Positions 1-49,247 of a stretch of DNA of 49,247 nucleotides are shown piece by piece; position 1 is the first letter of the stretch; each line of letters starts with the position of its first letter. The stretch is from assembly GCA_944383975.1 (NCBI GenBank), contig CALWRN010000051.1, positions 1-49,247 of the forward strand. The letters run 5' to 3'. The DNA is from an uncultured Clostridia bacterium. GTDB taxonomy: Bacteria > Bacillota > Clostridia > Christensenellales > UBA1242. Position numbers and translations under genes: made by a program. A model generated the notes under the pieces. The model had not been told where the DNA came from, made no database searches, and worked only from the letters and a program-made list of their open reading frames with translations.

Positions 1-95
1 GAAGCATAAAAAGTATATTTATTTCTAGCTTGGCTTTCTCCAGCAAAAGCTTCCATTAAATTTTTTTCTGTTTTAGTTCCTTTAAGATCTTTCAT
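1..95 (-). CDS. rbr: Rubrerythrin, N-terminal fragment (continues beyond left edge)
   Basis: Manual translation of the minus strand gives MKDLKGTKTEKNLMEAFAGESQARNKYTFYA, the typical rubrerythrin N-terminus (AFAGESQARNKY). GGAGGT RBS at 101-106. Not in ORF track. Confidence 0.9.
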   Translation of the reverse strand, partial: MKDLKGTKTEKNLMEAFAGESQARNKYTFYA

Positions 96-289
96 TGTTA
101 ACCTCCATGAACATTATAACATAAACATTATTTTAAACAAAATCTTTTTCAACTTTTCATTTTCCGATTTTTTATTAAAAGGTATTTTGTATTTTATATT
201 CATTTATTAATTAAATTATATAATAATTCATATGCACTATACTATTTTTTCCCATTACTAAGCATATGTATAACATTATTTATTAAAAT

Positions 290-305
290 TGTTCCACGTG
301 AAACA
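290..305. promoter_or_regulatory. parS: parS centromere site 1 (TGTTCCACGTGAAACA)
   Basis: Matches the Firmicutes parS consensus TGTTNCACGTGAAACA; lies downstream of parAB. Confidence 0.95.
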
Positions 306-334
306 ATTTTCTTCTGACCTTAAATCTTCTTGAA

Positions 335-350
335 TGTTCCACGTGAAACA
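335..350. promoter_or_regulatory. parS: parS centromere site 2 (TGTTCCACGTGAAACA)
   Basis: Identical to site 1. Confidence 0.95.
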
Positions 351-395
351 ATTAATTAGATAATATTGAGAATAGAAGTGAGCTTTGTATTAAAA

Positions 396-411
396 TGTTT
401 CACGTGGAACA
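396..411. promoter_or_regulatory. parS: parS centromere site 3 (TGTTTCACGTGGAACA, reverse complement of sites 1 and 2)
   Basis: Exact reverse complement of sites 1 and 2. Confidence 0.95.
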
Positions 412-898
412 TTTTTAGAATTCCTGTTTTTAAATAATATACCTTACTTACTATAATTTATCTTACTTTATAACTTTTAAAACTATTTTATTTATTATAT
501 TAAAAATATAATTTAAAACGTATACTCATAAAAAAACAACTGATTCATATGCACTATACAATAAAAACGAATTAAAAATATTTTTTAAGTGTTTTTTATA
601 TTTGTATTTATACACCGTGATAGATTAGTAAATAGCATACTTGTATTTTGTTATAACAGTATTAAGATTTTACAACTATTTAATCGTTTATGAAATTTAC
701 AAAAATTTTTATTCTTGATTTTTTATTTTTCTTTATTTACATTATATTAATTTACTACATTAAAAAAAATATCAAATCCATTTAATAATTGTATTTTTAT
801 TGTTGCACTATTAATAAAATAGACGCAAAAAATGGTCATTTTTAGATGAATATTTGTTCATTAAAAATATTTTGTATTTTTGCTTAGTGCATGAAATA

Positions 899-932
899 AA
901 AAAGAGAAGGACTTTTTTATCCTTCTCTTTTT
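899..932 (-). terminator. Intrinsic terminator of parA-parB
   Basis: AAAAAGAGAAGGA / 8-nt loop / TCCTTCTCTTTTT inverted repeat just past the parB stop. Confidence 0.85.
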
Positions 933-946
933 ACTGTTTTTATATT

Positions 947-1903
947 TTATTGGTTTGGGTGTCTTTTATTATAATTTCTCAAATCACCTAATGTTATTTC
1001 TTTTTTCTTTAATAATTCAATCATATCAGCAAGACGGTCTAAATCATCTCTTGAATAATAATCAATGTAAATTCTTCCTTTATTATCGTTTCCAATTGCT
1101 GAAACCTTTGTTGCAAATACTCTTTGCATCTCATTAATCAATTCTTTTAATTCTAATGATTGTTCTTTAACCTTTGTGCTTGCATTCTTTGGTGGATTTA
1201 AATAATTTCTAACTGCCTTTTCTAACTCTCTTACTGACATTTTTCCATCAGCTGCTTGACGCGCTAATTTAATTTGTTGTGTTGTATCGTCTACTACAAC
1301 TAAGCTTCTAGCATGTCCGCTTGATAAGCGTCCATCTTCTATCATTTTTATAACATCTGGATATAAAGATAACAATCTTAATGTGTTTGCAACGCTAGAA
1401 CGACTTTTTCCAATTCTGTCTGAGACTGTTTCTTGCGTTAGATTATACTCGTCCATTAATTGCTTGATAGCTCTTGCGGCTTCAATTGGATTTAAATCTT
1501 CCCTCTGAAGGTTTTCTATCAATGATATCTCTTTAATTTGCTTCTCTGTATAATTTTTTATAACTACAGGAACTTTATCCAACTCTGCTAAATTGGCAGC
1601 TCTCCATCTTCTTTCACCTGCAATAATCATATACTTATCATCATCAGTTTTTGTTACTACTAATGGTTGAATTATTCCATGTAATTTTATTGAACTAGCA
1701 AGTTCTTGTAAAGCCTCTTCATCAAAATGTTTTCTTGGTTGGTTTGGGTTTGGATATATCTTTTTTATATCCATTTCTGTGATACCACTATCATTTTTTG
1801 CATTCTTTTTATTTTCTTGATTAGTTATTATTTGATTACTTTCTTCTTCATATAAGCCAAAAAGAGACTCCAATCCTCTGCCTAAACCTTTCTTTTTATC
1901 CAT
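947..1903 (-). CDS. parB: Chromosome partitioning protein ParB/Spo0J
   Basis: GLGRGL N-terminus, NPNQPRK, AGERRWRA box, ENLQREDL, HTH region; overlaps parA by 8 nt. Confidence 0.97.
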   Translation of the reverse strand: MDKKKGLGRGLESLFGLYEEESNQIITNQENKKNAKNDSGITEMDIKKIYPNPNQPRKHFDEEALQELASSIKLHGIIQPLVVTKTDDDKYMIIAGERRWRAANLAELDKVPVVIKNYTEKQIKEISLIENLQREDLNPIEAARAIKQLMDEYNLTQETVSDRIGKSRSSVANTLRLLSLYPDVIKMIEDGRLSSGHARSLVVVDDTTQQIKLARQAADGKMSVRELEKAVRNYLNPPKNASTKVKEQSLELKELINEMQRVFATKVSAIGNDNKGRIYIDYYSRDDLDRLADMIELLKKKEITLGDLRNYNKRHPNQ

Positions 1904-2723
1904 TGTTTCTTACCTCTCTTAATTTAATTTTTGTATCTTTAGTTATCGTTTTATATTTCACTTTATTTCTATCCAAAAACTCTTCTGCTAAAGATAAATA
2001 AGCATCTGCCCCTTTAGAATTTGGTTCATAAATTAAAATTGGCTCTCCATGACTTGGCGCCTCAGCAAGTCTTATATTTCTTGGAATGTATGTAAAGAAC
2101 ACTTTTTTACCAAAGAATTTTAAAATTTCGTCACCCACTTGTGTTGTTAAATTAGATCTTTTATCCTTCATTGTCATAACAACACCTTCAATATCTATTG
2201 ATGGATTTAAATGAAATTTTATTAATCTTATTGTATTCATAAGCTGAGTTATTCCCATTAATGGATAATACTCGCATTGCATAGGAATTATAACACTATT
2301 ACATGCCGTTAAAGCATTGACAGTTATTAATCCTAATGATGGAGGACAATCAATCATAATAAAATCATAATCGTCTTTAACTTGATCCAAAATTCCTTTT
2401 ACAATTTTCTCACGTTGTGGCATTTGAACCATTTCAATTTCTGCACCTGCCAAATCTACTGTAGATGGTATAATATCTAACCCATCAATAAGAGTTGGTA
2501 AAATAACCTCTTTAACATTTGCATCGCCAGAGATTAAATCATATATTGTTTTAAGATCATTTTCTTTATCAATTCCTAATCCACTTGTTGCATTGCCCTG
2601 AGGATCCATATCTAGTACTAAAACTTTTTTACCCATTGCGGCAACATATGCAGCCAAGTTGATACAAGTCGTTGTTTTTCCAACTCCACCTTTTTGATTT
2701 GCAAAAGCTATAATCTTTCCCAT
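1896..2723 (-). CDS. parA: Chromosome partitioning ATPase ParA/Soj
   Basis: Deviant Walker A NQKGGVGKTT, DMDPQGNAT, IDCPPSLG, RNIRLAEAPSHG. Confidence 0.97.
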   Translation of the reverse strand: MGKIIAFANQKGGVGKTTTCINLAAYVAAMGKKVLVLDMDPQGNATSGLGIDKENDLKTIYDLISGDANVKEVILPTLIDGLDIIPSTVDLAGAEIEMVQMPQREKIVKGILDQVKDDYDFIMIDCPPSLGLITVNALTACNSVIIPMQCEYYPLMGITQLMNTIRLIKFHLNPSIDIEGVVMTMKDKRSNLTTQVGDEILKFFGKKVFFTYIPRNIRLAEAPSHGEPILIYEPNSKGADAYLSLAEEFLDRNKVKYKTITKDTKIKLREVRNNG

Positions 2724-2940
2724 ATAAACCTCATTTATTTACATATATATAATAACATAAATTTAATTAAAATTTAAGTCTTTTTTGTTTTTTTTATTTA
2801 ATTATTTTTAAAATTTCTACATTAATTCTGTAAAAAAGACAAAATTTTCTTTTTTTATACATTTTTTTATATTTTTTACTATATTTTTTTACAATTTTAA
2901 TAAACATAATTTCTTTATTGTTATAAATTTTATTTACTAC

Positions 2941-2969
2941 TTGGAATTTATATTAAAATGGATTATAAT
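2941..2969 (+). promoter_or_regulatory. Putative sigma-A promoter of mnmG-rsmG (TTGGAA-17-TATAAT)
   Basis: Hexamers at 2941-2946 and 2964-2969, 17-nt spacer. Confidence 0.6.
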
Positions 2970-2998
2970 ATCTTAGTAAATTTAAACTGAGGAATAAA

Positions 2999-4882
2999 AT
3001 GGAAAATTTTGATGCTATTGTTATTGGTGCTGGACATGCTGGTTGCGAAGCAGGATTGGCACTTGCGCGAACTGGAAATAAAACTTTATTACTAACACTG
3101 AGTCTTGATGCAGTGGCTTTTTTGGCATGCAATCCTTCTATTGGTGGAACTGCTAAAGGGCAACTTGTCTGTGAAGTTGATGCACTTGGTGGTGAAATGG
3201 GAGTTAATACAGATAAGACCCTTATTCAATTAAGAATGCTTAACAGTGGCAAAGGCCCTGCAGTTCAATCTTTAAGAGCTCAAGCTGACAAAATTGAATA
3301 TCATAACCAAATGAAGTTGACTCTTGAAAAAACAGAAAATCTATTTTTAAGACAGGGTGAAGTTGTAGATATAAAAGAAGAAGGAAATATAAAAATTGTT
3401 ACAACAGCTGTCGGTCAGCAATATTCTGCAAAAGCCATTGTATTTGCAACAGGGGTTTATCTTAAAAGCCGTATCATAATAGGTGATTGGACAAAAGATT
3501 GTGGTCCTAATGGTTTTTCAAACGCTCAAAAGTTATCAGATAGTTTATCAAATTTAGGAATAGAACTGCTTAGATTTAAAACAGGAACACCTGCAAGAAT
3601 AAATGGAAGAAGTATTGATTATTCTTGTCTTGAAATTCAAAGAGGTGAGGATAACATTCAAAATTTCTCATTTATAACAAAGCGTAAACCTAAAAATAAA
3701 GCAGTTTGCTATTTAACTTATACAAATCTGACTACTCATAAAATTATTACAGACAATTTAGACAAAGCTCCTGTATTTTCTGGATTAATTAAAGGTATTG
3801 GTCCTAGATATTGTCCTTCTATTGAAACAAAAATTGTTCGTTTTGCCGATAAAGAGCGTCATCAATTATTTCTTGAACCAGAATCTTTATCAACTAACGA
3901 AATTTATATCCAAGGTTTTTCAACCTCTATGCCTGTTGATATTCAGGAAAAAATGATTCATTCAGTAAAAGGGCTTGAAAAAGCAGAAATTATGCGTGAT
4001 AGCTATGCCATTGAATATGATTGTATAGAACCAACTCAGCTTCTTCCTACGCTTGAATTAAAGGGGCATAAAGGGCTTTTCTTTGCTGGTCAGATAAATG
4101 GAACGTCAGGCTATGAAGAAGCCGCTGCGCAAGGAATTATTGCCGGTATAAACGCAAGTCTTTACATTAGAGGAAAAGAGCAACTTGTTCTTAAACGCAG
4201 TGATGGCTATATTGGTGTTTTAATTGACGATATTGTCACAAAAGGAACAAATGAACCTTATAGAATGATGACAAGTAGAGCTGAATATAGACTTTTCTTA
4301 AGACAAGACAATGCTGATTTAAGACTTACTGAAATTGGACGAAAAGTTGGATTGGTTGACGATAAAAGATATAGAATTTTTAAAAACAAACAAAAAAAGC
4401 TTAATGAAATCTTTAAATTAATTGAAACAAAATATAAGGTTGAACAAATTAAAGACTTATTCATTAATAACAATGAAAATTTGCCTAAAGAAAGCATTTC
4501 AGTAAAAGATATGCTTAAAAGAAGTAATATTGATGCCTTTAAAATAAATGACTTTTTGCACATATTTGATAAGTTTAGTTATGAAATAATAAATGAAATG
4601 AACATAATGGTTAAATATGAAGGTTATCTAAAACAACAACTTGAAGAAATAGAAAAATTTAAGAAAAATGAAAATACAATAATTCCAGAAGATTTTGATT
4701 ATAAAAAATATCATGGTCTAAGGCTTGAAGCAAGTGAAAAGCTCTCTCAAATTAAACCTTTAAGTATTGGGCAAGCTTCAAGAATTTCAGGAGTTTCTCC
4801 TTCTGATATTGCCGTGTTAAGTGTTCTTATCAAAAAATTTAATGATGAAAAAAGGGCTTTAAAAAATGAAAGAAATGATTAA
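2999..4882 (+). CDS. mnmG: tRNA uridine-5-carboxymethylaminomethyl modification enzyme MnmG (GidA)
   Basis: GAGHAGCEA FAD motif, CNPSIGG, GPRYCPSIE, GQINGTSGYEEAAAQG, RISGVSP. Confidence 0.98.
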   Translation: MENFDAIVIGAGHAGCEAGLALARTGNKTLLLTLSLDAVAFLACNPSIGGTAKGQLVCEVDALGGEMGVNTDKTLIQLRMLNSGKGPAVQSLRAQADKIEYHNQMKLTLEKTENLFLRQGEVVDIKEEGNIKIVTTAVGQQYSAKAIVFATGVYLKSRIIIGDWTKDCGPNGFSNAQKLSDSLSNLGIELLRFKTGTPARINGRSIDYSCLEIQRGEDNIQNFSFITKRKPKNKAVCYLTYTNLTTHKIITDNLDKAPVFSGLIKGIGPRYCPSIETKIVRFADKERHQLFLEPESLSTNEIYIQGFSTSMPVDIQEKMIHSVKGLEKAEIMRDSYAIEYDCIEPTQLLPTLELKGHKGLFFAGQINGTSGYEEAAAQGIIAGINASLYIRGKEQLVLKRSDGYIGVLIDDIVTKGTNEPYRMMTSRAEYRLFLRQDNADLRLTEIGRKVGLVDDKRYRIFKNKQKKLNEIFKLIETKYKVEQIKDLFINNNENLPKESISVKDMLKRSNIDAFKINDFLHIFDKFSYEIINEMNIMVKYEGYLKQQLEEIEKFKKNENTIIPEDFDYKKYHGLRLEASEKLSQIKPLSIGQASRISGVSPSDIAVLSVLIKKFNDEKRALKNERND

Positions 4883-5567
4883 AGAAATTTTTGACAGTTA
4901 CAATATTAAATTAAACGAAGTTCAACTTTCTCAGTTTGAAACATATTTAAATTTCTTAATAGAAGAAAATCAAAAATATAATCTTACAGCAATAACAGAA
5001 CCAAAAGAAGTTATTATAAAACACTTTATTGATAGCGTATTGCCAGAAAAAGAAATTCCAAAAAACTCGTCTGTAATTGATGTTGGAACAGGGGCTGGGT
5101 TCCCTGGTGTTCCTCTAAAAATACTTAGAAGTGATTTAAAATTAACCTTGCTTGACAGCCTTCAAAAAAGAATAAATTTTCTTAATTCCCTTTTAGAAAA
5201 ATTAAATATCAAAGATGTTGTTACAGTCCACTCAAGAGCAGAAGATTATGTTTTGCAAAAAAGAGAAAAATATGATATATCTCTTTCTCGTGCTGTTGCT
5301 TCTATCCCAACACTTGCTGAATATCTTATTCCATATGTAAAGGTTGGAGGATTTGCAGTAATGTATAAGGGGAGTAAGGTTGAAGAGGAAATTAATTTAG
5401 GCAGTAAGGCTATATCTGAACTTGGCGGAAAGATTGAAAAGGTTAATCACTACACTCTCTCTGAAGTTGAAAGCGAAAGAAATATAGTTTTTATTAAAAA
5501 AGTTCATCCTACAAATAAAAAATATCCTAGAGGGAAAAACCTTCCTAAAACTAAACCAATTTTATAA
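4866..5567 (+). CDS. rsmG: 16S rRNA m7G527 methyltransferase RsmG (GidB)
   Basis: NLTAI, HFIDS, DVGTGAGFPG, SRAE, SRAVA, YPR-x-P motifs; overlaps the end of mnmG. Confidence 0.97.
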   Translation: MKEMIKEIFDSYNIKLNEVQLSQFETYLNFLIEENQKYNLTAITEPKEVIIKHFIDSVLPEKEIPKNSSVIDVGTGAGFPGVPLKILRSDLKLTLLDSLQKRINFLNSLLEKLNIKDVVTVHSRAEDYVLQKREKYDISLSRAVASIPTLAEYLIPYVKVGGFAVMYKGSKVEEEINLGSKAISELGGKIEKVNHYTLSEVESERNIVFIKKVHPTNKKYPRGKNLPKTKPIL

Positions 5568-5571
5568 AAAT

Positions 5572-5602
5572 AAAAACATATTAGTTTTTCTAATATGTTT
5601 TT
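5572..5602. terminator. Terminator between convergent rsmG and mnmE
   Basis: AAAAACATATTAG / TTTTT / CTAATATGTTTTT, 13-bp perfect stem. Confidence 0.75.
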
Positions 5603-5801
5603 TTATTAATAAACTATTATATAGTGAAATCATTTTTATTTTTTTATCGTCAACAAACTTTATATTTTTTCCATTTCATAATAATCATATTTTTTATTAA
5701 TTTTATAAAAAATTTTGCAATTTTAATTATTTTTTTCATTAATTTTCTATATTTTTATTATTTTTTAACATTTTTATTTAATATTTTCTATTTGTTTTAT
5801 T

Positions 5802-7142
5802 TTACTTACCTAGACAAAATTTTGAGAATATCAAATCTATAATTCTTTCGTTTTCACTTTCTCCTGTTATTTTACCTAATGTATTCCATAAACTTTTTAT
5901 AAGCATTGCTATGATATCCATACTTTGAGATTTTGCATTATTGAGTTCATTTAATATTTTTTTACATTCTTTTAATATTTCAATTTGTCTTTCATTGATT
6001 ATTATCATCTTATTATAATCAATTTCTTCATTAATTACGAGTTGATATATTTTTTCTTTTACATCTTCAATTTTATTTTCTTTTAATGCAGAAATTTCAA
6101 TTTCATTCTCTTGATGATCAAGTTGACGCTTTATGTCTGATTTATTGACTAGCGTTATTACATTTTTATAATTTTTTAAAATTGAAATTATCTCTTTGTC
6201 ATATTCATTAAGTTTACGGCTTCCATCAAGAATAAATAAAACTACATCTGCATTTTTTATTGTGTTTTTTGATTTTTCTATTCCTATTTTTTCAACTTTA
6301 TCATCACTTTCTCTAATTCCGGCAGTATCTATAAAATTAAATCTTATTCCTTTATATGATATGCTTTCTGTCAAAACATCTCTTGTTGTTCCTGCAATGT
6401 CTGTTACTATAGCCCTATCTTCGCCAATCAAGGCATTTAATAAACTTGATTTACCAACATTTGGACTTCCAACAATCGCTATATTTATTCCACTTTTTAT
6501 AAATCTTGCATTTTGCGAATCCTTAATAAATTCATTTATTTGCAATTCTATATTTTTTAAATTATTAAATATACTTTCTTTTGCTGATTTTTCAAATTCC
6601 TCTTCAGGATAATCTAATGTCGCCTCTATCTGCGCTAAACTTTCTGTTAAGTTATTTTGAAGTTGTTTTATTTTTCCTTTCAGTTTTCCTTCTGCTAAAT
6701 TTAAAGAAGCCTTAAGCTCGCTTTCGCTTTCTGCATTTATTTCACCAATTATGCTTTCTGCTTCATCCAAACTTATTTTTCCATTTTCAAAAGCCCATTT
6801 GGTAAATTCTCCAGGTTCTGCCATGGTTGCACCATTATCAATTAAAGTTTGTAAAACTTTCTGTGACAATATTGTTCCACCATGAATTTGAAACTCTACT
6901 ATATCTTCTCCAGTATAAGAATATGGTGATTTAAAATAAACCATCATACAATATTCTTTTGTTTTATCAGGAAAACTAAAATATCCTAAATACAGCATTC
7001 TTGGCTGAATTTTATCATAAGATAAAGATTTAGATGTAAATACTTTTTTTGCCACATCTAAACAACCTTTTCCACTCATTCTAACTATTGAAATTGCCCC
7101 TTTACCTAGTGGGGTTGATATTGCTGTTATAATTTTACTCAT
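5802..7142 (-). CDS. mnmE: tRNA modification GTPase MnmE (TrmE); start moved to ATG at 7142
   Basis: TI(T)AISTP..G.GAISIVRMSG N-terminus, SYTGED, GEFT, GSPNVGKSS, GTTRD, DTAG, NKSD, C-terminal FCLGK. The track's TTG start at 7169 runs through the promoter. Confidence 0.97.
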   Translation of the reverse strand: MSKIITAISTPLGKGAISIVRMSGKGCLDVAKKVFTSKSLSYDKIQPRMLYLGYFSFPDKTKEYCMMVYFKSPYSYTGEDIVEFQIHGGTILSQKVLQTLIDNGATMAEPGEFTKWAFENGKISLDEAESIIGEINAESESELKASLNLAEGKLKGKIKQLQNNLTESLAQIEATLDYPEEEFEKSAKESIFNNLKNIELQINEFIKDSQNARFIKSGINIAIVGSPNVGKSSLLNALIGEDRAIVTDIAGTTRDVLTESISYKGIRFNFIDTAGIRESDDKVEKIGIEKSKNTIKNADVVLFILDGSRKLNEYDKEIISILKNYKNVITLVNKSDIKRQLDHQENEIEISALKENKIEDVKEKIYQLVINEEIDYNKMIIINERQIEILKECKKILNELNNAKSQSMDIIAMLIKSLWNTLGKITGESENERIIDLIFSKFCLGK

Positions 7143-7148
7143 AGGTTT

Positions 7149-7157
7149 ATTATAGCA
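7149..7157 (-). promoter_or_regulatory. Extended -10 (TGCTATAAT) 6 nt upstream of the mnmE ATG; leaderless-type promoter
   Basis: Minus strand reads TGC-TATAAT-AAACCT-ATG with no Shine-Dalgarno. Confidence 0.7.
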
Positions 7158-7192
7158 CAATACAATCAAAATTGAAACACATAAATTATCTA

Positions 7193-7221
7193 TTTACAAA
7201 TTAATATTATTATGTTAAAAT
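7193..7221 (+). promoter_or_regulatory. Putative sigma-A promoter (TTTACA-17-TAAAAT, with TG extension) for the 7239-8804 gene pair
   Basis: Hexamers at 7193-7198 and 7216-7221; AAGGAG RBS follows. Confidence 0.65.
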
Positions 7222-7238
7222 TTCTTAAAGGAGTTTAT

Positions 7239-8180
7239 ATGAATACCAGTAAAGTAGATAAAAAAAGAATATATAAAACACTAGTAAAAAAATGTAGCAA
7301 ATACACTAATAAGGCAGAAAAACATAGTTCTAAAAATCACATTCACAAAACAGAAAACTATACAAACAAAACAAACAATGCTATTTCTAATATTGAAACA
7401 ATGGTTTTAAGTATGTCACCAAATGAAATACTTGATTTAAAAAATTCTTTGAAAAAAGAATCAGAAACTAAATTTGGAAAAGAAAAGGAAGTTTGCTTAA
7501 ATGGTCTTGCTTATCTTGACTATTTCACAAACTGTCATTTAACTTCTTCTTACAATGAAGTATATGAAAACGAATGGACACAAGCACGCATGAGATTCCC
7601 TAAAACAGATTGGTTTCATTACTTGTATGATTTTAATTTTAACGACAAGCAAAAATCTTTTATAACAGATTATCTTTTAACTTGCGAAATTAATATGTTT
7701 TCTGAAAATATGAAAAGTGAATATAATAGAACAAGTCCTATCAACTTTTTTAGTTCTATTGATAACCTTGATCTCTTGTGTTTAAAAATTTGTGGCCCAC
7801 TAACTCAAGAAGAAGATATGGGATTGAGCGATAGTGAAGAATTAAAAATATTAAATTTGCACGGAGAAAAGTGTCCTAATATTAAAGCATTATATGACCA
7901 ATCTGCAAATAACAAATTAATTGCAAATAATGAAGAATATATACAATTTAATGAATTATTGTTAAGAATATTTACTGATATGAGAAATAAACCTTTTAAA
8001 GGAACAATTCAAACTTATGAATACAAAAATATTCAAAGATATGTTGAAAGAAAAATATCTCAATCAGTTAAAGCTTTAGAAATTGCTAAAGAAAATATTG
8101 AAGAATTAAAACTTGAAAATCAAAAGCTTGAATTACAACATCAACATTCACACGAATATGAAGAAGAACTTAGTATGTAA
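7239..8180 (+). CDS. Hypothetical protein (313 aa), C-terminal coiled-coil-like segment
   Basis: Long ORF with AAGGAG RBS before ATG 7239. The track start 7212 lies inside the predicted promoter. No recognisable family. Confidence 0.75.
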   Translation: MNTSKVDKKRIYKTLVKKCSKYTNKAEKHSSKNHIHKTENYTNKTNNAISNIETMVLSMSPNEILDLKNSLKKESETKFGKEKEVCLNGLAYLDYFTNCHLTSSYNEVYENEWTQARMRFPKTDWFHYLYDFNFNDKQKSFITDYLLTCEINMFSENMKSEYNRTSPINFFSSIDNLDLLCLKICGPLTQEEDMGLSDSEELKILNLHGEKCPNIKALYDQSANNKLIANNEEYIQFNELLLRIFTDMRNKPFKGTIQTYEYKNIQRYVERKISQSVKALEIAKENIEELKLENQKLELQHQHSHEYEEELSM

Positions 8181-8195
8181 ATTAGGAGGGGATTT

Positions 8196-8804
8196 ATGGG
8201 AAAAACTGAGATTACTGTTCAAATTTATGATGATATAAACAATGTTAAAAAACATCTTAAAGATTTAGGTTATAAAGAAACTGAAGAATTTACTGGCAAC
8301 GATTATTATTTTTCAACTTTAAATAAAAATCAAATTGGAAGTGCATCATATAAAGACTTGTTATCTTCTAGTATTATAGTAAGATCTTTTAAAACTAAAG
8401 GAAATCCTGACCTAAACAATTCTATGGTATTTAAAAATAAAACACTTGATGAAAATAATAATGTTATCAGCGAAGAAAAGATTTCTACAAAAATTGATAA
8501 TTTAGAAAATACTCTTAAAATATTAAAATATTCAAACCTTAATAATTGGCTTAACTTAAGTCAACAAAACGCCTTCTATAAGTTAGGAGAAATTGTTATT
8601 ACTGTAGGAACAGTAAAAGGGTTGTCTGGAAGTTTTATGGAAATAGAAGAATATGAAAGTATAAAAAATCTTTCTTCTGAAGAAAAAATTTCTAAACTAT
8701 TAAAATTGGCAAAAAGTTTAGGCTTTAAAATTAGTGAAGATTATTCAATAAAAAAAGCTTATATGTTATTCAAACAACAAAATACTGAAAATGAAAATGT
8801 TTAA
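8196..8804 (+). CDS. CYTH-superfamily (class IV adenylate cyclase-like / triphosphate tunnel) protein with degenerate N-terminal motif
   Basis: Pattern E(I)xV...L..LGY......ND.YF...R...K...E....I...MEIE resembles CyaB/CYTH. AGGAGG RBS. Confidence 0.65.
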   Translation: MGKTEITVQIYDDINNVKKHLKDLGYKETEEFTGNDYYFSTLNKNQIGSASYKDLLSSSIIVRSFKTKGNPDLNNSMVFKNKTLDENNNVISEEKISTKIDNLENTLKILKYSNLNNWLNLSQQNAFYKLGEIVITVGTVKGLSGSFMEIEEYESIKNLSSEEKISKLLKLAKSLGFKISEDYSIKKAYMLFKQQNTENENV

Positions 8805-8806
8805 CA

Positions 8807-8839
8807 AAAAAAAGAAGAAATTAAATTTCTTCTTTTTTT
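8807..8839. terminator. Bidirectional terminator between the CYTH gene and jag
   Basis: AAAAAAAGAAGAAA / TTAAA / TTTCTTCTTTTTTT. Confidence 0.8.
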
Positions 8840-8844
8840 ATTGA

Positions 8845-9633
8845 TTATTCAGCTTCTTTAGGAAAAATTATTACATATCTATGTGGCTCTGTCCCTTTAC
8901 TTAATGTTGTAACTCTATCATCATCTTGAAGGGCAGTATGAATAATTCTTCTATCACTTGGATTCATTGGATCAAGTTTAACATATCTTCCAGTTTTAAC
9001 AACTTTTGATGCCATTCTTTTTGCAAGTTCAGTCAAACTGTCTGCTCTTTTTTCTCTAAATCCACCAATATCAAGTAATATTTTCTTATCTTGTTTTCCA
9101 CTGACTATTGTAAGCAATCTTGAAATAGCATAAAAACATTCTCCACGATGACCAATCATATCTCCAAGGTCATCTCCAACCACAGAATATGTCACATATT
9201 TGTCATCATCTTTAACATTAATTTCTACAGTTTTTCCAGCTTTTTCAAAAAGACCTTTCAAAAATTCTATAGGTTCAACAATTTTTTCAACTCTGTCATC
9301 TTTTTTTTCTTCAGACTTCTCTTCAGGCTTTTCTTCGTTTGTTTCTTCGCTAGCCTTTTCGCTTTCTTCAGAAACATCTTCTTCCTTTTCGGTCTTCTCT
9401 TCTTTTATAACATATTCTTTTTGTTTAGCTTCTTCATTTGTTATAAATTTTTGGTGTTTTTCATATTTTTCTTTGGCATCATCAGAAATTGTTACCAAAA
9501 CTTTGGCTTTTTTAAATAATCCACCTTCGTTTAATATTTTTATATCAACATCTTCTCTTGATGCCTTAAGTTCTATAAGTGCGTTTTCAATTGCTTTTTC
9601 AATATTTTTTCCTATTCCCTCAGCAGAAAGCAT
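8845..9633 (-). CDS. khpB: Jag/EloR/KhpB RNA-binding protein (Jag_N, acidic linker, KH, R3H)
   Basis: G..IEKAIENAL.EL Jag_N, IGHRG KH motif, PMNPSDRRIIH R3H motif; canonical position after yidC. Confidence 0.95.
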   Translation of the reverse strand: MLSAEGIGKNIEKAIENALIELKASREDVDIKILNEGGLFKKAKVLVTISDDAKEKYEKHQKFITNEEAKQKEYVIKEEKTEKEEDVSEESEKASEETNEEKPEEKSEEKKDDRVEKIVEPIEFLKGLFEKAGKTVEINVKDDDKYVTYSVVGDDLGDMIGHRGECFYAISRLLTIVSGKQDKKILLDIGGFREKRADSLTELAKRMASKVVKTGRYVKLDPMNPSDRRIIHTALQDDDRVTTLSKGTEPHRYVIIFPKEAE

Positions 9634-9654
9634 TTTTTCCTCCCTAATATTTAT

Positions 9655-11106
9655 TTAAAATTTTCTAGAATAATCTACTGTTACTTTATCTTCTTCTTTT
9701 TTCTTTGTTTTATCAATAATTTTATCAACAATAAATAATTGTAATGGTGTCAATATTGTTGCAACAAGTTGACTTACAAGCATATAAATTGCAAATACAC
9801 TATTGTAGAACAAAGCAAATATTCCAAGCAATACCGGAATTATAATTTGAACCCATTTTCCGTTTTGTTTAACAGGTGTTATACCTTTTTTCTTATTTTT
9901 GATTTTATTGTAAAGTGTGTTTACATACATTGACAACACAGCTACAAGAACACATAAAATAGGAAGAATATAATATCCATTAACTCTATTTTTTGCATCT
10001 TTTAAATCAACCATAAAGGCATTATAAATTTGCTCTTCACCTTCTTCAATGTTTGCTGATCCTATTTGACTTTTTAAAGTTCCATAATCAACTATTGAGT
10101 CTTGGAAAGGTGAGTCTGCAAACCAAATATTTTCTATCCAAAGAAAACTATCTTTATTTACATCATAAACATTTTCTATTCTATTCATAGCAACATTTTG
10201 AATTGCTTGTGAAAGATATAAAGGTTTATAAACAGGATTTCCTTCTGCATCAACAACTTGGTTTCCTTCTGCATCAAGTTCAGGTTGATAATTTTCTATT
10301 AATACAATTTCTTTTGAACCAATTTCTTCTCCTTCTTCATAAACAGGGAAAATCTTGTTTAAAATAGAAATTATATATTCATTTGATGTTATAATTGCCT
10401 CTTGTGGTTGTTCACCTTCAGGCGTTTCAGAAGGTGTTACGCTTTCGTCAACTCTGCTAAAATCAGTTGAATATTTACAAGTATAAACAACTTCGTTTTG
10501 CTCTCCATTTTTACGGACTAATGAAATATTTTGTTCTCCATTTTCTGGATTTATTTCAACTATAAATTCAAGATTTTCATAATCAGAAAATAAATCTTTT
10601 ACTTCTGGGTTATTATAATCTCCATCATAATTGTTTACAACATATTCATTAACAACGTTTAAGCAGTTTTCATAATTATATTTTAAATTATCATAATTTG
10701 CACTAATTTTATAAGCTGCCATTGAGTTTAAGCCTGCAAACAATGTAAAGAAAATTACAAGGTTTAGTATCATAACTACAAGCATTATAATACAACTGCC
10801 ATAATAACTTCTTCCATAATTGCGTCTATAAAGTTCGTTCTGTTTTTGTTGCATTACTTGTGGTTGATTTGCATATTTTGCTTTAATCTTTTCAAGCTCT
10901 GGTTGCATTTTTGCTTGCATTGCATTCATTTTTTGTTGACTGTATTTACTGAAAATATCTACAAGTCCCCAAATAACTCTTATAACAACTGTCAAAAATA
11001 TAATTGCAAGAACATAATTGTTTGTTACCGCTTCAAAAGCTTTTATTATTGTTATCCAAAAACCAGATGGCTCACTTACAGATAAAAGTGTGCTTAAAAT
11101 AGCCAT
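9655..11106 (-). CDS. yidC: Membrane insertase YidC/Oxa1 with a large inserted extracytoplasmic loop
   Basis: [12 protein letters not shown]1, [12 protein letters not shown] coiled coil, FLW..., ILP, C-terminal TMs; lies between yidD and jag. Confidence 0.9.
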
Positions 11107-11360
11107 TTTGTTTCTCCTTTAATATTTATAGGAATTGGGTCATATCCACAGTTTTTGTTTTTAGGATTACATCTAAGAATTCTTTTAAAACCTAAACAAC
11201 TTCCCTTTATAACACCAAATTGGTTTACAGCATCTATAAAATAACTAGAACAGGTAGGATAAAACCTACAAGTATGGGGAAGTAGTGGCGAAATTAATCC
11301 TTTATATAAATAAATAGGCAACTTTCCGATAAACCTTATTGTTTGTTTTAAGATATTCAT
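11094..11360 (-). CDS. yidD: Membrane protein insertion efficiency factor YidD
   Basis: [28 protein letters not shown]. Confidence 0.95.
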
Positions 11361-11365
11361 AGAAA

Positions 11366-11725
11366 TTAATCTTTAACTTTATTAAATAAATCAAGAAGTT
11401 GACTTTCTATCTCTTTATATTCTAACAAACAAGCACCAAACTTTGCCTGTAAAACGTAATTATGAAATTCCTTGGCTAAATTATTTAACCTTACAACTTC
11501 TTTTACTCTTCTTCTTAAAAGGTTTCTTTTATTTGCCTTTCCTTCTTTTTTACTTATTGAATAACCAATTTTATAATTTTTAAATTTGCTTTTTATAACA
11601 AAAAGGTTGAAATTTTTTGTATGATATCTTTCACCCTTTTTATAAATATAATTAAATTGTTTATTCTTTTTTAATCTATGGTCTGACCTTGCTTTTGTAT
11701 TAAGCAGACAATTTTTTTCTTCCAC
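11366..11725 (-). CDS. rnpA: Ribonuclease P protein component (GTG start overlapping rpmH; start uncertain)
   Basis: [29 protein letters not shown] motif; canonical synteny. Confidence 0.9.
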
Positions 11726-11834
11726 GATTTCTTCTTCTTTTTAAAACGTTTCTTCCACCATTAGTTCTCATTCTTTCTCTAAAACCGTGAACTTTACTTC
11801 TTTGTCTTTTCTTTGGCTGATAAGTTCTTTTCAT
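11700..11834 (-). CDS. rpmH: 50S ribosomal protein L34 (44 aa); start corrected to 11834
   Basis: [22 protein letters not shown]...GRKKLSA, GGAGG RBS upstream. The track's 86-aa version is an upstream extension. Confidence 0.98.
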
Positions 11835-11870
11835 TTTAAAACGTGCCTCCTTTTTAATTGTAACTACTTT

Positions 11871-11899
11871 ATTATAGAGAATAAAAAAGATTTTGTCAA
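11871..11899 (-). promoter_or_regulatory. Consensus sigma-A promoter of rpmH-rnpA-yidD-yidC-jag (TTGACA-17-TATAAT)
   Basis: Perfect hexamers with 17-nt spacer. Confidence 0.9.
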
Positions 11900-12126
11900 T
11901 TGTAATATTTACTTTTTTTGTCATATTTAATAATATATATATAAATAAATAAGACAGCACTTTTATTTTAATTGTTAATTTTTATTAAAATTAAAGAAAA
12001 AAATAATCAATTAAATTAAAAAATTTATTAAAAATATAATATTTTTTATTTTTTTATTAAATTAAAAACAATTTCTTATGTATTTATTTTATTTTTCTTC
12101 ATACAAAATAGTGTAGGGGGAAAAAC

Positions 12127-12432
12127 ATGATTCCAAGAGAATTAAAAAGAAAGATTGAAAAATATTATTCTGACAATCCGAAAATTATGTCATATTTAAA
12201 TAAAGAAGATGTCAATAATCTTTATCTATGTTTATTTGATGATTATAGTAATATACAAGCAATACCAAATTCTACAGTTTTATATTATTTAAGACGTAAA
12301 GATTTGGGGAGTAACCTTGATATTCATAATGACCTTGACACACTTTATAAAATTGCACAAGATAATAAAGAAAAAATAAGCATTTTTATTGAATTTGAAA
12401 ACTTTTTCAAAGATGATGAAAACTTTGTATAA
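12127..12432 (+). CDS. Hypothetical protein (101 aa)
   Basis: ORF with G-rich RBS (GTAGGGGG) and a terminator immediately downstream; no recognisable family. Confidence 0.65.
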   Translation: MIPRELKRKIEKYYSDNPKIMSYLNKEDVNNLYLCLFDDYSNIQAIPNSTVLYYLRRKDLGSNLDIHNDLDTLYKIAQDNKEKISIFIEFENFFKDDENFV

Positions 12433-12460
12433 AAAAAGCATCAATGTTTAGATGCTTTTT
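12433..12460. terminator. Bidirectional terminator between the hypothetical gene and dut
   Basis: AAAAAGCATC / 8-nt loop / GATGCTTTTT. Confidence 0.75.
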
Positions 12461-12465
12461 ATTTT

Positions 12466-12996
12466 TTAATTTTTATTTGAACTTCCCCAGCCTTTATCTC
12501 CTCTTTTTGAAGGTATAGCCAAAAGTTCATCTAATGTGATTTCTTTTATATTTAAGTCTTCAACTTTATGAATAATCCCTTGTGCAATAGCCTTTTTAGT
12601 ATTATAAATTAAGGGATTATCTTTCATAAGTTCTGGATATTTATTTTTAAATTCTTCTTCAGTTAAATTTGTAAATATCAAAGGTATTGAATTAGAGTTT
12701 GTAATTGCAATTTTTATTTCTCCACGATATCCACTATCAATAACACCAGCACTCTTCTTTATTCCTTTAGAGCCTGTGCTTGAACGCTCTTCTATTTGAA
12801 GATAATATTTAGGACTGCAAGCCCAAGCAATTCCTGTTGGAACTAATTTTGTTTTGTTTGGTTCAATAAAAATATAATCTTCATCAAAACAAGCATATAT
12901 ATCATAGCCAGCATTTTCAACCTCTTTGCTTGGTATTATTGCCTTGTCTTTCATTTTTGCAAAGTAAATATCATTTTCATTTTCAAAATAATTCAT
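12466..12996 (-). CDS. dut: Trimeric dUTP diphosphatase
   Basis: AGYDI, ERSS, GVIDSGYRGEI, IAQ, RGDKGWGSS motifs. Confidence 0.95.
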   Translation of the reverse strand: MNYFENENDIYFAKMKDKAIIPSKEVENAGYDIYACFDEDYIFIEPNKTKLVPTGIAWACSPKYYLQIEERSSTGSKGIKKSAGVIDSGYRGEIKIAITNSNSIPLIFTNLTEEEFKNKYPELMKDNPLIYNTKKAIAQGIIHKVEDLNIKEITLDELLAIPSKRGDKGWGSSNKN

Positions 12997-13071
12997 TATA
13001 TTCTCCTTAATTTAACTTGCTTATTATAACTTATAAAAATTTTATTAATTTACTTTCTATCATTTTTAAAT

Positions 13072-13101
13072 AAGAACATATCAAACTATTGATATGTTCT
13101 T
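13072..13101 (-). terminator. Terminator after dnaN
   Basis: AAGAACATATCAA / ACTA / TTGATATGTTCTT, 13-bp perfect stem. Confidence 0.75.
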
Positions 13102-13228
13102 TTATTTTTACGCTTAAACATAATCTTTAAATTAAGATTTTTAAATTCTTTAAATTTCCTTATTTTATAATTATAAATAGAATATTTTTATTTAACTTTC
13201 ATACATTTTCGTTTTTATTGTTATTGAA

Positions 13229-14326
13229 TTAACCAATTACTCTAACAGGAAGAATTAAGTATAAGAATTCATCTTCTTCTGTTGGAACAATAACTGAAAG
13301 AGATTGTTTATTAAAACAAATCTTTACAAATTCATTTGTGTTAACTCTTAAACTTTCAAGGAAATATCTTGGATTAAATGATGCAACCAAATCTTTTCCA
13401 GAAACATTTACAGGGATATTTTCCTTTATGTTTCCAAGTTCTGAATTTGATGTAATTAAAAGATTATTTTCTTTAATATCAAATTTAACATAATTGTTAT
13501 TGCTTGTTCTTGAAAGAAGGGTAGCTCTTTCAAGTGCTTGTTCAAATTGTTCTTTATTTACAATTACAAATGTTTCATAATTTACTGGAATAATTTGTTT
13601 ATAATTAATATAATCACCTTCAAGTAGTCTTGAAGTAACTTTGGTATCTCCAAGATCAACTAAAATTGTGTATTTGTCTATATAGATATTTATTATTTCA
13701 TCGCTGTCGTCAATAAGTTTGCTAAGTTCACTTAAACTTCTTGCTGGAACAACAATTGATTTTACAATATTTGAAGTGATATTCTTCTTAACTCTTGCAA
13801 GTCTATATCCATCAAGCGCAACAACATTAAGTTCATTATGATTTATATCAAATAAAACACCTTTTAATATTGGTCTTGAATCATCAATGGCAACAGAGAA
13901 TATTGATTTGTTTACACATGTTTTGAAATCTTTTTTACTTATTCCAAAATATTCCTTTGTTTCAACTTTTTTAAATCCAGGATATTCAACTGAATTATAG
14001 CATTGAATTATACTTTCACTGTCATCATAACGAATTATTAATTGATTTTTTTCGTTTAGTTCAAGTTCAATTTGAGAATTTGTAAGTTTTTTAACAAACT
14101 CTGTAATAAATCTTCCTGGAACAACTGTTTCTCCTTCAACCTTTACATCTGCTTTAATCTTCTTTTCAATTGAAAGTTCAGTATCTGTTGCAGACATTGT
14201 TAAAGTTCCATCTTCTGCAATAATTCTTATTCCCTCTAAAATAGGGTTTGTAATCTTATTTGAAATTGCTTTACTTACTCTTAAAAATGCTTCAGACAGA
14301 TCAAGTCCTTGACAACTAACTAACAT
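13229..14326 (-). CDS. dnaN: DNA polymerase III beta sliding clamp
   Basis: PILEGI, ATDTELSI, RPILKGV, VALDGYRLA, SRLLEGDY, FNPRY, LILPVR. Confidence 0.97.
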   Translation of the reverse strand: MLVSCQGLDLSEAFLRVSKAISNKITNPILEGIRIIAEDGTLTMSATDTELSIEKKIKADVKVEGETVVPGRFITEFVKKLTNSQIELELNEKNQLIIRYDDSESIIQCYNSVEYPGFKKVETKEYFGISKKDFKTCVNKSIFSVAIDDSRPILKGVLFDINHNELNVVALDGYRLARVKKNITSNIVKSIVVPARSLSELSKLIDDSDEIINIYIDKYTILVDLGDTKVTSRLLEGDYINYKQIIPVNYETFVIVNKEQFEQALERATLLSRTSNNNYVKFDIKENNLLITSNSELGNIKENIPVNVSGKDLVASFNPRYFLESLRVNTNEFVKICFNKQSLSVIVPTEEDEFLYLILPVRVIG

Positions 14327-14621
14327 ATTTTTTAATCTCCTTATCTAATAAATATTATACCACTTTTGGCTTTTTAAAGCAAGTTATTTATATAGGTTCA
14401 AATATTTAAATTTTTATTTTTGGGTGCTTTGCAAAAGAGAAAGAATATTTATTTTATATTTCTTGATAATAATATTAATAATAGACAATGTATAAATGTG
14501 TATAAGTTTTTTAAACGGCTATATATTGTATAAATTTGTCTAATTTTTTAGATTTGTTATGCTATATATAGTTTTTATGCTATGTGGATAACTTGTGGAT
14601 TAATTGGAAATGTTATCCACC
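14327..14621. other. oriC: Replication origin oriC (dnaA-dnaN intergenic) with DnaA boxes and DnaA-trios
   Basis: Perfect boxes TGTGGATAA 14583-14591 and TGTGTATAA 14497-14505. One-mismatch boxes at 14594-14602 and 14613-14621; degenerate tandem box at 14487-14495. Adjacent trios TAA TAA TAT TAA TAA TAG at 14467-14484, followed by AT-rich DNA, as in the B. subtilis basal unwinding system. Confidence 0.88.
14354..14382 (-). promoter_or_regulatory. Sigma-A promoter of dnaN (TTGCTT-17-TATAAT with TG extension)
   Basis: Hexamers at 14377-14382 and 14354-14359. Confidence 0.75.
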
Positions 14622-15974
14622 TTTCAACATTTTTTTAATCTCGCTTACAAAAGATTGAATTTTGTGAGAAGTTTTAAGTTCGTCAGAAATCTTATCTCTT
14701 GAGTGCATTATTGTTGTGTGATCTCTTCCACCAAAAATTTTTCCTATTGAAACAAGTGGGATTTCAAGTATTTCACTGATAAGATAAATTGCAATCATTC
14801 TTGGTTCAACAACATCTTTACTTTTCTTTTTACCAATGATATCTTGTTTGGTTATATCAAAATATTGACAAACTTTTTCAATAATATCATCGGCCGTTAC
14901 ACCATCATTTTTATCTTCTTCAAGTTCACTATCAAAAGCCTCTATTGCTTCTTCCATAGTTGCAGAATGTTTATTATATAGGTTTGCAAGGAAATATACT
15001 TTTGAAAGCATTCCTTCAAGTTCCCTTATATTTGTAACATTCTTTTCTGCAATAAAATCAATCACATCATCATCAATTACATATTTTTCAAGTTGACATT
15101 TTTTTCTTAATATAGCAATTCTTGTTTCATAATCTGGTGCTTGTATATCTTGAATAAGTCCACATGTAAAACGAGAACGAAGCCTATCAGCAAGTGTTTC
15201 TATATCTTTTGGTGGTCTATCAGAAGATATAATAATTTGTTTATTGTTTTGATATAATTCATTGAATGTATGGAAAAACTCTTCCTGAGTGCTTGTCTTT
15301 TTTGAAATAAATTGAATATCATCAACCATCAATACATCAAGATTTCTATATTTTGTTCTAAATTCAAGGACTGATTTATTCTTTGATGCAGATCCTAAAC
15401 TTTCTATATAGTCATTTGCAAATTTTTCGCATGTAACATACATAACATTTAGATTTGGATTATATTCTTTTATATAATTTCCTATTGCATGGAGAATATG
15501 TGTTTTTCCAAGTCCAACACCACCATATATAAAAAGTGGATTAAACTTTTCGCCAGGGTGTTCTGCAACAGCTCTTGCTGCGGCATATACAAATTGGTTA
15601 GATTTTCCTACAACAAAGTTATCAAAAGTATATTTCTCATTAAATGGATTTTTTGTAACCTCAATTTCTTTTTCTTTTGTTTTATCACCATTAATTTTTA
15701 TATATTCAATTTCTTCATTTTGATCTAAAACCTCAATTGTTACATCTTCACCAAATATGTCGTGAACAGCAGAATTAAGTTTTTCAAAATAATTTCTTAA
15801 AATTTGATTTTTTGCTGATGTTGAATTTGTTGCAATTATAAGTTTATTTCCATCTACAAGGTCCACAACCTTTAAAGGTTTAAACCACATAACGAAAGAT
15901 ACATTTGAAACAGTAAGTTCAAGTTTATCAAGCACAGCTTGCCATAAAGAAGATAAGTCTTGCATATTTTCCAC
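14613..15974 (-). CDS. dnaA: Chromosomal replication initiator DnaA (GTG start 15974, or ATG 15965 with AGGTGG RBS)
   Basis: YTFDNFVVGKSN, YGGVGLGKTH Walker A, VDDIQF, QEEFFHTFN, RLRSRF, GGRDHTT. Confidence 0.98.
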   Translation of the reverse strand: MENMQDLSSLWQAVLDKLELTVSNVSFVMWFKPLKVVDLVDGNKLIIATNSTSAKNQILRNYFEKLNSAVHDIFGEDVTIEVLDQNEEIEYIKINGDKTKEKEIEVTKNPFNEKYTFDNFVVGKSNQFVYAAARAVAEHPGEKFNPLFIYGGVGLGKTHILHAIGNYIKEYNPNLNVMYVTCEKFANDYIESLGSASKNKSVLEFRTKYRNLDVLMVDDIQFISKKTSTQEEFFHTFNELYQNNKQIIISSDRPPKDIETLADRLRSRFTCGLIQDIQAPDYETRIAILRKKCQLEKYVIDDDVIDFIAEKNVTNIRELEGMLSKVYFLANLYNKHSATMEEAIEAFDSELEEDKNDGVTADDIIEKVCQYFDITKQDIIGKKKSKDVVEPRMIAIYLISEILEIPLVSIGKIFGGRDHTTIMHSRDKISDELKTSHKIQSFVSEIKKMLKGG

Positions 15975-15996
15975 CTTTTTTAATTAATATGATTTC

Positions 15997-16025
15997 ATTA
16001 TAACTTTGTAATAAAAAAAAGTCAA
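15997..16025 (-). promoter_or_regulatory. Sigma-A promoter of dnaA (TTGACT-17-TATAAT)
   Basis: Hexamers at 16020-16025 and 15997-16002. Confidence 0.85.
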
Positions 16026-16038
16026 CTAAGGCTGACTT

Positions 16039-16066
16039 AAAAAAGCCCCAACGGTGGGACTTTTTT
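16039..16066 (-). terminator. Terminator insulating dnaA from the upstream lipoprotein gene
   Basis: Minus-strand RNA GUCCCA-ccgu-UGGGGC-UUUUUU; the G-U pair forms only in this orientation. Confidence 0.8.
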
Positions 16067-16104
16067 ATTTATTCATTCATTTTAAATTAGTTAATAAACT
16101 TATT

Positions 16105-16932
16105 TTACATAAATGCTTCAAGAATTTTATCTATAAGATTGGTTGTTAAATTAAAACTGTATACTTTATCATTAATTTCACAAGTAATTTTTACTGGATT
16201 GCTATTAAATTCCTCAATACTTACATGAGTATCAAGTTCAAATAAATATTGATATGCTGTTACACCACTTTCTGGTCCTTCATAATCTTCAAGAACAGTT
16301 TTTTCAAGTCCAACTTTTTCTCCATTATAAAAAGCAGAAATTTTTGAAGGTTCATCGTAGAAAATAACACTTACGTTGTTTACTAAATTATCTTCTGTTA
16401 TATTATTTCCAGAGTGAGAAATAATTTCTGCAAGGTCAGAATATCTACTGTCGTTAACTGTGAAATTAGATGTAGTTTCAACAATTATGCTATTATCATT
16501 TTTAAGATCAACAACTTTTAATGTTATGGAAAAATCTCCAGGTTGTTTTGCTGTAAATTTTATTGGTGTTGTAACATTATATTGTGCTGGAAGTTCAAAC
16601 CCATCAGAAGGTCCCCAAGTTTTAAGTTCTGATAAGTTAAATTCTCTACCTTGCTCATCAGTTGCAACGATATCAAGATTTTGGTCGTTATCAAGTTCAA
16701 GCCAAATTTGAACACTTTCATAACCATTTTCACCAAGTTCATCTGTCTTTAAAGTAACATTAAAGTTCACTTGTTCTCCAACGTAAATTTCGTTTGGTGC
16801 ATCTGTTTCAAATTTATAAGTTGAATATAAATTTTGTCCACAACTAGCCAAAATAAAACCAGTCATTAAAACAATTAAAGTTAAAGTCATTGCAGTTAAT
16901 ATATATTTTAAATTTTTTGTATTAGTTTTCAT
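16105..16932 (-). CDS. Putative lipoprotein (275 aa, acidic, beta-rich/Ig-like)
   Basis: Basic N-terminus, hydrophobic stretch, lipobox LAS-C; AAGGAG RBS. Confidence 0.75.
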   Translation of the reverse strand: MKTNTKNLKYILTAMTLTLIVLMTGFILASCGQNLYSTYKFETDAPNEIYVGEQVNFNVTLKTDELGENGYESVQIWLELDNDQNLDIVATDEQGREFNLSELKTWGPSDGFELPAQYNVTTPIKFTAKQPGDFSITLKVVDLKNDNSIIVETTSNFTVNDSRYSDLAEIISHSGNNITEDNLVNNVSVIFYDEPSKISAFYNGEKVGLEKTVLEDYEGPESGVTAYQYLFELDTHVSIEEFNSNPVKITCEINDKVYSFNLTTNLIDKILEAFM

Positions 16933-17078
16933 AATTTCTCCTTTTTATTTTTATAATTTAATCAACCCACATTAATAAGGCGAAAATATATTTATTTTTG
17001 ATTGAAAAAATTAAATAATTTTAAAATTTAATAATATTATTTTTAGTATTTTTTATAGTTTTATGCTATTATAATAAT

Positions 17079-18140
17079 ATGTTTATAAAAAAATTAGTGC
17101 TCAAAAATTATAGAAGTTATCAAAATAAAACTTTTGATTTTGATAAAAATCTGAATATACTTGTAGGAAAAAATGCCCAGGGAAAGACTAATGTTATTGA
17201 GGCTATTTTTTATGCAATCATTGGAAAAAGTTTTAAAACTTCTAAAGAAAAAGAAGTCGTTAATTGGAATAGTGAAAAGGCATATATTAAAGCAGAATTT
17301 GAAAAGAAATATAGAGATGTTGATATTGAATTATTTTTTGATATAAATCATAAAAAAGCAGTAAAAATTGATGGTTTACCAATTAAAAAAATTGGTGAAT
17401 TAATGGGGTGTGCAAATGCAGTTTTCTTTTCTCCTGACGAGCTTAAACTTGTAAAAGAAAGTCCTGAAGAACGAAGACGCTTTATGAATATTGATATTTC
17501 ACAAACCAACAAAAGATATTTTTATTTAATAGGAAGATATGAAAAGGTTCTTGCAAATCGTAACAAACTTTTAAAAAGTTCAAAAGATATGGAAGTTGTT
17601 AAAGAGACCATTGATATTTGGGACAGAGCTTTAAGTGATCTTGCAGAGAAAATTGCAATTGAAAGAAAAAAGTTTATTGAAGAGCTTGCACCTTATGCAA
17701 AACTTGCACATCAATATATTTCAAGTGGAAAAGAAGACATTGAAATAAAATATTGCAGTAGTTTTGATGATGATTATGCTAATAAAATGATGAAAGCCTT
17801 ACAAAAAAATTTAGAAAAAGATTTTAAATTAGGTTATACTACTGTGGGAGTCCATAGAGATGATTTGGATATTTATCTAAATGGTGTAGAAGTGAAAAAT
17901 TTTGGCTCACAAGGTCAGCAAAGAACAGTTGCCTTATCAATGAAACTTGCAGAACTTGAAATAATTAAAAATAGGGTGGGCGAGTATCCAATTTTACTTT
18001 TAGATGATGTTTTTAGCGAACTTGATAAAGATAGAAGAAAAAAACTTTTAAATTTTACATCTAAATCTCAAACAATCATTACTTGCACAGAAATTGATGA
18101 TAATATAAATGCAAACATAATTAAAATTGTGAAAGATTAA
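17079..18140 (+). CDS. recF: DNA replication and repair protein RecF
   Basis: L.L.NYRSY, GKNAQGKTN Walker A, P.ERRRF.N, G.HRDDL, GSQGQQRT, LLLDDVFSELD. Confidence 0.97.
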   Translation: MFIKKLVLKNYRSYQNKTFDFDKNLNILVGKNAQGKTNVIEAIFYAIIGKSFKTSKEKEVVNWNSEKAYIKAEFEKKYRDVDIELFFDINHKKAVKIDGLPIKKIGELMGCANAVFFSPDELKLVKESPEERRRFMNIDISQTNKRYFYLIGRYEKVLANRNKLLKSSKDMEVVKETIDIWDRALSDLAEKIAIERKKFIEELAPYAKLAHQYISSGKEDIEIKYCSSFDDDYANKMMKALQKNLEKDFKLGYTTVGVHRDDLDIYLNGVEVKNFGSQGQQRTVALSMKLAELEIIKNRVGEYPILLLDDVFSELDKDRRKKLLNFTSKSQTIITCTEIDDNINANIIKIVKD

Positions 18141-18255
18141 ATTGCACTAAAAAATATTTATTAATATTAAATAATGTTTTGATTATGTAATCTATTAAAT
18201 AAAATCCTATCATTTTTATTTTTAAGTTTTATTGCTATAAGATCATAAGGGAGTA

Positions 18256-18342
18256 TTAAAAAGTTTTATAACTTAAAAAGGTTACTAGTGCAATAATACA
18301 AGATAAACCTATCACTATACCAGAATAAATTTTTATTTTCAT
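18256..18342 (-). CDS. Unannotated 28-aa single-TM micropeptide MKIKIYSGIVIGLSCIIALVTFLSYKTF (type I toxin-like)
   Basis: Manual translation. GGAGG 6 nt upstream of ATG, TAA stop, about 20 hydrophobic residues flanked by Lys. Below the ORF-track length cutoff. Confidence 0.55.
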   Translation of the reverse strand: MKIKIYSGIVIGLSCIIALVTFLSYKTF

Positions 18343-18343
18343 A

Positions 18344-18420
18344 AAAAACCTCCATTTGAAACTATTTTCAATTTTAGCAAAATTGCTTTTTTGAATAATA
18401 GAAGAAAAATGGAGGTTTTT
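18344..18420. promoter_or_regulatory. 14-bp perfect stem (18344-18357 / 18407-18420) with a 49-nt loop; sequesters the micro-ORF SD and may act as a bidirectional terminator
   Basis: AAAAACCTCCATTT...AAATGGAGGTTTTT with U-tracts on both strands; inner hairpin CAATTTT-AGC-AAAATTG. Confidence 0.75.
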
Positions 18421-18449
18421 GTTTTATTTTAATTTATTTTAAGATTTTT

Positions 18450-20303
18450 TTATTCTTCAGTTGTAACTTCGTTTATAACACTTGAAGGCTCTTTTTCTAA
18501 ATTTAAAAATTTATTTTGATTTAAAGTATTAAAATTGCAGTTTGTAAAAGTTATATTATTATTTGCAGAATTCATTGTTCCATCTTGCAATATAACAACA
18601 TAATAATTTTCATAATTTTCTAGTTTAAGAATATTTAAGTTTGTATTAAGAATATTTAGATTGATGTTTTGGCAACCAGTTAATGTGAAAATTGAATAGT
18701 TTACTTCTGATTCTATTTCTTCTTGAGAATAGATTGTTAAATTAGAATCTGTTATTGTGAAGTTTAAGTTAGAGCAATTTATCATATTTACTGCAGGGTT
18801 TCCATTAATTATAGATTGATTTGAAATATTAATTTCGCCACCTTCAACATTTGTAAAGTTTAAAGTGCCCATATCAGATTCAATAAAACTGTTTTCTATA
18901 TTTAATTTTATTTCAGAGCTGTTTTCAATATATAAAAGTTGATTTTTTGAAACAAAATTGCTGTCAATTATATCAATTTGACTATTATTAATACCTATAA
19001 ATGATATAACAGGGGAAGAACTTGTTTCAGTGGTTTCGTTATAATATATATTTGTTTCTTTTAAAATAACATTTACATTGTTTAAATAACTTGTTTCAAA
19101 TCCGTCTGTTTTAGCAGAAAGATTTATAGCACTTGCATTTGAAGAAATTTCAAAATTTAGTTTAAACAGAGTTAATTTGAAGTTGTTTAAATTATTGTTT
19201 GATGTTTCATTATCTAATGAAATTATTGAATTTTCTGAGTTACTTGATTTTAAAGTCATGTTGGCTATTGTAGTATTATAAGAAGTTTCATCATTGACAT
19301 CATTTACTAATTTAAAAACTGTGCCAGCAGAAGAACTAATAATAACATCTTGACTTTCACCAAATATTGTTAAATTTTTTGACTTTGGTATAAGTATAGG
19401 GGTTGAAATGTTAAATGTTCCATTAGAAATCATTATACTGTTTCCAACTTCAGCTGAATTTATTGTGCTTTGTAATTTTGAAATATTATTGATAATTGAA
19501 TTTGCTCTTATATTTACAGTAAAATATGTTGAGTATTCTTCATAAGAAATCTTAACATTTTCATTTCCATACATTAAAGGTGATGTATCATAAGTAAAAG
19601 CTTGTATTTCTCTTGTTTTACCACTTGCATATACAAGTGCAACTTTCATTCCTGAAGGATTAAATGTTTCTCCCACATAATATGAAGTTTTTATAGGGTT
19701 GTTAATAACAGCAATGCCGGTTATATAATCTTCTATTACAGTGATATTAATATAAGAAGTTATTTCTCCATATTTAATTACGACTGAAGTATTTTCTGTA
19801 AGAACATCAGGGTAAGACAATGTATATTCACTTTCTAAAAGTTGTCTTTCAACACCACTTTCATAAGTTGCATTTACAATAAGGCCAGTAGGATCAAATG
19901 TTTCTCCTTCAAAATATTGTGTTTTCATTCCTGCGACATTTGGAGAAATCTTATAAACTTTTCCATCGTTAATAATAACATTGCAAGAAGCAGAGACACC
20001 ACTATATTTATCTTTGACTGTTATAGTGACTTCACCATAAGAAGTGTAGGCATAAACTTTTCCTCTACCATTGACAGAGGCTATTTTAGGGTTTGATGAG
20101 GTCCATTCTAGTGCAAAACCTCTTGCGTTTGATGGAAGAATCTCATAATTTAATTGCTTTGATCCTCCAACAAAAACTTCAACAGAAGGCTGTTCAAAAG
20201 TTATGCTTTCTATTGGAATTTGTTCTTGTCCACAAGCAACTAAACCTAATAATGAAAAAGACATCATAAGACATAAAATCAAACTTGTCCAAAGTTTTTT
20301 CAT
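18450..20303 (-). CDS. Surface lipoprotein: Big_2 Ig domain, two Ig-like repeats, C-terminal Asn/Ser-rich probable beta-helix
   Basis: Lipobox LVA-C; WTSSNPKIASVN..G.V (Big_2); KTQYFEGETFDPTGLIV.ATYESG and KTSYYVGETFNPSGMKV.LVYASG repeats; periodic I.I.NS motifs. Confidence 0.8.
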   Translation of the reverse strand: MKKLWTSLILCLMMSFSLLGLVACGQEQIPIESITFEQPSVEVFVGGSKQLNYEILPSNARGFALEWTSSNPKIASVNGRGKVYAYTSYGEVTITVKDKYSGVSASCNVIINDGKVYKISPNVAGMKTQYFEGETFDPTGLIVNATYESGVERQLLESEYTLSYPDVLTENTSVVIKYGEITSYINITVIEDYITGIAVINNPIKTSYYVGETFNPSGMKVALVYASGKTREIQAFTYDTSPLMYGNENVKISYEEYSTYFTVNIRANSIINNISKLQSTINSAEVGNSIMISNGTFNISTPILIPKSKNLTIFGESQDVIISSSAGTVFKLVNDVNDETSYNTTIANMTLKSSNSENSIISLDNETSNNNLNNFKLTLFKLNFEISSNASAINLSAKTDGFETSYLNNVNVILKETNIYYNETTETSSSPVISFIGINNSQIDIIDSNFVSKNQLLYIENSSEIKLNIENSFIESDMGTLNFTNVEGGEINISNQSIINGNPAVNMINCSNLNFTITDSNLTIYSQEEIESEVNYSIFTLTGCQNINLNILNTNLNILKLENYENYYVVILQDGTMNSANNNITFTNCNFNTLNQNKFLNLEKEPSSVINEVTTEE

Positions 20304-20493
20304 AAGTTTCTCCTTTTAAAATTAGCTAAAATTTTATGTAATGTGAAATGTTTATTTATTATATTTAATTTATACCATATTTTACTTTCTTATCAAAGTA
20401 AAAATAAAGTTTTTAATTTTAGTAAAACAAACGAATAAAAATTAAAATTAGTATATATGTTTATTTTAAAAGTTTATGATTATATTTTTATAA

Positions 20494-21120
20494 TTAAATT
20501 ATTTTTAAGATAGCAATAATAATTAAAGTCAGTCCACTTATCCAAGAAAGATTTAAAGAGCATTTTTTAGCAATTTTTTTACCAATATATTCTCCAATGC
20601 ATGAAAAGATTAAACAAGTTAAAAAAGAAAAGGGAATAACAATGTATGGAGAAAGATTGCTTAAACCAATACCAATACCAACGCCAAAACTATCAATAGA
20701 AAGAATAATTCCTATGATTATCGCTTCTTTTATTGATAAAATTTTATCTTTATTTAAATCTGCTTTTGTTGCATCAAAAGCAATATTTAAAAATAATTTA
20801 AAATTAAAAATTTTTATTGTTACAACATCTTTACATATTGCTTTTTTATTAAGCCAAATTTTTATGATTTCACTAAAAAACTTTACTAAACCGACAATCA
20901 TTAATAATGAAAAAGAAAAATATTTAGAAAAATCTTCATTGAGTATATTTGAAAAAAGAAAGCCAATAAGAATTCCACACGCTAAAATAAATGTGTTTAT
21001 GACTATCATTAGCAATATTGTTTTAAAGTGGACTTTTATCTTGGAAGTTCCATAACCAAGAAAGGCAACAAAAGAGTCAAAAGATAAAGCAATTGAAAAA
21101 AATAAGGCTTCTAATATCAT
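20494..21120 (-). CDS. ytaF: YtaF/MntP (DUF204)-family membrane protein, probably sporulation membrane protein YtaF
   Basis: Two LSxDSF/G repeats (ALSFDSFVAFLGYG; LSIDSFGVGIGIG), several TMs, EAI..G..LS.D. Confidence 0.75.
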   Translation of the reverse strand: MILEALFFSIALSFDSFVAFLGYGTSKIKVHFKTILLMIVINTFILACGILIGFLFSNILNEDFSKYFSFSLLMIVGLVKFFSEIIKIWLNKKAICKDVVTIKIFNFKLFLNIAFDATKADLNKDKILSIKEAIIIGIILSIDSFGVGIGIGLSNLSPYIVIPFSFLTCLIFSCIGEYIGKKIAKKCSLNLSWISGLTLIIIAILKII

Positions 21121-21257
21121 GGTTTTTATAAAAATCTTCCATAATCAGTCTATTAAATTAAATAAAACATTGTTATAAATTTTTATAAATTTTTTGAAGT
21201 ATAATTTTTTATTTTTGACTCAAATATGTTATAATGACAAAGTTTTGGAGGTTTTTC

Positions 21258-21986
21258 ATGATTAAAAACAGAATCACTCAACTTATTTATAGGGTTATTT
21301 ACTGCGTGATATTAAGTTTTGGAGTTTTATTTTCTTTAGGAATATTCACAGGAAGCAGTTTTAATACTGACTTTTATGCCTACTATACAAATTTATCAAA
21401 CTATGCTTGTCTTGGAGTAATGATTGCTGTTACTGCAAATACAGTTAAACAAATAAAGAAAAATGAAATATATGGAACGACTCAATATCTTGAAAACACA
21501 AAATTTATGTGCAGTATATTAATTTTAGTAACATTTTTAGTTTATAATATTTTGCTTGCAAAAGATAAATCGGCTGTTGAATATTTTACAAGTTTAAGTA
21601 ATTTGACTTTGCATTTAGTTGGACCTATTTTATTTATTTTGGATCATATTTTGTTTGATTCTAGATGTTCTGTTAAATGGTATATGCCTCTTGTTAGTTT
21701 TGTTCCACCTTTAGGCTATGTTGCTTTTGTATTTATAAGAGCTGCTATTATTGGAAACAATGCTAATATTATGAAATATCCATATTTCTTTTTAAATCCA
21801 GAAAAAGTTGGCATTGGTGGGGTTTTTATGTGGATTTTTATTTTACTTGCAGTTTTTGCAGTTTTAGGTTATGGACTTTGGATTGTAAATCATCTTATAA
21901 AAGAAAATGGAAAACTCAAAATTTATCCTAAAAATGATTATTCTTTAAAAAATAAAACAAATCAAATAGAAATAGACGTAAAATAA
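21258..21986 (+). CDS. Pr6Pr-family (FAR-17a/AIG1-like) integral membrane protein
   Basis: YYTNLSN, VTFLVY..LL, LH...P, LD, YPYFFL motifs. GGAGG RBS supports ATG 21258 over 21234. Confidence 0.75.
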   Translation: MIKNRITQLIYRVIYCVILSFGVLFSLGIFTGSSFNTDFYAYYTNLSNYACLGVMIAVTANTVKQIKKNEIYGTTQYLENTKFMCSILILVTFLVYNILLAKDKSAVEYFTSLSNLTLHLVGPILFILDHILFDSRCSVKWYMPLVSFVPPLGYVAFVFIRAAIIGNNANIMKYPYFFLNPEKVGIGGVFMWIFILLAVFAVLGYGLWIVNHLIKENGKLKIYPKNDYSLKNKTNQIEIDVK

Positions 21987-21990
21987 AAAC

Positions 21991-22028
21991 AAAAAACATG
22001 AAAAATTATTAAAATTTTCATGTTTTTT
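21991..22028. terminator. Bidirectional terminator between the two convergent membrane-protein genes
   Basis: AAAAAACATGAAAA ... TTTTCATGTTTTTT, 14-bp inverted repeat. Confidence 0.8.
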
Positions 22029-22045
22029 TATTAAATATGAATAAA

Positions 22046-22906
22046 TTAATTATTATTTTTTAAATTTTCGTTTAATTTTTGAATTTTTTTAAGTTTAATT
22101 TTTAAATTAATTTTATTTATAAGAATTGGAATTAATGTAAATATATATCCAGCGAGAAGAAATCCTAATATATAGCAAAGTAAAAATACAATATAGTGTG
22201 CTTTGTCATAAATAATGCTTAATATTGGCAATGTGCAAGGGTAAAAAGGACTTATATAAAACATATTGAAAGTTTCTCCTGTTTCTAAACCACCAGCCCA
22301 TTTCCATATTAAATTCATAAGCATTGCTAGAAGTAAAACAACTAAAAATACACCACATGCTTTTAAAAATGTCTTTTGTTTGAACTCTATTGAATGTGTT
22401 GCCCATAACAACACTCCAATTACTACCATTGAACCATGCCAAAGCATTGTATGAATGTTTATAAAAATAGTTGAAGTGAAAACATCTCCTGGGTATAACA
22501 TGACAACTAAACCAGCAAATAGGGCAAATGTGCCTAAATATGAGTATAGGCAGTCTCTAAACAAATTCTTTTTACATAATCCTGCAATAAGCATTATATA
22601 CATAGGAGTTGAACAGAATTGAAAAGGAAAAGCATACCATTGATAGTCCCATGTTACTGTTTGAGTTATTTCGTCATAATTGAAACTATAGATTAGTTGT
22701 TTGATTATCTCAAATACAATAAGAATTATACTCATTGTAAGTATTGTATATTTAACACCTTTTTCACTTATCTTTTTTCTAAAGACTACAACCAAAACAC
22801 TTGCAGTAATCATTAATAGAAAACATAGAATATGATACCAGCCTAAAATAGAAGGTTTTGTCATAGTTGATTGAAAAGCATATAAAAATTTTTCAAAAGC
22901 ATTCAT
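22046..22906 (-). CDS. YwaF/TMEM164-like integral membrane protein
   Basis: W.H, FPFQFCS, LYPGD, H...HG, NMFYI motifs; 6-7 TMs. Confidence 0.7.
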   Translation of the reverse strand: MNAFEKFLYAFQSTMTKPSILGWYHILCFLLMITASVLVVVFRKKISEKGVKYTILTMSIILIVFEIIKQLIYSFNYDEITQTVTWDYQWYAFPFQFCSTPMYIMLIAGLCKKNLFRDCLYSYLGTFALFAGLVVMLYPGDVFTSTIFINIHTMLWHGSMVVIGVLLWATHSIEFKQKTFLKACGVFLVVLLLAMLMNLIWKWAGGLETGETFNMFYISPFYPCTLPILSIIYDKAHYIVFLLCYILGFLLAGYIFTLIPILINKINLKIKLKKIQKLNENLKNNN

Positions 22907-23068
22907 AAAATTCCTCTGAAAATATATTTTACTTTAACACAAAATTTATGTCAATAATAATAAAAATAAAAAAATAATTTTAAGTTAATAAAATAAATAA
23001 TTAAATAAAAAAGACCAAAAAAATGGTCATTTTTTGATTTTAATTTAATTTTTTGTATTATTTTTATA

Positions 23069-24130
23069 TTATTTTAATAATTTTTTATAATTTATTCCCA
23101 TAGCATTTTTCATTTTATCAAGAGTTTTTCTTGCTTCGTTTGATGCTTTTTCACTATTATCAAATAACATCTGATAAATATCGTTTATATGATTTAAACA
23201 ATATTGTCTTTTTTCACGAATTGGGACAAGAATTTCTTCAATAATGTTAAATAAAAAGTTTTTAACCTTAACATCACCAAGACCACCTTTTTTATAGTGT
23301 GCCTTAAGTTCGTCTAAATTGTTATATTCTGGCAAATATTTCTTAAAATGATTATCCTCACAAAAGGCATCTAAATAAGCAAAAACTATATTACCTTCAA
23401 TTTGTCCTGGATCTTCAACTCTAATATGGTTAGGGTCAGTATATGCAGACATGATTTTTTGTTTTACAGTTTTACTGTCATCACACAGGTAAATTGCATT
23501 TCCAGCTGATTTTGACATTTTAAGTTTTCCGTCAAGACCAGGAAGTCTTCTACAAATTTTTGATTCAGGTATAACTGCTTTTGGAAGGGTAAAAACAGGG
23601 GTTTCTGGTTTATAGGTATTGTTAAAAGAATTTACAATTTCTCGCGTTTGTTCTATCATAGGCAATTGATCATCTCCAACAGGAACTAAAGATGTTTGAA
23701 AAGCAAGAATATCAGCAGCTTGTGAAACAGGATAATTTAAAAATCCTATAGGAATTGTTTTTTCAAACCCTCTTTGTTTTATTTCTTCTTTGATTGTTGG
23801 GTTTCTTTGAAGTCTTGAAACAGTTACCAAATTCATGAAATACGATGTTATTTCTGTCAGCTCAGGAACCATTGATTGTATAAAAATATTGACTTTTTTA
23901 GGGTCTATGCCCGCAGATATATAATCTATCGCCACCTGAATTATGTTGTTTTTCACTTTATCAACATTGTCGTGATTATCAGTGAGTGCTTGTGTATCAG
24001 CAATCATTATATAAAACTTTTCATAATCGTATTCATTTTGAAATTTTAATCTATTTTTAATTGAACCTACATAATGTCCAAGATGTAAATTGCCTGTTGG
24101 TCTATCACCTGTTAAAATAATATCTTTCAT
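23069..24130 (-). CDS. trpS: Tryptophan--tRNA ligase
   Basis: TGDRPTG.LHLGHY.G (HIGH), YPVSQAADI, VPVGDDQ, KMSKS. Confidence 0.98.
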   Translation of the reverse strand: MKDIILTGDRPTGNLHLGHYVGSIKNRLKFQNEYDYEKFYIMIADTQALTDNHDNVDKVKNNIIQVAIDYISAGIDPKKVNIFIQSMVPELTEITSYFMNLVTVSRLQRNPTIKEEIKQRGFEKTIPIGFLNYPVSQAADILAFQTSLVPVGDDQLPMIEQTREIVNSFNNTYKPETPVFTLPKAVIPESKICRRLPGLDGKLKMSKSAGNAIYLCDDSKTVKQKIMSAYTDPNHIRVEDPGQIEGNIVFAYLDAFCEDNHFKKYLPEYNNLDELKAHYKKGGLGDVKVKNFLFNIIEEILVPIREKRQYCLNHINDIYQMLFDNSEKASNEARKTLDKMKNAMGINYKKLLK

Positions 24131-24154
24131 TATAATTTCCCTTTTATAGTGATT

Positions 24155-24184
24155 ATTATATCATTGAAAATAAAATAAAGTCAA
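24155..24184 (-). promoter_or_regulatory. Putative trpS promoter (TTGACT-18-TATAAT, TG extension)
   Basis: -10 at 24155-24160, about 25 nt from the start codon. Confidence 0.65.
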
Positions 24185-24487
24185 GAATTAAATCAATTAA
24201 TTAATATTTTTTATAACTCATATAACTCTTTAATTTAGGAATATTGATTATTATTTAATAATTTTTTTAAATTTTATAAAAATATATTTTAATTTAATTA
24301 TTTAATATTTTTTAATTTTGGTTTTATTATTAAATTGTTTATCATCTTTATAAAAAAAGGAAATTAGAATTTTTAAAACAATGTTTAATCATTTAAAAAC
24401 ACTAATCAAAGAACTTTTCCACTAAAAATTTTATAATTAAAGAATGTTTTTTATTATTTATTTTATACTAAATTTGTATCATTTTGT

Positions 24488-24516
24488 TTGATTTTATCGC
24501 TTTTATATTATATAAT
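24488..24516 (+). promoter_or_regulatory. Putative promoter of the giant surface-protein gene (TTGATT-17-TATAAT)
   Basis: Hexamers at 24488-24493 and 24511-24516; AAGGAG RBS before ATG 24580. Confidence 0.7.
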
Positions 24517-24579
24517 ATTTTAGAATAAATATAACTTGGTCTAATTCCAATGTACTAGTCAATAAAAAGGAGAAACAAT

Positions 24580-27500
24580 ATGTTTAAAAAAGCCTTTAAA
24601 AGTTTATATGTTTTTGCTTTAATGATTTTTGCTTTAGGAGCAATTTTTTTGATACCTTCATTAAGCAATAAAAAGTCGGCAAAAGCAGATGGTTCAAACT
24701 TATCTGTTAGTGAATTGAGTGAGGTTGATAATAGTCAAGAACTTTTGGCTGATTCAGACTCTAATTTATGGAGTGATGCTTTAGTCAATGTTTCAAGCAT
24801 GAAGTTGAGTTCTGATACTACTATAAAAATAGATAGCAACTCTACAAAAACATTGTCTGCTTATAAAATTGGCAGTGCAACAGATTTGGCATATTTTGCT
24901 TATGCTGTAAACAATAATATAGGAAATTATAGAACTGCTACTTATGTATTAACTGCTGACATTAATCTAGAAGGTGCTATTTGGACACCTATTGGGACAA
25001 CAAATAATTCTTTTGATGGAATTTTTATTGGACAAGGTTTTTGTATTTCAAATATCAACACAGCTGATATCGCAATAGATACAGCATCAGACAGTGTTGG
25101 GCTTTTTGGAACTATTTCTGGTAGTGGTTCTGTTTCAGATTTAAGAATTGGTGGAACTTTCTTTGCTAATACTACTAAAGCTAATGTAGGTGCTTTGGTT
25201 GGAAACAATGCAGGAGAAATTATTAATTGTTTTGATGAGACCACAAGTAAACAAAAATATAATAACGGTTACACCAATGTAAATGCAATTGGAAGTAATA
25301 GTGGAAAAGTTTATACAGGATTAGCATATTTTGATACAAATGGTGGAGAACATTCTTCAAACAAAGGTATCTCAAGCGGTTCTGGCAATGTGGTTGGATA
25401 TTATGTAATTACAGACAGTGGTACTTTTAGAATAGCTAATGAAAATTGGTATGAACTTAAACGCGTTAGAGTTTGTATATCTAATAACAGTGTTGTAACC
25501 ACAACTAATATGATTTATTCAAATAGTGCTGTTGTTTTAAGAGAGAATGCTAATTCAGGAGATGTTTATCCTTTAAGAACGGGTTACAAATATACAATTC
25601 CAAATCCTAAACAAGGTAGAATTGAGTTGGTTGCTGGAAACCCATTTAATACAAATGTAACATTTAATTATCAATATGGTTCTCCAACAAACAGAAGCCA
25701 TACTGTCAGTGTCCCTTACGATTCTACATTTCAAGCAATATTGGCAAGTTATAGTTTTTTAAATCAAAGAAGTGGATTTAATTTTAATGGAATTTATAGT
25801 GACGCAAATTATAACGAAGGGAATAAATTGACTGAAACTGGCAGTGCTGATTACAAAAAATGTTATGTTAACAGCAATCAAACTGTTTATCCTAAATTTA
25901 CTGCAAAGGGAAATTTAAGATATGAAGTAATATTTGCTATAGCTGCTGGAGATAAATCTAATCAACAATCAGCATACGATCAGGTAACAAGTGCTATTGC
26001 AAGTGTAACTTCTTTAACTTCACAAGGAGATGATGTTAGGAATAAATATTGGGCAACGGCTGGGGATGTAAACAACACTAATCAATCTACATTCACTGTT
26101 ACTTTAAAACAGGGATATAGACTTGCAACTGTTGTTGGTTCAGGCGGAACTATAACCGATAATGTTGCTAACGTTGCTAGTGGTGTTTATGTAAACTTTA
26201 ATGTAACAACAGGAACTGGAAATTCTTATACAGTAAATAATACAAATAACGATGCTTATTTACCTGTAAGCGCTTCAGTTTCTGGAGACGGAACATATAC
26301 TATCACTGTTACAAATATTGCAGGTGCAAATGGTCAAATTTATCTTGTTGTTGAAAGAAAAACTTATAGTTTAACTTTTGTTCCTGAATATGTTGATGGA
26401 TTAAGCGAAGGCTCTTCAGTTACATTATCTGGTCAAGGATATAACATAAGTGGTTTAACATTAAATTACAAGATTAACGAAAGATATAATTTAACTTTAA
26501 AAGTTGGTGGTGACTTTGTAATTCTAAATTCTATTAAAGCGACAAATCCTAATCTTGCCGAAAACTTTATTACCGCAACTGCTACGGGCACATCATATGG
26601 TGGAACAATAAAATATTATCAATCTTACATATACAATATCTATATAGAAGGGGAAGCTAACGCTGTAAATAGAGAGGTTGTAGTTAAGATTGGATATATT
26701 CAAAGCAGAATTAATGTTGTTTTGAAAGATGAAAACGGAAGTGCTATTGATTTAAACACATTAGGAAAAGGGCTTGGTATTATTGTTAACGCAGACATGA
26801 ACGATAAAGTTAACTGGGTTTCAGGTGGGCAACAAACAGTTCTCTTCCACACTAATAGCGATATTACTGATGTTATAACTTCAAAAAATAATGGTCATTA
26901 TTTTGCTTCTAGTGTAAAAATAGATGGAGTTTCAATTGGATTAGGATTTACTAATGTTGATAATCAAAAATATTATAGTACTTTATCTCAAAATAATTTA
27001 ATAACAAAAATTTATAATAACGATAACCCATCTGAAACTATAATACAAATTGAAGTATTCTATAGGAAACAAACTTATGGATTAAATGTTAAATTTAAGG
27101 TTAAAAAGACTGAAGACAATTATGGTTCTAAACCAGAAGACAATATTTTCAATGGAAATACTGATTTATATAATGTTACAATCAATGGACAACCAACATT
27201 AAACACAAGTAATATTACCGGCGGAACTAAATTTACTGTTAGGGTAGAATTAACTACTAGAGGTAAGGCTATTCTTTATGGTAATGGAAACCTTGATTGT
27301 GTCGCTAATATACAAGGAACAACTACAGGAACTACTGAAGATGTAAATAATGGATTTATTGGAAGTAGCGTAAGTGCAAACAGTTCTTCTACTTCATCTG
27401 GAAATGGTATTTGGGTGTTTGATGTAACTGTCGGAACATATGACACTGATGTTGTTTTACATTTCAATTATAAAAAGTTGACTATGCAAGTTAATCAAAT

Positions 27501-30500
27501 GTATGTTGATAACTCTGAAAATAGCTTAACTGGACAATTATTGAATTTAAACACTGCGACAAGCAGTACATTTAATTTCCAATATTCAGACGGAAACATT
27601 TCTTTAGCAGGAACTTTCGGTTCAATAGAAATCCACTCTCAATATTATTTATTAGATTGGTATCTTAAAAATGGAGAATTTGTAAATATTGGCAGAGTAA
27701 ATGCAGGAAACTACGCAGATATTACAACAAACGAAAATATATTAACAGATATTATTGGGGTAAGTGCTAAATCTGTTAACACACCTTCTGTTACATATTC
27801 AAATGTTGCTGCCTATGTTGTAAAAAGAACAATTCAAGTTACTCTTACTTCTGGCAACCCTGGTTTTGGTCAAATTTATTACAATGGAGCTTTCCAAAGT
27901 GATGTACAAAGCTATGTTGCTTCAAGTGGATTAACTTATGGAACAGAACTTTCTCTTAATTCAAACATTTTTAAAAACTTAGGTTATACTTTTGCTAGTT
28001 GGAACGTTTCATGGGCAGACGGAAGTCAAACACAAATAACAAACGGAAAGTTATTAATTACAGATAAGTGGTATGCATTCTTTGGTGGAAGTCAATATAC
28101 TAATTGGAGTGTTCTTTGCATAGGAACAACTGAAAAGCAATATCAAAAAACTTCTAGTATTTCTTTAAGTGCAAATTGGACAAATATAACATACCATATT
28201 TCTTTTGATGGTGTGTCAACTTCACAAATTCAACTCGGACAAGAATTAACAATGGTTGTTCGTGAGAATGCTAAAGATGGTGTTGCTGACTATAAAATCA
28301 ATGGACAAGTATCCACTGGTTCAGGACGAAATGGTTATATTGCAGTGTCTGCAACTATATCTGCTATTGGTGGAAGTGGTGTTAAAGATATAACTGAAAC
28401 AAATGGCTTTACTTTCGTCCCTGCTAATACTGGTTTAGATGATGCTATTAAAAAAATATTGACTGAAGCATATTATTTCAGTGCAAACAGCCAAGACAAA
28501 CCTATTATGGTTACAACTAACAGAGAAGCTGCTAACTATAGAATTTATATTGATGGCTCTTCAGCAGGTTATTATTCTGTTGCTTGGAACGGAAATGAAA
28601 GCGCACTTGGTGGAGTTGATAACGGAAATGTATATATCAATGTTACATTTGATACAAAACCTGACAATATCAAGAAAGCTTTGGACGCAAAAAATCTTGT
28701 TATAACAAGAACAGGTTATGGAATTGTTCAAAACAGTTGGAAGAGAACAACTGGTTCAATGATTGACACAAACAATATCTTCAACATTACAACTGATATT
28801 CATGTTGTTCCTGTTTGGACAAAGACAAGCAATACAACAGGTTCTCGTCAAAATTGGGCAAGTGATGTTGGATCAATAAATAAATTCTATCTATATAATG
28901 AACATGATGTTTTAAACGGATTTATTACTGGTTCTAATATCGGAAGCAAAACACAACCTGAAATTAACTATACTTTAACAAATGGTGAAAAGATTACAGA
29001 TTTTGGTTATGAAATCACATTTACACCTAAAGGTGGCGGAACAGCTTCAAATTCTGTGATTTCAGGATTAAACCTTAATATTTCTAATTTCCTTAAAGCA
29101 GGAACATATCAAGTTATTTTCTATGTTAACGTTTCTGATACTTTAAGTGATGGTATCTCTTATACTTCAAGAAGTGGTGTTTCTACTTTCACTATGGAAC
29201 AAAATGAAATTGTTTTCTATGGAAATGATATTCATTCTTATTATACAGGAACAAATGAATTTGTTAATGTTAATGAGGGCGATGGTGGAGTTAACACCGA
29301 ATTTGGTTCTTTCTTATATAAATATGATTGGAACGGAAATGATTTAAGTATTGTTGCTGGTAAAACAGAAATTGGCGAAGTTGAAGATTACTTCAATAAT
29401 ATGTCAATCTTTGAGGCCGATGGAAATTATAATGTTGGCGGAAATAAATCTTTAAAACTTTATTTAAACATTGGCGCTCTTGGAAATAAATACGGCGAAA
29501 TTTATAGCGATTTATTTAGCAATGTTACTAAAGATGGAAATAACTACTATACTTATTTAAATACAGATACTGATAGTTTTGTTACTATTGAAAAAGCTAA
29601 GTTTACAATCACATTTACTTCTGGATCTGCATATTACTTTGATGGTGTAACTACTATTGTTTGGACAAATACAAGCAAACATCAATTCACAAGTGGACTT
29701 TCAACATTCACTTATGGTTATGACAATATAACACTTCACGAAGGTGCTCAACCTGGAACATATCAAGGTTCAGAAAACCATGATACTGATATAACAAAGT
29801 TCATTATAAATGGTCTATATATTGAAGGTCATGAAAGTGATTTAGATAGCAATTTTGAATGGAATATAAGCAAAAACTCAAGTTTTGAATTATTAGATTC
29901 AAAGAATGCAATTCAATATAATTATAGTCCTAAATATTTAGTTGCAAGCGGTGGAATTTTGGCAGAAGGACTTGCAAACAACTATTTACAAAAAGATGAA
30001 ACATTATCTATTGTAAATGTTATGATTGATGGTTCTGCTGTTTCAATTCCAAATGATGCTCAATTTAGTAAAAATGTTGATAATAAAGTATTATTCAGTT
30101 TTGTAAACAACAATACAAACAGCTTAAGAATCTATATTAATAATGATTTACTTTCTTCTGGAGTTAGATTATCTTTTGGAGTTCAAGTAAATCTTTCAAC
30201 AGAAAGAAGCAAAACTCTATCTATTATCTCTTGGGGAAATAGTTTAGATTCTGCAAGTTATGAAGCATTATTTAATTCTGCATTTACTGCAACAAATCCT
30301 TATACTGTTACTGTTGCTGCAAATTCAGAAAATAAAACAACATATGCTGTTATGACAGATGTTGTAAAACTAAATCTTGATTATAATGGTGGAAAGAAAG
30401 ATGGAAAGACTTCTGAAACTATTTATCTTTCTGCTATGAATGGCAATCTTGATGTAACAAATCCAACACATGATTATGCAGGATTATCATTCAATAATTA

Positions 30501-33500
30501 CAGTGCTCCTAAAACAAGCAATATTACAGTTACAGTTTCTGACGGCAAAAATGTGATTAAAACTGTTAAAGGTGGTCAAGCCGAAAACTTAAAGGCTAGC
30601 TGGAACTTTAATAATATTGTTGCAACACAAACACAAACTGCTTTAACTAAAAAGGCAAGTGTTGGTGGATTTGATTTAGGATTAAATGAATTTACTAATA
30701 TTACTTATCCTGATAAAACTACAAATAAGTCTTATACTCTTGCTCATGACAGCATGAACTTTAATTTTAACAGCGCTGACAACACATTTAAGATTGTCAA
30801 TGCAAACAATCTTGCTGAAGTTTCTATGTCTGGAGATTATGTTCTTAATGTAAGTGTTACTTACAGCGATGGAGTTCAAAATCCACAAACAAGAACATTG
30901 ACTTATACATTAAAATTAACTATTGAAATTAATACTGTTGGTATCACAAAAGACAACAGTCACCTTACTTTCAATAATACAAATCAAGCAGGAAATGTTA
31001 CTGTTGATCTTTACCTTAACGGAGCTAAAAATGGAAGTTCACTACTCAGCAATCTTCCTTCAACAAACAACTCTGGTTCTGGAAGGGGATTCTATGTAAC
31101 TATAAATTCTACAAAAGGTTATACAACTATTAATCAAGCAGATACTTATACCGTTTCTGCACATATTGATAGTTCTCTCACAGGAGTTTATGCTCTTGAA
31201 AGTGGAAAGGAAAATATAACAGTTGTTGTTGATCAATTTGTTATTCTTCTTAAGAATTACCAAGATCAAATCAATCTTTCAAAAGTATTTGGTACTGCAG
31301 ACCCTTCTCCAATTAGCACTACTTTAACTATAAAAGAAAATGCTAATGACACTGTAAAGGTTGAGTTTACAAGAGATTTAGGAAGTGGAAGCGAGGCTAT
31401 CGGACAACATTTATTGACATTTAGCAAGATTTCTCTTGCTGAAGACGAAGCAAATTATGATGTTAATGCTGATGGATTTGAAGACTACTTTGAAATAACA
31501 GTTCCTGAAACAAAACTTCAAGTTAACCTTGGGGCAAAACTTACTTATACATATAATGGATATCAACTTACTAACTTAACAGTTGAATTTAATGGAACAA
31601 ATTATACATTAAAAGGCACTGCCGGAAGTCAAAATGTTGAAGTTAAGTTTGATATGTATTACATGGCTGGAACTTCAAGAGTTGAAATTCCTCAAGATCA
31701 AAAGGCTGTTTATGCTGGATATGTAACATTCGCAAGTGCAAATGCAAACAAAAAAGCTGGAACTTATGACTTTAATGTAAGCCTTTCAAGTTCTGCTCAA
31801 GGCGGATGGAGTGGTGTTGAAATTGTTAACACTGAAAATGCAAAAATTGTTGTAGAAAAAAGAACAATTACTCTCACTGGTGCAACAAAAACTTTTGATC
31901 AAACAAATCAATTTGTTTATAACAATACTTCTACTGCTGGAAATACAGCTACTCTTGTTATTGATAATATTGTTACAGTTGGTGATGTTACTGACCAAAT
32001 TCAAGTTTCTGGACAATTTGCTCAAGAATTTGCTGGACAACAAAATATAACAAACAAAAATCTTGATAATGTTGGCGATTATGAAAACTATATTCTTACA
32101 ATGACATCAGGATTAAAAATTCTTGTTAATCCTTCTACCGAACAAGTTGATGTTACTTCTTCTGTTAATAGTTTAGTTTATGGAACTATTACAAGTGGAA
32201 CAAGCATAAGTCAATTATTAGGATTCGTTCCTATTAGTTATAATGGTGGAAGAATAAACAACATTTATATTACTGCTGAAAGTTATAATATAACAGACAA
32301 ACAATTCTCAACAGGTAATTATCTTAATGTTAAGACTTGGGATTTTGTTTATACTATGTCTTCAACAAATTATACTTTTGGTGCTTCTGTTGGCAGTGTT
32401 GGACAAAAATATTCAAAAACTTATACTCTTTCTATTACAATTACACCTGTTGCAATAACTATTAATAATGCACAAGGTAAAACTATTACAAAACAATATG
32501 ATGGATATGCAAATGTTCTTGCTGGTTTTGTAAATCAAAATGTAAATGCTAGTGACGGATATTATACATCATCTGGTATTTTAACAGGAGATGTTATCAC
32601 CGTTGTAAGCGCTTCATATGAAAATGAAAAAATTGGAAATGGTAAAGTTGTAACTGCAACTTTAAGTGGCGACAACAATAACTATACAATTACACAAAAT
32701 ATTTACGGCAATATCACAAATGTTGCACTCATATTCAATAAATACCTTGAAACAATGGCATGGGTTGATGATGGAATTGATGAGTTTGGCAACGCTGATG
32801 CTCTTCATATCACATATACTGGTGATTTAGATGCTGTTATTAACACAATTATTGCAGTTTCTTCTCGCGCAACTAGAGTTGGTTATACTCAAACAGGTTG
32901 GACTTATAATGATGTCAATATGGCTTCTGTTGATTTTGACAAAGAATCATTCCTTCAAGATGCTGTTGACAATAAGTCTGTAGGTATTACTATTAACGCT
33001 GTTTGGGAAATAAACAAATATACAGTAACTGTTGATAGTGGTGCAAATACAGTTGTTTCTCATGATAGTGTTACTTTCCCTAAAGAAGTAAGTTATTGGG
33101 ATACAATCTCTGATATAAAAGTTAATGCAAATGAAGGTTATACTTTTGAAAATGTTACTTTAAATCCAAACAATGCAACATTGTCTATGACAGGTCAAGC
33201 AACAAACAAAGGAACATTCACATTAACTCACATAACAGGAAATTTAACTGCAACTATTGTTAGCGAAGAAATTACTGTTAGAATCATTATTGATTACAAC
33301 AATCCAGAAAGCTTTATTGTTGATACTAATAGTGCTGGCTGGACTGGTGGAATTAAAGATAGAGTATTAAAATACTCTGAACTTTCTTCTCAAGATTTGC
33401 CTGTTCTCTATGTTACTACTCCTAACACTTATGATTTTGATGAGTGGACAAATGTAACTGGAAACACAAGCCTTGGTGCAAATATTTGGGAAAGAATTAA

Positions 33501-36500
33501 AAATGCTGGATTTGATTTTGATTTCACACAAGATAACTTAACTGGTTATACATTCAAAGCAACTTGGACTGAAGCAGAACTTTCTATCACTTTAAATGTT
33601 GCAAATACTGCTGAAGTTACATTATATATGAATGATTTTAATGGTTCTAAATTATCTGCTCAAGCAGATGGAACTTATAAAATTCATTATAATGATACTG
33701 TTGCTGTAAAAGTAAATAGTGATGATTGGTATAAGTGGACAAATACTTCAATTGTAGGAAATGTTGTTTCTATTAGTGGTGATATTACTGCAAACAATCA
33801 AGCAAACAACAAGACTGATGGTCAATTTGTTCTTAATACTATTCACTCTTCTTTAACTATTACTATTACTATTGATGCAATTGATATCACATTCACAACT
33901 TCTTATACAAAACCTATTGGTGCTGATATTACTGAAGGTAGTGGAGATGTAAGTGGTGTTTATGATAAAGACAGCGGAAATACAACTCTTGGACAAGTAA
34001 TTCCTTACTATACTCCTGAAGTTGGAACATATACTCAAGATTATTGGGAAAATGGAGATAAACAATTTACTAGCGATAGCCCTGTAGAAGATGTTATTAC
34101 TTCATTATATGGAAGCATTCCTACAGAAGATATTTCTCTTGCACTTGTTGCACATTTTAAAGGTTTAACTTATACAGTTACTTTTGAAAAAGGTGTTCCA
34201 CAAGAAGGCAAGGAAGCTGAATTTATTGGCAACGATGCTGGTAAAGATGTTGTTACAAGACAATGGGTTTACGGAAGCATAATTTCTGATATCCCAGAAA
34301 TCTATGTTGAAGGACAAACTCATTCTTGGAGCAATGGTAGTGAAACTTATGCTAATGGAAGTCCTTTCATTACTGACTATCCTAACAAGAGTTGCACTAT
34401 GACAATTACTGCTGACTGGTCTAACATTAAATACAATGTTCAAGTTTTCTTTAGCAAAAACGGAAATGAAACTCAAATCATAAATGTTCTTGTTGACGGA
34501 AGTGAATATACTGAAGGTCAACCAATTCAAACAATCTTCAATACAAATAAAGCATTTAATTTCACATTACAAACAGGTTATGAAGTAGATGCTTTAAATA
34601 CAAGAATTTTAACTGATGATAGTTCTGGTCAAGGCGATTATACTAAAGCTAAGATTAATACTAGTGGAAATATTGTAACTATCAGTGAAATTCATGGAAA
34701 TATTACTGCTGAAGTTGTAATTAAAGCTAAAGACTATACAATTACTATTCAAAAAGATAATGCTGAAAATATTTCTCAAACAACATTTGATGTTTCTTAT
34801 GATCAATCTATGACAGACTTCTTTGACGGAGTTACTTTCGCACGTGATGGTTATTTGGTTGACTCATTAAAATCAGGAACGCAAAACTTTGCTGTTTCTT
34901 CAGATGGTGGAAATAGTTGGACTTTCAATGCTCCATTCGTTCAAAATGGTGTTTATAAAAACGATGGAAATCTTGTTTTGAAAGCATACTGGACTTCTCA
35001 AAAGACTTATGTTACTGCAACAACAACTCCTAACAATGGTCTCTATTTCAACGGTGCAAAACAAACTATTGCAAACAGCACTCTTAAAACTCTTAAAGGT
35101 GATGAGGCAGTTGTTAAAGGCGCTACCTTTGCAAACGGAGATAAAGTTGTAGATGTTTACTATATGCTTGACGGAACAAGATATGAAATTGAAGCAGACA
35201 ATTCTCTTCTTTATAGAAATGTTTTAGATAATAAAGATGTATATATTGTTGTTGCTCTTCATGATACTCTTTTAGATGGCAGTGATTCTATAACTTATAC
35301 AATTCAATCTGAACCTCAAAAAATCACTCTTTCTCCAAGTGATATCACATTTAATGATACTGTTCTTGAAACTTACTATAGTGGAACAGAAAACTTTAAC
35401 ATCACAGATAATTTCAGTGAGGGAACTTGGCACTATGCTGACGGAACTCAAATTACTGAATTGACTTATTCTAAAGTTGTTATTGTTGACGGAACAGGAT
35501 TATATGATGTTGGAAATAACTATACTGTTAAATATTACTTCAATGCAACTGGTGAATTTGATATTGCAAACTATACCGGTCTTACAGCAGAAGGATCTTA
35601 TTATACCTATACAACTTCTCAAGTTACAGGAACTATTATACAAACACCTGTCACAATAACAGTTTCTGGCATGGGATTTGAAAATGGTGAAAATCAAGAA
35701 GTTATTTCTTATGATATTTCTAAACCAGACTTTGTTTCTAAATTTGATGTTGAAATTACACAAATCTTAACTTCAGACAGTGTTGCAAATGTTTACAACA
35801 CTACTGATCAATTCAGCATTACTGGAACTGTTAAAAATGGTGAAAACGACAAAACCTCAAACTTCGTTTGGGTTATTGCCGGTTCATATACTATTGTTTC
35901 TAGTGATGAAGCTTATAAGGTAGTTACTGATGTTAAGTATTTTGATACAAAAGCTATTACAGATAAAGATGATATAAATATATCATTAATTAGATATAGT
36001 TATAATGGCGATACAAAGACGGTTAGTCTTGACAGAGATTTCTTCAACCTTGTTGTTAGTGATCAACTTATCTTCTCTGTTTCATCTAACGGAACAAATT
36101 CTCCATTAATTCAAGTTGCAATTGGTCAAACAATTACATTTACATTTGAAATTGATGGAACTATGGCTGTTCTTGCTTGGACAGAAAATCCTCAAGTTGA
36201 CTCATTATTATCAACATTAAACGTTATTGATGCTGAAGGAAGTCGTCAATACTCTCAAGAATTTACTGCAGAGACAACTGTTAATGCTGTTCTTACTGAC
36301 TATAAAGCTGTGCTTTTAAGTCTTGGTGATAAAGGTGGAGATCAAGGTTATATCTATGTTCAATTAAATGGTGCTACTGCTGAAGCAATTGTTCAAGATA
36401 GTTGGACTGGATTTGAATTTGCTAGATGGGATACTGATGGTAGTGGAGTTAGCGCTGAAGGAAATACTATTTCTGCAGCCGCTGATGCAAAGATTACTAC

Positions 36501-39500
36501 AACAACCATTACTGCTATTTGGAGATTGGTTGCCCCTACCGGTAATTCTAATGATGAAATCTTAAGAGATGCTAAATCTTCTTATGACGGATTGATTGAT
36601 CCTATAAACCTTATACATTTATTACCAAATGGTATTACTAATAAAAATAATGTTATTACCTATTCTTATAGTTGGCAAAAAGGAAACGAAGTCCTTCATT
36701 CTTCAGAAGATGGATTCACTGTTCTTGCCAATACAAACTCAAACGGAACTTACAAACTTGTTGTAACTGCAAGCCGTTCTGGTTATACATCACAATCTGA
36801 AGAGTTTGAATTTACTCTTACTATAAATAAACTTACAATCACAAATGCTACATTAAATACTGCTCAATTTACTTATGCAAATAAAGATTTTGTTCCTGAT
36901 ATTACTGTAACATTTGAAGGTGATAAGTTAGGATTTGACAGTGTTAACCTTGCAGACATGTTAAATCATAAAGACAACTTGCCTTACTACTTTACTTTGG
37001 CAGGAATTTCTACAACAGAAATTAAAAATGCAGGGGAATATACTCTTACATTAAATCTTGAACCTACAATCTTTAATAATTATGTTTACACTCCTACAGT
37101 TACTGTATTGCGTGCAGACTTAATTATTTCTCAAGATGATGTTGATGCTGAAGGATTAGATGAAAAAGCCTTCGGTGAAAATGATCCAATATTTAGTTTT
37201 GATAGAACAATGTTTGAAGATGGAAATCCTGAAGTTATCACTATTACATTAGTTAGAAATTCAGGAGAAGGCGTTGGTGAATATCTATTCAACTCTGTTT
37301 CTTCTTCTGCTGATGAAAACTTTAATGTTACACTTAATAGTGATGGAGTTATCTTTACTATTATTCCTTCAGACTTTACTCTTAACATTAAAGTTGATAA
37401 TGTAATTTCTATGGTATATAATGGCGGAATTCCTACATTTACTACAGAATATTCTGAAGAACAAGGTGCTTGGATTATTAAGGTTGAAGATACTTCTTCA
37501 ACAATGACATTGTCTTATACTGCTGATGACGGTGAACGCTATTTAACAGGTGAGTTATATAAACTTGCCCTCAACAATGTTTCTTTTGCAATGTCAACTG
37601 CAATAGATGTTGCAAGTTACTTTGGAGATAGCTTTGAAGTTACTGCAAGCGAAGGTTCAAACTTTAAAACATTCACTATGACAGGTCAATTTGATATTAC
37701 TCAAAGACCTCTTACTATAGAGAAGGTTGAAAAAGTATTTGATAGAAATAATGTAATTAATGCTCAAACAACTGTTGCATTTAGCAATTTAGTTCACAAT
37801 GATGATGTTGTTCTCAACGGAAATTATTCTCAAATAGTAGTTGGAGATCAAATTTCTCTAGAAAATCTTACATTGTCAGGTGCTGACGGCAATAACTACT
37901 ACATAGTAAACCATGACTTTAAGGGTGTTATCACACCTCTCGCAGTTTCTAATGTTGTAGTTGGCGTAAATGAAAGTGCACACATTTATGGTGAAATTAA
38001 TCAAAATACATTATTGCAATCATTTATTGATATAGTTCAAGGAGTTACACTTTCTATTGAAGGTGATACAAATGATTTAATTAATGGTTATGCAACCGTT
38101 TCTGGCTGGACTGTTGAAGAACAATATTTATCTTCTTCTTCAAATCTTAAAGTAGGAAGAGATGTTGTTAAAATTGTTATTTCTTCAGACAACTTCACAG
38201 GTCTTGCTGTTGATGGATATGAAGTTACATTAATCATTGATAAATTGGAACTTGACTTATCAACTGTTGCAATTGTTAAGAATTATGATGAAACAACCGA
38301 TATGCCTAAAGACCTTGATACTAATATAGACGACTATATTATTAGCGGTGATATTGTAAGCATTGATAAAGATGCAAGTAAATATGCCGATAGTGGTGTA
38401 GGAACTGCTATTAAAGTTACTTTGGTTTTGAAAGGCGATGATAGTGCAAACTATAAGGTTAAAGATAATGTAACTGGTATTATAAATGAATATTCAATTA
38501 CATTTATCGTTAATGCTAACACTGAAGACTTGGCTCTTGTAAGTGATGGGGCATTTGTTGATGATGGAGAAAGTCCTGTTATCACAGAATCTTCTTTCTC
38601 ATTCAAATATCCTGCAACTATGACTTCTGATGAAATTATTAAAGCAATGAGATTCCCTTCAAGAAAAGGATATACTCCTGTAGGTTGGAAATATCTAGAA
38701 GGTGATGAATATATTTCAATAACTTCTGATAATGTTGTTGCTTTATTAAAACAAATTGCTAATGACGAAACAAACACAACTTCTCAAATTACTATTTATA
38801 CAGTTTGGGAGATTGATAGATATGATATTACTGTAACTGGTAATAACATGGAAAGTTTTGAAGTAACAGGAACTAATGTTACTGGAACTAGCGAAACTGG
38901 TTATACTGTAAGATATTTCTCTGACATCACTATTTCTGTAGTTGGTGAAAGAGGATATAAAGTTAGAGCATACAACATTGCTCAAGGTGATAACAGAGGA
39001 AACGACCTTTCTGATGTAGGCAACAATACTGGCGTTGCATTTATTGAAAAGGTTGGTTCAAACGTTGATTTTGTTGTAACTTTTGATGAAATTGTAATAA
39101 CAATCAATATTGATGCAAATATTCCTGATTTCACTGAAAGAACAGATAAGTTAAGTTTAGTTTATAATTACAATTATTCTCAACTTGCTTCTTTGACTAA
39201 AGAAAATCTTCCTGCTTTAACTGTTACTGCTGGAACATATACTTTAACTGGATATAATTATAATAATGATGTTGCTATTAATAGTGAAACATTACAACAA
39301 ATCATTGACACACTATTCCCAGTGCTTTCAACTGATGTAGAAACAACATTCAAAGCTGTATGGACTGGTGAAAATTATAAGGTTACATTTGATCCACAAG
39401 GAGGCTCTCTTGTTGGAACAAATCCTATTAATGTAGTTTATGGAAGTGCATTTGAGGAAGCATTCCCAATAGCACACATATCTGGAAAAAGCAATCTTTG

Positions 39501-42500
39501 GTTTGCTCCAGACGGAACCTATTATGAAGATGGAGATGTATTCCATTCTATTGGAACTGTCAATACTGATGGTGGTTACAAGATTACTCTTACTGCAGAG
39601 TGGCATAATAACCCTTATGATTTAACTTTAGAGTTTAATGATAAACTTTCAATAACAACTTCTGAAGGTTATGTTGTAACTTCTGGAGATGAATTTGAAA
39701 TTATTTATGAAGAAACATCTCTTGTTATTATGGTTACACCTGATCAAGGTTACATCTTTGATGTTGTAAATAAAGATACATTCAATGGAGATGTCCTTGT
39801 TGAAGGAAATAAAGTTACTATTTCTAATCTTATTGAAGACGGAACATTAACTTTAACATCTCTTCCAGATGACAATACATTATCAATTTCTATTAACTAT
39901 ATTGATGGCTATAAAGTAAAAGTTGATGGCGTTCCTTACGAAAAAGAAGACTTATCAAGAATAATTGCCAAGACTGAAAGCGAAGTTGAAATCACATTTA
40001 CTGCTAAGAAAGGTTATGAGTTTGATGAAAAATCTGCTTACTTAACTGGTAATGGAGATATTGAGACATTAATCTCTGAAGATAAGAAGACTTTAACTGT
40101 TACTTGGAAAAACTTTGTTGATGATGCAACTCTTATAACAACAGGAGTTCCTTCTGACAATATCATCACAATCCCAGATATCAGTGATATGTTTGAATCT
40201 CTTTCACTAAATGGTCAAAATATTAATGTAAATGGTGATACTTTCACTATCAAGACTGCTCAAACTCTTACAATCATTGGAAGCCTTTGCTATGGTTATG
40301 AAAATGCAGTTATGACTTCTACTTTGCCTGAAGGAAGTATTGTAAGTCAACTCAACACTTGGGTAAATGCTGATAAAGCCTTCAGTTTCTCAGCTGTTGT
40401 TGATAATATTGATGAAAACTTTGAAATTAACTTTACAGTTGATGAAAGAACATACAACTTTGTTGTTGCTGTAACAGAAGGTCAAGAAGAATTTGGAACT
40501 ATTGTTTCTGATGCAAATGTAACTGCTCAATTTAATGATCAAATAACATTGCAAGAAAATACAATCCGTAACGATTATATCTTTGCTGGTTGGACAATTG
40601 CAGATACAATTCTTTCAGTTGATAGTCAATTTGTATTAAATATTGATAATTCAATTAAGAATTTACTTGAATCTTTTGAACATGACACAGAAATTTATAT
40701 TTACGCAACTTATAAAGAAAAGATATTCACTGTTACATTCACAACTGGAAACAAAGGTGAATATACATTCTCACAAGATGGAATAGATCCTGTAAGAGTT
40801 TATGGAACAAACACAGTTGTTAAAGATCTTAATCTTGGAAGTGACATTGTCATAACTCTTAAACCTGACGAAGGTTATGAATTTGATAAAGTTTTAATTG
40901 ATGATGAAGAAGCAACTGAAGATCAATTTACTTTCAATGAAGAAGACAATATAGTAACAATTCCTGTTCCTGTAAATGATCCTATGACTTCTATTCAAAT
41001 CACATTTAAAGCAAGTGAAGCATATGTTTCAGTTCAAGCTGGTGTGCAAATTAGCTACGATGTAAACTTAGGCTCTAACGAGGGTGGAAATGTTTATATT
41101 GCAAATGCACAAGGTGAAATATATGATGAAGAAAGTGGACTTTACCTTGATAATAATGGAACACTTATATTCGGTGCAGACTACAAGTTTATGAGCTATA
41201 CTGATGAAACTATTTATTTCGTCGCTGTTCCTAAGAGTGGATTTACAGCAATGATGAAATGTTTGAACAACCAAGTTATCATGAGAGAATTTGATGTTGG
41301 TGATGTTCATGTTTATTCATTCAGTGGCGTTAGAGATGGAATGCAAGTTCAAGCAATCTTTACTGCAAAAGAAAACAGTGTTGAACTTAAATATGTTGTT
41401 GAAGGTTCAACAGATGTTGTAATTGGTGGTAAAATTGTTGTTGATACTTCTTCAGCATTTGTATCTGCAAGCAGTAACAGCACTCAAAATGTTACTGTTG
41501 GAATAATCACTGGTGCAGATCTTATCTTTACAGCAAATTCTGGAATTGCATACAATCTTGTTGCAAACGAAGATGGAACTTTAAAATATAACATTGTTTA
41601 CCAAGATGAAGATACTTTTGAAGGTGTCATTACTGCTGGTCAAGTAAATGAAGCTGATATAATTACTACTGGATACTCAAATACTGCCGAGTTTAGTATT
41701 ACCGGTGTTAACACAAGCGCAATCATCTATATTTATGTTCAACCTAAGACATATAACTTAAGGTTCTATGTAAATGAAAATCAATCTGTTGTTTTGAATA
41801 ATGCTCTTATCTATGGCGAAGAGTTCTCAATCGCAGGTTTATCAGATGAAGAACGCAGTGTTATCTTCCAAGAACGTAGTGGATTTACTCTTGGTGGTTA
41901 CTTCACAAAACAACTTGGACAAGGAAAACAATATCTTGATAAAGATGGCAATATCTTAAGCAATTGGCTTGAAGATGGCTATACTTATAATGGTTTAATT
42001 TATGAACCTGACACAAACTTCAGTGTTTCTGAAAATACATTCACAATTTATGCTGCTTGGATTTACAATAAATCTTCAATTACAATCAACTTCATTCCTG
42101 ATGGTTTTGATAACAAACTTTCAACCGTTGAAATTGATGATATTATTGTAAATATTAATACAACTACAGTATGGACATCGCAAGATAATAAGTGGTATGC
42201 AGAAGTTATTTCTGGAACATCTCTTAAAATTCAAGCGTATGAATATGAAGGTTATGAATTCAAATATTGGCTTATATCTGTTGATGGTGGTGAGCCTGTA
42301 GTTAAGGCTTCAACATTTGAAATGTCTTTCCCTCAAGGAAAATATGTTATAGAAGCTGTTTACTATCCTAAGTTCTCTATTGAAATAGAAAATCTACAAA
42401 ATGGATTGGCTATTGGTGGAACAAGTTCATTAATTCAAAATGGCGTTCCTGTTACAGGTTTAAGTTATGACCCAGCACAACAAATTACATTAGAGGCTGT

Positions 42501-43767
42501 TGCTCAAGAAGGTTATAACTTCTTGTATTGGGAAAATATAGAAACTGGTGAAAAGATTTATGGGGAATTTGATAAGCAAACAGGAAAAACAACCTATGTT
42601 TATGAAAACCCAATTTCTGAACCTCTTTACTTAAAAGCTGTATTTGAAGGCAAGACTGTTATTGTTAACCTTGACTATGCTGATGTTGCTTTGCATCATG
42701 AAATTGTTGGCGTCTATGTAAATGGAGAAATGGTTGAATATGACAAACCATTCACTGCAAGAGTTGGCGATGAAATATCTATTGAAGTTATTAAGCATCT
42801 CGGATATGGATTCAACATGCAAGGTGGAAATTTTGTTCAAAGTGCAAGCGAAAATGGAAACATCAAATTTGCATATACCTTGGCTGTTCCTGAACTTTTA
42901 GCTGTTGATGAAAATGTTTATAAACTTGATTTGGTATTCACATCAACTCGTGAAGAAATTAAATTTACATTCAATATATATGTTGAAGATGCAATTGATG
43001 GAGCAGAAGCATCTAAAGCCGGAAAACTTACTTTCATTGATATCAATGGAAAAGAAAACGATGCTTCAGAAAACAATTTATTCTCTACACCATTTGGACA
43101 AACAGTTTATTTGAAGGTTGAAAGTTATGCAAATTATGAGATAACTCGTATATTACTTCAAATTGATTTGCTTAATGATATAACTGTTTTATTAGATAAT
43201 GGAAGAATTGTAATTGATGAAAACTTCATGGAAACTTACTTTGCTTATAATATTGATATAACTGTTCAATATAAACGCTTAGTTTGGACAGATGAAGAAT
43301 ATCGTTCTACTGCTTTATATGGAAGTGGAACTGAAAGTGATCCATTCTTAATTCAAGATGCAGCTGACATGGCTTTTGTTGCTTATGTGGTTAACAATGG
43401 AATTGTTGTTGGAGAAACTAATTATGCTGATTGCTATTATAAGGTAGTAGCAGATATAGATTTCACTGGCAAATATTGGGAACCAATAGGAACAGAAGAA
43501 AATCCATTCAATGGTGTAATGGATATAGGTGGACATCAACTTTACAATATCTTACACTATAAAAACTATTCAAATCCTTCAACTTCTTATAGTGGATTGT
43601 TCTGGCATATAACTGAAAATGCTCAAATAATTCAAAATGACTATACTTTGATTATTGTGTTATCAGTTATTGGAGGAATTATATTCTTATTACTTCTTAT
43701 ACTTATAATCATCTTGCTTATAAGAAGAAATAAAAAGAATAAACTAGAAGAAATTGCAAATGGTTAA
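24580..43767 (+). CDS. Giant (6395 aa) membrane-anchored adhesin-like surface protein with GLUG/Zmp-related beta-helical ends, InlB B-like repeats, and MBG- and YDG-like domains
   Basis: Signal peptide ending AKA; W.PIG...F.G...G.G..I.N domains at both ends; R.GY.F.GW-type repeats; K.FG..DP (MBG) and K.YD/K.FD (YDG) motifs; C-terminal TM followed by RRNKKNK; no LPXTG. Confidence 0.9.
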   Translation: MFKKAFKSLYVFALMIFALGAIFLIPSLSNKKSAKADGSNLSVSELSEVDNSQELLADSDSNLWSDALVNVSSMKLSSDTTIKIDSNSTKTLSAYKIGSATDLAYFAYAVNNNIGNYRTATYVLTADINLEGAIWTPIGTTNNSFDGIFIGQGFCISNINTADIAIDTASDSVGLFGTISGSGSVSDLRIGGTFFANTTKANVGALVGNNAGEIINCFDETTSKQKYNNGYTNVNAIGSNSGKVYTGLAYFDTNGGEHSSNKGISSGSGNVVGYYVITDSGTFRIANENWYELKRVRVCISNNSVVTTTNMIYSNSAVVLRENANSGDVYPLRTGYKYTIPNPKQGRIELVAGNPFNTNVTFNYQYGSPTNRSHTVSVPYDSTFQAILASYSFLNQRSGFNFNGIYSDANYNEGNKLTETGSADYKKCYVNSNQTVYPKFTAKGNLRYEVIFAIAAGDKSNQQSAYDQVTSAIASVTSLTSQGDDVRNKYWATAGDVNNTNQSTFTVTLKQGYRLATVVGSGGTITDNVANVASGVYVNFNVTTGTGNSYTVNNTNNDAYLPVSASVSGDGTYTITVTNIAGANGQIYLVVERKTYSLTFVPEYVDGLSEGSSVTLSGQGYNISGLTLNYKINERYNLTLKVGGDFVILNSIKATNPNLAENFITATATGTSYGGTIKYYQSYIYNIYIEGEANAVNREVVVKIGYIQSRINVVLKDENGSAIDLNTLGKGLGIIVNADMNDKVNWVSGGQQTVLFHTNSDITDVITSKNNGHYFASSVKIDGVSIGLGFTNVDNQKYYSTLSQNNLITKIYNNDNPSETIIQIEVFYRKQTYGLNVKFKVKKTEDNYGSKPEDNIFNGNTDLYNVTINGQPTLNTSNITGGTKFTVRVELTTRGKAILYGNGNLDCVANIQGTTTGTTEDVNNGFIGSSVSANSSSTSSGNGIWVFDVTVGTYDTDVVLHFNYKKLTMQVNQMYVDNSENSLTGQLLNLNTATSSTFNFQYSDGNISLAGTFGSIEIHSQYYLLDWYLKNGEFVNIGRVNAGNYADITTNENILTDIIGVSAKSVNTPSVTYSNVAAYVVKRTIQVTLTSGNPGFGQIYYNGAFQSDVQSYVASSGLTYGTELSLNSNIFKNLGYTFASWNVSWADGSQTQITNGKLLITDKWYAFFGGSQYTNWSVLCIGTTEKQYQKTSSISLSANWTNITYHISFDGVSTSQIQLGQELTMVVRENAKDGVADYKINGQVSTGSGRNGYIAVSATISAIGGSGVKDITETNGFTFVPANTGLDDAIKKILTEAYYFSANSQDKPIMVTTNREAANYRIYIDGSSAGYYSVAWNGNESALGGVDNGNVYINVTFDTKPDNIKKALDAKNLVITRTGYGIVQNSWKRTTGSMIDTNNIFNITTDIHVVPVWTKTSNTTGSRQNWASDVGSINKFYLYNEHDVLNGFITGSNIGSKTQPEINYTLTNGEKITDFGYEITFTPKGGGTASNSVISGLNLNISNFLKAGTYQVIFYVNVSDTLSDGISYTSRSGVSTFTMEQNEIVFYGNDIHSYYTGTNEFVNVNEGDGGVNTEFGSFLYKYDWNGNDLSIVAGKTEIGEVEDYFNNMSIFEADGNYNVGGNKSLKLYLNIGALGNKYGEIYSDLFSNVTKDGNNYYTYLNTDTDSFVTIEKAKFTITFTSGSAYYFDGVTTIVWTNTSKHQFTSGLSTFTYGYDNITLHEGAQPGTYQGSENHDTDITKFIINGLYIEGHESDLDSNFEWNISKNSSFELLDSKNAIQYNYSPKYLVASGGILAEGLANNYLQKDETLSIVNVMIDGSAVSIPNDAQFSKNVDNKVLFSFVNNNTNSLRIYINNDLLSSGVRLSFGVQVNLSTERSKTLSIISWGNSLDSASYEALFNSAFTATNPYTVTVAANSENKTTYAVMTDVVKLNLDYNGGKKDGKTSETIYLSAMNGNLDVTNPTHDYAGLSFNNYSAPKTSNITVTVSDGKNVIKTVKGGQAENLKASWNFNNIVATQTQTALTKKASVGGFDLGLNEFTNITYPDKTTNKSYTLAHDSMNFNFNSADNTFKIVNANNLAEVSMSGDYVLNVSVTYSDGVQNPQTRTLTYTLKLTIEINTVGITKDNSHLTFNNTNQAGNVTVDLYLNGAKNGSSLLSNLPSTNNSGSGRGFYVTINSTKGYTTINQADTYTVSAHIDSSLTGVYALESGKENITVVVDQFVILLKNYQDQINLSKVFGTADPSPISTTLTIKENANDTVKVEFTRDLGSGSEAIGQHLLTFSKISLAEDEANYDVNADGFEDYFEITVPETKLQVNLGAKLTYTYNGYQLTNLTVEFNGTNYTLKGTAGSQNVEVKFDMYYMAGTSRVEIPQDQKAVYAGYVTFASANANKKAGTYDFNVSLSSSAQGGWSGVEIVNTENAKIVVEKRTITLTGATKTFDQTNQFVYNNTSTAGNTATLVIDNIVTVGDVTDQIQVSGQFAQEFAGQQNITNKNLDNVGDYENYILTMTSGLKILVNPSTEQVDVTSSVNSLVYGTITSGTSISQLLGFVPISYNGGRINNIYITAESYNITDKQFSTGNYLNVKTWDFVYTMSSTNYTFGASVGSVGQKYSKTYTLSITITPVAITINNAQGKTITKQYDGYANVLAGFVNQNVNASDGYYTSSGILTGDVITVVSASYENEKIGNGKVVTATLSGDNNNYTITQNIYGNITNVALIFNKYLETMAWVDDGIDEFGNADALHITYTGDLDAVINTIIAVSSRATRVGYTQTGWTYNDVNMASVDFDKESFLQDAVDNKSVGITINAVWEINKYTVTVDSGANTVVSHDSVTFPKEVSYWDTISDIKVNANEGYTFENVTLNPNNATLSMTGQATNKGTFTLTHITGNLTATIVSEEITVRIIIDYNNPESFIVDTNSAGWTGGIKDRVLKYSELSSQDLPVLYVTTPNTYDFDEWTNVTGNTSLGANIWERIKNAGFDFDFTQDNLTGYTFKATWTEAELSITLNVANTAEVTLYMNDFNGSKLSAQADGTYKIHYNDTVAVKVNSDDWYKWTNTSIVGNVVSISGDITANNQANNKTDGQFVLNTIHSSLTITITIDAIDITFTTSYTKPIGADITEGSGDVSGVYDKDSGNTTLGQVIPYYTPEVGTYTQDYWENGDKQFTSDSPVEDVITSLYGSIPTEDISLALVAHFKGLTYTVTFEKGVPQEGKEAEFIGNDAGKDVVTRQWVYGSIISDIPEIYVEGQTHSWSNGSETYANGSPFITDYPNKSCTMTITADWSNIKYNVQVFFSKNGNETQIINVLVDGSEYTEGQPIQTIFNTNKAFNFTLQTGYEVDALNTRILTDDSSGQGDYTKAKINTSGNIVTISEIHGNITAEVVIKAKDYTITIQKDNAENISQTTFDVSYDQSMTDFFDGVTFARDGYLVDSLKSGTQNFAVSSDGGNSWTFNAPFVQNGVYKNDGNLVLKAYWTSQKTYVTATTTPNNGLYFNGAKQTIANSTLKTLKGDEAVVKGATFANGDKVVDVYYMLDGTRYEIEADNSLLYRNVLDNKDVYIVVALHDTLLDGSDSITYTIQSEPQKITLSPSDITFNDTVLETYYSGTENFNITDNFSEGTWHYADGTQITELTYSKVVIVDGTGLYDVGNNYTVKYYFNATGEFDIANYTGLTAEGSYYTYTTSQVTGTIIQTPVTITVSGMGFENGENQEVISYDISKPDFVSKFDVEITQILTSDSVANVYNTTDQFSITGTVKNGENDKTSNFVWVIAGSYTIVSSDEAYKVVTDVKYFDTKAITDKDDINISLIRYSYNGDTKTVSLDRDFFNLVVSDQLIFSVSSNGTNSPLIQVAIGQTITFTFEIDGTMAVLAWTENPQVDSLLSTLNVIDAEGSRQYSQEFTAETTVNAVLTDYKAVLLSLGDKGGDQGYIYVQLNGATAEAIVQDSWTGFEFARWDTDGSGVSAEGNTISAAADAKITTTTITAIWRLVAPTGNSNDEILRDAKSSYDGLIDPINLIHLLPNGITNKNNVITYSYSWQKGNEVLHSSEDGFTVLANTNSNGTYKLVVTASRSGYTSQSEEFEFTLTINKLTITNATLNTAQFTYANKDFVPDITVTFEGDKLGFDSVNLADMLNHKDNLPYYFTLAGISTTEIKNAGEYTLTLNLEPTIFNNYVYTPTVTVLRADLIISQDDVDAEGLDEKAFGENDPIFSFDRTMFEDGNPEVITITLVRNSGEGVGEYLFNSVSSSADENFNVTLNSDGVIFTIIPSDFTLNIKVDNVISMVYNGGIPTFTTEYSEEQGAWIIKVEDTSSTMTLSYTADDGERYLTGELYKLALNNVSFAMSTAIDVASYFGDSFEVTASEGSNFKTFTMTGQFDITQRPLTIEKVEKVFDRNNVINAQTTVAFSNLVHNDDVVLNGNYSQIVVGDQISLENLTLSGADGNNYYIVNHDFKGVITPLAVSNVVVGVNESAHIYGEINQNTLLQSFIDIVQGVTLSIEGDTNDLINGYATVSGWTVEEQYLSSSSNLKVGRDVVKIVISSDNFTGLAVDGYEVTLIIDKLELDLSTVAIVKNYDETTDMPKDLDTNIDDYIISGDIVSIDKDASKYADSGVGTAIKVTLVLKGDDSANYKVKDNVTGIINEYSITFIVNANTEDLALVSDGAFVDDGESPVITESSFSFKYPATMTSDEIIKAMRFPSRKGYTPVGWKYLEGDEYISITSDNVVALLKQIANDETNTTSQITIYTVWEIDRYDITVTGNNMESFEVTGTNVTGTSETGYTVRYFSDITISVVGERGYKVRAYNIAQGDNRGNDLSDVGNNTGVAFIEKVGSNVDFVVTFDEIVITINIDANIPDFTERTDKLSLVYNYNYSQLASLTKENLPALTVTAGTYTLTGYNYNNDVAINSETLQQIIDTLFPVLSTDVETTFKAVWTGENYKVTFDPQGGSLVGTNPINVVYGSAFEEAFPIAHISGKSNLWFAPDGTYYEDGDVFHSIGTVNTDGGYKITLTAEWHNNPYDLTLEFNDKLSITTSEGYVVTSGDEFEIIYEETSLVIMVTPDQGYIFDVVNKDTFNGDVLVEGNKVTISNLIEDGTLTLTSLPDDNTLSISINYIDGYKVKVDGVPYEKEDLSRIIAKTESEVEITFTAKKGYEFDEKSAYLTGNGDIETLISEDKKTLTVTWKNFVDDATLITTGVPSDNIITIPDISDMFESLSLNGQNINVNGDTFTIKTAQTLTIIGSLCYGYENAVMTSTLPEGSIVSQLNTWVNADKAFSFSAVVDNIDENFEINFTVDERTYNFVVAVTEGQEEFGTIVSDANVTAQFNDQITLQENTIRNDYIFAGWTIADTILSVDSQFVLNIDNSIKNLLESFEHDTEIYIYATYKEKIFTVTFTTGNKGEYTFSQDGIDPVRVYGTNTVVKDLNLGSDIVITLKPDEGYEFDKVLIDDEEATEDQFTFNEEDNIVTIPVPVNDPMTSIQITFKASEAYVSVQAGVQISYDVNLGSNEGGNVYIANAQGEIYDEESGLYLDNNGTLIFGADYKFMSYTDETIYFVAVPKSGFTAMMKCLNNQVIMREFDVGDVHVYSFSGVRDGMQVQAIFTAKENSVELKYVVEGSTDVVIGGKIVVDTSSAFVSASSNSTQNVTVGIITGADLIFTANSGIAYNLVANEDGTLKYNIVYQDEDTFEGVITAGQVNEADIITTGYSNTAEFSITGVNTSAIIYIYVQPKTYNLRFYVNENQSVVLNNALIYGEEFSIAGLSDEERSVIFQERSGFTLGGYFTKQLGQGKQYLDKDGNILSNWLEDGYTYNGLIYEPDTNFSVSENTFTIYAAWIYNKSSITINFIPDGFDNKLSTVEIDDIIVNINTTTVWTSQDNKWYAEVISGTSLKIQAYEYEGYEFKYWLISVDGGEPVVKASTFEMSFPQGKYVIEAVYYPKFSIEIENLQNGLAIGGTSSLIQNGVPVTGLSYDPAQQITLEAVAQEGYNFLYWENIETGEKIYGEFDKQTGKTTYVYENPISEPLYLKAVFEGKTVIVNLDYADVALHHEIVGVYVNGEMVEYDKPFTARVGDEISIEVIKHLGYGFNMQGGNFVQSASENGNIKFAYTLAVPELLAVDENVYKLDLVFTSTREEIKFTFNIYVEDAIDGAEASKAGKLTFIDINGKENDASENNLFSTPFGQTVYLKVESYANYEITRILLQIDLLNDITVLLDNGRIVIDENFMETYFAYNIDITVQYKRLVWTDEEYRSTALYGSGTESDPFLIQDAADMAFVAYVVNNGIVVGETNYADCYYKVVADIDFTGKYWEPIGTEENPFNGVMDIGGHQLYNILHYKNYSNPSTSYSGLFWHITENAQIIQNDYTLIIVLSVIGGIIFLLLLILIIILLIRRNKKNKLEEIANG

Positions 43768-43770
43768 AAA

Positions 43771-43806
43771 AAAGATACTCTATGACTTTTGTTATAGAGT
43801 ATTTTT
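43771..43806 (+). terminator. Intrinsic terminator of the giant gene
   Basis: ATACTCTATGAC-TTTT-GTTATAGAGTAT followed by a T-tract. Confidence 0.85.
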
Positions 43807-44020
43807 TGTTCAATAAATAAATTAAAAAATAAAAATAAATAAAAATAAATATAAAAATAATTTTTATAAATTAAAAAATATTTTATTTATTAATATAAAT
43901 TAAAAAATAATATTAAAAAATAAAAAATAAAATAATTTTGATAAAATAAATAAAATAAATTTAAAATATTATTTTATTTATTGGTTTTAATTATTATTTT
44001 GTGATAAAATAAAAATATAA

Positions 44021-45034
44021 ATGGAAAAGTCAAAAAAGAATAAAGTTTTGTTTGCAATATTATGGGCAGTTTTTATAATTCTTGGTGTCCTTACTTTATC
44101 TTTGCTTTATGTTTTTGTATGGAAAGTTCCGACTTATACAATATCTCTTTCAAGCAATATTGATATGCAAGATATTTTGCAAGGAGAAGGAGAATATGCT
44201 AGGGGTGATGAGGTTACAATTACAGCTTCTAAAGTTGATGGCTATAGTTTTGTAAACTGGACATATAATGATAATATTGTTAGTGATGATTATACTTATA
44301 CTTTTATTATTTCGGATAAAAATTATGGAACTTATAAGGCTAACTATCAACAAAGAGATTACTCAATAAAAATACAGCAAATGAATGGCTCAGTTGAAGT
44401 GAAAGAAAGTGCAAAAGCCGGTGAAAGTGTTTTAATTGAAAATATTATTCCTGATAAAGGTTATATGCTGGAAAGAATGTATTACAGTGAATATGGTTCT
44501 GTTGAAATGGTAGAAATTAAAGACAACACATTTATTATGCCTGCAAGTAGCATTACAATATATGTAATATTTGAGCCTATTGAATATAGAATAGAAGTTG
44601 CAACTGACGAAAATTACAAATTAAACATTTTGCAAAGCAATGCAAATTATCAACAAGAAATAGAAGTTTATGCTGAAGCTATATATGGTTATGAAATCAG
44701 CAAAATTTATTATTTAAGTGAAGATGGAACAACACAAATAGAAATTTTAAACAATAAATTTAATATGCCTGCATACTCAGTCAAGATTTATGCCGAAGTT
44801 CAAATTGCAAATTATACTATAACTTACAATCTTAATGGTGGAGAAGCGTCAAATTTGGTTTATACATATACAATATTTACTACGCCAATTATCGTTCCAA
44901 ATCCAACTAGAGAGGGATATGTATTTTTAGGCTGGATTGGAGATGGATTGACAATTGCAACAAAAGATTTAATCATTGATGGTATTTCTGGAAATATGGA
45001 ATTGTCTGCACTATGGGAAAAAATTTCTAATTAA
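44021..45034 (+). CDS. N-terminally anchored protein with divergent InlB B / bacterial repeat domains
   Basis: N-terminal TM; G.G.Y..G..VTITA...GY.F..W; P..GY repeats; final Y.LNGG...NPTREGYVFLGW...L.A.W repeat. Confidence 0.8.
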   Translation: MEKSKKNKVLFAILWAVFIILGVLTLSLLYVFVWKVPTYTISLSSNIDMQDILQGEGEYARGDEVTITASKVDGYSFVNWTYNDNIVSDDYTYTFIISDKNYGTYKANYQQRDYSIKIQQMNGSVEVKESAKAGESVLIENIIPDKGYMLERMYYSEYGSVEMVEIKDNTFIMPASSITIYVIFEPIEYRIEVATDENYKLNILQSNANYQQEIEVYAEAIYGYEISKIYYLSEDGTTQIEILNNKFNMPAYSVKIYAEVQIANYTITYNLNGGEASNLVYTYTIFTTPIIVPNPTREGYVFLGWIGDGLTIATKDLIIDGISGNMELSALWEKISN

Positions 45035-45078
45035 AAACTATTATTGATTTTATTTGTTGTTAACATAAATCTTTTTGC

Positions 45079-45107
45079 TTGACAAATTTCAGTAATTAAA
45101 CTATAAT
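45079..45107 (+). promoter_or_regulatory. Consensus sigma-A promoter of rpsF-ssb-rpsR (TTGACA-17-TATAAT)
   Basis: Perfect hexamers with 17-nt spacer. Confidence 0.9.
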
Positions 45108-45130
45108 CATAATCAAGCAGTAGTTTACTG

Positions 45131-45179
45131 TCCTTGTTTTTTGTGCAAAACAAAAAACCATTTTTGTCCAAAAGGAGGT
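45131..45179 (+). ncRNA. S6:S18-binding rpsF leader (ribosomal autoregulatory RNA)
   Basis: TCCTTG-[TTTTTTGT/GCAAA/ACAAAAAA hairpin]-CCA-TTTTT-GTCCAAAAGGAGGT has the architecture of the Firmicutes rpsF leader: CCR motif, 5' arm pairing with the SD. Confidence 0.75.
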
Positions 45180-45185
45180 ATAGAT

Positions 45186-45467
45186 ATGAATAAGTATGAA
45201 CTTCTTTATATCATTTCATCAGATGTTGCTGAAGAAAAACGTGAAGAACTTATTAAAAAGTTCTCAACTTACGTTGAAAATAAAAAAGGCACTGTTGACG
45301 GAATAGATAAATGGGGGATGAGAAAATTTGCTTATCCAATCAACTTCAAAAACGAAGGATTCTATGTTTTAATGAATGTTACTATGAATCCTGAAGATGT
45401 TGATGCCATGGCAAAACTCATGAACATAACAGAAGGAATTGTTCGTCAAATGTTTGTTAGAAAGTAA
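45186..45467 (+). CDS. rpsF: 30S ribosomal protein S6; start corrected to 45186
   Basis: MNKYELLYII, WGMRKFAYPI, GFY; AAGGAGG RBS. Confidence 0.97.
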   Translation: MNKYELLYIISSDVAEEKREELIKKFSTYVENKKGTVDGIDKWGMRKFAYPINFKNEGFYVLMNVTMNPEDVDAMAKLMNITEGIVRQMFVRK

Positions 45468-45488
45468 GACGAATTTAAGGAGATTATA

Positions 45489-45896
45489 ATGAATAAGGTT
45501 GTTTTAATAGGAAATTTAGCAAGAGACCCTGAAATCACTACAACAAATAGTGGAGTTTCTGTTTGCAGATTCTCAATCGCTGTTCCAAGAAGATTTTCTT
45601 CTGACGGCTCTAATCAAGCAGATTTCTTCAATATTGTTGTTTGGAGAGGACTTGCTGAAAATTGTCATAAATTTTTGAAAAAAGGTTCAAAATGTGCAAT
45701 TACTGGAAGAATTCAAAACTCATCTTATGAAGCAAGTGACGGAACTAAACGTTACACAACAGAAATTGTTGCTGATGATGTTGAATTTTTAGGAACTAAA
45801 TCAACAGATGGATCAGATTCTTCTTCTAAACCAGCTATGCCAGCTTCTGACACAGCAGAACTTGAACCAATTGATGATGACAGTTTACCATTTTAA
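45489..45896 (+). CDS. ssb: Single-stranded DNA-binding protein
   Basis: MNKVVLIGNLARDPE, ADFFNIVVW, acidic DDDSLPF tail. Confidence 0.97.
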   Translation: MNKVVLIGNLARDPEITTTNSGVSVCRFSIAVPRRFSSDGSNQADFFNIVVWRGLAENCHKFLKKGSKCAITGRIQNSSYEASDGTKRYTTEIVADDVEFLGTKSTDGSDSSSKPAMPASDTAELEPIDDDSLPF

Positions 45897-45985
45897 CCTA
45901 ATTATAAATTTATAAATCTGATATAAGATTTTGTTTTTAATTTAAAATTTTGTTTATTTAATATAGACATTAAAAGGAGTTTATC

Positions 45986-46252
45986 ATGGCTGAAGCAGTT
46001 AAAACTGAAGAAAAGGTTGTTGTAAAGAAATTTCGCAAACCTACTTCAAAGAAAAAAGTTTGTGCTTTTTGCGTAGCAGGTGAAAAAACTATTGATTATA
46101 AAGATTTAGCAAAGATTAAGAAATATGTTACTGAAAAAGGTAAGATAATTCCAAGACGTCAAACTGGTGTTTGCTCATATCATCAACGTGAACTTTGCAC
46201 TGCTATAAAGAGAGCAAGAAATATGGCTTTACTTCCATATGTTGGAGATTAA
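45986..46252 (+). CDS. rpsR: 30S ribosomal protein S18 (Zn-binding form)
   Basis: CAFC, IDYKD, GKIIPRR.TG.C..HQR, IKRAR. Confidence 0.97.
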
Positions 46253-46331
46253 TTAAAATTATGGTATAAAATTGCTTTATATAATAATTGTCAATTTATT
46301 ATACCTTTTGAAATAAAATAGGAGGCAAATT

Positions 46332-46535
46332 ATGAAAAAAGATATTCATCCAGATTATCATGAAGTTACCGTAGTTTGTGCATGTGGAAATACTTTCAAA
46401 ACAAAGTCAAATGTTAAAGGTGATACATTAAGTATTGATATTTGCAATAAATGTCACCCATTCTTCACAGGAAAGAAAAAAGTGGTTGACGCAAGTGGTA
46501 ACGTTGAAAAATTCAATAAAAAATATGGTTTATAA
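46332..46535 (+). CDS. rpmE: 50S ribosomal protein L31 (Zn-binding form)
   Basis: [30 protein letters not shown]. Confidence 0.97.
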
Positions 46536-46554
46536 TAAAAACCATATAAATGTT

Positions 46555-46584
46555 AAAAAACACACATTTATTGTGTGCTTTTTT
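46555..46584 (+). terminator. Probable terminator after rpmE
   Basis: CACACA-TTTAT-TGTGTG followed by a T-tract. Confidence 0.55.
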
Positions 46585-46707
46585 ATTTTTAAGGATATAA
46601 TAAAAGGCAGTTTTCATAAAAGTTTTATTAATTGTTAATGTTAAATAATTATTAATGTTAAAAATATAAAATTTAATTTTTTGTTTTTATTTTAATGTAT
46701 ACATTAA

Positions 46708-46736
46708 TTGACCAAGAGTTGCAATTTTGTTATACT
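46708..46736 (+). promoter_or_regulatory. Putative sigma-A promoter (TTGACC-17-TATACT, TG extension) of the last gene
   Basis: Hexamers at 46708-46713 and 46731-46736; AAAGGA RBS downstream. Confidence 0.75.
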
Positions 46737-46768
46737 GAAAAAAAGATAGCAAAAGGATAGTATAAAAA

Positions 46769-49247
46769 ATGAAAAAATTAATTTTTTATAATCAAAAAAA
46801 TCATTTTCTATTTTTATTAATACTATTAGTGCTTTTTGTTATGCCATGTGGTATAACCATTTTAATAACGGATAATTATATAAGTTCAGCAGATAAGGCA
46901 GAGTTTGTATATGGGATTAAAGCTTATTGGGTGAATAGTAGTTCAACTAGCGGTCAAACTGCACAAAGCTCAACAACATATAAAAGTGCGGATAATAATA
47001 CATACTCTGGTTCTTTAGGAAAAGTTTCTGTTACTATGACAAAAAACAGCGGAGATGATATAGAATTAAATGGTAGTGACGAATTTAATTTTCCGGGTGA
47101 TTCATCAGCAACCGTTTCAGCAAAATTAGATAGAGGTCTTTATTTTGGAAATCCTACAACTTATGTAAAAGTATCGGTTACTATAACTCCAACTTCAGGG
47201 TTTAGGGTAACAAGTTTACAAACATATCAAAATTCTAAAGATCCAGACAGATCGTTTAAATATCCTTCTTTTACGTCAACAAGATATATTTCAAGTTCAT
47301 TAGGTTTTTATTCAAGTGAAAAGTCATATACTCCAGAAAGTTCCAGAAAATTAAAATTAGGTTATGCTATAACATTGCGTGATGACGAAAATACATCTGC
47401 ATATAATTATGATTATGTAGTTTTTGCACCAATTAATTATATAATTTATTTTTATGAAAATGGTGGTGATTGGTCTGGAACATCATTATCATATAAAACC
47501 ACATCTACACTTTTTTATGATGATTATAATATAGTTTCTGGAAATCCAACGAAAACTGGTTATACATTTGATGGCTGGTATACATCTGGCGGTTCAAAAG
47601 TTACGTCATCAACGGCATTTACAAACAATAGTAATACATCACTATACGCTCATTGGAAAGCGAATACATATAAGATAAAATATGATTTAGATGGAGGAAG
47701 TAAAGTAGGTAGTTACTGGCCAACAACAGCAACATACGGAACTGCATTTAATGTAAGTAATCCAGAAAGAACAGGATATACATTTAGTGGTTGGACTGCG
47801 AGTGGAATAAATACGTCAACAGCCAAATATGGAAGTACAAAATCTTTAGCAACCAATTCATGGACAAATGGATCTACATTGGTTTATTATGGTGCATATA
47901 TTGGATTTAATAATTTAACGCCAACAAACAATGGGACAGTAACATTGAAAGCAAATTGGGAAGCAAATGGATATACATTGACAGCAAATTCAAATGGTGG
48001 TTTGTTTTCAACATCAGTGCCTATAGGAAACACAATAGGCTATGAATGGAGAAGAAGTTCAGATAGAATTACAGCAACGAGGACAATATTATTTGATAGA
48101 ACATACGAAACATATGTAGATGAGAATGGGATAACTCAAACCATTGCATTACCTACACCTACACGAACAGGATATTCATTTTATGGTTGGTGGACAAGTT
48201 CAAGTGGAGGAACTGAAATATTTTCTAGTAATAATAATATAATGAATAGCACGAGTGGTAAGACAATTTATGCTCATTGGACGCCCAATATATATACAAT
48301 AACCCTAGATAATCAGAGTGGCAGTGGAGGAACAAGCAAGTTTTATTTAAAATATAACACATCGTGGTGTTCAGATGAAGACGGAACAACAACGATAACG
48401 AGTATAACAAAGCCGACGAGAACGGGCTATACATTTGGTGGCTACTATACAGGAACAGGTGGAAGTGGAACACAAATAATCAACAGCTTGGGAAGTATAG
48501 TTGGAAGTAAAACATATATAACCGAAAATGATATTTTATATGCATACTGGACAGCCAATACATATAGTATAAAATTTGATGCAAATGGTGGAAGTGGAAG
48601 CATGAGCAATCAAAGTATGGTATATGATAAAGAAAGTAATCTATCAACAAATAAATATTCAAGACAGGGCTACTACTTTGTTGGTTGGTCAACAAAAAAA
48701 GAAGGTGTTCAGAGTGCAATTCCAGCTTATGGACAAATAAATGATTATATAAGATATAAAGATGAAACAAAGATAAATAACCTAGCAACAAGTGGAACAG
48801 TAACATTGTATGCAGTATGGTTAGACACATGGGCAAATCATGGAACAGTTCCAAACGGAACAGGTGCATCAACAGATCCATACATAATAGATAGTGCAGA
48901 AGATTTAGCATGGATGATAAATAATCATGGAAATGTATTAAGATATTTCAAACAAACAAAATCGCTAGATTTAAGTGGATATTATTGGTATTCAATAGGT
49001 ACAAGCAAAGAGCAGACAGGGACAACAGTAGATAAAGCCTTTAAAGGTGTATATAATGGACAAGGATATAAAATAAACAATTTAAAAGTGCCACAAATAA
49101 CAAATGTAAGTGGAAATAATATACAATCCAATATAGGTTTATTCGGATATACAGTTGGTGCAGAGATAACAGGAATATATTTAACGAATGCAATAATTTA
49201 TGGAAAAGAAAATGTAGGATTGTTGGTAAGTAATGCATCACAAACCA
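46769..49247 (+). CDS. Large secreted/surface protein (at least 826 aa, 3'-truncated): signal/TM, unique Ser/Thr-rich N-domain, five InlB B (Listeria-Bacteroides) repeats, GLUG/Zmp-related domain
   Basis: Manually translated with no stop from ATG 46769 to the window end. P.K/RTGY.F.GW...LYA.W repeats; GTG...DPYII.SAEDLAW; FKGVYNGQGYKINNL; IGLFG; GKENVGLLV. Absent from the ORF track. Confidence 0.9.
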   Translation, partial: MKKLIFYNQKNHFLFLLILLVLFVMPCGITILITDNYISSADKAEFVYGIKAYWVNSSSTSGQTAQSSTTYKSADNNTYSGSLGKVSVTMTKNSGDDIELNGSDEFNFPGDSSATVSAKLDRGLYFGNPTTYVKVSVTITPTSGFRVTSLQTYQNSKDPDRSFKYPSFTSTRYISSSLGFYSSEKSYTPESSRKLKLGYAITLRDDENTSAYNYDYVVFAPINYIIYFYENGGDWSGTSLSYKTTSTLFYDDYNIVSGNPTKTGYTFDGWYTSGGSKVTSSTAFTNNSNTSLYAHWKANTYKIKYDLDGGSKVGSYWPTTATYGTAFNVSNPERTGYTFSGWTASGINTSTAKYGSTKSLATNSWTNGSTLVYYGAYIGFNNLTPTNNGTVTLKANWEANGYTLTANSNGGLFSTSVPIGNTIGYEWRRSSDRITATRTILFDRTYETYVDENGITQTIALPTPTRTGYSFYGWWTSSSGGTEIFSSNNNIMNSTSGKTIYAHWTPNIYTITLDNQSGSGGTSKFYLKYNTSWCSDEDGTTTITSITKPTRTGYTFGGYYTGTGGSGTQIINSLGSIVGSKTYITENDILYAYWTANTYSIKFDANGGSGSMSNQSMVYDKESNLSTNKYSRQGYYFVGWSTKKEGVQSAIPAYGQINDYIRYKDETKINNLATSGTVTLYAVWLDTWANHGTVPNGTGASTDPYIIDSAEDLAWMINNHGNVLRYFKQTKSLDLSGYYWYSIGTSKEQTGTTVDKAFKGVYNGQGYKINNLKVPQITNVSGNNIQSNIGLFGYTVGAEITGIYLTNAIIYGKENVGLLVSNASQT

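What the first reader, a model, noticed from the sequence alone, without database searches (positions are those of the whole stretch)
18141..18449. Hidden SD-locked transmembrane micropeptide antisense to the recF 3' region: candidate type I toxin-antitoxin or RNA-controlled peptide module
The 309-bp gap between convergent recF and the lipoprotein holds an unannotated minus-strand ORF (18256-18342), MKIKIYSGIVIGLSCIIALVTFLSYKTF, a single TM helix flanked by lysines. Its GGAGG is fully paired in a perfect 14-bp stem with an anti-SD about 50 nt upstream, and the loop can form alternative hairpins. A second CUCC element (ACUCCCU) follows the stop codon and could fold back on the SD. I saw no terminator between the recF stop and this stem, and the stem has U-tracts on both strands. 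A plus-strand RNA (recF 3' UTR or a separate sRNA) would therefore cover the whole ORF in antisense and end at the stem. A short hydrophobic peptide, a sequestered SD and an overlapping antisense RNA are the established hallmarks of type I TA loci such as TxpA, Fst and the C. difficile modules. I do not recognise this peptide, and coupling to recF next to oriC would be unusual.
Basis: partly seen in the sequence, partly recalled or inferred. Interest (0 to 1): 0.75.

Follow-up and report, generated by a model that had tools for sequence, protein, structure and literature searches.

The report
Small membrane-peptide gene behind SD-locking terminator
Between recF and a surface lipoprotein gene of an uncultured gut Clostridia bacterium lies a probably genuine 28-residue membrane-peptide gene, found in only three species, whose ribosome-binding site is buried in a conserved terminator-like hairpin; nothing yet shows that it is a toxin-antitoxin module.

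Summary
The minus-strand ORF 18256-18342, the GGAGG 6 nt before its ATG, the perfect 14-bp stem (18344-18357 / 18407-18420) around a 49-nt loop that folds on itself, T-tracts on both strands, and the lack of any other terminator after recF are all in the sequence.

The ORF is very probably a real gene. It is single-copy and occurs in only 3 of 154 species of the genus, always as recF-> <-peptide, hairpin, <-Big-domain lipoprotein. It has no indels while its flanks are full of them. dN/dS is 0.15-0.47, with dS close to that of recF. It is the only one of six frames without stops and has the most synonymous changes.

The hairpin has the A-tract/stem/T-tract form of this genome's bidirectional terminators, but with a long structured loop. 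It is the only one of 282 GGAGG+start sites with a 10-bp or longer perfect anti-arm upstream.

The type I toxin-antitoxin reading is weak:
- No conserved antisense promoter was found.
- One of the three species has a canonical terminator between recF and the ORF.
- The second CUCC element is not conserved.
- The peptide matches no toxin family and has no charged tail, no paralogs and no link to mobile elements.

Interest is modest.

The parts
17079..18140 (+). recF (353 aa), convergent with the small ORF
   Evidence: Pfam SMC_N/AAA_23 hits. Orthologues at 51-91% identity in 80 related MAG loci.
18141..18343 (+). Inferred recF 3' untranslated extension, antisense to the small ORF. No terminator lies here in the window.
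   Evidence: The best hairpin followed by a T-tract in 18061-18300 scores only -0.8 kcal/mol (+) and -2.4 kcal/mol (-). No RNA data; this is inference.
18248..18254 (-). ACUCCCU after the stop codon, a window-specific second anti-SD
   Evidence: Predicted to pair with the SD in a transcript lacking the 5' arm. Absent in L026 and L037.
18256..18342 (-). Small ORF, 28 aa, MKIKIYSGIVIGLSCIIALVTFLSYKTF: one TM helix with lysines at the N-terminus
   Evidence: Orthologues MKTKIYTGLVIGISCLIALVTFLSYKG (L026) and MNVKIFTNLVLFLSTILALVTFLICQ (L037). dN/dS 0.15-0.47. The only open frame, and the one with the most synonymous changes. Kyte-Doolittle 19-residue maximum 2.3-2.4.
18349..18353 (-). Shine-Dalgarno GGAGG, 6 nt before the ATG; part of the 3' arm of the hairpin on the minus-strand RNA
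   Evidence: P(unpaired) = 0.00 in a transcript that carries the 5' arm. SD-ATG spacing of 5-6 nt is conserved in all three species.
18344..18357 (.). Basal stem arm AAAAACCTCCATTT (plus-strand reading)
   Evidence: Perfect 14-bp inverted repeat. Folds.
18358..18406 (.). 49-nt 'loop' that folds into an inner hairpin
   Evidence: The inner hairpin is kept, with pair changes, in L026/L138 and is only weakly kept in L037.
18371..18379 (-). Candidate extended -10 (TGCTAAAAT) inside the loop, for a transcript that would lack the anti-SD arm
   Evidence: A TAAAAT hexamer lies 17, 18 and 19 nt upstream of GGAGG in all three species, with TG in two of them. Consensus match only; inferred.
18407..18420 (.). 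Basal stem arm AAATGGAGGTTTTT (plus-strand reading). On the minus-strand RNA it carries the anti-SD CCUCC (18415-18411).
   Evidence: L026 has C->U here, which gives a G.U pair on the minus strand and a C.A mismatch on the plus strand.
18416..18436 (+). T-tract TTTTTGTTTTATTTT after the stem on the plus strand, the putative recF termination point
   Evidence: Its complement AATAAAACAAAAA is identical in all three species.
18450..20303 (-). 617-aa lipoprotein with Big_2/Big_3 domains, upstream of the hairpin on the minus strand
   Evidence: signal peptide with LVAC lipobox. Orthologues at 62% and 49% identity lie upstream of the peptide in L026 and L037.

Best explanation
The locus holds a genuine, lineage-restricted small membrane-protein gene. 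It encodes 26-28 aa with one TM helix, probably N-in (inferred). Its translation start region is built into a conserved long hairpin.

The hairpin sits between the convergent recF and Big-domain lipoprotein genes. It has the A-tract/stem/T-tract form of this genome's bidirectional intrinsic terminators, so its first job is most likely to end both transcripts (inferred).

The 3' arm of the hairpin on the minus strand is the peptide's GGAGG. Any RNA that carries the whole hairpin, such as read-through from the lipoprotein gene, therefore has a locked SD and cannot be translated for the peptide. This is shown by folding only.

The peptide is most likely made from transcripts that start inside the loop, from a candidate conserved TAAAAT -10 box 17-19 nt upstream of the SD. 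Alternatively it is made after the 5' arm is cleaved off. Both routes are inferred.

In the window and its nearest relative, recF read-through adds antisense coverage of the ORF, but this is not a conserved part of the module. What the peptide does is unknown. Nothing here shows that it is a toxin.
For: ORF is real:
- Orthologues are found in exactly 3 of 154 species of the genus, one copy each, in the same synteny.
- The ORF has no indel, while its flanks are full of them.
- dN/dS is 0.15, 0.47 and 0.45, with dS 0.70-0.90, against recF dS of 0.89-0.96.
- The ORF frame has 6 synonymous codon changes per pair, against 0-4 in the other five frames. It has the mildest replacements and is the only frame without stops.
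- Two strains of the L026 species differ in the ORF by 2 changes, both synonymous.
- In a substitution-only neutral simulation, an ORF with a TM helix survives in 11% of runs at the L026 divergence and 2% at the L037 divergence.
- It has a full GGAGG, a 5-6-nt spacer and an ATG in all three species.

Hairpin:
- It is conserved in all three species, with the SD paired.
- Stem sequence changes keep pairing: CCAUUU/AAAUGG in the window versus CCAAAUUU/AAAUUUGG in L037. L026 and L138 each show a C->U change that gives a G.U pair on the minus strand.
- It is unique in the genome.

Terminator reading:
- Typical terminators of this genome are an A-tract, a stem and a T-tract with loops of 3-8 nt.
- L039/L040, which have the same convergent recF/Big-like pair but no peptide, carry a simple bidirectional terminator at that position.
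- The T-tracts on both sides are conserved.

Loop promoter:
- TAAAAT lies at a conserved distance from the SD.
- Without the 5' arm, mean P(unpaired) of the SD rises from 0.00, 0.00 and 0.23 to 0.17, 0.37 and 0.52.
Against: - There are only four sequences from three species, so every evolutionary test rests on small counts.
- The 49-nt loop is atypical for terminators of this genome, and the standard terminator scan does not call it.
- -10-like hexamers are common in DNA of 27% GC, and the -35 matches are poor at 2-4 of 6.
- In the window the SD can still pair with the downstream CUCC even without the 5' arm.
- An SD locked by a hairpin of -13 to -30 kcal/mol is tighter than ordinary genes need, which leaves room for a toxin-like reading.
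Confidence: 0.55

Rival explanations
1. A type I toxin-antitoxin-like module. The peptide is a membrane toxin, and its primary transcript is kept translationally inert by the SD/anti-SD stem. An antisense RNA covers the ORF and represses it or triggers its decay. That RNA would be either the recF 3' UTR or a separate plus-strand sRNA ending at the stem.
For: - The peptide is 26-28 aa, hydrophobic and single-TM. That size falls in the range of known type I toxins, given as 28-60 aa in B. subtilis by PMC6563280.
- SD sequestration in an inert primary transcript is known for dinQ (PMC5066626, abstract) and aapA1 (PMC6733600, abstract). Here the SD is fully paired.
- In the window and in L026, recF has no terminator before the ORF, so antisense read-through is unavoidable.
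- The window has an extra 3' anti-SD that pairs with the SD in a shortened transcript.
- The phylogenetic range is narrow.
Against: - L037/L137 has a canonical bidirectional terminator (-9.9 kcal/mol core, A- and T-tracts) between recF and the ORF, so antisense coverage is not conserved.
- No dedicated antisense promoter is conserved. The gap from the recF stop to the ORF stop is 115, 40 and 14 nt in the three species.
- The 3' CUCC is not conserved.
- There is no match in Pfam, NCBIfam, PHROGs, PADLOC or Rfam.
- The C-terminal tail is SYKTF, SYKG or ICQ rather than the charged tail typical of Gram-positive toxins (PMC6563280).
- It is single-copy, has no paralog and is not found in phage, plasmid or IMG/VR collections.
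- No trans complementarity was found in the genome beyond generic SD/start matches.
Confidence: 0.15
2. The ORF is not expressed. The only functional element is a long, structured bidirectional terminator, or an RNA-stability hairpin, for recF and the lipoprotein gene. The GGAGG arm, the ATG and the open frame are by-products of T-rich sequence.
For: - The hairpin has the A-tract/T-tract architecture of this genome's terminators.
- Hydrophobic ORFs arise easily in T-rich DNA.
- A substitution-only simulation still keeps an ORF of similar length in 33% and 14% of runs.
- The ORF is absent from 151 of 154 species of the genus.
- Its SD is locked in every full-length fold.
Against: - The pattern of change is that of a coding sequence. 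dN/dS is 0.15-0.47, synonymous changes concentrate in the ORF frame, and replacements are conservative.
- The invariant ALVTFL block varies only at third codon positions.
- There are no indels in the ORF, against many in the flanks.
- The start codon, SD spacing and length are kept at a divergence where recF dS is about 0.9.
- The joint probability of keeping an ORF with a TM helix is about 0.002 in the simulation.
- L037 supplies the ORF with a terminator of its own.
Confidence: 0.2
3. The ORF is a decaying relic, namely the N-terminal signal or TM segment of a formerly longer gene lost between recF and the lipoprotein gene.
For: An N-terminal MK.K followed by a hydrophobic stretch looks like a signal peptide, and the window and L026 have a Cys at position 15.
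Against: - There is no canonical lipobox, and L037 has no Cys.
- The length is stable at 26-28 aa and dN/dS is below 1.
- No longer homologue was found in 154 genus genomes and 400 family genomes.
- The stop codon position is kept within 2 codons.
Confidence: 0.05

Closest known systems
Bidirectional intrinsic terminators between convergent genes (A-tract, GC-containing stem, U-tract)
   Same: It lies between convergent genes. Five A residues precede the stem and T-tracts follow it on both strands. This matches the many AAAAA-stem-TTTTT terminators of this genome and the simple terminator at the same place in L039/L040.
   Different: The loop is 49 nt and folds into an inner hairpin, against the usual 3-8 nt. 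One arm is a functional-looking SD followed by an ORF. It is the only inverted repeat in the genome with CCTCC/GGAGG.
Type I toxin mRNAs with a translationally inert primary transcript (E. coli dinQ and tisB; H. pylori aapA1)
   Same: A hydrophobic peptide of about 27-29 aa. The SD is sequestered by an upstream anti-SD, so the full-length RNA should not be translated. Loss of the 5' part would free the SD (abstracts of PMC5066626 and PMC6733600).
   Different: There is no identified antitoxin RNA, no sequence relationship, no evidence of toxicity, a single copy, and antisense coverage that is not conserved. The tisB comparison is from my own knowledge.
Gram-positive type I toxins (TxpA/BsrG, Fst, C. 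difficile CD0956.2-type)
   Same: A small single-TM peptide convergent with an overlapping transcript, and a narrow taxonomic range.
   Different: Those toxins have charged C-terminal tails, lie mostly in prophages or prophage-like elements, occur in several copies, and have antisense RNAs with their own promoters (PMC6563280). None of these features was found here.
Non-toxic bacterial small membrane proteins (reviewed in PMC12648545)
   Same: Under 50 aa, one TM helix, missed by annotation, lineage-restricted and under purifying selection.
   Different: No partner or function can be assigned. The SD-in-terminator arrangement is unusual for this class. This comparison is from my own knowledge.
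Antisense RNA from terminator read-through (S. aureus sbrB/lexA, PMC8745188)
   Same: In the window and L026, the recF transcript would become an antisense RNA to the neighbouring convergent gene because no terminator intervenes.
   Different: Here read-through is structural, in that there is no terminator at all, rather than the result of a leaky terminator. It is abolished in L037 by a canonical terminator.

Membership tests
Type I toxin-antitoxin system | Small (<60 aa) hydrophobic or TM peptide | tested here: met
   26-28 aa, with a Kyte-Doolittle 19-residue maximum of 2.3-2.4 in all three orthologues.
Type I toxin-antitoxin system | Peptide is toxic when overexpressed | not testable with these tools
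   Needs inducible expression in a laboratory strain.
Type I toxin-antitoxin system | Antisense (cis or trans) RNA antitoxin that represses the toxin mRNA | tested here: inconclusive
   recF read-through is unavoidable in the window and L026 but is blocked by a canonical terminator in L037. No conserved antisense promoter was seen. No trans complementarity was found. RNA runs were unavailable.
Type I toxin-antitoxin system | Toxin mRNA fold that occludes the SD | tested here: met
   The SD is fully paired in a 13-16-bp basal stem in all three species.
Type I toxin-antitoxin system | Sequence membership in a described toxin or antitoxin family | tested here: not met
   No significant hit in Pfam, NCBIfam, PHROGs, PADLOC or Rfam.
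Type I toxin-antitoxin system (Gram-positive families) | Charged C-terminal tail; prophage or mobile-element location; multiple copies | tested here: not met
   The tails are SYKTF, SYKG and ICQ. There is one copy per genome. It is absent from IMG/VR, phage and plasmid collections. The criteria come from PMC6563280.
Bidirectional intrinsic terminator | Stable stem flanked by an A-tract upstream and a U-tract downstream on both strands, between convergent genes | tested here: met
   AAAAA-CCTCCATTT...AAATGGAGG-TTTTT, with T-tracts conserved in three species.
Bidirectional intrinsic terminator | Short loop, compact hairpin | tested here: not met
   The loop is 49 nt, against 3-8 nt in the genome's typical terminators. 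The consensus scan does not call it. The loop does fold into an inner hairpin, so the whole is a long interrupted hairpin.
Bidirectional intrinsic terminator | Transcript 3' ends at the U-tracts | not testable with these tools
   Needs Term-seq or RNA-seq.
Bona fide small protein-coding gene | Conserved open frame with a coding substitution pattern | tested here: met
   dN/dS 0.15-0.47. The frame comparison is and the simulation. There are no indels.
Bona fide small protein-coding gene | Evidence of translation | not testable with these tools
   Needs Ribo-seq, a tagged fusion or mass spectrometry.

The most novel reading that the evidence does not exclude
This is a chromosomal type I-like module with no dedicated antitoxin gene. 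The 3' UTR of the recF mRNA, next to oriC, serves as the antisense repressor of a membrane-toxic micropeptide. The peptide's own mRNA is additionally locked by a terminator arm that doubles as the anti-SD. This would tie expression of a membrane toxin to transcription of a replication and repair gene.

A second, unexcluded novel reading is that the ORF arose de novo downstream of the GGAGG arm of a pre-existing bidirectional terminator, which supplied a ready-made SD.
Probability: 0.12. Interest if true: 0.6.

Novelty: new member of a known kind. Interest (0 to 1): 0.3.

Why it matters
If the peptide is made, it is an unannotated orphan small membrane protein of an uncultured, reduced-genome (about 1.1 Mb) gut Clostridia lineage. 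At 87 nt including the stop, it is probably too short for standard gene callers to report (my own knowledge).

The arrangement is a compact example of one hairpin doing three jobs: it would end two convergent transcripts and gate translation of a third gene. It also gives a clean test case for how young small genes acquire expression signals.

It would matter more if the peptide proved toxic and controlled by the recF transcript. Present evidence makes that the minority reading.

Tried and rejected
- **Paralogues in the own genome.** tblastn found none.
- **Homologues beyond three species.** An HMM search over all 154 species of the genus and 400 genomes of the family gave only TM-helix noise below E of about 1e-4. 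IMG/VR, phage and plasmid collections gave none. The metagenome scan added only one more strain of the L026 species.
- **DNA similarity of the gap in 40 relatives.** Only low-complexity matches appeared. The C7 match lies in a coding region and is chance similarity.
- **Known families.** Pfam, NCBIfam, PHROGs, PADLOC and Rfam gave nothing significant.
- **Second anti-SD (ACUCCCU).** It is real in the window and predicted to pair with the SD, but it is absent from both relatives, so I rejected it as a defining part.
- **Promoter just upstream of the hairpin.** No -10 box with the invariant final T is conserved there.
- **Overlapping alternative ORF 18266-18355 (29 aa).** It is open in the window and L026 but has stops in L037, and it shows no coding pattern.
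- **Lipoprotein signal-peptide relic.** There is no canonical lipobox, and L037 has no Cys.
- **Trans-encoded antisense partner.** Only generic SD/start matches were found.
- **RNA thermometer.** I rejected this by inference, because the stem is too stable.
- **Strand of selection on the stem.** Two C->U changes give G.U on the minus strand and C.A on the plus strand. Two events are too few to decide.

Full report
**Setting.** The window is contig C51 of a 1.13-Mb MAG with about 27% GC. The recF orthologues of its relatives carry titles such as 'uncultured Clostridia bacterium' and 'Candidatus Caccovivens', from human and animal gut. dnaN, dnaA and recF lie at 13.2-18.1 kb, and cumulative GC skew reaches its minimum near 16 kb, so oriC is close by.

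**Observation.**
- recF ends at 18140.
- A minus-strand ORF at 18256-18342 encodes MKIKIYSGIVIGLSCIIALVTFLSYKTF.
- GGAGG lies 6 nt before its ATG.
- That GGAGG is inside the arm 18344-18357 of a perfect 14-bp inverted repeat. The other arm is 18407-18420 and the loop is 49 nt.
- Folding either strand gives the basal stem plus an inner hairpin in the loop. For the 95-100-nt element the energies are -26.1 kcal/mol (z -6.2, minus strand) and -28.2 kcal/mol (z -4.9, plus strand) (larger contexts).
- No terminator-like hairpin lies between the recF stop and the stem.
- The next gene, 18450-20303 (-), is a lipoprotein with an LVAC lipobox and Big_2/Big_3 domains.

The arrangement is not a chance product of composition. 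Of 282 GGAGG+start sites in the genome, only this one has a perfect upstream anti-arm of 10 bp or more. Of 331 inverted repeats, only this one contains CCTCC/GGAGG.

**Is the ORF a gene?** I fetched recF orthologues with their flanks from 80 related species and read the DNA downstream.
- Two species have the same layout as the window, recF-> <-peptide, hairpin, <-Big lipoprotein <-MntP.
  - L026 (UMGS2054, recF 91% identical) encodes MKTKIYTGLVIGISCLIALVTFLSYKG.
  - L037 (CALWTS01, recF 81% identical) encodes MNVKIFTNLVLFLSTILALVTFLICQ.
- An HMM of the three peptides, run over all 154 species of the genus and 400 genomes of the family, finds exactly these three, one copy each. The weaker hits are TM-helix noise.
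- The metagenome scan adds a second strain of the L026 species (L138, 99.25% identical). Its two differences in the ORF are both synonymous.
- The ORF has no indel, while the flanks are riddled with them.
- dN/dS is 0.15 (window-L026) and 0.47 and 0.45 (each versus L037). dS is 0.70-0.90, about the same as recF dS of 0.89-0.96, so the DNA has diverged at neutral sites.
- Among the six frames, the ORF frame alone is free of stops. It has 6 synonymous codon changes per pair against 0-4 in the others, and the mildest replacements, with mean BLOSUM62 of +0.3 to +1.2 against -0.1 to -2.2.
- The invariant ALVTFL block varies only at third codon positions.
- In a substitution-only neutral simulation, an ORF of similar length with a TM-grade hydrophobic stretch survives in 11% of runs at the L026 divergence and 2% at the L037 divergence.

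I conclude, at about 80% confidence, that the ORF is a real coding gene under somewhat relaxed purifying selection. The recF tree is compatible with a single origin in a small subclade, although support for the grouping that joins L037 and L028 to the window and L026 is weak at 89/79.

**The hairpin.** All three species keep the hairpin with the SD inside the basal stem.
- The stem sequence differs while pairing is kept: CCAUUU/AAAUGG in the window, and CCAAAUUU/AAAUUUGG in L037 with one A.G mismatch.
- L026 has a C->U change in the anti-SD, and L138 has a C->U change in the inner stem. Both give G.U on the minus-strand RNA but C.A on the plus strand. This hints that the minus-strand fold is the selected one, but two events are too few to decide.
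- The block AATAAAACAAAAA 5' of the stem on the minus strand is identical in all three. It is the complement of the plus-strand T-tract TTTTTGTTTTATT.
- Typical terminators of this genome are an A-tract, a stem, a 3-8-nt loop and a T-tract. The present element has the same outer form with a long structured insert.
- In L039/L040, which have the same convergent recF/Big-like pair but no peptide, the position is occupied by a plain bidirectional terminator, AAAAAATAGGAAAA...TTTTCCTATTTTTT.

The most economical reading is that the hairpin terminates both convergent transcripts and that its minus-strand 3' arm doubles as the peptide's SD.

**Consequences for expression (inferred).**
- An RNA that carries both arms has P(unpaired) for the SD of 0.00, 0.00 and 0.23 in the three species. 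Read-through from the lipoprotein gene should therefore be silent for the peptide.
- A TAAAAT hexamer lies 17, 18 and 19 nt upstream of GGAGG in all three species, although the loop of L037 is otherwise diverged. It reads TGCTAAAAT in the window and L026.
- A transcript starting about 7 nt after this hexamer would lack the anti-SD arm, and P(unpaired) for the SD rises to 0.17, 0.37 and 0.52.
- This is a consensus match in AT-rich DNA with a poor -35 box, so I rate the loop promoter as plausible and not shown. Cleavage of the 5' arm is an alternative route to an open SD.

**Type I toxin-antitoxin reading.**

In favour:
- The peptide's size and hydrophobicity fit.
- The SD is locked, as in the inert primary transcripts of dinQ and aapA1 (abstracts of PMC5066626 and PMC6733600).
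- recF read-through is unavoidable in the window and L026.
- The taxonomic range is narrow.
- In the window only, a 3' CUCC pairs with the SD in a shortened transcript.

Against:
- L037/L137 has a canonical bidirectional terminator, AAGAACAACTT-TA-AAGTTGTTCTT, with a -9.9 kcal/mol core and A- and T-tracts. It overlaps the recF stop and immediately follows the peptide stop. There the ORF is an insulated cistron and recF antisense is not needed.
- The gap from the recF stop to the ORF stop is 115, 40 and 14 nt, which leaves no conserved room for an antisense promoter.
- The 3' CUCC is absent from both relatives.
- No toxin or antitoxin family matches.
- The C-terminal tails (SYKTF, SYKG, ICQ) lack the charged region that PMC6563280 lists as common to Gram-positive type I toxins. 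That review also lists prophage location and multiple copies.
- Here there is one copy, no phage or plasmid relative, and no trans partner.

I put this reading at about 15%. It cannot be excluded without a toxicity test and RNA mapping.

**Other readings.**
- Terminator only, with a spurious ORF: about 20%. It is contradicted by the coding pattern.
- Relic of a longer gene: about 5%. No longer homologue exists, and dN/dS is below 1.

**Limits.**
- There are only three species and four sequences.
- The large protein database refuses queries under 40 aa.

**Verdict.** I classify it as a new member of a known kind, an orphan small membrane-protein gene gated by a terminator hairpin. Interest is modest at 0.3.

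Noticed in passing
window 291-306, 334-349, 396-411: There are three copies of the 16-bp palindrome TGTTCCACGTGAAACA, two direct and one inverted; the last two form an 18-bp inverted repeat with a 45-nt loop. From my own knowledge this matches the Firmicutes parS consensus. It fits the nearby oriC region; the ORFs at 947-2723 (-) may be parB/parA, but this was not checked.
   Followed up: partly
L037 about 3545-3585 / L137 about 1585-1625: In the CALWTS01 species a canonical bidirectional terminator (AAAAAGAACAACTT-TA-AAGTTGTTCTTTTT) overlaps the recF stop codon, with the TAA in its loop. It also serves as the terminator of the small ORF. The window and L026 have nothing equivalent.
   Followed up: yes
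window 18266-18355 (-): A second ORF of 29 aa (MEVFYENKNLFWYSDRFILYYCTSNLFKL) overlaps the peptide ORF in another frame and starts inside the SD stem. It is open in the window and L026 but has stops in L037, and it shows no coding substitution pattern.
   Followed up: yes
window 16105-16932 (-): The 275-aa ORF between dnaA and recF has no Pfam hit and is poorly conserved, at 31-56% identity over partial lengths, or absent in relatives whose dnaA and recF are 76-97% identical. It is a variable gene right at the presumed origin.
   Followed up: no
loci L027, L032-L035, L038, L097 (downstream of recF): In many relatives recF is followed, on the same strand, by a gene that begins MLYDEIKKAN... In the window's genome the homologue is on another contig (C18:6814-6945). 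The recF neighbourhood has therefore been rearranged within the genus.
   Followed up: partly
window 24580-43767 (+): A single 6395-aa ORF. Other notes of this scan already cover it, and I did not study it here.
   Followed up: no
loci L032, L033, L035, L093 (100-300 nt downstream of recF): A GC-rich structured element interrupts the AT-rich spacer before the next gene, for example ggcgagcgttttgtttgcccg...caaactcccc...aaaacgctcgcccacc followed by 'aaatcattttgaaaaa'. It recurs in several species and is absent from the window. Its nature is unknown.
   Followed up: no
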